Positions 1 to 64,000 of a stretch of 64,000 nucleotides of DNA are shown here, piece by piece; position 1 is the first letter of the stretch; the number at the start of each line of letters is the position of its first letter. A program made the position numbers and the translations under genes. Origin of the DNA: Cyanophora paradoxa CCMP329 (lineage: Eukaryota > Plantae > Glaucophyta); assembly GCA_004431415.1 (NCBI GenBank), contig QPMI01000627.1, positions 62,001 to 126,000 on the forward strand. Reading direction: 5' to 3'. The notes beneath the pieces were generated by a model that was given only the letters and a program-made list of their open reading frames with translations, was not told the DNA's origin and ran no database searches.

Positions 1-580
1 CCAAGAACGGGCGGGGCCGGCTCGGACTCGCCAACCGGCTCCGGCTCGATCAGGACGGGCCCCCGTCCGTAAGACGGGTGCTCCACGTTCTTCACCGAGC
101 CGAGGCCTTCGGTGGGCGGCGGGGAGTTGCCAAAGTTGCCGGGGAGAAGATTGGGATCGAAGTCGTCCACTGGGGCCATCTCGAAAGACTGTCGATGCCG
201 GCCGCGGTGTGCGACTCGCTGACCTCAGCTAACTATGTGGCTACGTGCGATTATGTATATACACGCCGACTGAACTTTTGCCGCTGAATTAAGGGCAGCA
301 GAAAGGAACTGCTTTTCCGGCCAGCCACCAACAAGACCCAACGTGATGAGACCTGCTGCGCATGCAGCTGCTAGGAGCACGGAAAAAAGGGGGGACCTGT
401 CCGACTGGGGTACGCATATACAGTGTTTTTGCCATTGCGAACTTCGAATTCTGATCGGCCTGTTTTTTTAATTCTTAATGATCTAGAAACGTGGCAAGTG
501 CTCTTAGGAGGTTCGCTTCTGTACCAAGTAGTTAGTTCCTTCTACCGGTTTGCCCAGCGCACTGTAGGTCCGGTCCGGAC

Positions 581-1137
581 CAGTGATGTTATCATGATAA
601 TGATGTTCTATCATGATAATGATATGATGCATGATATCATCATGATACGGACCCCATCATGGCTATCATCATGGCATGATGATGATAGATCCCCCCCCCA
701 GACCCCCCAAACCGCGATCGCGAGCCTCGGAGTTTCTCACGCTCCAAACACCTTAGCAGAGTTAAATAAGTAATCGAGAGAGTGATTAACATGATCTTTA
801 GCAGAAAGCGCACCGAAATATTTAATAGCGCTAGCGATGTTAACGTTCTTGCCATCACAGCGTCTCCACCGGTACCCCCCTCTGGCCCATGGCCATCGCC
901 ATCACAGCGCTAGCGCCAGGTGTAGAGGATGTGTCTGAGTTGGATTATAGTGCAGCTCTATGCTTCTTCTGTCGACTTTCGTGTCAAAACGACATCTTTG
1001 CAGCAACTTTCACTGTTTCACATGTACAGCGCCGGGAACTTTGTATGCATATGGTGATAATGCTATGATATGATATGATATGATGATGATAATGATATCA
1101 TGACTTTTTGGGCGGCCGTATCATGATAACATCACTG
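581..1137. mobile_element. Non-autonomous hAT-type MITE (family 1)
   Basis: 19-bp TIR CAGTGATGTTATCATGATA / TATCATGATAACATCACTG; 8-bp TSD gtccggac at 573-580 and 1138-1145; subterminal ATCATGAT/ATGAT arrays at both ends; no transposase ORF. Confidence 0.85.
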
Positions 1138-1215
1138 GTCCGGACTCCGGAGGACCGGATCCGGATCCTACGGATTCCTACCGTCCTATAGCTACGCGTC
1201 TACGTATACCCCGGG

Positions 1216-1666
1216 TAGGGTTGGCAGCTTGAAATTTCAAGCCATTGAAAATGCATTGAAATTGAAAATTCAATTTCACTTTCAATGCCGTTCGGTTGAA
1301 ATTGCATTGAAATAGAATATAAAAATAATATAAAAGATATTGAATTTGTCCGTTTCCCCACCCCGGCCGGGCCGGGCCCTTCGCTTCCCCTTCCCAGGCC
1401 GGGCCAGCCCCCCGGGCCCCGGCCTTACCAGGAGCCCTCGCGATCGAGCTCCCAGCCCGTTCAGAGACTCGAAGACTGTGATAGAGCTTAGAGTGGAGTC
1501 GATTATGAGTGAAACTTGAAAGAGACTCTCAGCAATGCGTAGGGTCTCTAAAAGAGCTGCACTAGTACTGCAGGTTGAAATTTCAATTGAATTTTCAAAG
1601 CTTTCAAAGGGTCGACTTTCAGTTTCAACGCCAAAATTTTGAATTTCATGAAATTCACCAACCCTA
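1216..1666. mobile_element. Non-autonomous hAT-type MITE (family 2)
   Basis: TIR TAGGGTTG...CAACCCTA; 8-bp TSD accccggg at 1208-1215 and 1667-1674; subterminal TTGAAA/TTTCAA repeats. Confidence 0.85.
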
Positions 1667-1726
1667 ACCCCGGGTAGGCGACCTCTGCTTGCAATTGTGG
1701 CCTCTGCTAGGCTGTAAATTAGGGAG

Positions 1727-2754
1727 TAGGGCTGTCGCCAGTGATGGAATTAATAATAACCCCCAAAATGGGACTTTATAAGAATCATTATTAATAGTTA
1801 ATAATTAGTTATTAGTAGATTATTAATTACTTCCTCATAGAAGCGCGAAACCACGCGTTGATGGAGCGCTGCCGCACGTTTCTGGTGCTAAACACTCTTG
1901 TATAAGCTGCTTTAGCATTGCGAGTGCCCTCTATATCTGTTTGGGGTCGAATGAAAGGGTTAAAGTGCGATCAAGGGGGTACTGGATGGTCTGGAGCTGC
2001 CGTCTGATCAGCTTATGAGCATTATATCAAGCTGCAAAAGTGCCCAGAAGGTCTCTAGACGTGTATAGAACTGCTTTATAGCGCTCTAGCATGCACAGAT
2101 TCGTCATAGAGTGCAAGAAATGGTGTGTCTGTGAGTACCCCCCTAAACTAATAAACGTTACTAATAAGAGTGGCTGTTCTGGCACCTTATTAATAACGTA
2201 TTATTAATTAGTTATTAATTAGCTAATAAAAAAGGTTATGAATAAAGTTCCCATCACTGGCTGTCGCGGTACGGCGCGGTAGCGGTAGACTGGTCCTACC
2301 GACCGGCCCGGTAGACTTGCCCGGTCTACCGTCATACAAGCCCGGTAGCCATACAAATTCGCCCGTTGGGGGGTAGCCGGGCGCGCCCCGGGCACCCGGA
2401 CTCCCGGGCCTCCCGGCCGCCGGGCCGCCGCGCCGGGCCCGCGCACCGCCGCGCGCCGCACCGCCGGCGCCCGCGCCGCACATCACTCTGCGCCAAGGTC
2501 ATGGCTGACAACCACCCCGCACTTCCTCACAACTGGGGCTCCTCACCCCGCAAGCACAAGCTATAGATGCGCAAAGTAGCGTGTAAACAGTTTAGGCGCG
2601 TAGCGCCTTGGAGCTTGACGAATTTTAGCTTGATTTTGCGTCAGTTTTCGCGTACTATGCGTGCCAGCCGTGACCTACCGGGCGTACCCGGTCGGTACGG
2701 GTCAGAGAGGTCTACCGACCGGGTAGAGGGAGGGGGTCTACCGTGACAGCCCTA
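1727..2754. mobile_element. Non-autonomous hAT-type MITE (family 3), left TIR interrupted by a nested element
   Basis: Reconstructed left TIR TAGGGCTGTCGCGGTA versus right TACCGTGACAGCCCTA; 8-bp TSD ttagggag at 1719-1726 and 2755-2762; subterminal CGGTA/TACCG repeats. Confidence 0.8.
1739..2259. mobile_element. Non-autonomous hAT-type MITE (family 4), nested in the family 3 TIR
   Basis: TIR CAGTGATGG...CCATCACTG; 8-bp TSD gctgtcgc at 1731-1738 and 2260-2267; subterminal ATTAATA/TAATTA repeats. Confidence 0.85.
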
Positions 2755-2998
2755 TTAGGGAGTGCTAGCTGGCGCTTCCGAAGTTCTTCCGTCCAGGGCC
2801 CGGCGGCCCGCGCACGGCGCGCAGCCGCCGCGGACTCGTTCCCCTTATTCCCTCGAGCTCCCAGTGCACGCGTGGCCCAGCCCTGGCCATGGGGTCAGGG
2901 CTAGCACTGGCACCGCGGTTCTGGTTCAGCGGTTCTAGATCCGGCCATGGATTGAAGGCATACACCGGCCCGCGGGTCGCCGCCACCGCATCCGGCCC

Positions 2999-5900
2999 TC
3001 AGCGCCCCGCCGTCCCCCCGCGGCCGCGGTTGTTCTCCAGCGCGATCCGTATCCGTGTAGCCTGCGCCACGCGCCCGCCCGCGCCGTCAGCAGCGCGCAG
3101 CCGATCCGATGATCGCGGCGCGCGCGCGCGCGCCTGCTTCTCGCTAAAGTCGTTCCCGTCGACGATTAGCTCCGTTAGGGCGGGGCAGCCCTGCGCGCGT
3201 GCATTCGCGCCCGTGGCCGGGCGGCGCGCGGGTGGCATCGCGGGCCGGGCCGGGCTCCAGCGCGCCTGAACGAGGGCGAGGAGCGAGGCGACGCCGCCCA
3301 GAGTGATGTGGTTTCCGGAGAGGTCCACTGCCTCTAGATCCCGGTTGCCCTTGAAGGCCGCGGCTGCGGGGAGGGCGGGCCGAGGTCGATCATGAGCGGA
3401 GTCGGGTCCGCTCTAGATCTGGGGCGCACCGAGGGCGGCCGCGGCCTCGTTCGCGAGGCCCTGCGAGCGGAGTACGAGGCGCGTGACCCCCGGGCAGTGC
3501 GCCTGCACCACGGCCAACACGGGCGCCAGGCCCCGGTTCCCTGAGGCGCGCCGTGAGTGAGTGAGGGGCGCGAGGGGAAGACATAGGGGCCGGCTAGCCG
3601 GCCAGCTCACCTACGTAGTTCCCCCTGCTGAAGTCGAGGACGCCGCCCGCGACCGGCTCCGGGAAGCGGGCGGCGAGGGAGCTGTTGGGGCGCACGCCGG
3701 CCCGCCGGCACTCCTCCAGGTACGCCTCCGCCAGCCGCGCCTGCTCCACGCTCGCCCCGCCGCCCCCCGAAGCCGAGGCCGAAGCGGGGGCCGAGGCGAA
3801 GGCCCCGGCCCCCGGCTCCTTCACTTTCCTTGCCCTCCAGCCCTCCTTGGCGACCTCGCCCAGGACGATGCGCTCGAGGACGGCGAGGCGGGCGCGGAGC
3901 GACTCGTTCTCCAGGCGCAGCGCCTCCACGGCCTCGGCCAGCGACGCCGCCATCTCGTTCGCCACGCCCCTGCGCCGCTCGCTCAGCTTTCGCTGAGGCT
4001 AGGCGTAGCTTGGCTTAAGAGCTAAGGACGATTCGGCTTATGCTTGGCTAGGCCTGGCTTTGGCGTGGCTTGACGCACGACTCGGTCTTGCCGGCCGGCT
4101 CGAACTCGGCCTCGGCCGCCGGCTCCTCCCGAATGAGCGCCGCGTCGATCGCCACGGCCCCGGCCCCCGCCTGCGATGCTCTCTAAGGGCCGACGGCCCG
4201 CCCGGCGGACGCGGGAGCCTCGCACGGGGGGCGGGCCGCGCGCGTATCCGAAGGAGGCCTGCGGCGGGGGCGCCGACTGCTCGCCCCGCCCGTCGTCTGG
4301 CCGCGCGCGCTCAGCTGAGCCCGGATGAGCGAGGGGGCGGCCCGGCGCTCACCGACCCCGTCGTCCCACACGCCGGCGGCCTCCGGCGGCCGCCCGAACT
4401 TCGGGAGCACCGTCTCCCCCTGATCCAAGTTTACGAGGAATCTTGAGGGAACGGGAGGGGGGTACGCCCACGCCCACGCCCGGCGCACCTCGAGGTCGAC
4501 GTCGCGGTCGGCCCAGACGACGAGGCAGTAGCTTGCCTCTTGGAACTTCTCGAAGGTCATCGGGATCACCTGAGAGGGCCGGGGCCGAGGCCGGGGTCAG
4601 AGGGCGGGCGGAGGGGGGCGGCGCGGGGGCCGCACCTTGTAGTGGCCGGCCTCGAGCGTCGCGGCGACCGAGACTGCGTTGCGTCGTCGCTGGGCGTCAA
4701 TCCCCGCCCGAACGCGTTCTCTTTCTCTCTAGAGCGTCTGCGCGCGGGGGCGTCCGCGCACGCTCGCGGGCGGGCTTGAAGGGCCCCGGGGTGGCGGCGA
4801 CCATGTCCCCCGAGATGCTCGCCACCCGCTCCCCCGCCGTCGCCCCTGCCCCGCGCCGCCCGCTCAGGCGCCCGCCGGCGAGGAAGGGCACGAAGGAGAG
4901 CGAGTGAGCCGCAGCCAGCGGGCGCCGGCGTGAGAGGTAGCGAGCTTCGCCCCGCTCTTTCGCACCCGGGGAGCGGAGTACGAAGAAGCCGATGGAGGCG
5001 GCGAACTGCTGCTTGCCCTCCAGCCGCACGTCCCCCTGCGGGCGGCAGGCTCGCCCGGGCAGGCCGGGCCGGGCCGGGCTGGAGGGCCGACCTGGGACAG
5101 GGTGATGAAGACCTGGGAGCGGGTCGGCACCGTGAGGTGGAACTGCATTCGTTCGGTCCAGCATTATTAAGAGGTCCGGAGCCCCGGTCGGGGCCGGTTG
5201 GACGGGCAGGCGGGGCGCGCCTGCCGGTTCTTGACCCAGTCGCGGTTGCCGGCGTTGGGGCAGCCCCACGCGCTCTCCCCCATCCTCCACTCGCCCTGCC
5301 GATGCCCGCGCCTCAGGCCCAAACGACAAGAGAAGAAAGGAAGGAAGGAAGGGCGAGAGCGTGGCGGGGAAAAGCCGATCCGATCCGATCCGTCTGAACC
5401 GATCCGAGCTAACAAGGCCTAACAAGCTAGGCCTCATAAGAAGGGCGCGGCGCGCACGAGGACGCGCTGGCCGTGCCAGTCGTCCGTGAAGATCCTGCAC
5501 ACGAAGACCGTGTTGAAGACCTGCGCCCCGCCGCCGCGCCCCCTTGAGTAAAAGCTTGAAGTTTCAGGGGCGGGGGAGCGCGCGCCCGCGTGAAGTCGTC
5601 CCAGCAGATCCAGAAGGTGCCGTCGTCCGCGAACTGGTAGCTCAGCTTCTTCTGCGGGCCGCACCAATCGCCCGCGTCAGTTTCTCGGGCCCTCTCCTTC
5701 TACTCTCGTCTTGTCTCGCTTAGATCGTGCCTAAAAAGTGTGTTCTTGGACTTGTCTTTGATAGTCTAATCTCGCTTGGATCGCACCAGGAGGGCCGGCG
5801 ACCACTCCTTCGAGCCGTCGCTCCACGCGCCGCTCCACTCCTTCCGGCCCCTGGGAGGACGGATCGGTTTTGGGGGGGGGGGAAGGGAGAGGGGGGTAGA

Positions 5901-7583
5901 GGGCACCAGGGGTTGCGCAGCCGGAGGAGGCGGTGAGTCGCGGCCCCGTTCTCGACGTCCCTCACGTCCAAAATCCCGTACGCGTGTCCCTGCGAGGGCG
6001 AGGTAAGGAGAAGGCTCAGATCAGATCGATCTGATCTGATCTGATCTGAGGCTGGGGGTACGCGCCTTGAGGATGCCGCTCTCCCCGGGGGCCTCCTGCT
6101 TCCCCTGGTACGAGAAGGAGCACCCCATGAGGGAACTGAAGGGGCGTGGCGGGTCAGATAAGATCAGATCCGATCGTAACAAATCAGATGAGATCAGGGC
6201 GCGCCCGTCGGAGTGGAGCTGTCGGAGGCGGGGCCAGAGCTGGTCCGCCTTCATCTCCGCCTTCGTCGCCGGCGCCTCCAGCTTGCTGCCGGGCCCGGCG
6301 CGTCAGGACCGCAAGCAGCGGAGAGCTATGCTCTCGCTGGCTCGCGGGGCGCTCGCACATTGTTTCCGGGCAGCCGCCCTGCCGCGCGGCGCGGGGCTGG
6401 GTCAGAAGGAGGGGGTACGGAGTCGTCCGGTTCGGGGAGGGGTACCGTGAGGTCCTTGAGCCCGTAGTCGACGAACCCGGCGATCAAATTCTCGTAGCAC
6501 TTGTGGACCTGGCTCGGCGGATCAGCGACTCGGCCGAGGCGAACAGGGGTACGCGGGGGAAAGCGGAGGTCGGGGGGTCACCTTCGCGTAAGCCTTTTCG
6601 AGGAGGCACACCCAGAGCTCGTTGCCTGCCCTAAGGTGAGCGCGCAGAGAACGGACCGAGGCTGAAGGAACAGCCCGCCGGGAAGTCGAAAGCGCGCACG
6701 ATCCTTGCAGGAGGCGTAGAGGGGCCGCTTGTCCTTTCGGCAGAGGACGCGGTCGTCCACGACGACGGTCTACCCCAGGGCAGGCGTTTGGCGGGGGAGG
6801 GGGAGAAGCGGAGGGGCGGAGGGAAGCGGAGGGGGGTACAGGGACGCACGTGCCAGAACTCGTCCTTGAAGACAGCGATCGTGTAGCTGCGCGCGCGAAG
6901 GAGTGCGGCGTCATGTCCCGGCGCGTGGCCCAGGCGGCACGCATGCGCACATCCCGCTCTTCGCGTTGCGCGTGGATACGAAGAGCCGCTCGAGCAGGTG
7001 CCGCTGCGTCGCGAGCACTGCGCGGGCTCGGCTAAGCCTACGCGGGGCCGGCGGGGCGGGGCCCGGCCCGGCCCGCGGGCGCACCGCTGAGGGCGCCCAG
7101 GAACCAGCAGTCGCCTGCGGGCATCCGGGCGGGCGGGCCGCGTAAGGGACCCCGCTGGACGCTCCCCGCCCCGCCCCGCCCAGCCCCGCCCAGCCCTGCT
7201 CACCGAGCATCCCCTGAATGACGTCGCCCGGCTCCACGCCGTCGATGAAGAGCTTGGGCTGACCCGGGCAGAATTCCTTCGGCCTCAGCCACTGGCACAT
7301 CTTCAGGTCGATGTGTCCTGCGCCCGGGCCGTCGCTCAGCAGCGCGCCCGGCGGGCCCTCGCGCGCGGAGGCACGCGGCGACGGCACCTTGCCACGGGCG
7401 GTCCGGGTCGCGGAAGAGGGAGCGCTCAGAGGCGGGGAACGCGTCGTCCTCGAAGAACTCCTGTCTCCTCGCTCGCATCGCCTTCACGAGGGCCTCCTCG
7501 CTGAGGCCTGTCTTGGTAACGCAGCATGGCACGGTGCAGGTGGAGGACGAGCACGCCGGCTGCAGATTCGGCTCGGCCGGCAT
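2999..7583 (-). CDS. Calpain (CysPc catalytic domain + C2-like domain III) fused to a short coiled coil and RNI-like leucine-rich repeats; multi-exon
   Basis: Spliced exons give FEDDAFPAS, WLRPKE, DVIQGMLGDCWFLGAL (catalytic Cys), ELWVCLLEKAYAK, GHAYGILD (His), LRLRNPW (Asn), then QFHLTV and IPMTFEK. Phase-consistent linker exons (one ending at 4353, then 4296-4226, 4170-4079, and 3969 onward) join to LRR exons (LDFSRGNYVGNRG, LVLRSQGLANEAA, VDLSGNHITLGG, LIVDGNDFSEK). Confidence 0.85.
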
Positions 7584-7756
7584 CTCAGTTTTCCTGTGTC
7601 AGGAATGATGTCCGGTCGCGCCGGCACCTCCGATGCTGTTAGCTATGCGGCGCCGTGCTTAGCTATGTTCAAGTTTTGCGGTCGTCGGTTGTGAGCTATG
7701 CTTCTCGGGGCCTAGCTATCTGTTGTGCACAGTCGGTAGGACGAGCCAGCGCCTGT

Positions 7757-7924
7757 GGGCACGCTAGCTGCGACAGACAGTTTGCGGAGCGGGGTCAAGA
7801 GGTGGCGTACCCCGTTTGAGCTCCTACGTACCCCAAATTCCAAACCCCCTAGAAGCTTAACAGACGGGGTACGACACCTCTTGACTCCGCTCCGCAAACC
7901 CTGCCCATCGCAGCTAGCGTGCCC
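7757..7924. repeat. ~170-bp foldback (nested inverted repeats), possible MITE remnant, between divergent genes
   Basis: Outer arm gggcacgctagctgcga / tcgcagctagcgtgccc; inner ~38-bp arm tttgcggagcggggtcaagaggtggcgtaccccg / cggggtacgacacctcttgactccgctccgcaaa with few mismatches; no TSD found. Confidence 0.75.
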
Positions 7925-8277
7925 GGCCCGTATCGGGCAATCCTTCGAGCTCCTCCTTCTGGTAGCCTACTCAGGCCGGGCGGGACAGCAAGCACTGCTT
8001 CTCTCATGGTCGCAACATAGCGCACAGCCTGCGGAGGAGGAGCGCGACTCGCGGAAGGCGAGCGCGTCCCGGCGTGGCGACGAGATAGAGTGCATCGTTC
8101 GTGCTCTGCTACCTCTCGCGGGCGCAGGCAAAAGTTCGAGCGTAGTCCGGAATCCGGTGCCCTCGCTAGCTCGTCGACCCGCCGCCGGTATTCGATCAGC
8201 GCCGCAAAGGCAGCTCTCCAGCATCGGACCATGTCCTCTCAGCATCATATAAAGTAGAGCTATTGCCCCCGTGCCCG

Positions 8278-11200
8278 ATGGAGTACGACCCGAGCGCCGC
8301 GGATGCGAGCGTCGCTTACTGGAATCCGGACGGGCCAGCCGGTCCGCCGCCGACCGACGACGGCGGTGGCTATGGCGCCGGAAGGGGCGAAGAGTACGTT
8401 TCGCACGGCCGAGGGCCCGTCGTGATCCAGCCGGAGTACGTGGGAGAGTCCGAACCGGCCCCGCCAGTCATCGGCTCGTTCGGCGACCACCTGCCGTCGG
8501 GGGCCCGGTTCCAGGCGGCCCCCGAGCTCACCGAGGGGTCCGCCTACGCCCAAGCCCTAAGAGAGGCCGCGATGCAGGATGATCAGTCGGTGCGCCGCTC
8601 TCGGGCCCGCCGCGCACGCCCCAAGCGCGAGCCCTGAGCCCCGCCGCAGATCGAGCACATGCAGGCGGCCCTCACGCGTCGTGCGTCGATGTCGCTGCGC
8701 GTGCGCGGTCCTCTGGCAGCGGCCCCTGAAGCGCGCCCCGCAGCTCCCGCCGTGCGGGACGCCTGCACTGTCCCGCAGGACGGCGTCCACGTGAAGCAGG
8801 TCGACTTCGTGCGGCCCTTCAAGGGTGCGCGGCGCCGCTCGCCTCGCGCCGGGCCCGGGCCCGCGTGGCGCCTGCGGCTGACACGGATCCCCCACGCGCA
8901 GTCGTGGGAGAGGTGCTGGGCCCCGCCAAGGTCCACATCCACGGTGACGCCGAGTACACCGCCGACGCCAAGCGCGCCGGTGCGCGAGCGCCGCCGCTGC
9001 TGCCGCTCGCGTTCCCTCAAATCCGCGCGCGCTGACGGCGCGCCGCAGGCACCTGGAAGTGCGCGGCAATCCCGCCCGCCGCCGGGGGCTCGCTGCGGGG
9101 ACGCGTGCTGAGGCGCCGCGCAGGATCACGCAGCCGTACGAGCGCCGCGGCCACGACGAGAGGAGCGTCACGGTCAAGGAGAAGGGTCCGCGCTGCCGGC
9201 GCCGCTCTGCGGATCCAGCCGCGCTGATCGCACCGACCGCAGGCTACTTCGAGACGAAGCAGCAGGTCAAGGTCGACAAGATCGTGTTTGGCGAGCGGGA
9301 GATCATCGAGGGCGAGGTCATCCCCGGGCAGTCGGGCCCCACAATCTACCACGTGCGCTGCTGTGGCCCCAAACAAAGCGCCGTGGGCGTCACCGACGGG
9401 GCCGGGGGCGGCGGCAATGGGCGCAGTGGGACTCGCGGGAATTCAAGCCGACGGGCCCCATGGCCGGCACGTGCGGCTCTGCGTCGTGCAAGTTGATCGG
9501 TGCGCTCCTGCGCTGTACCCCCGAACCCCGCCCTGCGCGCCGCCAACCACGAAGCAGACGAGAAGCCGAAGGAGTACTTCGGCAAGGACACCTGCGAGAA
9601 CCGCGTGATCAAGAACGTGGACCTGAAGGTTGGACCCCTGAAAGACTTGACGTACCCGGACTTCAAGCAGTACAAGATCCACATCGACGAGAGCGTCCCG
9701 CGCCTGGTGCGGCACGCGGCGGCCGCTTCGCCCGGCCCTCTCCTTCTCTCCCTCTCTCTCAACGCTGCGCTCAGTGCCAGGACACGATCCCGAAGGGCCT
9801 CCTGAAAGCGCTCGTCGCGAGGAACGTCGACGTGGACCGGCTCTTCAAGCCGACCATGGACTTCGACGTGGTCAAGGTCCAGGACGTCACGGCCTGCGAG
9901 GTCCAGACCCTCGCCAAGCAGGTCCGTTTGAGCTGCTGCCGGTCGCCCCGGCCCCGCCGCTGCTCGATCTGAGACCTCCGCGCCGCAGGACTTCGAGCTG
10001 AAGTACGACGAACGGCACGACATGAAATGGAAGAAGCCGATCACCAAGGAGTGCACCAAGGAGTGGACGCAGGACGGTATCGAGTACGGCAAGGGCACGT
10101 ACGAGCAGACCGACCAGGCTGACATCACCGGCTACTAGTGCGTCGCCCCCGCGCGCGGCGCCGCCGTCGAGCGCGCGCTGACGGCACGGGCCGCGCAGCA
10201 TCCAGCCCGGTGCCGAGCTCGGCCAGATCAACAGTGCGCGGCGCTCTTCGCTCGCGGCTATCCGGACCCTGATCCGCCCCGCAGCGTACATTCGGCAGAA
10301 GGACATCGGACGCGTGAAGGGGGACGAGCGCATCATCGAGCACCGGGAGGATCGAGAGGCGCGCGCGCCGGGCCCCGGCCGGCCGGCCCTTGCCCGCCCG
10401 CCCGCCCGCCCGCCCGCCGCTGACCGGCCCGCCCGCCCGCCGCATGCAGGTCCCCACCGGCAAGGCCGTGTACAGGGTCTCGGAGATCGGGCCCTGGCAC
10501 CGCGACGGCAAGATCGTCGAGAAGAAGCTCACGTTCGTCGAGGAGGTCGAGAAGAGCGACAAGATCACCTTCAAGCCGTCGGGCGTCATAGAGAACGACC
10601 CCTTCTACTTCACCAAGTTCAGCAAATGTCCCCTGCTCAAGGTCGCCCCGAACAACGACTGCGACCTCACGCCGGGCCAGAAGGCCGCCTTCAAGGGCCA
10701 CCTCTCGAGCGACGAGATCAAGTGCGTCGACAAGGCCGCCGAGGCCCTCGTCATCGGCAAGTGCGCCATCGTCGACGGCAAGTGGGCCCCCGCGCCGACC
10801 GGTGCGCCCGCCGCCCCGCCCCGCAGCGCTCTGCCTCGCGCGCCACGCCCGGCGCCGACGCGGGGGGCGCAGACGGGCGGGGCAACGCGGAGATCCACGA
10901 GTCGGCGCGGCCGGCGTACAAGGAGGGGGCGGGGGCGGACCCGACGGACACGAGCCCGGAGGGGGTCCTGGCGACCCTCAAGGAGGCCTACGCCAAGGAG
11001 CTCGAGGAGCAGCTCGAGCGCCAGGACCGGCTCATGGACCTGGAGCGGGCGGAGGCGCGCCTGGTCGCCGCCCTCGACGGGGCGCGGGCCGAGGCCGAGG
11101 CGGAGGGCCCGATCCTCGACGGGGGGCGGGCCGCCGCCCTCGCCGCCCGCATCGCAAACCTGCACGAGAACGTCGAGACCGTGCGGGCGGACCGGCGCGA

Positions 11201-12314
11201 GCTGGAGCAGAGCGTGCGTCCCACCTCCTGGCCGAGCCGGCCGGCCGGCCTCTGACCCGCTTCTGACCCGCCCGCCCCGCAGCTGGAGAAGCACACGGGG
11301 GACGTGGTCCGCCTCGCCTCGGCGATGCGTGGGGGCGCGGGCGGGCTCGGCCTCGACCCCGCCGGGCTCGAGGCGGAGCTCGCCGCCGTGCGCTCCGAGC
11401 TGGGCGCCGGCCGGGCGGAGGAGGAGGGGGCGGAGGAGGAGGAGGGGGCGCGCGGCTCGGTCTGGGCTGAGGAGGAGGAGGGCGAGCTGCGCGGGCTCCC
11501 CTCTGTCCCCTCACCCTCGGCCTCGGCCTCGCCCTCGGCCTCGGCCTCGGTCTTCGCGGTGGAGCTGGGCGCCGTCGCCCCGCCGGAGAGCCGCGTGGAG
11601 GCGTGCATGGGCATCCAGTGCGAGCCCGGTCCGCCCGCGCACGGCCCCGGCCCCGGCGGCGACGACGACGGCGCGGCCGTTGCGCGGGCGGCGCCCGCCC
11701 CGCCCGAGGACCCCTTTTCCCTCTTCTTTGAGGACGCCGCGTGGCCCGAGGAGGAGGCGGGCCCGCGGGCGGCGCCCGCCCCTCCCGAGGACCCCTTCTG
11801 CTTTGATGACGCCGCGTGGCCCTCCGAGCCGAAGCCGGAGCCGGAGCCGGCGCCGGCGCCCGGGGCCCCGCTCGAGGTCCCCGCAGCGGAGGGCAGCGGG
11901 GACGGCGGGGGCGGAGGGGGGGAGGAGCCTTCCTCGCTTGACGCCGCGTGGGCGGAGGCGGAGGGGGGGGAGGGGGCCCGCGCGAGCCCAGGCTCGCCAC
12001 AGCCCGGGCCCGGCGGCGGCGGCGGCGCCGCCGCCCCGGGGCACGGCAACGGCAACGCCGTCCCGCCCTGGGACGAGGCCACGGTGCGAGCCCGTACCCC
12101 TCCCTGAGCGTCCTCCTCCCTTCTCTCACCCCCCTCCCTGAGCGTCCTCCTCCCTTCTCTCACCCCCCCCCCCCCCCTTCTCCCCCCCGACCGTTCTGTT
12201 TCGGCGCAGTGGTACGTGGAGCCGCCGGAGGTGGAAGGGGGGGAGGATCCGATGGCGGCCGAGGCGGCGGCGTGCGAGGCCTGCGCGGAGGCGCACGCGG
12301 GGGGCGTGCTCTGA
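8278..12314 (+). CDS. Large multi-exon protein of unknown function (K/E/D/V/T-rich core, coiled coil, acidic Pro-rich tail)
   Basis: Exons with strong GC3 codon bias separated by short canonical introns (GYFETKQQVKVDKIVFGEREIIEGE; DFELKYDERHDMKWKKPITKECTKEW; KELEEQLERQDRLMDLERAEARL). Last exon WYVEPPEVEGGEDPM...GGVL-TGA. No family recognised. Confidence 0.65.
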
Positions 12315-13016
12315 TGGACGGCCCGCCGGTGTGGGCGCAGTTTCTCTCAGCGGCTTCGAATTCTTTCAGCGGCTTCTTTCAGAGATTATTCCAGGAGATA
12401 GATTATGCGTTCAGCGTGTCCATTGTGTAATGTTATTCGCCCGCGTGATTTGTGTTATTTTGGAATTTTATTTTGGACTCTCTTGAACTCGGCCGCGGAG
12501 ATTCAGTGTGTGACTCAGTGTGTGACTCAGTGCCGCACTGCGGCCAATTGCAAGCTCGAGGAGTCCGACATGTCGATTAAAATTAAAAGTCGTGTTCGAT
12601 AATATTGTCGTTCACACGTGCACAGCATTACTCTAGATCTAGCTATGATACCGTAGTAGTACAAGACCGTGGGGCCGAGCGCGCGCGCGTCCCGCCTGTC
12701 CGGCTGCACTATGCATATGACATTTGAAAAGCACTGCTGCGACTCGCGGCGAGTCAAAAGAGAAAACGTCCTCTATCGCTAGCCTGCATGCGAAACGGAA
12801 AGTGGACTGCACAATTGCAAAGATCATGAATTCGAGACTGACGGCGAGTCGCGCCGCACCGCCTGTTCTGTGTGCGGCGCGGGCCGCCAGTGTGGCAGGC
12901 GGGCCTCGGAGACGAACGCCGAGCCGGGTCGGGCCGAGGTGCTTTGAGGGAATCGATGGAAGGCAGAGTCGGGGGCGCGGCCCGCGGGCCGCGGGCCGCC
13001 AAGCCCGATCCCCCCC

Positions 13017-16000
13017 TTAGAACTTCTTCTGCTGGCCCTCGTACACGATCTGAAGGGGGGGCGAAAGATGGGACTCGGTGAGCACATGTACAAGAAAGAA
13101 ACCAACCCAACCCAATATTAGGTTTTAGGATTTTACTATGGTACTTAGGTTCTAGCTATAGGTTTCATATGTTTGAAGGTTTTAAGGTTCAACGGTTAAT
13201 GGTACTTAGGTTTTAGCAGAAGAAGCCTAAGCCGCGGATCGGAGAGGGTCGGACCTGGTGGGCGAAGAAGACCTTCATCCATTCGGCAAGGCGGGAGCGC
13301 GTGTCGATGCGGCACTCGCAGTTGATGCCGCCGTCGTCGTTCCACGCCCGGTACTGCGCTCGTTCGGAATTCATGAGCCTCGGGTTGCGAATCCGGAGTG
13401 ACTGGGTACGATGAGTGAGGGAGGGCGGACCTGGACGAAGCCCTCGCCCGAGGCCTGGACCTCGAAGCTCACCCGGTGGTCCTTCATCCCTGCGCGCGCC
13501 CCCGCCGCGTCAGATTCATGATCAGGGCTCACGGATACTATCTCCAACGTTCACTTGACTCTGACATTAATATTCAACTGCTTCGGATCCTCGCTATAGT
13601 TCGATCAGTATTTCCAAGCGCGCGGACCCTTCCAGGTGGTGCCGTGGACCTCCTCGCGGTCGCGCTCGAAGGGCGCCTCGTGGCTCGCCAGCGTCTGGAA
13701 CGCCTCCTTCACGTACGGCACGCACCTGCGCGCAGGCCCCGGGGCCGCCCGGCCGGAGGTTAGCATAGGGTGTAGCTAGCTAGCTTAGAGCTAGATCTAG
13801 AGTTGTCGAAGTTTGCATTTGTTCGATCAAGCGGGCGCACCGGAAGATGTCGGAGAGCTCCTTGCTCTGGGAGAACTTGAGGCAGGCGCAGTAGAGCTCC
13901 AGCCCGGACTGCGGGGGCGGCTCATGATCAGCGATTCGGTGCGGCGAGGCTCAGCAGATCTAGAGAAGACGGAAATCCCTAGAAAGATAGAAAGAAAGTC
14001 CTAGAAACGGTCCTGCATCTTTCTTTTGAGGCGAGAGGCCTCAGCGATTTGGTGCGGCGAGGCTCAAGGCTTCAGGGAGGGGAGGGGCGGGCGGGGGGAC
14101 CTGGGAGCGGGCGAGGAGGGCGTCCTAGAAAGTCCGACGGTCCTATCTACACGGTCCTATCTAGAAAGTCCTAGAAAGTCCGATGGGGGGCGGGAAGGCG
14201 AACCTGGGAGCGCGCGAGGAGGGCGTCGATGACGGCGTCGGGGCCGGCGGCCGGCGAGGGCAGCTGCGAGGTGCAGCCGGCGTTGAGCAGCACGCCCACG
14301 TACCTGCGGGGGCGAGGCAAGACCGTCAGAGGCAGACAGGGCAGACAGACAGATGCTGGGCGTTCTGGAGGAGAACTAAGGAACTCGGGGGGCGTGCGGA
14401 CTTGGCCTTGGGGGGCCGGAAGGGCGTGGAGACGCGGTAGAGGCGGAGTGCGTCCTCGTCCGTCTCGAACTCGACGCACACCAGCGCCGCCTGCGCGGGG
14501 GGCACGACGAGAATCAGAGAGAGGGCGCGGAGGCGGGGGCGCAGAGGCTCAGAGAGAGTGGGGGGGCTGGGGATTCTATCCAATTCGCGCGCGCACGCGG
14601 GCGGGGGCCCGCGCGGGCCCAGATAGAGAGGGCGGGGTGGGGGCGCAGCGCTCTATGTATCCGATTCTATCCACTCCGGCGCGGCACGCGCGGGCCAGCG
14701 CCGGCACACGGGCGGGGGGGCGGACCTGCCAGCCGGGGTACTGCGAATCCAGGTCCGCCGCGAAGCCGGGCAGCTGGTCCCGGAGCTCCGAGTAGGCGAA
14801 GAGGGTCGACGGCTCCCACAGGCACAGCGCCCTGCGCGCGAATGTGTGAGGATGCGGAACGCTTCGAAATCGCTCGAGCTTGAGCTTATTGTGTGGAGCG
14901 CTCGAGCTTGAGCTTATTATATGAGAGATTGCTTGAGCTTGAGCTTAAACTAAATTAAAGCTGGCTGAGGTGTGTGGACGGCGCGGCGGACCGGCGCTGG
15001 GAGGTGCGGATGGCGTCGATGTCGGAGAAGCCGCGGGCCAGCTTCCGCGCGACGACCTGGCGGATCGAATGCGAGCGAGGTGAGGAGGAGTCGAGTGGGA
15101 TCGAGGGAGAAATTTTATATAAGCAAGTAGGGGCGACCTGCGAGTCGTAGGCCCAGGAGATCATCGCGGCGTCCGAGTCCGAGCCGCTGCTGAGGTCGAA
15201 CATCTCCTCGGCGCCCAGGAAGCGCGTCCAGTCGGGGTACTGCAGGTACGCCGCCGCGCTCTCGCTGTACCCCCCGACGACGACGCGCCCCGGGCCGTAC
15301 ATGTCGCTCGGGTCCTCCGTGGGGGGCGCGTAGCGGCGGGCGCCCTCGTACAGGTCGTGGATGAGCTGGGATTAAATTAAACCAAACCACGCGAGAATCT
15401 CTAGAGCTTAAGCTTAAAGAGGATGGCGGACCTTGAGGCACTTGGGGTGGCCCGGCGTGCACCCGACGACGGCGCCGCGCTCGAGGAAGCCGGCGGCGTT
15501 GGGGAGGAGCGCGTCGGGGAGGCCCGACCAGACGACGTTCTGCGGGACGAAGTAGCCGCCGTGGCGGTAGATGAGCTCCAGTCCCAGCAGCCTCACGCCG
15601 AGGTCGCTGCGCGAGGGAAGACGAAGAGATCAGATAAACTTGTCGGATTCAGGCTTGAACTAGATGAGATCAGTTTAGCTCAAGCTTTTGCAATGTTTGG
15701 ATCCAGGTCTAGCACATTGGTCCATATATAGATCTAGAAGACGTGATTCTTGTTAGATCAGAACTCAAATCAAACGCACCTCATGGGGCGGGCGCGGTCG
15801 AGGGTGTAGAGGTTGGAGCAGTAGTACGACTCGCCCTTCATGTCCTCCAGCGTCCACGAGCGGTACGAGAAGGCCGCGTTCGCCTTCACAAAGTCCTCGT
15901 ACCTGTTGACAGCGGTTGATTAATAACAATATAATGATATATCGATCAATGTGAAGAGAGTGATTACTATAGGATCGATTACTTGACGGTTAGGGTACTA

Positions 16001-19000
16001 GACTTATGTTTAGAGCACAAGAGATCGATTACTTGACGGTCAGGATACTAGACTTATGTTTAGAGCACAAGAGATCGATAACTTGACGGTCAGGGTACTA
16101 GACTTATGTTTAGAGCACAAGAGATCGATTACTCGACGGTTAGGGTACTAGACTTATGTTTAGAGCACAAGAGATCGATTACTCGTCGGTTAGGGTACTG
16201 GACTTATGTTTAGGGTGCTAGACTTATGTTTAGAGCACAAGAGATCGATTACTCGACGGTTAGGGTACTAGACTTATGTTTAGGGTGCTAGACTTATGTT
16301 TAGAGCACAAGAGATCGATTACTCGACGGTTAGGGTGCTAGACTTATGTTTAGAGCACAAGAGATCGATTACTCGACGGTTAGGGTACTAGACTTATGTT
16401 TAGAGCACAAGAGATCGATTACTCGACGGTTAGGGTACTAGACTTATGTTTAGAGCACAAGAGATCGATTACTCGACGGTTAGGGTGCTAGACTTCAGTT
16501 TAGACCACAAGAGATCGATAACTTGACGGTTAGGGTACTAGACTTATGTTTAGAGCACAAGAGATCGATTACTCGACGGTTAGGGTACTAGACTTATGTT
16601 TAGAGCACAAGAGATCGATTACTCGACCGTTAGGGTACTAGACTTATGTTTAGAGCACAAGAGATCGATAACTCGACGGTTAGGGCACTAGACTTATGTT
16701 TAGGGTACTAGACTTATGTTTAGAGCACAAGAGATCGATTACTTGACGGTTAGGGTACTAGACTTATGTTTAGAGCACAAGAGATCGACCACTCGACGGT
16801 TAGGATACTAGACTTATGTTTAGAGCACAAGAGATCGATAACTCGACGGTTAGGGTACTAGACTTATGTCTAGAGCACAAGAGATCGATTACTTGACGGT
16901 TAGGGTGCTAGACTTATGTTTAGAGCACAAGAGATCGATTACTCGACGGTTAGGGTACTAGACTTATGTTTAGAGCACAAGAGATCGATTACTCGACCGT
17001 TAGGGTACTAGACTTATGTTTAGAGCACAAGAGATCGATTACTTGACGGTTAGGGTACTAGACTTATGTTTAGAGTACAAAAGATCAGCTACTTGATGGT
17101 TAGGGTACTTACTTGACGGTTAGGGAACTAGACTTATGTTTAGAGTCTCTGATGGTAAGAGTACTAGACTAAATGTTTACGCTAGGTCAAGACTTTATGT
17201 TTGCACGGGACGGCGGGGCGCACCATGTCTTCATCCAGCGCTCGGGGCGTGCCTGGCCGTTCGCCTGGCACACAACCTGCCGAGGGCGGCCGCGGGCCTC
17301 AGAGGCGGCCGGAGCTGGCAAGGATCCCCCCATTAAATTAGATCTGAAGCTGGCAAGGGCAGCTGGATAAACCCGGCCGCCTCTAGTTTGATGGAAGGCT
17401 GCACGCCAGCCAGCTCCGGCCCGGCCGCCTCTAAGATCTAATTTAAGTTGACAGCGTGACAGCCTCGAACGAATTCCATCGAATCTGCTCTCGTCCTTTG
17501 GGGGGCGGATCGGACCTGGTGGACGACGGGGGGGATGGTCTTGGCGTCATGGGCCTTCAGGTTTGCGGGCGTCACGTCGATGTCCGGGAACGCGATCTGG
17601 TGTGCCAGTTCCGTGAGGGGGCGGATGGAGGGCGAGGGGGAAGGGCTCGCGAGGTAGGTGGGTCGCACCAGCTTCCCGAGGGGGAAGGCGCAAGGCTGGC
17701 GCGAGTGGTACTGGCAGCGGAGCGGCCGCATGCACTTGTTGTTGTTCTTGACCCAGCCCTCCAGGCCCGAGCACGTGTACCCGAACTGGAACGCGTAGCT
17801 CTCCGGGAACGCGCTCAGATTGATGGCCGACGGGTTCGGGACTGCACGCGTTCGGGCGGCCCGTTAGGAGGGGCGCGGGGGGAGGGGGGGGGCCGCCGGG
17901 GTACACTGAAAGCGCACTGTAGTGGAACTTGGGGTAGAACCAGACCGAGGGGGGTACGGTCATCGGCACGTTCGTGTGCGCCAGGCACTTGGTGTACGCG
18001 AGCGGGCCCGTGACCCACTCGACGCCGTGGTACGGGCGCTTGTGGGGGTACACCGCGCGGATGTACAGCATCAGCATCTGCGCGCGCATGCCTCCCAGGG
18101 TCAGCCGGGAAGGACAAGCTTTAAGCGCCCAGGGTACGAGCCAGGGCCCGGGTCCGGCTGGCTGACCTTCACGAGGGGGTGGCGAGGGGTCGCCGCGATG
18201 ATCGAGTTTCCGATGACCGAGTACGCCTGCATACCGAGCAGGGCGTCAGATTCTCCTTCTTCTTTCTAAGAGAACTGAAGCAAAGCAACGCCAGGTCAAG
18301 GTAAGATACGGGTCGGTCACCTTGTCCTTGGTGTCCGGCTCGTACGTGATGAAGAAGCCGGTCTCGTTGCCCATCTCCACGGCCTTGTCGATCGACTTCT
18401 TGAGAGAGACCATGTCGGCGTCGATGTACACGCCGCCGTGCTCTGCGGAGGGGGAGGGAGGGAGGGGCGGGCGAGGCGCCCGCGTCAGCGAAGGGGGCAG
18501 GGAAGGTCCGCGCGGTCGCGCTCTTGGTAGAGCGAGCTTAGAGCAGAGCGCTAGCGAAGGGAGCTCGCACCGTAGAGGATCTCGAGGCGCAGGATGTCGG
18601 CCTTGCACTGGTACATCTTCTCCTGGTCGTAAAAGTCGCGCTGCGGGGTACGTGAGGATTGATGAGGGTGGGAATGAGTTCTGGGAGGGTACGCACGTTG
18701 AACATCTTCATCTTCTCGCACTCGGCGTCGGTCCAGAGGCGGTACTCCCAGCCTGAGGCGCCGCCCCGCGTCGGCGCGCCGCGAAAAGGAAACTATCAGA
18801 GTTTGACAGAATACAGCTCACCGGGGTTGTCGTTCTGGTAGTCCACGCGCCTGCGGAGCCGCTCAGAAAAGGAAGCAAAAGGAGGAGCACGGGACGAGAG
18901 CCGCGCACCAGGAGTCGAGCCAGACGCAGGGCGGCTCGCGGGGCCCAATCCAGATCTGATGCATGATCTTGGGGATCTGCGGGCGCAGCCGCGTAAGGCG

Positions 19001-19504
19001 CGCGCGGCGGGCGCCCGGCGGCCGGTGAAGTGGCATGCGCACCTTGGGCTGGTACTTGGCGAGGTACGCGGCGACCTCCTTCTTCCACGCCTGCACGTGC
19101 AGCATCTCGCTTTGTAAGTGGAAAGATCACGCGCAGGCAGCCGGGGAGGGGGCGCACCTCGACATCGGAGGGATCAACGGCGGCCTCGCGCTGCGCGCGA
19201 AGCGCGCCGCGGCGCGGTCAGACATTTAAACGACCATTGACGGGTAGATCTAAACGATAGACCGCAGCGCGCAGCCGCGCCCGCCCGGGATCCGTGGCCG
19301 CATCTCGCGCCCACGCGGCAGTTTCCGAAGTCGGGCAGCGGCGGAGGAGCCGGGGGCCAACGCGACCCGCCGCGCCTTGATTTAGAGTTGCTAGGGCGCA
19401 CGGCCGCTCACCTTGTCCCAGTTGTTGAACTTGGCCAGTGCGGTCAGCTTGACTTCGAGCTGCGGATCGTACTGGTAGATATCCTCCGGCATCGTCGCCG
19501 CCAT
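13017..19504 (-). CDS. GT32-like (DXD, OCH1/SUR1-type) glycosyltransferase with a second degenerate GT32 module and a C-terminal domain; multi-exon
   Basis: First module: IPKIMHQIWIG, WEYRLWTD, KADILRLEIL..HGGVYIDAD, NSIIAATPRHP, VTGP. Second module: IPPVVHQ..WMKTW..YRSWT..LELIYRHGGYFVP. Last exon IVYEGQQKKF-TAA inferred. Confidence 0.8.
15972..17145. repeat. Intronic minisatellite, ~22 x 50 bp
   Basis: Unit gagatcgattactcgacggttagggtactagacttatgtttagagcacaa; three units are 70 bp through an extra 20-mer. Lies in the 1321-nt intron 15903-17223, which splits the codon TG|G of KTW-YEDF. Confidence 0.95.
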
Positions 19505-19698
19505 GGCTAGACGCGGCACTGAGGCCGGGCTCCGAGACGGGCTGTACGTGCGAACGCTTGCTGGCCCGCGAACGAACGAATACCCCCCAAGACGAACACC
19601 CCCGGTCCTAGGCCCTAGGGGGAGTAAGTTGCGCTCCTTTTTTTCCGGAGGCCGGCTCAGACGCGACCAGTTCGTCTGTTCCTGGGGTTCTCGCGGCA

Positions 19699-22600
19699 AT
19701 GCAGAACGCCCTCGACTACGGCGGGCTGCCGATGCGCCTGTCGGTCTCAAAGGCGCCGTCGAGCAACTCGTCGGGCGCCTCGCCGCCTTTGCCGCAAGGC
19801 GGCTACAGCAGCGGCGGCGCGGTAAATCTCTGCAGCAGCGTTCTCTCCCAGCCGACATTCACTACGAGCCCGTTGATCAGCCAGCTATCCGCCGACAGCA
19901 CGAGCGAGGCAGCAACCTCCGTGCCGGGCTCCATCGCGTCGAGCCTGCCGACCACCCCGGGAACATCAGCCGCCAGCCCGTCGAACTCAGCGCCATCGCA
20001 CGGCCCGCAGCTGCACCCTGTCGGCGGGGAGCGCATCCTGAACTGTGGCACCCGCCTTCGCGCAACGCTTTTCACGGAGCACACCCACATGCAGACCGGC
20101 GGTGCGCAATGCGTTTCGTAATTGAGCGTTTCAGTTGGGCTCAGACGCCCCCCAGAGCCCTTCTTCGTTGGAGGCAACCAGGTCGGTTCGCGGCCGCTGC
20201 CCGCCGGGTTTTGCTGAGCGCGTCTCCCGCAGTCCAAGATCGTGCCTTTTCGAGTGGACATCGACGTGCCTCGCATTTCGCGGTCCACGCGGTCCTTCCG
20301 CCCCAACGTTCTCGAGACAGACCTCCACGGTCCTCCAGCGCCGCAGCGCCCGACTAGGACTGCGGCCGCGCCTCTCACGCGCGCCCCGCAGATGAGAAGG
20401 GCGCGCTCATCCCGTTCTACGTGCTCAAGATGCGCGGCCAGGACGTCACGACGGTGCCCTTCCAGTACTGGCTGGTGGCCGAGGATTTCTCGGGGGCCCC
20501 CGTCGTGCGCCGGATCAAATCTCGCTCGGATCAAATCCGGATCGAATCCGAGCCCGCCGCGCCCCGCAGAGGGTCGAGGTGGGAGGGCAGCCCGGGCGCG
20601 CGTGGTCGTCGGGCGAGATCCCGGCCCGCATCACGCCGCTCTCCAGCAAGACGGGAAAGCTCTCGCTCGTCCTGCGCCCGCCGTGCGCCCCTCCCTCCCT
20701 TCCTTGGGAGGCTTCGTTCTGAAATTTTCGCCAGGTTCGACGAGCGGAACGCGGGGGACTGGACCGTGACCGTGCCCAACATCCTGAGCGCGGCCCGGCA
20801 CGACCTGGGCAAGCCCAAGAAGCACCGGGAGGGCGCCGCCAACCGGCCCCCGAAGGCCGCCGGCAGCGCCAACAAGCGCAAGGCCGAGCCGCCGGACGAG
20901 CGCGGTGCGTCCCCCCCCAACTTCACGAACTCGTGATCCCATAGAGCATCGGACTTGCGCAAAATCGACCCCCTCGTCTTGCGCGCGGCTTTCGCCCCTC
21001 ACGCCCCCGCAGTGCCCTCCGTGCCAATCAAGGTCCAGAAAGGATCCCCCACCCCGCCCCCCGACGAGCCCGCGTTCGTCCGTGCGTCCCGTAACCCCCC
21101 TGCCTTCCTTCCCCCTGCTCTGACGTTCTTCCCCCATAGTGGCGGGCACCAGCCACTTCGTGCTGCCGGCGGGCGTACCCTCCCTCGTGCGGCTCTTCGT
21201 CACGCAGACCGTCGGCCGCTCCGCCGGCGTCGGCATCTCCGCCTGCCTCGTTTCCCTGTGCGCCGCGCCGCGCCGTGCCACGCCGCGCCCCCGTTTCTAA
21301 GATATCTTATCTTTGCAAGCTGTTATTATAGAATCCAGTTTTCAATCTTTCTTCTGTTTCTTACGGGTTTTCCTGTCAGGGAGGACGAGACGCGCACGAC
21401 GGGCCTGCGCCCCGCGGCCACCCCCGGCGGCCCGCCCGCCGCCACGCTTGAGGGAGACCTCTGGGGCCAAACGTGCGTATCCCCCTCCCTTCTCTCCCCC
21501 CATCAAAAGCTCCCCTGAGGCTGAGTCTCGTGCAGCTTCGAGATCGAGATGCCTCCGGGGGGGTACGCCGTGCAGGCCTGCGTGAACGGCGTCCCCGCCC
21601 CCCCCGCCACCGACTCTCCCGTCACCGTCCTCTTCTGTGCGCGCCCTGTACCCCGTCGCTTCACCCCCTCCCCCCTTTTCTCTCTCTCTCTCCCTCACTT
21701 CTGATCTCCTTCCCTCGTGCCAAAGGCTCGTTGGGGATCGCGCACCCGCATGCGGGGCAGGCGATTCCGGGGCGTGTCGTACCCTTCCAGATCGCCCTCG
21801 CCGGGTACCCGCGCGTACTCCGTCCTTGATCTGATCTGAGCCGGATCTGAGCCGTCCTCGATCTGAGCCCACTTCAATGCGAGAATCGGCTCCACGGGGC
21901 TGACGCCCACGCGCTTCGTTCTTCGTTCGCAGACCGCGCGAGGCCAGCGGCCTGGACCTCTGCTGCCGCCTCTACCTCTCGGACGGCCGGCGCGTACCCC
22001 CCTCCCTCCTCCTCTCCCCCCTCCCTTATCCCCCTCCCCCCCAGGGTACTGGACGCCGGCCGGGACGCCGAGGTCCACTTCGCGGCGTACGGGCCCCACT
22101 GGGCCAAGGCCCGCGCCCCCCTCCCACCCCCTACCCCCCTCCCCCGCCTTACCCGTACCCCCCCCTTTCAGGTGGAGCTCGTGGACGCGCTGAACGGGGC
22201 GGCGGCGCCGGGCTCCCAGGCCACCATCGCCTCCGCCGCCCTCGGGCCCTGGCAGTGCGCCCCGCCCCGCCCCTTCTGCCCCGCCCCGCCCCTCCCGTCG
22301 TAGCCGGCACGGAGATAGCCGACACGGAGATAGCCGTCCCCTTTTAACGAGATAGCCGTCGTTAGTCGTCGCCGGCACGGATAATATCGATAGCCGTCCC
22401 CGAAAAGAGATAGCTCGAGTCGGTCCGAGCTGAGCCGAGCCGATCTGACGGGGCCCCGCCCCGCCCGTCGTAGCCGCGGCACGGATAGCCGTCCCTAAAT
22501 AGAGATAGATTGCCTTGGCCGAGCCGATCCGAGCCGATCTGACGGGGCGGGCGGGCGGGCAGCACGGAGGTAGTGCTGACGGACGGCCGCCGCTTCTCGA

Positions 22601-25600
22601 CGACCGCCCTCGACCGCCTCCTCCTCCTCGAGGCCCGCCCCCGCCCCGTCCCGCCCTTTTGTAGGCTCTAGACGATGCCTCGCAAGGCTGCGCTCGCTCG
22701 CGTGCCCGCCCGCTCCGCCCCTCCCCACTCTAAGCATTGACGATTCTTCGGCTGACGGCGGCGCCGTCCCCTCCTCCCTCCCTTCCTTCCCTCAGATGGG
22801 GGTGACGGCGCTGACGGCGGCGGAGGGCCCGGCGCCGGCGCACCCGCCCACCTTCGGCATCGCCTCGCCCCGCGTCGACTTCGTGCTCCTGCCCGAGGCG
22901 GGCGCCCTCCTCGTCTCCAAGGCGAGCGAGCGAAAGCCTAGAAGAAGCTTAGCGAACGCGGGGCGAATCAACCTAGAAGAAGTTGCAATTCGTTAACTTC
23001 GATTTAACAAATTAACCTAGAACCAACATCAACTAGCGAATTATAGAGTCTTCAAGGCGCCCTCCCCGTCTCCAAGGCGGGCGAGCGAGCTCTAATCGCT
23101 TAGGATCGTGGATGGGTGGCTCGTGCATGCCTTTTCGTTGCGGGGCCCGCTGGCTGACTGACTGGCGGGCCCGGCGCCCCTCCCCCCCTCGGGCAGAGCG
23201 AGGTGGGGGAGATCGACCTGGACGGCTTCGACATCCCGGACAACTTCTGGGGCGAGCTCGTCGCCCTCCCCGACCTCGGCCCGGGCGCCGGGGGCGCCGG
23301 GGGCGCCGGGGCCGGCGGGGCCGGCGGGGGCGCTGGGGGGTACGGCCCGCAGGACTTTGCACGGTTCCTCGCGAAGCTGGGCGCCGGCCCGACGGACGGC
23401 GCCCCGTTCCGCCGGGCGTTCCGCCGCGCCGCCCGCGCCGCGGCCGCCGCCCGCCCTTCGCCCGCGCGCTCGCCGCGGCCGCCGACCGCGCCGGGCGGAG
23501 CCTCCTCGAGTGCGTCCTCGTACCCCTTCCTCCATCCCTCCCTTCCTCCCATCCTCCGCTCACCGCCCGCCCTCGGCAGGCTCGCGGCCTCCCTCGGGAG
23601 TCCGAGGTGGTTTCCGCCCTCGCGTCGATGTGCGCGTGGGCGCCCGACGCGGCGGCCGCCGCCGCCCGCGCGGCCGCGATGGGCGGCACCGGCTGGCGCT
23701 GGCGGCGCTGCTGGCGGGCGTGGCGACGCCCCAGGAGCTGGAGGGGGCGCGGGCGGCCTGGCCCGGCTACTTCCAGAGGCGCGTTGATCTCCCTGACCGC
23801 CCCGTGGCGCGCCCGGCGGCGCCGCGCGGCGGCGGCGGCGGCGGCGGCGGAAGCGGCGGCGGCGAGTGGTGGCGCGAGGAGGAGGCGAGCGGCGAGAGCG
23901 GGGGGGAGGAGAGCGGGAGCGGGAACGGGGGCGGGGACGGCAACGGCATGGAGATCGACGAAGAGGACGACGCGGCCGAGGGCCCCGAGGGGCCCGACTT
24001 CCTGTCCCTTCTGCCCCCGGAGCTCTGGCGCCTCGTCCTCTCCCGCCTCTCCCCCTTCGAGCTCCGCCCCGTCCGCCTCGCCTGCTCCGCCCTCCGCCGC
24101 TTCGCCGACGAGTCCGAGTCCCGTGCGTGCACGTACCCATCCCCCCTTATCCGTCCCCCTGTACCCCGCCCACTTTCGGCGCAGCGGTGGATGCCGCGGC
24201 TGTGGAGGCGGCCGCCGCTGCGATCCACGCCGCCAACGCGCGCTCCGCCCCCGAGGGACCCCTCCCCCTCCGCGTGCGCCCGTACCCCGTACCCCTTCCG
24301 CTCCCCCCCCTCCCCCAGCGAAGTATTTTCGCCGCAGGCGCCGGGGTCGCTGTACGAGTTCCTCAGGCGAGTCGTCTTCGGGCCCGGCGCGGAGCGCGCC
24401 GCCTGGGGCCGCGTCGTCGCCCGCGTGCGCGTACCCCCCTCTCTTCTCCCCCCCCCTCCCCTTCCTCAAGGCGCCCCGGCAGGCCTGCGAGATGGCGGAG
24501 GGGGACGAGGAGCGGGGGCGGCTACGGGCGGCCCTCGCCTCTACCCCGGCCATGCTCTGGGAGGGCGAGCGCCTCTGGGCCCGCGCCGGCGCCTCCGTGC
24601 GCCCCTCCGCCCCGCTCCCCTTTGCTTCCTCCTTTCTTTCTTACTTGAATGCTTCTTCAGGGCGGGGAGGCGGTGGCGTGGGGCAACCTGCACCGCGCCC
24701 TCTACGCCCGCATGTCGCCCTTCCGATTCACGGACGCCGACTGCGTCGGCGCCCTCGCCATCGGTGCGCAAAAGTCTTATAAGACACTAAATGATTCTAG
24801 CATTAAAATTGCTTAGTGACTCTTTTAAGACCGAGGGCGCCGACTGCGCCGGGGCCCTCGCCATCGGTCCCGCTCGCTGAATTCAGTGGTCACGGGTTGC
24901 TGATCACGAGCGATCCGCAGCGCGGGAGCGGCTCTCGCCGCCCCCGGAGGGGGCCAACCTCGCGGCCCTCCCGGCCCCAGAGTGCGTGCCGCCGGCTCAT
25001 ATTATGATAGCAACAAGGAAACTGTGATGAGAACTTCGCCTGAATCTGCCCTCGCAGGACGCTGCTCTCGCGGGGCGACTTTGCGCAGCTCTGGCCCTGG
25101 CTCTTCCTCGCCCGCCGCACCCTCGCCGCCGTCCGCCCTTCCCTTCCGGCCCCATCCTCCTCTGATCTCACCTGAGTTCGCTTCGTTCGCTCAGACCGCG
25201 GAGCTGTGGGGCCTCCCGGCGCCGGGCCCTGGGACGGGCCCCGGGCACGCGGTGAGCCGGCCGGTGGGCGCCGGCCCCTTCCTCACCCGCCGCGCCGCGG
25301 TGGATCTCCTCGTCGCCGCCTCGCGCCCGGCCCCGGCCGCCGCGCCCAACCCCCGCGGCCAGTCCCCCATCGACCCCGCCGCCCAGGCCGTGCGCTGACG
25401 AGCCCGCTCCGCCCGCCGCCGCCCCGCCCGCCCCGCCGCCCTCTCTGACTGGCGCGCTCGCTCTCTCTTCGTGCTCCTAGGAGGAGAACCCGAGGCCCCT
25501 CATCCTACGCCTCACGTCCCTCCAGTGGCCCGACGCCCTCGCCGGCGCCCTGGGTACGCTCTCACTCGGCGTGACTCACCGGATCGGCGACCCGCCGATG

Positions 25601-26441
25601 CCGTACCCCCGCAGCGCTCTCGGCGTGCCCCGGGGCCGGGCTGGACCAGCACCACCTCATCCGGTACCCCTCCAGCGCCGAGGCGGTGGCCCGGGAGGCG
25701 CGTGCCGCACCCCTCTCCTTTGTTCCCCTCGGAAGCCGCCCCTGACGCGCTCATATGAGCAGGTCGATTCGGTCTGCGGCTCGGGCAACGCTAACGGCGT
25801 GTGGCGTGGGGCGGCCCCCAGTGTGCGTCCCGGCCCCCTCTCCGTTCCCCTGTCCTTCCGGCCCCGGCAGCGGAGCAGGCGGGGCTTAAGTTCAGATTGA
25901 GATTGAGATTCCTCTGCTTGACATAATGATTCTCCCGCACCCTTCTCTCGCCTACGATCTCGAGCTTTTAGATTATTTTAAATCTCGCCCAAGATTTCTG
26001 ATTCTAAAGCGTGTGCCTTTCGCCTACGATTCCTCCACTCTCCTTCTGACTCTCCTTCTTTCGCCGCAGGCGGAGCTGCAGCCGTCCGTGGCGGCGTTCT
26101 TCGAGGCGCGCGTACCCCCCGTGGACGCCCCCCTCGAGGGGCTCGGCATCGCCTCCTCGTCGGCCACCGTACCCCCCGCCGAGGCCGCCGGCTCCTCCCC
26201 CTCCCCCTCCTCCTCGGAGGTGTCCGAGGCGGCCGCGAAGCGGCGGGCGGAGTACCTGGAGGGACAGAAGCCGGGGGAGCCCGGGGGTGCGCTGGCTCTG
26301 CCCCGCTACATCTTCGCGGCCCGCCCGCCGGCGTTGCTCGGCATGGGCCTGGCCCCGGGCCTGGGTCAGGGCCAGGGCCAGGGCGGGGCGCCCTCGGGCT
26401 CGGGTTCGGGGCCCTCCGGCCCCCGAGGCCCGGCCCGCTGA
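19699..26441 (+). CDS. Large multi-exon gene (possibly two genes) containing an F-box motif; otherwise unknown
   Basis: F-box-like DFLSLLPPELWRLVLSRLSPFELRPVRLACSALRRFA at ~23995-24110; Ser-rich N-terminus; basic NLS-like PKKHR/NKRKA near 20815-20885; many short introns. Exon chain not fully resolved. Confidence 0.5.
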
Positions 26442-27633
26442 CCACGAAACCGGCTAGTCCGTGAGGAGGATAGGAGGAGCCTTCGAATTCGGAGCAAAAG
26501 ATAGACAAACGTCACCAGATAGATACTCTCTTCGCTCATAGAAGCGTCCAGCTTATTTTAGAAATTGGTTTCGTCTCTTGAGACCGATCTGGCAGGCCAG
26601 TTCGTCACTAGTATGCCTTTGTATGTGCGCGCGCTTTCGATCTTATATGCTAGTAACTAGTATGTAGGGCCCGCTGTCGCCAGCGTTCTGGCCAGCGGAC
26701 TCCCCAGTGTTTATTCCTTTAGTAGTTCACTGAGATTTATGCGTATTTCTACATTCTTTGCGTCTCTGCCAGCGGACTCTGATGTTTCTTCCTTCATGAT
26801 CCGATCATCAGCAGTTCGCTGAGATTTCGTGTCCAATTCGGACCTCCGACAGCAAGTCCTGAGTCCGATGTTCTTACCCATGAGAACATGTGCACGAGTT
26901 TAAACTCGCCAACTCGCCGAGTCGAGCTCTGAGATTTAGTTTACAATATGCGCATGACGCAGTGCGCATTCCCCGCGGGTCCCCGGGGGGGGGGGGGGGG
27001 GGGGGGGGGCCGCCCGTGCCCAGCTGCAGCATGCATATGGCAGGACCCTAGGCCTGCATTGCCCCCTCGCGAGCTCCGGGATCCCGCCGGGGGCCGCGCT
27101 CTAGCTGCCGCATGCACACTGTGTGACATGCAATGTGACACGGTGCAGGGCCTGCATCATGGCCCAGTGCGGGCCAGTGGGCTACATGCGATGATGCCGT
27201 GATCATGATGATCATGAGTACCCGGGCCCGGCGGGGCGTCGGGCGCGAGGCCGGGGGAGAGAGGCGCGGGGAAGGGAGCCCGGGTGAGGGGCGGGGCTAC
27301 ACCTACGCCGGATGATCACGTCGACCAGTTCGCGATTGCAAGCACGCGAGGTGAAGAATAAAATACAATTCCATTGGAGGAGATACAGTACTACAGTACA
27401 AGAATTTGAAACAGATCTGAATATCACATGTAATCACTCCACATGCTCTACACTGAGATCAGAACGACTTTTCTGATCAATGAATTTGATGGAGGAGAGG
27501 CGAAGAAATTATACGGGATCGCTTGTGGGATCGATGCAACGCATTGAAACTAGGGCAGGGCGAGGCGACGGGGCAAGGCGAGGAAGGGGGAGCTCGAGGG
27601 GAGAGGCGCGGGGAATTCGAGGGGGGGGGCCGC

Positions 27634-29739
27634 TTATGCGGCGCCGGTGTTGAAGACGGCCTGGGCGAGGGCGTAGTAGAGGGGGATGCCGATGGTGATG
27701 TTGAAGGGGAAGGTGATGGCGAGCGAGGTGGTGACGTAGTACGAGGGGTTGGCGTCGGGGATGGCGATGCGGACGGCCGCCGGCGCCGCGATGTACGAGG
27801 CCGAGGCGGCGAGGGCGGCGAGGACGGTGGAGCCGCCGACCGAGAGGCCGAACTGGTGGCCGATCAAGACGCCGAGCGAGCCGTTGATGATGGGCGCCAG
27901 GATGGCGAAGACGGCGAGCGAGGGGCCGACCGAGAGGAAGTCGCGGAAGCGGTTGCCGGCGATGAGGCCGAGCTCGAGCAGGAACATGAGGAGGATGCCC
28001 TGGAACGGCTGCACGAAGAAGGGCGAGACCTTCTTGAAGCCCTCCTCGCCGCAGACCCAGCCGATGATGAGGCCGCCGATGAGCAGGATGATCGACTTGC
28101 CGTAGAGCACGTCAGCGATGGCCTCCTTGAGGCGCTCCGACGACGATGTCTTCTTCTCCTCCGACGCGGCCGCCGCGCCGGTCGCCTGGTCCCCAATCAT
28201 CACCTGAGGGGGGCCGAGTCAGCCGCGGCCAAGGCGTGGAGGGGGGCAGGGCGGGGGCGGGGCGGGCCTGCTCAGACTTGGCGTCCATGGAGACGAGGGG
28301 GCCCGGGGAGAGCGACTCGACGGGGCGCGGGACGTACTCCTTCTCGGACACGTCCTCATCCTCCGGCTCGCCCTTGAGGTACGCGTACGTCAGCAGCGCG
28401 ATGATGATGCCTGCCGCCCCGCGTCAGACGAGCGCCGAACGCGCGGGGGATGCGGCGGGGGCGGACCGGGGATCTCGAGGAGGGTGAGGAGGGCGGGCAT
28501 GTACCCCTCGACGGAGACCTTGTTCAGCTCCATGAACGTGAGCGACGCGATGAACGTCACGGCCGACGTCGACGCGTAGTGGGCCGCCATCGCTGCGCGC
28601 GCGCCTCAGCGGGGGTACGGCGCGGGGCGGGGTAAGGGCAGGGGCGGGGCGGACCGCAGGCGTCCTCGAGGGAGAGCTTGAGCCAGTTCTTGAGGACGAA
28701 GAAGGTCCACGCCGGCGCGATGCAGCCGAGCAGCAGCGTGCCGAACGCCGGGCCCGCCAGCGTCGACAGGTCCGCCACTGCGCGCGCGCGGCCCGTCAGC
28801 GCCGGCGTCGAGGGGCGGGGGCGGGGCGGGGGGCACCGTTGGCGACGGCGACGCCACCCTTGAGGCCGAGGGCGAGGAGGAGGTAGATGGAGATGGACGA
28901 CTGGTAGCCGGCGGGGAAGGAGAGGTCCGAGCGAACGAAGGCGGCAATCGCGCCGAGGAAGAACGCCTGCCCCCGGCCCCGCGTCGGCCCCGGCCAGGCC
29001 CGGCCCGGCGCCCAGCGGCCGGCGGCGCTGCGCACCAGCACGGCGGGCGACTTGAGGTTGGCGGCCGCGAGGGCGGCCTGCGACGCCGGCGCGTCCGCGG
29101 CGAGGGTCAGCGACTGCGCGACGGTCTTCTCCGCCGCCGCCGAGAGGCTCGAGAGCGTGTTCACGTCCAGGAACTTGGACGCCGCGCCCGTCATCGACGG
29201 GATCTCGAGGCCCGCCGGCGCTGCCCAGGGAGGCAATCATTAGCCCCGTCCCGGCCCCGCGCGCGCGCGCGACGCCGCTCGGCCGGCGCACCATTGCCGC
29301 TCGCCTGGATGGTGCTGAGGAAGCGCTGGGCCGGGGCCGAGAGCACCGACTTCCTGCGCGCGCCCCGCGTCAGCCTCCCGCCCGGCCCGCATACGTCGCC
29401 CCGAGGCGGCGCGGGGAGGGCGCGGCGGGCCCTAGGCATGTCGACGCTCCGTCGACGTCTAGAGGAGCGGCCAAGGGTCGCGTACGCGCGCGCGACGGCC
29501 CCGATCCGGCGCGCGACGGCCGCGACGCTCCAGCCCGGGTTCGCCTAGGCCCTCCCTGGGCGCGGCGGAGCGGGCACGCACTTGCTGACGGCCTCGCCGG
29601 CGAGGAAAGAGCGGCCAAGGACGACCTTGCGGCTGGTGAGGCCGGTCGCGCGCGGCTGGACGGCGACGCGCGCGGCCCGGAGGACCGGCGCGGCCTGGGT
29701 CGACGCGGCGTGGGACGGGGTCGGAACGACGAACGCCAT
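27634..29739 (-). CDS. sbtA: SbtA-family sodium-dependent bicarbonate transporter with plastid transit peptide, copy A (8 exons)
   Basis: Family motifs SPAVLAFFLG..VRSDL, SIYLLLALGLKGG, AAHYASTSAVTF, LLEIPGII, KSIILLIGG, FLLELGLIAG, ASASYIAAPAAVRIAIPDANPSYYVTTSLAITFPFNITIGIPLY. N-terminal MAFVVPT...SFLAG...TIQA leader. Confidence 0.92.
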
Positions 29740-29935
29740 CTCTACTCTAGCTTCTCTGCTGACTGCCTAGAACGTCTGCCCGAACAGGTCTTTAGCCGCG
29801 CCTTTTACGCGGAATTATACGGCGACGGTCCAAGTATTGTCCCCTTTTACGACCCCGCGTTGCAACCTAGTCCATCGCCCTACCCCCCGAGTGGCCCCTT
29901 CGCTGGCCCCTCGCGGTCGTAGAGTCGCTACCGTT
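29740..29935 (-). promoter_or_regulatory. Upstream region of SbtA copy A, homologous to the Trx-B/SbtA-B intergenic promoter
   Basis: Reverse-complement similarity to ~41790-42010, including TTTTACG at 29803 and 29845 and GGAATTATA. Confidence 0.55.
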
Positions 29936-30349
29936 CATGCGATCAGCGGCCGCGCGCGGCTTGCTGCGCGCGACGTCAGCGAGCCGGCGCGAGCTGCGGC
30001 CGACTCGCTTCCAACCGCGCGCCACGCGCCCGCGCTGCGCGGCGGCCATGGCCATATGCGCCTGCAGCTGCCTTCGCGCAGGGACGCCGACGTCGACGTC
30101 GCAGCGCGATCGGCAGCATACGTATACCGCAGTACTAGTATGCGTGCGCATGCGCAGCTCGAGCTAGCTGTGCTAAAAGCTATTGCGCCGGCGTGCGCGT
30201 AAGCTACAGCTATAGTTGCCCTGACGCGCGGCTCTTGCGTTAGCTATAGTGCTCGGTCCGGCGCCGTCGGCACACCGCAGCCTTTGGGGTTGGAAATTTA
30301 CACGGTCCATTCGATGCCCTATCGCTAGCGGCCCGCGGCGATAGCCCCG

Positions 30350-33138
30350 CTACATCTCGAGCCAGGCGCTCTCTTCCTCCGCCGCCGCCGCGCCCTCTAC
30401 TTCGCCTCCACCGCAGAAGTCCGCCTCGTGGGCCGCCGCCGCGAAAGACGCCGCCGCGGCGCCCTCGGCCAGCGTCGCGCCCCCCTCCCCCTCCTCCCCG
30501 CCCTCCTCGTCCTCCCCCTTCTTGGCGCCGCCGGAGCGCAGCCCCTCGAGCCGCTGCGGAACAGCTAAGCTTTAGGGGGCGCCCGGAAGAGCTGCTCGGC
30601 GAATCGAATTCGGATCAGGGACTCACGATGTCGGCGAACTCGCGGAGGGCCTCCGCCGTGCGCATGTCGTCGAAGCGCTCCGCGTCGTACTGGCCCCGCG
30701 CCGCCATCCGATGGTCAGACAGAGCCCAGCAGCTTCGAGGCTCAGGAGACGAGAGAGAGGCGGCCTAGGCCTAGGGCGCTCTGGAGGGTCTGACCTCGGG
30801 CCCGAAGGGGCGTGCCGCCACTCAAACTAAGCAAGGAGACGCGCTCTAACTCTTACTCTAAACCAGCGAAGGCTCGAGGGGGGCAGGCTCTAAACGAGCT
30901 GGGCGCGCGCGCGCGGGTCCCACCTTGTTGTCGATCACGTCGGGCGTCTTCTTCGTGAGGAACACCACGTAGGGCACCCTGCCCCCGTTCACGGCGCCGG
31001 TCAGAGGCCTCTGCCCGAGGGGGGTACGGGACGCGCACCCGTCGATGGGGTACCCCGCCAGCTCGCCGATCTGCTGCTCCACGGAGTTGATCCTGCCCGC
31101 CCCCCGTCCGTCAGGGCCGGCGAACGGGTCGGGGGCAAGGGCCAGGCCGTTATACGAAGCGCCGCTTAGAGGGGCGGTGACGAATGTCATGTTCCGACCC
31201 CCGGGCCCGGGGGCGGGGGCGGGGGGTAGGGGGGTAGGGGGTTCCGGGGGGCGCGCCTGGCGACGGGGATCTTGCCGGCGACCTCGCGGGCGTAGTCCTC
31301 GTACTCCGGCGCGAACTTGTTGCAGTGGCCTGCGCCCCGGCGGCGGAGGCCCGCCCAGGCTCAAGGCTGGGCGGAGGCCGGCTACAGGGCCGGCTGCGGT
31401 CTGGTGAGCGGGCCGCACCGCACTCGGTCCAGTACGCCTCCACAAACATCGCGTCTGCGGGGGGGCCGGGGCGCCCGGGCGGTCAGGCCGGGCCGCGCGG
31501 AGGGGGGCGGGGCGGGGCGGGGCCTCGGGAGCCAGGGGGCCCGTGGGGGTAGGGGTGCAGAAGGCGGGGGGCGGGCCCCGGCGGGCGAAGGGGGGCGCCC
31601 CCGCGGGCTCTGGTGGGCGGGCGGGCGGGTAGGGTGCGGCTGGAAGCGAAGGGAGAGGATCGGCGTGGGTACGAAACGAGGTAAGGGCGAGATAGGGAAG
31701 GCGAATCGGAAGTGTCGGAGGGGCGAAGCGAAGGGGGGCGGATGGCGGGAGAGCTCGGCGGTCGTCGAGGGGAACGATAGCTTGGGTGGGAGACAATTGG
31801 GTGGAGTAGGAGGGGCGGGGGAGGCGGGCGGGTCCCGGCTCGAGCCCCCTCTCTAGACAGGCCCGGGCCCCCTCGTGGGGTGGGGCGGGGCCTCGGGGGG
31901 TAGGGGCTCGGTGGGGCTAGGGAGTGAGAAGGCGGGGGGCGGGCCCCGGCGGGCGAAGAGGCGGGCGGCCCGGGTAGGGTGGCTTGGTTAGGAAATGAGA
32001 TAAAGGCGATATAGGGAAGGCGGAAGAGAAGGGTCGCAGGGGCGAAGGAGGCGGGACCCTAGCGCATGGCGGGAAAGCCCGGCGGGTGACGGGCGCACCG
32101 CCGGGGAGGTCGCCCTCCTCCTGCGCCGCGATGAGCGCCTCGAGGTCCGCCGCGCTCCCGAGCTCGATCACCTGCGCGCCGGGGGCTCAGCTAGGGGGGA
32201 GGCGGGAGGTGGAGCTCAGCTGAGGCCATCGAGGGAGGGCGGGGTGGGGGTGGGAAGGGGAGGGGGGGGGAAGGGCCGCGCCCGGCCTCCGTTGAGAGCT
32301 CAGACGAGGCCTTGCAGGGGCGTGGGGGTGGAGGCGGCTGCGAGCGCCCGTCCCTCCTTGTCGCCGTCTAGTACTAATGGAAGGCTCTCTGCCAGGCTCC
32401 GTTCGAGGTAATGAAAGCGCACGACCGCCATTACTACAACACCTAGAGGGCAAAGCTTCTACGCGTGTCCCCCGTATAAACTGGCGGCTGGCGCTTCTGG
32501 AAGTCTATGCTAGGCACCCTTCGAGGCCAATGGCTACAATGCCCGTGCACGTTTCTAGGGATCCCGGATTCGTTTTAGGCTTCCCTCGAGGCCTCTAGTT
32601 CCCCGAATAAACGAGAGCGCGCGCCCGCCCCGCCTCGACGGCGGCCTTCGCCTCCTCGATGTCGATCGTGGCCCCCCGCGCCGCCGCCTCGCTCGCCGTC
32701 TTCTCCTTCTGCGGGGGCGCGTCGGTTGGCGGTGTTGGAGCGCCTCTCCCTCTTATTCTCCAGGGCCGCTCTTCCCTGACAGACGCAGATCTCGAAACGC
32801 GTCTCTCCCATCTTTGGACGCGCGGAAAGCGTCTATGAGGGATCCCACTCGACGCGGCTAAGCTGGCGCTAGTTCTCCCCGCTACTATCCCAGAGGGGCG
32901 GGCGGGCGGGCGGGCGGGCGGGGCGCACGGCAGGGGCGCGGCGGTCGATGCCGCAGTTCTCGGCGATGTACTCCTTCAGCCCGTCGACCGTCCGGTCCCC
33001 CAGGTACTCTGTACCCGGCCCCGCCGCGCGCGCCTCAGCGGGACGGCCCGAGGGGCGGGGCGCGGCGGGGCTGGGCGGGGCGGGGCGGGGCGGCGGAGGC
33101 TCGGCGTGGAGAGCTAGCTAGCATTTGGGGGCGGCAGA

Positions 33139-33173
<35 letters not shown>

Positions 33174-33975
33174 ACCCTCAGTATCGAACTTGTAGTCCAC
33201 CTCCCCCGGCGTTTTCTGGCGCCCTCGGTCGGCCCGAGGGGCGGACAGCGCGGGGGGTACCGGCGCACCTTCTCCAGGAAGACGAACGAGGGGTACCCGT
33301 GGATGTCCTGGCCCCCGATGGTCGTGATGCCGGCCTCGGCAGCGTCTGCGGCCGCCCGCCCAAACGCCCGTCAGCGCTCCGCCGGCGGCCTACCCGCCCT
33401 CCCCAGAGAGGTCGCACCGATGCGAGCGATGACCATCTGCGGCGGGGCGGGGCGGGGCGGGGCGGGGCGACGCGTGCCGAGGCTAGGCGGGCGGAGGCAC
33501 GCGCAGGGGCGCTAGCTTCTATCGGCGAGCCCCTATGAACGCCTAGCTACGGCGCGGGCACGGCCGCAGTGCGCCCGAGCACCTTGCCCTTGACGCCGTC
33601 GGCGGCGGCGAGGCTCTCATAGACGGACTTGGCCTTCATGCAGTGCCTGCACCAGGAAGCGTAGCCCTCCACCATCAGGCAGTCTGCGGTCCGCCGCTAA
33701 GCCGCGGACCGAAGCTTCCGAAGTTCGCGGCGCCAACGGGCGCCGGGCTCAAGCCCGGGCTCTAGACGAGGGCGCCGGGCGCACCGCCGGGGAGCTCCCC
33801 ATCCTCGACCGCGACGAGGAGGTCCTCCAGCTCCTGCAGGCGAGTCAGCAGCGGCGGCTGGCGCGAGCCGAAGTTGCGGCGCGCCTTCGTTGCTATTCAG
33901 CTCTATGACGCGGCCCTCCGCGACGGCGCGCTTCGCCGCCGGCACATCGAAGTCTGTCAGCGGCTCTGACGACAT
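30350..33975 (-). CDS. Two-domain thioredoxin/PDI-like protein, copy A (apparent +1 nt at end of exon 1; possible pseudogene or assembly error)
   Basis: Exons colinear with copy B: WCRHC and ECGHC sites, IHGYPSFVF, acidic tail ending SAWLEM-TAG. Exon 1 ends AAC GAA G|gc versus AAC GAG|gc in copy B. Confidence 0.75.
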
Positions 33976-36110
33976 AGCTGGTAGTTGTGGGACGGGCGCG
34001 GCGGCGGGCGCGGCGGTTAGCTCGAATTCGAAGTGCGCATCCCCGGCGGTGCCACGACTGCTAGCTCGGCGCACCGGTAGCGAGCGCGAGGGGACAGCGA
34101 AGGGGCCACCAGGCCGCCACCTGCATGGGGGGATAAGGCGACGGGCCAGCTTGCCCCGAGAAGCTGAGCCGAGGGCGTCAGGCGCCCTCGCGCTGTTGGT
34201 CTCGCAAGGCGTGGTGCCGCTTTTGCTGAACAGCTGTGTACCCCGAATCCGCAGCATTACAGAGCCTTTTCATGTTTGAAGAGCACGCAGGGCAAGAACT
34301 GGCTCCTTGAATCACAACAGCTGCAGGGCAAGAATTGGAACCATCTGGCTAAAGATGGAACCTCGGTGCGTCGGCGCTAGGCTTTTCACCCGTGCAGGTG
34401 ACGCCAAGTCGGCGAGCCTTTAGCGCGAACGACGCTCGAAGACACCCATTTGCATCGTCTCGCGCCCCCCGCGTGTCGCCGGCCTGATCTCAATCGCATA
34501 GCGCTGCTCCAGCGCGGAGGATCCCGCTCGTGGCGGAGAACGCTCGTGAACGCGTCGTCCTTGCCTCTTCAAGCCCCCTTGATCTGCATTCGTTGCCCGG
34601 ACACCGCCGGCGAGTGTTCTTGCGGTTGACAGGCACGCGCGAAAAGGAGACGGCGGGGGCCTAGGCGAAGCAAGGTGCTTTCCGTTTCCTCTCCTTGGAT
34701 CCAATCCCTCATTCCGCTGGCGGGTCAGGGAACGGTGACTCGTCCACACGAGCAGAGCATCACCACCCAGTTCGCCAAGCGTCTTCTCCCGCAGGGCCGG
34801 TGCTCGCTCTTGTTTCAGTTATTTTCGCTTCGATGTTGTTGTGACGCCGGCCGCGTGCGCAGCGGACCGGGTGGCGTTCTCGGACGAGTGGCTGGCTGCT
34901 GGACGCCCTCGGAGTTCATGCGCTTGCGGCCTCTGGGGCGCAGGTGCGGCAGGCGCGGTCGTTTATCGGCATTCTTCTCTTCTTTCGGTTGACGCTCCGA
35001 GCGCAGCGAGCGCTGCGCCTTCGGCATCGCGGTCGAGGGATGCCGGACCGGCCCGGACGCGGCGCGAGCCAGCCTGTTGCTCACTCTCCTCGCTGTGGTG
35101 CACAGCGGTCCGTTTGCCGGTCACCACTCGCTAATCTTCGTTTGATACGCCCGCTGACCGTGATGCGCGCAGCGCGGCGAGCGCAGCAAGGTGCCGGTAA
35201 TCTCATGGGAGCTGCGACCTGCAGGACAGAGATGCAGTGCTTCCCTGGAGGCCGCTGCATCCCGGGTTTTCTTTTGTATTCGTAGCTGCAGCCCAAAAGC
35301 TAGATAGAGCTGGGTTTTTCTCAAAATTGTCTGTTCCCGGAGATTTTTTGCTGCATGCTGCAGCCTGCAGGCCTCGCGCCTCTTTAGCCTACGTATACGA
35401 ATCGACGCAGTTCTCCACGCGCTAGTGCGAGAGAGATCACTCGCTACACGCTCTGCGGCACGAGTCTAGTGCACACTGAATAGGCGCGCCGGCCGGGCGC
35501 CGTGCGCATACACCGTGGCACGCGCGCGCAGCAGTACTGGTGCGTAACAGTGCGCATGCGCATGCGCATGCTGGCCGGCCGCCAGATCCCCGGACGCCGA
35601 ATTTTAATCGGGAAAAAGTATGGACCGTCGGACAAGCCGAATTTTGGACAGCTGCAGGCTAACATGCAGAGCGCGTGCCGGGCGCCGAATTTTGGACAAG
35701 CTCACAGACATGCTAGCTTTGTTCAGGCGCCGCGGCGACGCCAACAGCTTTAAAATACAGCTTCCATTTCCCATATGTTACAAGATTCACAAAGGGGGTG
35801 AACGAGAGTTAGTCCTCGTTTTTGCGCGACGCGGGCACTGTGCGGAATGGTGCAGGGAGGGCGAGGCCAATGGAGAAAAAGTTCATGCCAATCTGTGCAC
35901 CGGCTCGCCCGGAGAAGACCAAACCCGTGGCCTTCTGGAGAGCAATCCGCTTGTCGCAGAAGGCGTACACGCAGGTGCAGGCAAGCGCGCCCGTCGCGTT
36001 CACCGAACGCCTATCCAGCACAAGGCGTGTTAGATAGAAACGGAAGCCATCCAGCGCACCGCAAGTGTTATTGGGTGAGCGGAGTCTTCAGCGCACCACA
36101 AAGACGGGTC

Positions 36111-37373
36111 CTACGAGGACCGCGGAGTCCAAAATTGACGCAGGCGAAGATAAGCGGTGAAAAGAACTCTTTCGGGCTGCCGGTTTTTCACAACGTCAGG
36201 CATAAGAATATGCATTTGTGAAAGAACGAAAACGCTCGCCAGGGTCGCCCTTGCCATGGATGCATTCAGCGCTTCCTGCCCGAGGGCCGTCAGGGACGCG
36301 AAAGACGATTCACTTTGTGCTGGCGAGCGCGGACCTCGGCTTTCTTCTCCCGCTCCTGAACGTGCAACGCGTCAGCATCAGCGCCGGAAAGTCGATGCGC
36401 CTGGAAAGCGCGGACCTTGGCCTCCTTCTCCCGCTCCTAAACGTCGGAACGGGCATGATCAGCGTGGGCGCCACGCGCACGCGTGTGGAGAGGCCAATGC
36501 GATGCGCCGGCGAGCGCGGACCTCGGCTTTCTTTTCATTCTCCTGAACGTGCAACGCGTCAGCATCAGCGCCGGAAAGTTGATGCGCCTGGAAAGCGCGG
36601 ACCTTGGCCTCCTTCTCCCGCTCCTAAACGTCGGAACGGGCATGATCAGCGTGGGCGCCACGCGCACGCGTGTGGAGAGGCCAATGCGATGCGCCGGCGA
36701 GCGCGGACCTCGGCTTTCTTTTCATTCTCCTGAACGTGCAACGCGTCAGCATCAGCGCCGGAAAGTTGATGCGCCTGGAAAGCGCGGACCTTGGCCTCCT
36801 TCTCCCGCTCCTTAACGTCGGAACGGGCATGATTAGCGTGGGCGCCACGCGCACGCGTGTGGAGAGGCCAATGCGATGCGCCGGCGAGCGCGGACCTCGG
36901 CTTTCTTCTCCCGCTCCTGAACGTGCAACGCGTCAGCATCAGCGCCGGGAAAGTCGATGCGCCCGGAAAGCGCGGACCTTGACCTCCTTCTCCCGCCCCT
37001 GATCGTGGAAATCAGTGCTTAATCGACATTAAACCTGAAAGCACGAGAAGGCGAACCTTCAAGGCCTCTACTTCGGCCTAGCGCGCAGGGGGCATCAGCC
37101 GCAGTTGAAAGGCCGCGCTTGGCCGCAGACTTCACCTTAAGCTTTTCAATCAACGCCTGCTGATCGCCCGCGTCCACATTAGTGAAATCAAGCCAGGTAA
37201 GCAAGATGTGGTTACCTGATCAGAGCTCGCGTCCTGAGAGTTGCGCGCTTGTGCCTGCAAACGCATTGCTGACGATTGCGCTTGCGCCTGCCAGCGCAGA
37301 GGAAAGAACATACACGCTTATTTTCCTCAAGATCTGTGCTCGGTGGGATCGCCGACGAGTTGGGCGGCGCCAT
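36111..37373 (-). CDS. Orphan charged-helix/coiled-coil protein encoded by an array of 21-nt microexons (5' and 3' ends uncertain)
   Basis: Phase-0 exons, each bounded by AG and GT, most with branch-like CTGAC/CTGAT/CTAAT upstream: MAPPNSSAIPPSTDLEENKR|AQARNSQDASSDQ|(Q)ALIEKLK|AEVEALK|GREKEVK|EREKKAE|EREKEAK|ENEKKAE|EREKEAK|ENEKKAE|EREKEAK|EREKKAE|EALNASMARATL... Confidence 0.7.
36320..36998. repeat. 187-bp tandem repeat (~3.6 copies); each unit is two microexons plus two introns
   Basis: Period 187 (exons at 36416/36603/36790 and 36335/36522/36709/36896); 21+60+21+85 = 187. Confidence 0.95.
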
Positions 37374-38392
37374 CGGTTTTCACGGCGAGCGCCCTGGGCC
37401 CTTTTCTCGGCTATGAGGATGAAGGGCAGCGGACACCCTCGCTGGGGTGTCTCCGAGCTCACAAAAATGTACCCGCCAATACTTGGCCAGGTTGGCCTCA
37501 AGCCTCAGATAGCCTGTTTAGACAGTGGCCACTTGCCAGAGGCCAATGGCCAGGCCAGGCCAGCTTGGCGAGCTTGGCGGTTGCCATGGGTCGAACGCTA
37601 GCAGCGTGCACCCGCACCTTTAGAGCCGGGTGCCTCTCGCCCATTTGCGCATCGAGAAATTCTAGGCTTCTGTCACACCTGCTGGATCGGCCCGTTGCGA
37701 AAGGCTGGATGCTTGCTCCGCTGAATCGTCGTGAGCTCCCGGCTCCCTGCAAGCCTGTCTGCTTCCGGGCTCAGGTACTACGCAGCTGAGAAGTTGCTCA
37801 TCCGGGCTCAGGTACTGCGCAGCACCCCACTTTACATCAAAGGAATCTTTGAGCTAGGAGTCAATTGCAACTTCCATGCTCCTAGCTCGACCCGACGCGA
37901 TTTCGCGCAGCGGCTTCCCGGGGATTCCTTGCAGCTCCGCTAGTGCCTGGCGGCAGCGCGCTCGCGGAGCGCGCTACAACCGTTGAACCGCTCTCCGCCA
38001 GAAGCTACATGTACAGCGGAGCTCCGCGCTGTTGTGGTGCGTGCTCACCAGGGCGGCGGTTTCCTCCGGAGCTTAATACACAGTTTTAAATGTTTGTTCA
38101 ATGCGCGTTCTCACGTAGTTTTGCTTCCTCGCGTTTCAGGGACAGATCTGGCGCCTGGGAGGCGAGCTCGAGGGACGCCTTCGCGGGGATGGAGGACGGC
38201 CTCCTCGCCCAGGTGTTTACATTCAATATGTCATTTGCTCAAATATCGTCAAGCGTGTGCCATGAGCGCTAGCTCGAGGGGCGCTCGGGGGGAGCTTGGG
38301 GCGGGCGGGGGGTGGTGGGACCAGGCGGGCTCGACCTAACTTGTAATGAAGGGCTTCATAAAAAAGCTGTACATAGGCGGCGCAAGCCCGGT

Positions 38393-38616
38393 GCCCCGGC
38401 GGACCCGACCTTACTCCGATTTAATTGCAAAAAGATCCTACAAATGCATCGGCGCCGGCGCGCCCCTACATCTCGAGCCAGGCGCTCTCCTCCTCCGCCG
38501 CGGGCGCCCCCGGCGGACTCGACCTTACTCCGATCTAATTGCGAAAAGATCCTACAAATGCATCGGCGCCGGCGCGCCCCTACATCTCGAGCCAGGCGCT
38601 CTCCTCCTCCGCCGCG
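38393..38616. repeat. ~120-bp tandem duplication of the Trx-B stop codon and proximal 3' UTR
   Basis: gaccttactccgat..aattgc..aaagatcctacaaatgcatcggcgccggcgcgcccctacatctcgagccaggcgctctcctcctccgccgcgg occurs twice. Confidence 0.85.
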
Positions 38617-41600
38617 GCGCCCTCTTCTTCACCGCCGCGGCAGAAGTCCGCCTCGTGGCCCGCCGCCGCGAAGGACGCCTCCGCGACGCCCTCGGCCAGC
38701 GCCGCGCCCCCCTCCTCCTCCTTCTCGCCCTCGTCCTCCTCCTTGGCGCCGCCCGAGCGCAGACCCTCGAGCCGCTGCGGAACAGAACAGCTTAGGAAGG
38801 CCGCGGCCGGAAGAGCTGCTCGGCGAATTCGAATTCGAATCGGTGACTCACGATGTCGGCGAAGTCGCGGAGGGCGTCCGCCGTGCGCATGTCGTCGAAG
38901 CGCTCCGCGTCGTACTGGCCCCGCGCCGCCATCCGATGATCAGATAGAGCTCAGGAGCTCAGGAGACGCGATAGAAGCAGTCTCAGGAGCTCAGGAGACG
39001 CGATAGAAGCAGCCTCGGGCTTTTCTGAGCTAAGAGGCGCGTCCCGGTCCGGCGAAGGATAGAGGGGGGTACGCCCTAACAGAGCGCGGCGCGCGCGGGT
39101 CCCACCTTGTTGTCGATCACGTCAGGCGTCTTCTTCGTGAGGAACACAACGTAGGGCACCCTAGTTCAGGGCACCGGTCAGGGGCCTCGCCCCGGGGGAG
39201 GGGGGGGTACGGGAAGCGCACCCGTCGATGGGGTACCCCGCCAGCTCGCCGATCTGGTGCTCCACGGAGTTGATCCTGCCCGCCCCCCGTCCGTCGGGGC
39301 CGGGGCACGGATCGGGGGCGAGGGCCCGGTCGGTTGGAGAAGCCCCCCTCTCCCTTCTTTCTACAGCTATGCCTTGCTCCGACCCCCGGGCCCCGGGCGG
39401 GGCGGGAGACTCTGAGTGCAAGGGCGCGCCTGGCGACGGGGATCTTGCCGGCGACCTCGCGGGCGTAGTCCTCGTACTCCGGCGCGAACTTGTTGCAGTG
39501 GCCTGCGCACCGCCCGCCCGCTCAGAGGCTGGCTACAGGGCGCGCGGCGGTCCGGGGCGCGGGCCGCACCGCACTCAGTCCAGTACGCCTCCACGAACAT
39601 CGCGTCTGCGGGGCGGGCCCCGGGGCGCAGGCGCCGATCAGGGGGGGCGGAACCCCGGGGAGAAGGGGGTCGGTGGGGCCAAGAGGAGGTCGGGCCCGAG
39701 GCGAAGAGAGATGCGGGGGTAGGGACAGTGGCTTGGGAAGGAGGCGATCGGGCGGGGCAAGGGCGCGAGGGGCGGGGGAGGAGGGCGGGCCCCGGCGGGC
39801 GAAGCGAAGGGGGGCGGTTGGCAGGGGAACGAGTGAAAGGAGCGGGAGGCGGGGGAGGCGGGGCGGGGCGGGGCGGGGCTAGCGATGGGGCTCGAGCCCA
39901 GCTTGCTAGCCCGAGCCGGGCTCGAGCCGGCACCCCTCGAGCCGCGCGCCCCGGCTCGAGCCCCGTCTCTAGCTGGCCCCGCCCGGGCGGGCGCACCGCC
40001 GGGGAGCCTGCCCTCCTCCTGCGCCGCGATGAGCGCTTCCAGATCCGCCGCGCTCCCCAGCTCGATCACCTGAGCGCTGAGAGCTCAGCCGGGGCCTTGG
40101 AAGGGGGCTGGAGGGGAGGTGGGGGGGAGGCGGGTGGGTGGGAGGGAGGGGAGGGCCGCGCCCGGCCTCCGCCTCCGTTGAGAGCTCAACCGTGGCTTTT
40201 GGAAGAGCGTGGGAAGGAGGCGGGTGGGAGCGCCCGTCCGGCCTTGTCGTCGTCGCCGTCTAGTACTAATAGAAGTCTAAGGTTCTCTCTAGCGTGTCCC
40301 CCGAATAAACGAGAGCGCGCGCCCGCCCCGCCTCGACGGCGGCCTTCGCCTCCTCGATGTCGATCGTGGCCCCCCGCGCCGCCGCCTCGCTCGCCGTCTT
40401 CTCCTTCTGCGGGGGCGCGTCGGTTGGCGGTGTTGGAGCGCCTCTCCCTCTTATTCTCCAGGGCCGCTCTTCCCTGACAGACGCAGATCTCGAAACGCGT
40501 CTCTCCCATCTTTGGACGCGCGGAAAGCGTCTATGAGGGATCCCACTCGACGCGGCTAAGCTGGCGCTAGTTCTCCCCGCTACTATCCCAGAGGGGCGGG
40601 CGGGCGGGCGGGCGGGCGGGGCGCACGGCAGGGGCGCGGCGGTCGATGCCGCAGTTCTCGGCGATGTACTCCTTCAGCCCGTCGACCGTCCGGTCCCCCA
40701 GGTACTCTGTACCCCGCCCCGCCGCGCGCGTCTCAGTGGGGCGGCCTGAGGGGCGGGGCGCGGCGGGGCAGGGCGGCGGAGGCGGCGTGGAGAGCTAGAT
40801 AGCTAGCAATCGGGGGTGGCAGAGGCAGCGGCGACCGGCGGCGGCGGCGCACCCTCGGTGTCGAACTTGTAGTCGACCTCCCCCGGGGTTTTCTGGCGTC
40901 CTCCTTCGGCCCGAGGTGGGCGGGCAGCGCGGGGGGTACCGGCGCACCTTCTCCAGGAAGACGAACGAGGGGTACCCGTGGATGTCCTGGCCCCCGATGG
41001 TCGCGATGCCGGCCTCTGCGGCGTCTGCGGCCGCCCGCCCGGGCGAGCGCCCGTCAGCGCTCCGCCGCCCGCCTACCCGCCCGCCCCAGAGAGGTCGCAC
41101 CGATGCGAGCGATGACCATCTGCGGTGGGGCGGGGCGGGGCGGGGCGGGGCGGGGCGGGGCGGGGCGGGGCGGGGCGGGACGGCGCGTCAGCGCGGGCGA
41201 GGCTTGGCGGGCGAAGACACCGCGCGCAGGGGCGCTAGCTTTTACCGGCGAGCCCCTATGAATCGCGGCCAGCTAGCTACGGCGCGGGCGGGGCCGCAGT
41301 GCGCCCGAGCACCTTGCCCTTGACGCCGTCGGCGGCTGCCAGGCCCTCGTACACGGGCTTTGCCTTCATGCAGTGCCTGCACCAGGAAGCGTAGCCCTCG
41401 ACCATCAGGCAGTCTGCGGCCCCGCCGCTAAGCCGCGGAGCCGAAGCTTTCCGAAGTTCGCGGCGCCAACGGACGCCGGGTTCAAGCCGGCGCTCTAGCT
41501 GAGGGCGCCGGGCGCACCGCCGGGGAGCTCTCCGTCCTCAACCGCGACGAGTAGGTCCTCCAGCTCCTGCAGGCGAGTCAGCAGCGGCGGCTGGCGCGAG

Positions 41601-41707
41601 CCGAAGTTGCGGCGCGCCTCGTTACTCTTCAGCTCGATGACGCGGCCCTCCTCGACGGCGCGCTTCGCCGCCGGCACATCGAAGTCTGTCAGCGGCTCCG
41701 ACGACAT
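38580..41707 (-). CDS. Two-domain thioredoxin/PDI-like protein, copy B (intact); no signal peptide or KDEL
   Basis: Spliced: MSSEPLTDF..VIELKSNEELEDLL..LPGDCLMVEGYASWCRHCMKAKPVYE..MVIARIDAAE..IHGYPSFVFLEK..EYLGDRTVDGLKEYI..VIELGSAADLEAL..LPGDAMFVEAYWTECGHCNKFAPEYE..IPVARINSVE..IDGVPYVVF..RTADALRDF..acidic tail SAWLEM*. Confidence 0.85.
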
Positions 41708-42010
41708 AGCGGCTGCGGGCGCGGCGGGCGCGGCGGTTAGCTCGAATTCGAAGTGCTTATACCGTGGCTGCTAGCTCGGCGCACCGTGGCACCGGCAGCG
41801 AGCACGAGGGCGAGCAAGGGTCACTCGGGGGGTAGAGGCGATGGGCCAGCTTGCAACACCGGGGTCGTAAAAGGCAACAATACTTGGAACGTCGCCGTAT
41901 AATTCCGCGTAAAACGCCACGGGTAATATAATTCCACGCTCGTAAAAAGCCGCGGCTAAGGAGCTGTTCAGTCAGACGTTTAGGCAGTCAGCAGAGAAGC
42001 TAGAGTAGAG
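41708..42010. promoter_or_regulatory. Putative bidirectional promoter between thioredoxin-B and SbtA-B
   Basis: 303 bp between divergent ATGs; AT-richer than flanks; CGTAAAA at 41866, 41908 and 41941; TATAATTCC at 41898 and 41927. Confidence 0.6.
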
Positions 42011-44136
42011 ATGGCGTTCGTCGTTCCGACCCCGTCCCACGCCGCGTCGACCCAGGCCGCGCCGGTCCTCCGGGCCGCGCGCGTCGCCGTCCAGCCGCGC
42101 GCGACCGGCCTCACCAGCCGCAAGGTCGTCCTAGGCCGCTCTTTCCTCGCCGGCGAGGCCGTCAGCAAGTGCGTGCCCGCTCCGCCGCGCCCGGGGACCA
42201 GCCTAGGCGAACCCGGGCTGGAGCGTCGCGGCCGTCGCGCGCCGGATCGGGGCCGTCGCGCGCGCGTACGCGACCCTTGGCCGCTTCTCTAGACGTCGAC
42301 GGAGCGTCGACGCGCGCCTACGGCCCGCCGCGCCCTCCCGGCCCCGCGCGCCGCTTCGGGGCCCGTACGTATACGCGGGCGGGAGGCTGACGCGGGTCGC
42401 GCGCAGGAAGTCGGTGCTCTCGGCCCCGGCCCAGCGCTTCCTCAGCACCATCCAGGCGAGCGGCAATGGTGCGCCGGCCGAGCGGCGTCGCGCGCGCGCG
42501 CGCGGGGCCGGGACGGGGCTAATGATTGCCTCCCTGGGCAGCGCCGGCGGGCCTCGAGATCCCGTCGATGACGGGCGCGGCGTCCAAGTTCCTGGACGTG
42601 AACACGCTCTCGAGCCTCTCGGCGGCGGCGGAGAAGACCGTCGCGCAGTCGCTGACCCTCGCCGCGGACGCGCCGGCGTCGCAGGCCGCCCTCGCGGCCG
42701 CCAACCTCAAGTCGCCTGCCGTCCTGGTGCGCAGCGCCGCCGGCCGCCCGGCGCCGCGCCGCGCCTTGCCGGGGCCGACGCGGGGCCGGGGGCAGGCGTT
42801 CTTCCTCGGCGCGATTGCGGCCTTCGTCCGCTCGGACCTCTCCTTCCCCGCCGGCTACCAGTCGTCCATCTCCATCTACCTCCTCCTCGCCCTCGGCCTC
42901 AAGGGTGGCGTCGCCGTCGCCAACGGTGCCCCCCGCCCCGCCCCTGCCCCTCGACGCCGGCGCTGACGGGCCGCGCGCGCGCAGTGGCGGACCTGTCGAC
43001 GCTGGCGGGCCCGGCGTTCGGCACGCTGCTGCTCGGCTGCATCGCCCCGGCGTGGACCTTCTTCGTCCTCAAGAACTGGCTCAAGCTCTCCCTCGAGGAC
43101 GCCTGCGGTCCGCCCCGCCCCTGCCCTTACCCCGCCCCGCGCCGTACCCCCGCTGAGGCGCGCGCGCAGCGATGGCGGCCCACTACGCGTCGACGTCGGC
43201 CGTGACGTTCATCGCGTCGCTCACGTTCATGGAGCTGAACAAGGTCTCCGTCGAGGGGTACATGCCCGCCCTCCTCACCCTCCTCGAGATCCCCGGTCCG
43301 CCCCCGCCGCATCCCCCGCGCGTTCGGCGCTCGTCTGACGCGGGGCGGCAGGCATCATCATCGCGCTGCTGACGTACGCGTACCTCAAGGGCGAGCCGGA
43401 GGATGAGGACGTGTCCGAGAAGGAGTACGTCCCGCGCCCCGTCGAGTCGCTCTCCCCGGGCCCCCTCGTCTCCATGGACGCCAAGTCTGAGCAGGCCCGC
43501 CCCGCCCCCCCCCCCCCCCCCCCCCCCCGGCCCGCCTTGGCCGCGGCTGACTCGGCCCCCCCTCAGGTGATGATTGGGGACCAGGCGACCGGAGCGGCGG
43601 CCGCGTCGGAGGAGAAGAAGACGTCGTCGTCGGAGCGCCTCAAGGAGGCCATCGCTGACGTGCTCTACGGCAAGTCGATCATCCTGCTCATCGGCGGCCT
43701 CATCATCGGCTGGGTCTGCGGCGAGGAGGGCTTCAAGAAGGTCTCGCCCTTCTTCGTGCAGCCCTTCCAGGGCATCCTCCTCATGTTCCTGCTCGAGCTC
43801 GGCCTCATCGCCGGCAACCGCTTCCGCGACTTCCTCTCGGTCGGCCCCTCGCTCGCCGTCTTCGCCATCCTGGCGCCCATCATCAACGGCTCGCTCGGCG
43901 TCTTGATCGGCCACCAGTTCGGCCTCTCGGTCGGCGGCTCCACCGTCCTCGCCGCCCTCGCCGCCTCGGCCTCGTACATCGCGGCGCCGGCGGCCGTCCG
44001 CATCGCCATCCCCGACGCCAACCCCTCGTACTACGTCACCACCTCGCTCGCCATCACCTTCCCCTTCAACATCACCATCGGCATCCCCCTCTACTACGCC
44101 CTCGCCCAGGCCGTCTTCAACAGCGGCGCCGCATAA
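42011..44136 (+). CDS. sbtA: SbtA-family sodium-dependent bicarbonate transporter with plastid transit peptide, copy B (8 exons)
   Basis: Inverted, near-identical copy of 27634-29739 with the same seven introns (last has a GC donor at 43495). C-terminus VFNSGAA versus VFNTGAA in copy A. Confidence 0.92.
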
Positions 44137-44429
44137 GCGGCCCCCCTCGAAATCCCCGCGTCTCTGCCATTCTCCCTCCCCCCTCGCCCTGTCCTCGCCC
44201 CTAGTGCCAATGCGTTTCATCGATCCGACACGCGACATCGATCCCGTATAATCTCTTTGCCCTCGTCCAGCCAGGCGACAGCTGCAGAGGGTTTTTGTGT
44301 AGAGTAATGTAGCGTACTGTCCTAGCCCGCCTCTGCAGCCGTAGCCGGGCTTTTGTATGAGTAGTGGAACCGTAATTTATGAGAACTTTTTCAGTCTGAG
44401 CCGGGGATGAGTTCGGGGCCTCAGGGCCG

Positions 44430-44870
44430 GGAACGCGGAATCGACGCGTTGGAATGGGAGAGGGAGGGACTAGGTGCGTTGCAATTGGTAGGACTGGAAT
44501 GGCGCAGAGAAGGCGCCGGCGTCGACAGTGGCGCGACGTCAGCGCGGAACGCGGAATCGACGCGTTGGAATGGGAGAGGGAGGGACTAGGTGCGTTGCAA
44601 TTGGTAGGACTGGAATGGCGCAGAGAAGGCGCCGGCGTCGACAGTGGCGCGGCGTCAGCGCGGAACGCGGAATCGACGCGTTGGAATGGGAGAGGGAGGG
44701 ACTAGGTGCGTTGCAATTGGTAGGACTGGAATGGCGCAGAGAAGGCGCCGGCGTCGACAGTGGCGCGGCGTCAGCGCGGAACGCGGAATCGACGCGTTGG
44801 AATGGGAGAGGGAGGGACTGAGTGCGTTGGTGGGACTTGAATGGACCAGAGCAGGCGCCGGCGTTAGCGC
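44430..44870. repeat. 116-bp tandem repeat (~3.7 copies) between the convergent SbtA-B and TPGS2 3' ends
   Basis: Unit ggaacgcggaatcgacgcgttggaatgggagagggagggactaggtgcgttgcaattggtaggactggaatggcgcagagaaggcgccggcgtcgacagtggcgcggcgtcagcgc. Confidence 0.95.
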
Positions 44871-45941
44871 GGGCCGATTGGGGCGGAGCTGGGCCGCTGC
44901 CGCGAGGCGGAGGCCGGGCGCTGCGGGGCCGGCGGCGGCGTCGGCTCGCCGGCGGCGGCCGCGGCGAAGGCGGCGCCGGCCTGCGCCAGCGCGCTTCGGA
45001 AGACGCTCTGCTGGCTCCTGGGACGCCCGGCCGAGGCCGAGGCGGGGCGCGCCCCGCGGCGGCGGCTGTTCGCGGCGGGCCGGCGGCCCCACGGCGGCGG
45101 CGGGCGCGGCCGAAGTCACTCTGCGAACGTCCAAGGCGAGCCTTATGAGCCTTAAACAACCAGAACCTAGGTCCCTTAAGGAGCCATTTAAGCTTTTTTG
45201 GGTCCTTTGAGCCTTTGGAAGGGGCCGCGCGCGTGCGCACTCGCGGTCGATGGCGGCGAGGTCGATGCGGGAGCTGGCGGCCGGGGAGGAGGGCGCCGGG
45301 GGCGACGAGGAGCCGCCCGACGCTAGCGCTGCCGAAGCCGACGCAGACGCCGGCGCGCGCGCCTGCTCGGTCTGTAAGAGGAGGCGCGGCCAAGAGCGGG
45401 GCGAGTCGTAACGACGAGTTTCAGAGTTTAGATCCTGTTAGAGCGGAGCGAGGGAGGGAGGGAGGGAGGGGGGGGGGGGGGGAGGGGGGAAGGGGGGGAG
45501 GGGGGGGAGGGGGGAGGGGGGAGGGGGGAGGAGGACCTGGCGCGCCCGGCTCCGCTCCTCGCGGCGACTATTAGAGGGAGGGACTATAAGAGACTATTTA
45601 AGAGGCTGTTAAGAGCTACTAGAGCTATTTAAGAGGCCCAGAATAGTAGGCCTGAATCACCTGACGGGCCCGCCTCCGCTCCTCGCGGCGCCTTGAGTTC
45701 TCCTGGTCGATCGCGAGCCGCTCGGGGGCGAGGAAGCGGAACCATTGCTGCGGGCCGGGGGCGGTCGGCCGCGGGGCACGGGGGGTACCGCCCCATTCGC
45801 TTAGAGCGGGCGAGCAAGGCTCAGCCCCCGTTCACAAGCCCCGCCCAGCGCCGGCGCCGCCCGCCTTACCTGCGTCGCGGGATCCAGCCCCACGTCCTGT
45901 CGACGAGGCCGCCGGTCAGTTAACGTTCGCCCCCCGGGGAA

Positions 45942-45983
<42 letters not shown>

Positions 45984-47184
45984 GCGTGCCGTGAACGCGT
46001 ACTGCGATCGAAGAAGAAGAACTTCAGTTCAAGAAATCAAAAAGGGGGGTACTTCTACGCTACGTTCGCGCCTGCCAGTGGGGTACGCCGAGGTGCATGA
46101 GGAGGAGGCGGAAGTAGTCCGTGAACGAGGCAGCGATGAAGTGCCAGGCCCCAGCCGCGTCCTGGAACCGAACCTGCAAGCGAAGCAAGACGGGGCGAAA
46201 TGTCAGGCTGCGTAGCGTAGAGCTCTTGTTACTTTTCGAGTCCGGCTGCGGACCTGGGGCGGGCGCCGCCGGAAGGCGTCTGGATAGAAGAGAGCCACGC
46301 GGCCGCCCACGCAGCGGCTGAGGCGAGAGGTGGAGCGGGGCGCGTCAGGGGGTAGTGTGTTTTCGGGGGGGTACGGGCGCGCCTGTCAAGATCGAAGGCG
46401 CGGAGAGGCCCCGAGCAGTGGCGGTAGCGGCCCGTGCAGAGGTTGAGGGACCTGTGGGCGCGGGTTCGGGTCCGGGCGGGGCCTAAACCAGCCGCGGCGC
46501 GGCGCACGCGGCGGGGTCGTCGAAGTCGAGCGAGGCGGTCGCGTCGGGGGCCTCCAGGTCGCCCGCGGGCTCAAGTCCGATTGGCGCCACCTTCGAGTTT
46601 CAAAATTCAAAGCGGGGCGCGCCGCTCGGGCGCCGCGGCGCTTTCTGGGGGTGAGTGGTACCTTGTCTATCGGGTTCAGGTGCATGCAGCCCAGCGGCAC
46701 GGTTTCGCCTGCGGCCGCGCGGCGCCCGGGCTCGGGCTCAGGCGCCCGGGCGCTCGGGAGGCGCGTCGCGGGGACCGCCGCGCACACGCACCGCCGAAGT
46801 CGACGCTCCAGCGCAGCAGAAGCCCGTCTGAAATCTGCAAGAAGCTCTTGTAGTCGTCGGGGAGCACCGCCGGCGCGTTCGCCTGCAGCGCGCCGCAGCG
46901 GGCTCGGAGGAATCCGGGCGCGGCAAGCAGCGCCGGCCGACGCGTTCGCTGGCACCTGCTCCCACTTCGCAATGTCGCGCGCGGCCGCTCCGGGGCGCTC
47001 CACGAACTCGACGCCTTTCACGCCCGGGTGCTTCTCTGCTCCGATCGATATCCGCGGCTCACGATCAGGGCTGAGCAAGATCACGCTCAGCACGGCACGC
47101 GCCTAGATACGAGATGACGCTCAGCGAGATGGTCTCAAAGATGTCCCGGATGCTGCTCTTCTTCGAATTCGTCCCGCCCTCCAT
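44864..47184 (-). CDS. TPGS2: Tubulin polyglutamylase complex subunit 2 (SMI1/KNR4-like); 3' end approximate
   Basis: ISLSVISYLEKHPGVKGVEF..IAKWEQ..LPDDYKSFLQISDGLLLRW..VPLGCMHLN..AFDLD..GRVAL..VWFQDAAGAWHFIAASFTDYFRLLLMHLGVPHWQYAFT..WFRFLAP matches the TPGS2 pattern as I recall it. Confidence 0.85.
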
Positions 47185-49870
47185 GTTCCGATCATTCGTC
47201 TGTGCTGCGCGTCCGCGTCGGCGTGGACAGTCAGCAGGTCGTGTTGGCACAGTGCGGCGGCCAGGCTGGCGCTCAGAACTGAGCTCCCCAATGGGGGTAC
47301 GCACTCTCCGACGGGCAGTTACCTTGCTGCTCGTCAATGCGATCACGGTAGCGCTTCAGGCGCTCGTCGCGTTCGACAAGGAGACGAGGCGAGGCTTTTT
47401 TCCTGATTCAAAACGTGCGCCGACGCCCTTAGAGCGAAAGGGTCAACTACGCATTAGTCGACCTGGCGCGCAGTCGGGCGGCGCCGCCTCACACCCGAAG
47501 CGATCTCCCGCCGTCTTTGCTGTCGTGTGGTCGTCGTCGGTCGACTAGTCCGACGGCACTGCGGCAGCTTTGGTCTCCGTCGAATCTCCGTAAACCAGCG
47601 ATGTGCAGCGGCGCGGGGCTTCGGCCGCTCGTTGCGATTCCCGTTGTCGGCAAGGCCGCTCGATCCTCTACACCCGACGGCACCGCCAAGCCAAACATCC
47701 TTATCACAAATGTGAAATCCATTTCGACCATTCGGCCGGCGGAGCGGGGTTGCACCCCGACGCACCAACCGCATCCGTCCCTAGCCCCAGACACTGTTGA
47801 GATCCACGCCATCCACGACTCCTGCCGCCAGGTCCGTCTCGGCGCACGTGTTCGCAAGTGTTCGCAAGCTCGAAAATTTGATCTCCCGCAACCTTTGCAG
47901 ACGGACCTGCTATCCTCCCCAGGCGCCCTTTGGTTCGCCCTGGCATCGTCCGAGAACGACCGGAGATCGCCCTCGCCGCTCGCGATGCCAACGGCAACCA
48001 AAGAATCCAGAGATCTGGGGTGGGCCTTATCCTTTGACCGCCCGGACCCGTCTCCGGAGCGGGAGCGGCCTTCGGCTCCACTGCCTTTCATCGACATCGC
48101 CGACCGATCGGTCGTCTCCCCGCCGCCCCCTTTGCACCCGCTGCTTCGGCCCGTTCCTCGCCGGCCGCCCGTTACGCCGCTTGCGACCCGCGCGCTGCGA
48201 CCCATCGGTGTCGAATCTGCTCGAGTCATCACACGAGTCATTACGCAACCCACGTGCGGCTTCCATGCCCGCCCCGTTCGTGCCGCGCCGTCTAACCGCG
48301 ACACCGCCGCTCGCAGGATCCGGCGGGTCCCCGGCCCCAGTATCATGTGCGAGATTCGATATTCGCTTGGACCGACCCCGCTACCGTCCCCGCTGACGTT
48401 ATCACCCGCGCAGCGCCAAGCGGGGGCGCCCCGTCGTCAAGCTCGCCATCCCGAAGGCTTTCCTCGGTCCCCGGCCCCTCTGCTTCTCCCCCACCATCGG
48501 TTCGACCCGCCCTCGCCCTCGCCCCCGCCGCGCTCTGCGCTCCGCTTTCGCCGACACAGCGCGCGTTCGCAGAGCGGAGGATCGATCAACTCCTCATCGA
48601 CGACATGGGCGCCCCTCTGACCGTGTAGCCCCCCGATGCCTTCCTTCCGTCCGACGTGCCGGGCGAGTCCCCAACTTTTTTTCGTTGTCCGACGTGCCGG
48701 GCGAGTCCCCGACTTTTTTCGTCGTGCCGAACACTTTTTTCCCCTCCTGTACTGGGCCCGCGAGTCGTGTACAGATCTAGACCCTGCTCGCCGGCCTAAG
48801 ATGCTTTTTTCCCGACCCTTCTTTCAATGTACCCCGAGGTCCAGCGCCCGCTGGCTTTGCCCGCTCTTTCTCCTCTCAGACCTCGCCTTCTGTTGTGACC
48901 CCATTGCCTGTACTTTGCTTCCCGGCCGCGAGCTGGCTGCAGTGTGAGCCATGCTCCTGGCCGACATTTGATGCAGTTACATGCTCTACAGCCAGCTGAT
49001 CAGATAACATTCTTTGTAACCTCATTCTAGCTCTCCTCTTTGGCAGTTAGCGCGGCTCTTGCCTCCGTGCGGGCGCCCGCTGGTATTGAGTCTCTTCTAG
49101 TTCTCCATGTTCAAGGACTTTGGTTTCCCTCGATCCCCCTGCCCCTTCGGCTTTCGCCCCTAGTGCCTAGTCCCGGCATTCATGAACGGTCCGATCCGAC
49201 CCGTGTTAGTCACGTGATCTCGATGATCGTTTATGGTTGGTAGTTTCAGTTCGCAGTAGTGAAAGCAGTTTGATTTAGCTTATTTGCTTCTCGCATTCAA
49301 TGATTTGCCCATCTTGTTACATATACTGTACTACACTGTGAACAGTGAACACTAGTTTAAGATCTGTGTGTGGAATCGATTGGTCTTCGATTCGATAGGC
49401 TGAAACATCACGACGGAGTCAGACGGACAGCTCTGCAGCTGACAGTTTTACTGATTCGCGGATGCAAGATCCGTGAAACGACCGTAGGACTGACAACGCG
49501 CCGCAGTGATGATCATGAGCCGTTAAGCGATATGCATGCGCATATGGTAATTAGCAAGCACTGAACCAGAGCTCGAGGCCTGCAGCCGCTGAGCTGAGCT
49601 CATGCATCACGGCAATACTAGCAGACCGCGCCCGGCCCTGTGCAAGATCGGCAAGTGCGGGCCGCGCGCGGAGGTGCAAGGGGGGGTACTGGTACACATT
49701 GCAGGGTACTTAGGGTGTGTGTGTGTGGGAGGGGGGGGGGGGGGGGGGGGGAGGGCAGAGAGGCAAGGCGGGCGGCCGGGCGAGGCGGGCGGGGTCGCGA
49801 GGCGGGCAGGTGGGGTGGCGTCGCGGGCGGCGGCATCAGGCAGGCAGGCAGGCGAAGGCGGCGGCGGGCG

Positions 49871-50345
49871 GGGAAGCGGGCGGAGGGGCAGGTGGCGCCG
49901 GGCCCTGCGCATAGCCTGCACATACGCAGAGCTGAGGCGTCAGCTCGCCCCGGACAGCGGCCGTGCGGGGGCGGGGCCCAGCGGGGGCGGCCGGGCCAGG
50001 TGCGCGGCAGCAGCGGCGGGCGAACCTGGAGTCGACGACGCTGAAGCAGCCGGCGAGGCGGCGGGCGAGGAAGCGGGCGGAGGGGCAAGTGGCGCCGGGC
50101 CCTGCGCATAGCCTGCACATACGCAGAGCTGAGGCGTCAGCTCGCCCCGGACAGCGGCCGTGCGGGGCGGGGCCCAGCGGGGCGGCCGGGCCAGGTGCGC
50201 GGCAGCAGCGGCGGAGCGAACCTGGAGTCGACGACGCTGAGGCAGCCGGCAGGGCGGCGGCGGGGAAGCGGGCGGAGGGGCAGGTGGCGCCGGGCCCTGC
50301 GCATAGCCTGCGCAGGGCCGAGGCGTCAGCTCGCCCCGGACAGCC
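49871..50345. repeat. ~195-bp tandem repeat (~2.5 copies), possibly an exon+intron unit of a minus-strand gene
   Basis: ggaagcgggcggaggggcaggtggcgccgggccctgcgcatagcctgc..gaggcgtcagctcgccccggacagc recurs at ~49871, ~50069 and ~50264. Confidence 0.85.
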
Positions 50346-52322
50346 GCGGCGCAGGGGCGGGGCCTAGCCCGACGCGACGTACTAGGAGCAGCTGCGAATG
50401 CTGCGACGCCGCGGCCACCACACTCTGCTACGGAACGCCGGCCGCGGTTCAAGCCACGCATACGTGGGGCCGAGGCGTGCAAGTGGCGACCCGCCCCGTG
50501 CTTGAACCGCGCTTGAAGAGCTTGACAACATCGAGCTGGAGTCTGCTCGATCATGAATCGGAGTCCATCAGAAACCGAGAGCGTTGGCAAAACGCCGCGT
50601 CCGCGGGCGCGCACACAGCCGGCGTCGCGGCGTCTCGGGCGCCTCCTTCCTGCACTCTCGCGGCGCTCTCCGCCACCAGGAACGGCTGTGCCCGCATTCG
50701 CCACCAGGAGCGCATCCGCGGCTGTTCCCGCACGGTGTAGGTGTCGACGCCGAGGCCGCAGCCGGAAGCGCACCGGAACGCGACGTTGCGGGCGCGCCGC
50801 TCCGGCGCGCGCTCCGCATGCGGATGCTCGGCCCCGCGACCTCGACCTCTGAGCCGGGCTCTAGCATGTGTACCCAGCAATCGGCTCCCGACTCGAAGGA
50901 GCGCTTTTTTTCGGCGCCCGGTACAACAGGTACTTGAGGCGGCCTAGCGCGCCACGCGCCGCTTCTCGAGCCCAGGCATGTATGACAGAGTTTGTAGAGC
51001 GCATTGAGAGCATTCAGGAGCACGTGGTCCGGCGCATATAGCAATAGCAGGTGAGGAGCGGATTCGCGTACCCCGACCTGGAGAGAAAGTAGGTAGCGGG
51101 CTCCTGCCCGCTGGGCGCCTCTCCGGCTGCCGCGAATCGCCTCGGCGGTGCCTTTAGCCCTCCTCTAGCTGGTTAGCCGCGCGTCCGTTAGGAATCCGCT
51201 CCGTGGGTCGGTTCGGCGAGCTACTCCAGCGGACACCAGCGGCGGCTTCAGCAGCTGCTCTCTCGTTCAGCCCAAGCACTTCTCTGCGGCAGCGATCGGC
51301 CGCCCGCGGCTATGGGGCCGGCGACCTGCGCTGCGCCCGCGCAGATGATCGTCGGTCGTGTGAGTGCACGCCCGCGTCGCGGCCGTGGGCGTCGCGGCCG
51401 CACAGATGCTTGGATTCCTGGCGAGGCGACGTGCTTCTGAGCACTCGGGCGGCCCGGGGCCTCCCAACCCCCGCCGCAGCGGACTCCGCGCGCGCGCGCG
51501 CCAGCTGGAGGAGGTATCTCTCGGCCGAGGAGCACAGGTCGCCGGCTGCGGCCGGCGATGCTGTGCGCCCGCCGGTTTTCACCCGGGCTCTCACGGGCTC
51601 CGGTTTCCGGCCCTCCCTGGGGTTAGTCGGCCTTGCTCTCTTAGTGCGCTTCTTCCCTGCCAAATTGAGGGCTATAGTTCAGGCTCAGCCGCTTCGACCT
51701 CATCCTCGCTTATACATCGGTCCTCTCTGTAGGCGCCCTTGTCCTGAGGGGGGTTATAGTAGCTCTGCTCTGCTTCGGCTCTCTAGGCAGGTGTAGGCAG
51801 TGCTTCTAGGCAGGTATAGGCCCCTTTCTCCAGTACAATAGCTCCACCCGGTCCGATGTCCGAAAGGCTTGTTCCCGTAGGCTCATCTCTCGACTTGACA
51901 CAGATGGACACTGCAGTCATATCCCTAGCCATTTGTCTTGGTGTGTGCGAATTCATTTGTATAGCAGGTGAGGAGCGGCTTCGACATGTTTGCGCAGCCC
52001 CGCCCCTGCATTTTTTTTCGCCGCTCGCAGCGGCTACGATGCGATCACAGCTATACGAGAGCGCATGCAAAGAATCTCATCTTACAAAAATTACTAACAC
52101 AGAAAGTACGCCGCACCAATTCACCAGGGGAGCAAGGGAGGGGGTACCCCCCCTTGCAATGATGCATTCGTCAGGAATCTATCTGTCTGTCTACCTTGAA
52201 ACAACGGGCGGCTCCGCGGCCGAGCTCCAGCAGCGACCCCGAGCCCGCCCGCACACAGTTGCTGGCGAGATGCCGGCCGCCGGCCGCCGGCCAACCGCGC
52301 GCGCGCCGCGGCCGACCGCCGG

Positions 52323-54706
52323 CTACCGCTTCTGGCCGGGGCCCAGCACCGGCCGCCACTTCTCGATGCTCTTCTGCTGCTGGTCCAGAAGCGAGAGCTG
52401 GAGGCCCACGTCGTCCTGTACCCCGGGACGCCCCGTGAGGCTGGGCGGGCGGGCGGGCGGGCCGGGGTCGGGCGCGGGCGGAGCGCACCGAGGAGGCGGG
52501 CCCCCCCGCGCTCCCAGCCGACCGCGAGCCCGGCCTCCGCCCGCGCTGCCGGCCCCCGCCGACGCGCCCCGCAGCTCCGGCAGGTGACCCCCGCTGCGCA
52601 CACAGGCAGGCGCGGCGTCAGCCCCTCGCTTAGGGCCGTGCGGGCGGGCTGGGCAGGGCGCACTGCGACGGGGACCCGCCGCCCGAGCCGGCCGAGCGCC
52701 GCCCGTCCCGGCTGTGGCCTCCGTGCCCGTGCCCGCCAGCGTACCCGTCCATCTGCGCGTCGTACCCGTCCCCGCTCGAGGGGGCTCCCGAGGGCCAGGC
52801 ATCTCTCCTAGGCCAAGGACCTCGGACCTCGGAGGACTGGGGGGCGTTGCGCTGGAGGATTGCGTCAAGGGCGCGCTTGCGCGTGTCCAGCGCCGCCACC
52901 CAGTCACGCTCCCGCTGCTTCCGTTGCTGCGCTCGCTTCTTTAAGAGGGGGGAAGGCGGCTGGCGCGAGAACAAGTGGGACCCGAGCGGACCTCGAGGAA
53001 CTTGCGGCGGTGCTGCTCCTTGGACTGCCGCTCGGCGAGCCACTGCTCGATCATGTCGTCGACGCGCTCCGCCCGCTCCGCCTCCGCCGCCGCCCGCTCC
53101 GCCTTGCGCCGCGCCTTCTCCTCGCGCTCCGCCCGCGCCTGCTCCCACGCGCTCGGCTCCCGGTCCTCAGCCGACCAGGGCCCCGGCCCGCCGCTCGCGC
53201 TGCCCGCCGCCCCGCTCCGGGACGAGCCGGCCGAGCGCCCGGGCCGCCGCCGCTCGGTCGTGCCGGCCCTGGACCCGGCGGTCGCCGGCGGCACCATCCC
53301 CTCGCGCTCCTCCAGCCCCGCCGCGTACGCGTAGTCGCGGTCGCCCGGCTCGACCGGCTGCGGCACCTCGTCGCCCGCCGTCGCGGCGGCCGGCTGCTGC
53401 AGCGTCGCCGTCGACTCGTCCGCCTGCCGGATGCGCACGACGTAGTACACGCGGGACGGCTGCGTCAGAGTGGCCTCCGTTCGCTTCTTCACGAAGACGA
53501 GCCGCTGCTGCCCGGGCACTGCGCGCGCGCGCCGCGTCGGGACGGGACGGGCCGCGGCGGGCCGGGGGCGGGGCGAGGGAACGCGGACCGGCGGGGGTCT
53601 CCGTCACGACGGGGTACGGGTTCGCGTCCGAGTGGGTGGGTATCGAGTTGGCGAAGGGGTCGGGGATGTACGTCGAGGGCGTCACGGGGGCCGCCCCCAC
53701 CTTGCCGGCCCCCGTCGCCCCGCCCGCCGAGTACGCCCCGGGGCCGCCCCCGCCGGCGCCGCCGCCGGCCGCGTGCGGGCGGGCCTTGGGCTGCATGCCC
53801 AGGTGCTCCCGCTCCAGCTCGGCGATGCGGTCCTCGAGCTCCATGAGGCGCGCCAGGTTCGCGTACACTTTCCCCATGGCGGACTTGGCCTTGGCGTCCG
53901 CGTCGTCACCGCCCTCGCCGCCCTCGCCGTCCGCCGCCTCGATGCCGCGCCCGCCCTCGCCGCCCTCCAGCCCCGGAAAGGCGTACGGGTCGGCCCCCGG
54001 CGGGACCAGCTCCCCCGCGCCCGTCGCGGCCGCCACGCTGCGCTGCAGGCTCGCCTTCTCGCGCCACAGCTGCCGGATCTCCTCCTTCCGCCGCTCGGTG
54101 TCCTGTATCTTACGCAACGCCTGCTCCCGCCTGACCTGCGTCTGCCGCCACCGCAGCGCCTCCTGCCGTTCCCTGCGCGGCGCGCGGTTCGGAGGCGCGC
54201 GGGGCGGGAGGGCGGGCGGGCGGGCGGAGCGCGCGCCTCTCCTGGAAGCTCTTCACGAACTCCGCCGTGACCTCCAGCGGCTTGTGCTGCTCCTCCTCGA
54301 CGACCCGCTGCAGCCACTGCTGCCGCTCCCGCACGCTCTCCGCGGCCCAGCTGTACTTGCCGCCCTTCGACTTGTACTGCCGACTCCTCTGAATCGCCTG
54401 CCGCAGCGCATTCTCGTTCTCGTCTTTGTAGAAGCGCAGCGTCTGCAGCTCCTGCTCCACGTCCAGCACAGCAGACCGAGCGATGCTCCCAGTCGACTCG
54501 GCGTGCGCCGGGACCTCTTCTATCGGCCCGTCTATGCCTTCTACGGGGCCTCCGTAGTAGTAGCTATCGTACAGAGGCTCTGCGAGAGAGCGACACATGC
54601 GTGAGCCAGAATCCGATCGGGGCGCGACAGCAAGGCGCTTGGCCGCTCCACAGCCTCGAGAAGATCCCGAGGATGGCGCAGGAAACGCACCAGCGTCGTC
54701 CGCCAT
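52323..54706 (-). CDS. Coiled-coil protein of unknown function; multi-exon
   Basis: E/R/Q-rich exons (ALRKIQDTERRKEEIRQLW, LARLMELEDRIAELERE, VDDMIEQWLAERQSKEQ) joined by canonical short introns; ends EKWRPVLGPGQKR*. Confidence 0.65.
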
Positions 54707-54819
54707 TCTTCTCTAACTTTACTTGCCCAGATTTGTTGTACCCGGCACTTCGCGGCGAAAGTTGCCACAAGTCTCCGGCGGGCTGCCTGCTCGGCTTGTT
54801 CGACGCGAGCAAAGAGGGC

Positions 54820-56116
54820 ATGCGAGCGAGAACGGTATTGGCGCTAGGCGCCATTGCTGCGGCGACCGCTGCTGCTGCGGCTTGCGATTCCGACCATGGA
54901 GGTGTCGCGGTGAGTTGGATAGAGGCGGAAGTTCGAGCATCATTCCCGCCAGATAGACGGTCCCGCGGCTCCCGCGAGTGCGAACTGACTCTCCTGCGCA
55001 GGGCGCTGCGCGGAAGCTGCTCGCGAAGGGCTCCGAAGCAGCGTCTGCTGACGCTGACGTGCGTGGGATCACCGGCTCGGTTCTCGCGCCCCCTCTTACG
55101 CGCCCCCATCCGCCGCGCAGATCAAGCGGGTCACGGGTCTCACAGCGCTTGCAGGAGGCTCCGGGTTCAGTGCAGCTTTCGTCGCTAGCTTCCTCGTGGT
55201 TCGCGCCGCACCCTTCTTCCGTTCTCGATCCGTCGTGCCCCTGACCTGGTGTTGACGCGCAGATCCTCGTCTCCGAAATCGGCGACAAGACCTTCTTCAT
55301 CGCAGCCGTGATGGCTATGCGGCATGCGCGAGCCGTCGTCTTCGCTGGCGCCATCGGCGCACTGGGCGTGATGACCGCCCTCTCCGCGGCGCTTGGCTTC
55401 GTTGCGCCGACGCTGCTGCCGAAGTCCTGGACGCACTATGGCGCGGCGGCCCTGTTCGTCATCTTCGGCTTCCAGCTGCTGCGCGACGCGTGGAACCACA
55501 AGCCCGGCGAGGCGAACGAGGAGGAGCAGGAGGTCGTTGAGATGCTCGAGAAGAAGGACGAGCCGGCCGAGGGCTCCAGCTCGTCCACGTGAGTCTCCAC
55601 ACACGCGCCTGGACATCCGGCCGCCGCCGGCGACCCTTCCGCATTTGGCTAACTTCGGGTTGAGTCGCAGGCACAAGCCGATGACGACGAAGGAAACGTT
55701 CATCGCATTCCTCGAGAAGTTCCTCTCTCCGATCATGCTCAAGGCGTTCACGCTCACTTTCCTGGCCGAGTGGGGCGACCGCTCCCAGATCTCCACCATC
55801 GTGCGCCGCCCGCCGGCGTCCCGTCCCAGCCGCCGCCGCCGCCGCCTCACGCGCCGCGCAGGCCCTCGCAGCGGCGAAGGACCCCATTGGCGTTACCTTC
55901 GGCGGCATTCTCGGCCACGCCATCTGCACGGGCGGCGCCGTCCTCGGCGGCCGCCTCCTCGCCTCGCACATCTCCGAGCGCACCGTCGCCCTCTCCGGCG
56001 GCATACTCTTCCTCTGCTTCGCAATAGCGTCCTTTATCACCGGTTCGCCCCGCTTTTCCTCCTTTTCCTCGTGCTCGCGCTCACTCTGCTCCCGCCCCTC
56101 AGGCCCTCCGGAATGA
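54820..56116 (+). CDS. GDT1: GDT1/TMEM165 (UPF0016) Ca2+/Mn2+:H+ antiporter
   Basis: Both family motifs ILVSEIGDKTFFIAA and FLAEWGDRSQISTI; GHAICTGGAVLGGRLLASHISER; acidic central loop; signal-peptide-like N-terminus. Confidence 0.92.
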
Positions 56117-56302
56117 GTTGCCCCAAAGGAGCGACGGTCCCTCGAGTATGTTAGACAGGCTAGCCAATGTTTGAATATTTCAGTATAGATACAACCGTAC
56201 TACAAAAGAATTTAGCGGCAGTTTGGATAGCTGGGCAGCAGCCTGGGCTTGGCTTTGGGGTAGACGTCGCTACGTACACTGGTACTTCAACTCGGCCTGA
56301 TC

Positions 56303-57662
56303 ATGATGTTTATCGCCGCGCCCCCGATCCTCCGCTCCCGCACACATGTACAGCGCCTGCAGCCGGGCAGATCGCAGATGGCCGCGCGGCCGCCGGCGCC
56401 GAGCCGCGCGGATCGTGTCAACTGCGCGGCGGAGGACATCGATCGCTCGGCTCGCTTCTCCAACCGGAGAGAAGCTGGCACACAGCTTGGCGAGCGTCTC
56501 CGCGAGTTCCTCCTGTCCTCGCCGAGCTTCGATGACATGGTGGTTCTCGGGCTCCCGCGCGGTGGCGTGCCCGTCGCTGCTGAGGTGTCGAGGACCCTGC
56601 GCAAACCGTTCTCCATTCTCTCTGTGCGCGCGGCGCATGTACGCGCGCTGTAGCGGTTCTCGAGCGCTTTCGTACGTGCGCAGGTGCGCAAGATCGGCGC
56701 TCCATCGAACCCCGGTGCGCTGGTGCCGCATTGGGCTCGAGTTCCCGTAGCGCCGGCGTCCTCAACGCGTCATCAGAGCTCGCGATAGGCGCAATCGCTG
56801 CAGACGGCACGCGCCTGTACGGGTGAGTACTACTAGTAGTGACGCCCGGCCCCGCGCGCGACGCGCGCGCTTGCCCAGGCGCTCAGGCCGAGCGCTGGCG
56901 CAGGTCGCTGAAGAACAAGGATGTGTCTTCAGGATACATCAAGCTTGAGACCCAGGAGCAGCTCGAGGTGGCGCAGCGGCGGGAGGAAGTGCTGCTGGCC
57001 AACCTCGACCTGCCCCGCGTTCGGGACATCAGAGGCCACGTCGCCTGCAGTGCGCATACGGAGCGGCGCGCGCGCCGCTCGTTTAAAGGCCACCACTTGC
57101 ATGCGCAGTCACGGACGACGGCATCGCGACAGGCCTCACGGCGGCAGTCGCCGCGGAGAGCGCGCGGCGCCACGGCGCCCGCGCCGTCGTCATCGGTGCG
57201 GCGGCCCCTTCCACGCGCGCATGCGTCCCTCGAGTTCAAGCGCCGGCCTCACCCCCGGGCCCGCGCCCGCGCCCCCTCCAGCCTCGCCAGTGGTCGCCGC
57301 GGACACGGCGGACCGCCTCCTGAAGTACGCAGACGCCGTTGTATCCGTCTGCAGCCCGGAGGACTTCCTCGCAGTTGGTGCGCCCTTCTCCAGCGTAGGC
57401 TTTCCCATTTGCCCGCGCGCGCCCGCGTGACCCGCTTGCCCGTCGGCAGCTCAGTGGTATGGGGACTTCAGGTGCCCCTGTGTATTAGAGTTGAAAGCTT
57501 TACTGAGGCCTCTCTTGACGCCCCGCCGCCCCCGCAAGCCCCACAACGGACGAAGAGGCCCGGCGCGTGCTGGAGGAGGCGTCGGGCTGGCCCTGGGCGC
57601 GCCTGGCCCGCCTGGAGGAGTCGGAAGGCGCCCCAGGGCGCGAGTTTGGGGGCGGTGGGTAG
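56303..57662 (+). CDS. Bacterial-type predicted phosphoribosyltransferase (COG1926-like) with transit-peptide-like N-terminus
   Basis: FSNRREAGTQL, VVLGLPRGGVPVAAEV, VRKIGAP..ELAIGAIA, PRPP-binding VTDDGIATGLT, ADAVVSV..PEDFLAVG..WYGDF..TTDEEAR. Confidence 0.88.
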
Positions 57663-57848
57663 GGGCGCCATGACTCAGTGATATCGGTGGAGCGGTTGGT
57701 TGCAATTCGCTGTATGTACAATTTCAGCTACGCGGGACAGATGCCTCGCACGGGGCGTTCGCCCTACGGAACGAAGTCCTACAGCTAAGGGGCAGGGCAA
57801 ACTTGGAAGGGCGGGAGCGGGAGGAATGGGGACGGGCGCGGCTGGGTT

Positions 57849-58976
57849 TCAGCACGCGACGTGGAACTGTGCGGTGCTGCAGAGGCCGAAGCCCGCGGAC
57901 GAGGCGCCGAGGCAGGAGCAGCGTCGGGACCGCGCGTCGGCGCGCGCCCCGCAGTCCTGGTCCGACGAGCAGAGCACCCCGCACGTCCCCGAGCAGCCGT
58001 CCTGCACAATTCGAGGTACGGTCAGAGCGGTCTTCGGCCGGCGGCGCCGGCGCGGTGCCGGGCGGGAGGGTCGCCGACGTGCCTGCCACTGAAGCGGCGA
58101 GATGGAGACAATGTGCGGGGATAGCGCGTTGAAGTACGCGAGGTACGAGTCGCAAACGCGCATGGTGAGCCGCTGGGCAGAGAGCCGCGCGAGCGCCCCG
58201 CCCTGCTGGCCCTTCATCCGCGTCTGCGCTGGAAACGCCGCAGCAGCTGCACGCGCGGCCGCGGACTCCAGCGGCGCCAGCAGGTTCAAAAAGCGCTCCG
58301 CGAAATTCGCGAGGCTAAGGGCTGGATCGCTGGTGCCGTCGCTCAGAACCGTATCCTGCGAGCACAGTAAGCGAGATGCAGGTTCGCTCGAAAGAACTTG
58401 AGCACAGCACATGCACGTACATATGCCGCTCGCCACGCCGCGCCGCGGACAAGACCGGCAGACGAGCGCGCCACGCCAAACGCGAGGCGCAGGCTCTCTG
58501 GACGCAATATGAGAGTGAACGTTTGGAATGAGTTCATCGGCGCGAGCTCGATCGTACCTCTGAGGCTTGAGCCGGGGTCGGGGAGCCCTGCGAACTCCGG
58601 CAGCAGGGCGGCAGCTGCAGTTGCGTTCAGCATTTCGTCCCAGTCCAGCTCTAGATCTACTACATCGACGTCCGGTTCACTCGCTTCCTGTTGCGGGGCC
58701 TGCATGCGCCTGTCAGAAGGGAACAGGCGATTTCGTGTTCGGAGAACAGCACACCGTAGCGTCGTATTGCGAAGCACCCGCCAAAACTGCGTACTCAATA
58801 CTCTCAAAGCGGCAGGCGCGCGCCGCCGAACTCGAACGCGCTTGGCGGCTGTTACCGCGGAACGCGAGGGGCCGCGGGCGCAGCGCTAACGCGGCGAGGC
58901 ACGTACCTGTGCGGGCGGCAAGCAACAGGACAAGCGCTTGCGCAGCTGTGACTCTGGCAATCGTCGGCCTGTTCAT
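57849..58976 (-). CDS. Putative secreted protein with Cys-rich termini, unknown function
   Basis: Signal-like MNRPTIARVTAAQALVLLLAARTG; C-terminal GCSGTCGVLCSSDQDCG..CSCLG..GLCS; plausible GT-AG/GC-AG introns. Confidence 0.5.
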
Positions 58977-59453
58977 GGCGGCTGTGGGGGCCCGGGGTCA
59001 AGGTCGTGCGTACGTATCCCCCTGTTGGGGCCACGGACCCGGACCCGCTTAAAAGCGCAGCCACCGATTGCGAAGGCTCGAAAGACCGAATGCCATCTTT
59101 ATGGCGGACACGTCGACGTCGACGGCGCGCACAGTCCGGAGGTCGCCGCACGAATTTGAAAGATTTGATCGCCAGCCGCTGCATGATCGCGCACGCAACT
59201 TCAAAGCTTGGCAAGGTCCGACTGTCGCCAGACGTCAATACTAGGTGTGGGCGTGGCTCAGTTTTAGAACCGCGAGCTCCGTGTCTTGCGTAACGCTCTT
59301 GAAGTGGCTCAACCCTCGTCAACCCCCTGTGAGCGCCAACCAGTGCATGCCCCAGTTCGCCAAAACCCGGCCGCGTAGGACAGCAACGGGTGCTTTGCAG
59401 GTTTGGTCGAATATACAACACTATAGTAAAAAGGATATGGACAACGAGCAGCT

Positions 59454-60575
<1,122 letters not shown>

Positions 60576-61064
60576 TCAAATCTAAATCTCTTTAGCTCTG
60601 CGCAAGCGCGCACTGCAGCTGCGGCGCCCGGCATGCGCTCGATGGAAGAACTATATAGCTAGAGCGAGCTAGATCGCATGCAGCTGCGTCTATATGATCA
60701 TGATCTAGAGATTTACATTATTTGTTTCGATCGCGTGCTAATTTTCGCATCGGAATATAAATTCCACAATTTCACGCAGCACATCGAACAACTCGCTGGG
60801 CCACATGAGCAAAAAAGCGAATGCAGGTACAACGGAGCGCTCAGGTGGCCCGGGGAGGTGGCTCGAGTGCTACAACTAGCGTTAAGCTACGCCTGATATT
60901 CCCTAACTGCCTAACATCGATTCCTGTACACGACACACGACAGCACACCCTGCAGAGGAAAAAGCTGGCTATAGCTACAATACAAAAAAGAGTACAGTCG
61001 ATCTATTAGTTTTTTTAATCAATAAGGGGCCTAGAGTACAGAAAGGCGGCCGGCCGGCCGCTGA

Positions 61065-63515
61065 TCAGCAGTACCAGAAGCCGTCGGCGGCGGGGTCCGC
61101 CTGCTCCCCCCGCATCTGCTCCACCTGCTCGATCGGGTTCTCCTTCTCGAAGCTGTACCCCTGGAAGTGCTCGTCCACAGAGCCCGAGAGGCTGTGCGCC
61201 GGCGAGTCCGTCGGCGGCATCGCCGTGAACTCGTTGTCGAACATGGACGTCACGTCGCCGTACAGGCGCGTGTCCGGCCGGAACGGAGTCTCCAGCTCTT
61301 TCTGGATGAGGGCCAGCCAGTCCACGTTGGCGAAGAACGGGTGCTGCAAAAGAAGAACGCGGTTCGAATCCGGGCGGAGCCGCCCGGAACAGAGGGGTAC
61401 GCACCATCATGATGTCGTACGCGCCGCCGGGGCCGCTGCCGAGCCGCTTCTCGGGCTCCTTCACTAGCAGCTGCGGGGCGCGGGGGTACGTCAGACGTAG
61501 AAGCGGCGGCGGGGGTACGGGGTCCGGCGGACCGCGCGGCAGAGCGACTTGGCCTCCTCGGAGAGGTACCCCGGGAAGCGCGGCTCCTCGTGCAAAATGG
61601 CCTCCTGCACCTCGGCGCGCGTCTTCCGCGCGAACGGCGGCTGCGAGGGCGAGGCTCGAACGCGGGACGGAGGTACGGCTCCCGAAATTCAAAAAGCGCG
61701 CACGAAGCCCGTGAGCATCTCGTAGACGAGGCAGCCGAAGGACCACCAGTCGATGTTCTTGCCGTACCCCCGCCGGATGAGGACGCAGGGCGCCATGTAT
61801 TCGAGGGTCCCGCAGAAGGTCTGCGTGCCCCCGTTCGCCTCGTCGACCTCCTTCGCCAGTCCGAAGTCCGTGAGGCGCGCGTGGCCCTCGGCTGCGGCGC
61901 GGACGCACGCGCTCGGGTCAGCCGAGGCGCGCGCGCGCGGCGGAGGGGAGGCGGCGAAAGGGCACCGTCGAGGAGGACGTTCTCGGGCTTGAGGTCGCGG
62001 TAGACGATGCCGAGCTTGTGGAGATGGCCCAGCGCGAGGCAGATCTCCGCCGCGTAGTACTGGGCGACGGGCTCCGGGAAGAATTTCTCCCGCTTGAGGT
62101 GGAAGAAGAGCTCGCCGCCGACGAGAAAGTCGAGGATGAGGTACAGCTTCCCGTTCGTCTGGAAGGCGTAGTGCAGCTTCACGATGAACGGGTGCTGCAC
62201 GTCGCTCAGGATCGCCCGCTCCGTCACCGTACCCCTGATCTGCCGCGACTTGACGACGGCGTCCTTGCGGATCACCCTGCGCGGGGCTCAGCCGAGGCTG
62301 CGCGCGCGTGCGCGGGAGCGGAGCGCCGCACTTCATCGCGTAGAGCTCCTTCGTGTCCCGCTTGCGGACGAGGAGGACTTTGGCGAACGAGCCGCGGCCC
62401 AGCACCTTCAGGATCTGCGGGGCGCGGGTCGGAGGCGCGCTTCGGCGCACCGTGGCGAAGCCGAGCCGCGACGAACGGCGTACCTCGAAGTCTTCCAGCA
62501 TCGTTCTCTTCGGCGGCTGCACTGCAGCTGGGCTCGGCTCTGGCGCCCTGGACGACGGCTGCTCGTCCTCCTGGTCGTACGCGGCGAGGCAGAGCGTAGA
62601 GACGGCGCGCTTCATGCGCGGGGCCTCCTCCACAGGCGCAATCTCCGGCGATTTCACGAAATCCGAACGACGCCGCAGACATTCCGCGGGCGTGAGCGAT
62701 GCCGGCGGCGACGGAATGACCTTCTGCGCCTTCCCGTGGATTTCGCCCCTGCGCGCGCAACGGCCGGTTCGCATTCGACGGCGAGTTCCGACCACAGGGG
62801 GCAACGCACAGTCCGATGGACATGTAGCGTTCGCGAACTACTGTCGTCGGAGCGATCTGCAGCGTCTTATCCAACTCCCGGTGGCCGTGGTGGCCCAAGT
62901 GCCCGTTCGAGTGGATCACCGTGTGCTGCAAGTGGTGCACTGCGCCAAGGGCGCTCAGAGCGATAAACGAGATACTTGGAGCCGTGCCGAACCTGAGCTA
63001 TCGTACAGAGTCAAGCAATCCGCATCCTCCGCTGCATGCTCCATATCATGCTGGATCTCGTCCAGGCTGAACATGTTCTTGGCATTCGCTGGCTCTGCGC
63101 CGCGGTCGGAGAGCGTCGCCAAAGGCGTTGCGGAAGCGCGCACGCTCTTGCCGGGGCAGCCTGACGTGCGCCGGCGAATCTGGGACATCGTTGGTGTCGC
63201 CGCCATCAGAGCCCGGGCGAAGCGCTGGAAGGTCGTCACCACGCGAGGGCGGAAGCTCGATATCGATTAGCTTTACGCCTCCAACACCTGAATCGAAGGC
63301 GCCCGCATGAGCACCGGCGCGGAAACCGCGCTGCGGCAACGTGGCGACAGATGCTGTCCCAGAACTTGGCCGTTCGGGCTCGCGTGTGCGAACGCACCCT
63401 CAATAAGCTCCTTCAGCTCGTTCATGCTCTGCTTCCTGGACTTGACCGCGGCGGCCACGTCGGCCACGGAGGGACCAAGCCCATCCGCCTCGAAGAAGAG
63501 CTCATCGTCTCCCAT
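61065..63515 (-). CDS. AGC-family Ser/Thr kinase, ribosomal S6 kinase-like (start approximate)
   Basis: [69 protein letters not shown]; AGC tail with PTDSP turn motif and FQGYSF hydrophobic motif. Confidence 0.92.
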
Positions 63516-64000
63516 CGCTGCTGCTGATACGCGCCTCACTGGCGCCCGCTCTCTGGGTCCTCCCGGAGCACGAGGATGCGTAAGCGCGCTCACAAATGAT
63601 GGAGTAGGGTACTGGGTTGAGCAACGCAAGACAGGCGTATCCCCACCCGGAACTTCGTTACTTCGGAGCTCGCCGGCAGCAACCTCCAAGCAGCAACGAT
63701 GCCGTCCCCCGCCGCCAGCGATGCGCCGCCGCGCCTTCCGCCCACTGGTGCGTCGGAACCTTCGCCGAGCGCACCAGCGCCCGGCGTCACACGAACGACT
63801 GACCAACCGATCGCTTCGCCGCCGCCGCCTTGCAGACATGGTGCGAGTGGCGACCAGCCCTGCCGACGCCTGCGCCTCCCACTTCCTAGAGCGCACAACC
63901 TCCGGGGGCTAGAGCGCGCTCCGGCTCGAGCGCGGGCTTCTTCCTCGTCGGCGGCGAGCTCTTCTTCACTGAGCCTAGCGCAGTTCACTCCCAGCAATCT

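Follow-up and report, generated by a model that had tools for sequence, protein, structure and literature searches.

Genes in which one exon corresponds to one structural repeat, and which have grown by duplication of an exon together with its intron, include those of collagen, with its 54-bp exons, titin PEVK, and nebulin. The micro-exon genes (MEGs) of schistosomes form another class of unusual exon architecture, and the exon sizes in MEGs vary from about 6 to 36 nt. MEGs contain runs of very small symmetrical exons, the removal of which never breaks the reading frame, so that skipping can vary the protein (PMC4015677). Up to 75% of the MEG coding sequence lies in microexons, and a signal peptide is present in most of the products (PMC4015677). 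Same-phase alternatively spliced exons have also been reported at the 5′ end of troponin T (PMC2447309). Furthermore, the published genome of Cyanophora paradoxa has a GC content of 67.6% and 9.2 introns per gene, which average 86 bp in length (PMC6704402), and the literature search returned no paper on Cyanophora microexons.

In the window analyzed here, i.e., the whole stretch of 64,000 nt, a candidate minus-strand gene combines the features of two known kinds of gene: micro-exon genes and exon-equals-repeat genes grown by exon and intron duplication. By in silico reading, it contains ten consecutive 21-nt exons of phase 0, i.e., several symmetrical exons of ≤36 nt, and it resembles the schistosome MEGs in its consecutive tiny symmetrical exons. 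By contrast with MEGs, its microexons are all exactly 21 nt, account for about 45-51% of the coding sequence, and are separated by introns of 58-85 nt; the candidate product has no sequence homology to MEG families, and a signal peptide, looked for in the exon 1 translation, is not visible. Similarly to collagen, titin PEVK, and nebulin, the locus has one exon per structural period, a single phase, and tandem growth of exon plus intron. The period is smaller than in those genes, however, being a single 7-residue heptad, and the copies are still 96% identical, so that the expansion is very recent.

The ten 21-nt minus-strand segments proposed in the initial annotation were all recovered, each with AG before it, GT after it, and no frame-0 stop. 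In minus-strand order, they encode ALIEKLK (U1, 37136-37156), AEVEALK (U2, 37057-37077), GREKEVK (U3, 36978-36998), EREKKAE (U4, 36896-36916), EREKEAK (U5, 36790-36810), ENEKKAE (U6, 36709-36729), EREKEAK (U7, 36603-36623), ENEKKAE (U8, 36522-36542), EREKEAK (U9, 36416-36436), and EREKKAE (U10, 36335-36355). The gaps between them are 58, 58, 61, 85, 60, 85, 60, 85, and 60 nt, with 59 nt on either flank. A tandem array with a 187-bp period occupies positions 36322-37000 (3.6 copies, 96% matches; Tandem Repeats Finder), and this satellite is indeed, as had been claimed, two exon-plus-intron units: an A-type exon with an 85-nt intron and a B-type exon with a 60-nt intron (187 = 21 + 85 + 21 + 60). 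U3, the first unit of the array, and U5 are of B type, U4 is of A type, and U6 is a variant of A type. U1 and U2 lie outside the repeat and were not alignable with its units by MAFFT; the earlier remark that these older, non-repeated exons keep the same 21-nt size holds.

Pairwise comparison of the introns indicated that the A and B types are related (z 5.3), that the intron after U2 is faintly B-like (z 3.3), and that the similarity of the intron after U1 is marginal (about 1.9). Substitutions between the copies of the A intron preserve CTRAY (CTAAT/CTGAT) and AG. The array grew by repeated tandem duplication of one exon-plus-intron unit of ~81 nt, which diverged into the A type (85-nt intron) and the B type (60-nt intron) before the AB pair of 187 bp was amplified about 3.6 times. 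This duplication history, from an 81-nt unit through a 187-bp double unit to an array, is still readable at the locus.

Outward extension of the model gave a possible whole gene at 37373-36111 on the minus strand, in which an ATG exon and a 39-nt exon precede the ten microexons and a terminal exon follows them. No ordinary ORF covers this candidate gene, in agreement with its reported absence from the ORF track. The proposed exon 1 (37314-37373) consists of 60 nt or 20 codons, with the ATG at 37371-37373, an in-frame stop three codons upstream, and a GTATGT donor at its end. Intron 1 (37255-37313; 59 nt, GTATGT..TTGCAG) lacks a CTRAY motif, which is one weak spot of the model. Exon 2 (37216-37254) has 39 nt, i.e., 13 codons, and is of phase 0. 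Intron 2 (37157-37215; 59 nt, GTAACC..CTAAT..CAGCAG) ends in the tandem NAGNAG acceptor (CAGCAG, 37157-37162) that the initial annotation had noted before the first microexon; the upstream AG of this acceptor, if used, adds one Gln. U1 and U2 are each followed by an intron of 58 nt, intron 3 (37078-37135, GTGAAG..CTGAT..CTAG) and intron 4 (36999-37056, GTTCGC..CTGAT..TCAG), respectively.

Within the array, U3 is followed by intron 5 (36917-36977), which is of B type with 61 nt (GTCCGC..CTGAT/CTGAC..TTCAG). The A-type introns of 85 nt are intron 6 (36811-36895, GTCCGC..CTAAT..TTAAG), intron 8 (36624-36708, CTGAT..TTTAG), and intron 10 (36437-36521); the AAG acceptor found in one case is the other weak spot of the model. 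The B-type introns of 60 nt are introns 7 (36730-36789), 9 (36543-36602), and 11 (36356-36415). Being multiples of three and stop-free, these three would remain in frame if retained, and each retention would add 20 residues without truncation. Intron 12 (36276-36334; 59 nt, GTCCGC..CTGAC..GGCAG) shares its first 13 nt with the array, and the remainder is unique. The proposed terminal exon (36111-36275) provides 54 codons at 36114-36275 and a TAG at 36111-36113, with a third-position GC of 0.52. A possible further intron of 57 nt lies within it (36177-36233, GTTTTC..CTGAC..CGGCAG); because this optional intron is in frame and stop-free, the ORF is open with either reading, and its retention corresponds to 19 additional residues without truncation.

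The credibility of these introns can be judged against four reference introns in the neighboring gene for SbtA, a bicarbonate transporter, which were positioned by homology to the Cyanoptyche protein P0001. The validated SbtA introns are 56, 59, 62, and 69 nt long and have the donors GTCCGC (twice), GTGCGC, and GTGCCC; CTGAC or CTGAG is located 13-18 nt from the acceptor in three of the four, the 69-nt intron being devoid of such a motif. The two introns with GTCCGC, which carries C at +3, are at 43101-43162 and 43296-43351. Since homology-placed introns use GTCCGC, this donor appears to be normal in this GC-rich genome, although it looks unusual for a eukaryote; nine of the 12 candidate introns have it. 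The candidate introns resemble the SbtA introns in length, in the use of GTCCGC, and in where the branch motif lies: their lengths are 57-61 nt, or 85 nt in the A type, versus 56-69 nt in SbtA and a published mean of 86 bp. All 12, and the optional one, have the GT-AG ends of U2-type spliceosomal introns. The branch-like motifs claimed previously were found in 11 of the 12 introns of this fuller model, as CTRAY with the branch A 13-22 nt from the acceptor. Furthermore, eight candidate introns keep to 57-61 nt, and three of these (introns 1 and 2 and the optional intron) are mutually unrelated in sequence and have no detectable similarity to any other intron.

A chain of AG-N21-GT segments within a tandem repeat is by itself no evidence of splicing, because a 50-bp satellite elsewhere in the window (15973-17109) yields 12 such segments in a row on its plus strand (16074-17144). 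Used as a negative control, this satellite, which is without branch motifs at an intron-like distance, fell from a chain of 12 to 2 when a correctly spaced branch motif was made a requirement. It comprises about 16-22 copies in a lower-GC, GC-skewed stretch. The exon-chain test was defined by 21-nt phase-0 exons whose acceptors have a branch motif at a distance of 10-26 nt, and the locus was also scored in a collapsed form with three 187-bp periods removed. The chain of 21-nt exons reaches 10 at the locus and 4 in collapsed form, compared with a longest chain of 3, seen in 7 of 1600 simulated 64-kb strands. With phase-0 exons of any length from 15 to 60 nt, the chain is 12 at the locus and 6 when collapsed; the longest simulated chain is 5, occurring once in 1000 simulated 64-kb strands. 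In the 36-37 kb bin, the 22 qualified intron models all belong to the minus strand, the plus strand having 0.

These results bear on the explanation that the pattern stems from chance, from a plus-strand gene, or from a structured or known RNA such as a snoRNA host array, which taken as a whole is very improbable. GC-rich DNA does yield long spurious ORFs, and a 171-codon plus-strand ORF crosses the array. This ORF, however, has no Pfam match, no qualified plus-strand intron model occurs there, and, because the 187-bp period is not divisible by three, its reading frame shifts from one repeat unit to the next. Chance is excluded by the simulated strands, and the plus-strand reading is excluded likewise. 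Regarding a structured RNA, the Rfam matches are at chance level only and the repeat unit folds no better than its shuffles (z +0.92); moreover, introns of 58-85 nt are too short for a snoRNA.

The reading that the minus-strand locus is a real spliced protein-coding gene, probably a small lineage-specific one extending from about 37373 to 36111, is held here at about even confidence on the features of the sequence. The spliced reading runs from the ATG, just past an in-frame stop, to the terminal stop and is open exon by exon, as translated for each exon separately. The six distinct internal exon lengths (39 nt, 21 nt four times, and 42 nt) are all multiples of three, and exon length is fixed at 21 nt while intron length drifts from 57 to 85 nt. 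The difference between the A and B exons is a swap, E5K plus K7E, which leaves their composition identical. These observations argue against a rather unlikely alternative, in which the locus is transcribed and spliced about as modeled and the RNA is non-coding, or the gene is very young or decaying and has no maintained protein. Several observations favor that alternative. The third-position GC of the flanking exons is at background (0.65 in exon 1, 0.62 in exon 2, and 0.52 in the terminal exon, versus 0.87-1.0 in neighboring coding exons), and the absence of the very high values of the neighbors leaves the coding status of these exons uncertain; no high-GC3 segment was found across the 4.5-kb spacer at 34036-38577. 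The purine-rich microexons are stop-free in every frame, so that little can be concluded from their open frame. Exons show a higher density of differences between repeat copies (6 of 42 positions) than introns do (5 of 146), but four of the six exon differences form a single cluster (CGGGAG to AATGAA), and the contrast in density is therefore not decisive. Likewise, no homologues were found in the databases, including the other glaucophyte transcriptomes under the eukprot source, and the terminal exon is unlike natural proteins to a language model, its recognition in the ESM Atlas being low and giving no lead.

The searches behind this statement covered several parts of the model. The terminal exon gave 0 matches among 1.84 billion cluster representatives, which is weak evidence, since the query would be interrupted if the 57-nt intron is real and since this organism seems to be missing from the library. 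An unspliced genomic ORF of 97 codons that includes two heptads, with scoring limited to its heptad part, returned no candidate protein of 53-170 residues by the criterion of three shared 5-residue words. Pfam gave no match on eight local ORFs and exons. An SbtA exon served as a positive control; its best match was a transcript-derived protein of the glaucophyte Cyanoptyche with 71% identity, and no self match appeared, though the length filter could have hidden one. Exact look-up of ten ORFs of the window found none in the protein collection. The missing self match and the absent ORFs suggest that sequences of this organism itself are probably missing from the databases; the blank searches then say little about the alga's own transcripts and mainly mean that there is no homologue in other organisms.

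It is unlikely that the locus is instead an untranscribed relic, i.e., an exon-plus-intron fragment amplified in an intergenic spacer, the splice-like signals of which are kept only through recent common descent. Such an origin agrees with the 96% identity of the repeat copies, by which most signals come from a shared ancestor copy and have not been maintained separately, and the units that are recent copies are not independent evidence; it also agrees with the position of the locus, which lies between two duplicated genes in a spacer of lower GC. By contrast, recent copying does not account for U1, U2, introns 1 and 2, the optional 57-nt intron, or the unique portion of intron 12. These introns are all intron-like in length and ends, all but intron 1 have CTRAY at the right distance, and the non-recent parts together complete a start-to-stop reading. 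Furthermore, the collapsed chain still exceeds all simulations.

If the spliced protein-coding gene is real, its product is predicted to have about 157 residues, or about 138 with the optional 57-nt intron removed. The N-terminal 33 residues are polar, and exon 1 encodes a Pro/Ser-rich 20-mer with no hydrophobic core. Hydrophobic residues are present at both positions 3 and 6 of the heptad only in U1 (I3, L6) and U2 (V3, L6); U3 has V6 only, and U4-U10 have E3 and A6. In U3-U10, 45 of 56 residues (80%) are E, R, or K with a nearly balanced charge, Glu is at position 3, Ala or Val is at position 6, and opposite charges are spaced i to i+3 and i+4. A canonical coiled coil has hydrophobic residues at a and d through no fewer than about four heptads, a pattern that the candidate does not show. 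The initial annotation had suggested an E/R/K-rich helix or coiled coil. Its first part agrees with the E/R/K content, for which a single alpha-helix is the better fit; its second part fits less well, since a/d-like hydrophobic positions are confined to heptads one and two, with a weak instance in heptad three. Judged by sequence, the repeated heptads fit an ER/K single alpha-helix (SAH) better than a coiled coil. ER/K SAH domains occur in, e.g., myosin X, myosin VI, and caldesmon. In a comparison by sequence only, the heptads U3-U10 resemble these domains in their 80% E/R/K content, nearly balanced charge, and lack of a hydrophobic seam, and they differ in that the candidate stretch is only about 56-70 residues. 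SAH domains are not known to be encoded one heptad per exon. The predicted product would begin with a short polar segment, continue through two amphipathic heptads and eight E/R/K heptads, the latter acting as a stiff SAH-like spacer, and end in a short tail.

With its own donor, branch motif, and acceptor, each short intron could be removed separately by the spliceosome, leaving seven codons between successive introns, and the purine-rich GAR exons may aid their own recognition. Skipping any microexon would keep the frame; short introns, however, suggest that each intron is recognized on its own, which would make skipping uncommon. The earlier proposal that unequal crossover tunes the length in steps of 7 residues has to be revised, because exchange between 187-bp units would mainly shift it by 14 residues. 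We regard it as improbable that, in an expressed gene, a stiff charged helix owes its length to how many 21-nt cassettes are present, with exon skipping, in-frame retention of the 60-nt introns, and copy-number change of the 187-bp unit producing a ladder of spacer lengths. Were such a ladder real, the locus would represent a natural molecular ruler with one heptad per exon, and intron-by-intron splicing would handle at least 10 consecutive 21-nt exons. If expressed, the gene would be among the cleanest cases in which a single exon matches a protein structural period, here one helical heptad, and would provide a stringent natural test of how the spliceosome recognizes many consecutive 21-nt exons between 60-nt introns. 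If unexpressed, the locus would still be a useful example of an exon-plus-intron fragment becoming a satellite. In addition, it shows why annotation based on ORFs and HMMs overlooks such genes in intron-dense algae.

The window has a GC content of 0.60-0.75 in most 2-kb bins, and the spliced genes there have very short introns; the DNA is taken to be that of a glaucophyte, most likely C. paradoxa. The microexon locus is situated in a unique lower-GC spacer of 4.5 kb (34036-38577), in which terminal inverted repeats were searched for and none found, so that the spacer gives no sign of a transposon. This spacer is bounded by two direct copies of a multi-exon gene (30346-34036 and 38577-41756; 77-92% identical), which are in turn enclosed by inverted copies of SbtA (27490-29819 and 41927-44269; 95.5% identical); the SbtA copies enclosing the two direct gene copies constitute a nested segmental duplication. 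Two young tandem arrays are also present in the window, one just downstream of the plus-strand SbtA copy (44430-44829; 116 bp × 3.4, 98% matches) and the other at 49860-50368 (197 bp × 2.6, 92% matches). By the same criteria as those applied to the microexon locus, a chain of phase-0 microexons is absent from both. Finally, a 114-bp tandem duplication (38394-38622, 96% matches) includes the final codons and the stop of the upstream duplicated gene together with the beginning of its 3′ UTR; because it spans the stop, the acidic C-terminal end of this gene recurs just past the stop.

Follow-up and report, generated by a model that had tools for sequence, protein, structure and literature searches.

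The window analysed here, a 64,000-nucleotide stretch of Cyanophora paradoxa DNA, holds a gene of the SbtA family. It raises the question of whether a glaucophyte alga carries such a transporter in its plastid, of which type it is and where it came from. It is not settled by what means glaucophytes concentrate CO2 at the central body, and a plastid-targeted SbtA is a specific candidate. Reviews place SbtA in Bacteria and Archaea only. The literature open to searching, with few subscription journals and without the early Cyanophora CO2 studies, contained no report of a eukaryotic SbtA; a passing mention is possible. The C. paradoxa genome paper names no bicarbonate transporter, and SbtA-family genes are named neither in it nor in the accessible parts of its supplements. 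A low-CO2-induced 'putative bicarbonate transporter' of C. paradoxa was reportedly described by Burey et al. 2007 and is said to be LCIA-like. The algal plastid inorganic carbon transporters LCIA/NAR1.2 (formate-nitrite family) and bestrophin-like BST1-3 are likewise nuclear-encoded and plastid-targeted, with a proposed role in HCO3- supply to the pyrenoid. Their folds are unrelated to that of SbtA, and they are channels, not elevator-type secondary carriers.

Gene structure and the two copies

The C. paradoxa gene at 42011-44136 on the forward strand is divided by seven introns into eight exons of 158, 62, 185, 130, 123, 126, 143 and 570 nt. The CDS of 1497 nt encodes 498 residues. The features of this copy and of a second one on the opposite strand are as follows.

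41799..42010, forward strand: upstream region common to copy B (29740-29919), AT-rich, with a repeated CGTAAAA element
42011..44136, forward strand: SbtA-family copy A (public model tig00021435_g21416), 8 exons, 498 aa
42011..42168, forward strand: exon 1, residues 1-52 of the predicted cyanelle transit peptide; Phe3
42169..42406, forward strand: intron 1, GT-AG, 238 nt; the public model puts a false extra exon inside it
42407..42468, forward strand: exon 2, end of the transit peptide; probable cleavage after Ala70 (codon end 42458)
42542..42726, forward strand: exon 3, Ala-rich mature extension of ~55 residues, then start of TM1
42796..42925, forward strand: exon 4, TM1-TM2, Sbt_1 profile 6-46
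42985..43107, forward strand: exon 5, TM3, Sbt_1 profile 53-87, weak alone
43170..43295, forward strand: exon 6, broken TM4 helix with crossover motif, Ser114 equivalent retained, and start of TM5
43352..43494, forward strand: exon 7, end of TM5, then long acidic central loop
43495..43566, forward strand: intron 7, GC-AG; 64 nt in copy B, missing from the spliced contig L001
43567..44136, forward strand: exon 8, TM6-TM10, TM9 crossover motif and stop codon
27634..29739, reverse strand: SbtA-family copy B (public model tig00021435_g21408), inverted relative to copy A
29739-29582, 29353-29292, 29220-29036, 28966-28837, 28777-28655, 28592-28467, 28410-28268 and 28203-27634, reverse strand: exons of copy B

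No internal stop occurs in any exon of copy A when each is translated separately in its inherited frame. Intron 7 is of the GC-AG type and the other six are GT-AG. All seven have CAG at the 3' end and a branch-point-like CTGAC, CTAAT, CTGAG or CCGAC. The first-pass annotation had counted seven spliceosomal introns, and their bounds can now be set. In the intron-free contig L001 (run SRR33659066), presumably from a related Cyanophora, the eight exons align end to end at 87–94% identity per exon. Since L001 has no intron sequence between them, all seven junctions are confirmed, the GC-AG one included. These junctions also show a splicing error at intron 1 in the public models. The 515-aa models g21416 and g21408 agree with the two copies except at the exon 1-2 junction, where they contain an extra exon that is not present in L001, and they were rejected. 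This false exon (within 42169-42406 and 29354-29581) distorts the predicted transit peptide. Two intron retentions that would be in frame in copy A were rejected. Retention of intron 3 would split TM1, and retention of intron 7 would cause a frameshift in copy B; neither intron is present in L001. Bacterial contamination was rejected because the introns are host-type and GC3 is 0.98. Compared with L001, exons 4-6 show 23 synonymous codon differences and one replacement, and the leader exons show 27 and 10, respectively, so the gene is under purifying selection.

Copy B at 27634-29739, already noted from the sequence, is intact and its exon lengths equal those of copy A. The CDS differs at 10 nt, of which nine are synonymous and one changes an amino acid. 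The exons are 99.3% identical, a similarity that would also be expected if copy B were an assembly artefact or an unmerged allele. That reading is very improbable given the opposite orientation, the differing flanks, introns that diverge by 3.6% with eight indel events, and the excess of synonymous over replacement changes. Copies A and B look like real paralogues, both intact.

Family, type and origin

The Pfam search of the spliced gene was performed per exon, and whole-protein comparisons used the database proteins P0243, P0126, P0121, P0311 and P0411. Four of the eight exons match Sbt_1 (PF05982) in collinear order, with exons 4, 5, 6 and 8 covering 6-46, 53-87, 90-130 and 143-308 of the profile. 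Exons 4, 6 and 8 score 48.8, 41.1 and 221.3 bits, while exon 5 alone is below the cut-off of 27 bits (the Pfam gathering threshold). The best sequence match in the PDB is Synechocystis SbtA (E 7e-32), the only solved relative. The AlphaFold2 model of P0126, a relative's protein, has ten helices with TM4 and TM9 broken, and pLDDT is mostly above 80 over the helices. It displays the 5+5 inverted repeat with the unwound TM4/TM9 crossover. A Foldseek search with this model returns SbtA for the top five matches, at 25–26% identity and with a TM-score of up to 0.89 on the target. Membership in the SbtA family, as first proposed, is borne out by both the profile and the fold.

The type of SbtA had to be revised. 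The HCO3- site proposed for SbtA1 by docking consists of S114, Y140, S324 and S327 (PMC8352866). In the algal protein S114 and S324 are retained, Y140 is replaced by Leu and S327 by Ala, and D325 becomes Tyr. With Synechocystis PCC 6803 SbtA1 (Slr1512; PDB 7CYE, 7EGL) it shares the 5+5 fold, the TM4/TM9 crossover, a long central loop and residues Ser114, Ala320, Ser322 and Ser324, but the identity is 26% and the near-invariant Gly111 is Ala in Cyanophora. Na+ coupling and SbtB control, features of SbtA1, would be conjectural in the algal protein. The first-pass reading of a cyanobacterial Na+/HCO3- symporter is therefore not supported; the gene is short SbtA2-like. In a motif survey against 119 cyanobacterial-type matches, Tyr and Ala in TM9 are typical of the short branch as a whole, the cyanobacterial short-type included, and the short-type crossover motifs of cyanobacterial SbtA2 are present in the algal proteins. 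The sampled short cyanobacterial homologues also share Leu for Y140, besides Tyr and Ala for D325 and S327. The assayed WH5701 SbtA2 is taken by us to group with these sampled proteins. The Cyanophora central loop is acidic and ~58 residues long, compared with roughly 4–16 in relatives. NCBIfam holds no model for short SbtA-type proteins.

Cyanobacterial SbtA2 (Rourke et al. 2026, PMC13187645) belongs to Sbt_1 as well and has about 25% identity to SbtA1. It transports HCO3- in E. coli with K0.5 near 150 uM, is not Na+-driven and is stimulated by Cl- (PMC13187645). Because the algal protein belongs to the short SbtA2-like type, obligatory Na+ coupling is doubtful. The Na+ ligands of SbtA1 are main-chain oxygens (PMC8352866), so Na+ dependence is not decidable from sequence. 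The bacterial genes are paired with a P-II-like gene, whereas no P-II-like match, and no sbtB beside the gene, was found in the 64-kb window. The algal gene also differs in being nuclear and spliced, in encoding a transit peptide and in forming a clade apart from the sampled cyanobacterial homologues. We describe its product as an Sbt_1 member that would work like SbtA, yet is neither SbtA1 nor inside the sampled cyanobacterial short-type clade.

The closest sequences are found elsewhere among bacteria. The best 80 GTDB loci belong to Verrucomicrobiota, Bacteroidota, Gemmatimonadota, Planctomycetota and others, with no cyanobacteria among them. The short permeases of these four phyla share the crossover motifs of the algal protein and 50–55% identity over the core, versus 39–45% for 11 cyanobacterial short-type proteins. 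They differ in being ~320 aa long and leaderless with a short central loop, and in lying in an operon with a P-II gene and often a beta-carbonic anhydrase, purK/purE or LysR gene. The glaucophyte proteins form one clade, with support of 99 in a 111-protein tree, where the divergent paralogue falls within it, and of 100/100 in a 52-protein tree, which left out six long-branch bacterial rows, this paralogue and many other rows. Several well-supported branches lie between the glaucophyte and cyanobacterial clades in both trees. Monophyly of the glaucophyte and cyanobacterial short-type proteins is rejected by the AU test (p-AU 1.2e-16), and neither the trees nor this test place the algal proteins within the cyanobacterial short-type clade. 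SbtA1 is in neither tree. The branch to the algal clade is long, at 0.66 changes per site.

As the algal proteins do not group with the sampled cyanobacterial homologues in the AU test, horizontal transfer from a non-cyanobacterial bacterium, and not plastid inheritance, appears to be the best reading. Endosymbiotic gene transfer from the plastid's cyanobacterial ancestor, with later loss in red and green algae, would be the usual source of a plastid-targeted glaucophyte protein. Short-type SbtA is present in cyanobacteria, and Gloeomargarita and the named alpha-cyanobacteria lie outside our sample. Such descent is nevertheless quite improbable in view of the identities, the best 80 loci and the AU test, and among the matches listed none comes from Gloeochaete, Glaucocystis, red or green algae.

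Homologues in other eukaryotes, which the first-pass annotation had proposed to look for, were found in one genus. Transcriptomes of Cyanoptyche gloeocystis contain orthologues ~70% identical over the core, with at least two paralogues (P0121/P0001 and P0124); they are transcribed and their leaders are similar to those of Cyanophora. The tree indicates that Cyanoptyche duplicated the gene independently. No further eukaryote is among the matches listed; for Gloeochaete and Glaucocystis the absence is weak evidence, as it rests on transcriptomes. Two metagenome scans gave no matches. Plastid and mitochondrial trees place Cyanophora as sister to Cyanoptyche (PMC6330054), so a single acquisition in their common ancestor fits this distribution. 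A third and divergent C. paradoxa paralogue, P0311 (tig00021357_g20787), lies on a different contig and has 36% identity. It carries Phe early, the segment ahead of TM1 is very acidic and the TM4 motif is altered, and part of TM1 is apparently missing from its public model.

The leader and the membrane of residence

The copy A leader starts with MAFVV, with Phe at position 3, and is rich in Ala, Ser and Thr. At residues 67-71 it reads TIQA-S, with Ala70 followed by Ser71. In a relative's protein, residues 1-70 contain nine basic residues and one acidic. The ~70-aa leader of the first-pass annotation is thus confirmed, with one refinement: ~55 more residues separate Ala70/Ser71 from TM1, placing ~126 residues ahead of the transporter. 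Cyanelle transit peptides that have been verified contain Phe early on, are Ala/Ser-rich with a median length of 63, carry Ala or Arg at position -1 and leave a mature protein beginning with Ser or Ala; several of the precursors begin almost identically to copy A (PMC4510345). The leader agrees with them in each respect, having Phe in the first 10 residues, an Ala/Ser-rich composition, a length within ~60-80 aa and Ala at -1, and this supports the glaucophyte transit peptide that had been suggested. All glaucophyte homologues with an intact start, including two full-length Cyanoptyche proteins and the third paralogue, have Phe in the first seven residues. Among 571 homologues, an N-terminal extension is credible only in the glaucophyte proteins. 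The sole other one, P0296, an apparent second eukaryote, was rejected because it looks bacterial, its start probably mis-called. The protein has no match in the cyanelle TAILS and proteome supplements, whose tables hold mainly peptides and older gene ids (PMC4510345). Plastid import of the precursor is strongly suggested by the leader.

The inner envelope is favored as the membrane of residence, as it derives from the membrane in which SbtA ordinarily operates, and as glaucophyte thylakoids do not traverse the pyrenoid (PMC6704402). The Cyanoptyche precursors contain a second block between transit peptide and extension, basic, then hydrophobic and ending in ALA. This Sec-type-signal-like block occupies residues 90-118 of P0121 (L083) and 88-116 of P0124 (L002). 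Its resemblance to a Sec-type transfer signal would fit sorting to the thylakoid, where the protein would move HCO3- between stroma and lumen. We consider this improbable. The block is missing in the Cyanophora leader, the pyrenoid is not crossed by thylakoids, and the N-terminus of SbtA is outside, so a Sec-type-like signal would suit insertion into the inner envelope equally.

Substrate, role and copy number

Genes beside the bacterial kin point to the substrate. A P-II/SbtB-like gene is present at 58 of the 80 best GTDB loci, in several phyla, a beta-carbonic anhydrase on the same strand at 27, a LysR regulator at 28 and purK with purE at 15; as the loci are related to one another, the counts cannot be taken as independent. 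P0005, the closest in path length in the 111-protein tree, is encoded between a beta-carbonic anhydrase and a P-II gene. In Verrucomicrobiota, short sbtA often adjoins purK-purE (L014:1924-2472, L030:3768-5491 and 13 other loci). PurK consumes HCO3-, and the linkage suggests bicarbonate supply to purine synthesis in heterotrophs. The close kin come mostly from mainly heterotrophic phyla, and their role is likely anaplerotic supply. This adjacency of P-II, beta-carbonic anhydrase and purK/purE genes supports bicarbonate as the substrate. Taken with the family, it makes HCO3- the probable substrate of the algal protein and renders the plastid bicarbonate transporter of the first-pass annotation plausible.

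We know of no assay on proteins of the clade nearest to the algal one, and a literature search found none for short SbtA-like permeases of this bacterial clade. The family name does not fix the substrate, and the protein may by drift have come to carry a different small anion or to serve in ion exchange. The long branch, the change of Gly111 to Ala and the very divergent third paralogue g20787 are in line with such drift. Some family members are also inactive in E. coli, where uptake was absent for two SbtA2 proteins of Prochlorococcus and for an 'SbtA-like' protein of Labrenzia. We give drift a low probability, as both crossover motifs, the Gly111 change aside, are nearly identical to those of bacterial kin adjoining carbonic anhydrase, and the literature yielded no SbtA-family member with another substrate.

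With a probability of about 0.58, we favor a cyanelle-targeted, short (SbtA2-like) bicarbonate carrier that was acquired by transfer and is imported, trimmed and assembled as an inner-envelope trimer feeding the central body. A single acquisition from a non-cyanobacterial bacterium would probably have taken place in the ancestor of Cyanophora and Cyanoptyche, followed by gain of introns and transit peptide and then by duplication. The precursor would be imported via the Phe-dependent TOC/TIC route and lose its 70-aa leader. The ten-helix 5+5 protein would then form a trimer in the inner envelope membrane, and its long acidic loop would face the stroma. HCO3- would be carried from periplasm to stroma by elevator motion of the TM4/TM9 crossover core, a mechanism described for SbtA (PMC8352866), and would feed the central body filled with Rubisco. 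Coupling to Na+ is probably not obligatory.

The weakest part of this proposal is that the carrier would actively accumulate HCO3- and take part in concentrating carbon. The proposal's main rival is housekeeping: a constitutive envelope carrier of HCO3- for pH balance or for carboxylases in the stroma (ACCase, purine synthesis), and not a carbon-concentrating pump. The closest kin, mostly of heterotrophic phyla and beside purK/purE and beta-carbonic anhydrase, would suit such a carrier. Duplication also affects the thioredoxin-like neighbor described below, so additional copies do not have to mean demand. However, Cyanoptyche duplicated the gene independently and C. paradoxa has three copies, and the heterotrophic neighbors reflect the donor's use, not the alga's. 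On balance, we consider the housekeeping role unlikely.

More tentatively, the favored carrier may be the first eukaryotic SbtA in a fuller sense, namely an active, SbtB-independent HCO3- pump of the plastid inner envelope, taken from a heterotrophic bacterium and replacing uptake systems lost by the cyanobacterial endosymbiont. It would be induced by low CO2 and drive carbon concentration around the central body. This extended version is possible, and we do not regard it as the probable one. If it is true, chloroplast engineering would find a ready-made solution in the leader with its mature extension. A plastid-targeted SbtA from a third-party bacterium would in any event clearly exemplify how a plastid transporter can be supplied from outside the endosymbiosis. 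SbtA has been installed in plant chloroplast envelopes over years with little uptake, and targeting, orientation and energization are in question. SbtA1 and SbtA2 engineered into tobacco chloroplast envelopes likewise combine SbtA with a plastid-targeting leader and brought little or no gain, whereas the algal version is natural and under purifying selection. A plastid-selected SbtA bears on these three questions and offers a natural model for placing such pumps in crop chloroplasts. The existing E. coli assay can test the candidate directly.

Dosage had been suggested as the reason for two copies. The separate duplication in Cyanoptyche is compatible with selection for dosage, a possible cause of the two C. 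paradoxa copies. A spliced thioredoxin-like gene with two CxxC regions (38600-41707, reverse strand) lies head to head with copy A, the start codons ~300 bp apart, and 41799-42010 is upstream of both. A duplicate of this gene, 78–88% identical, lies between the SbtA copies (30350-33975, reverse strand). Because this neighbor is locally duplicated as well, local rearrangement may account for the SbtA copies. Of six CGTAAAA occurrences in the window, five fall within the two SbtA upstream regions (41866-41947; 29803-29851), and copy A has three through a 35-bp duplication. The element is possibly a cis-element, with an enrichment just marginally above chance.

A tandem array of ~22 copies of a 50-bp unit, each with TTAGGG, lies at 15973-17109. 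Short tandem arrays with units of 116, 187, 197 and 114 bp are located at 44430-44829, 36322-37000, 49860-50368 and 38394-38622, respectively, and the 116-bp array begins 300 bp past the copy A stop. Near the end of the window, an ORF at 61250-62275 on the reverse strand encodes a partial protein kinase domain.
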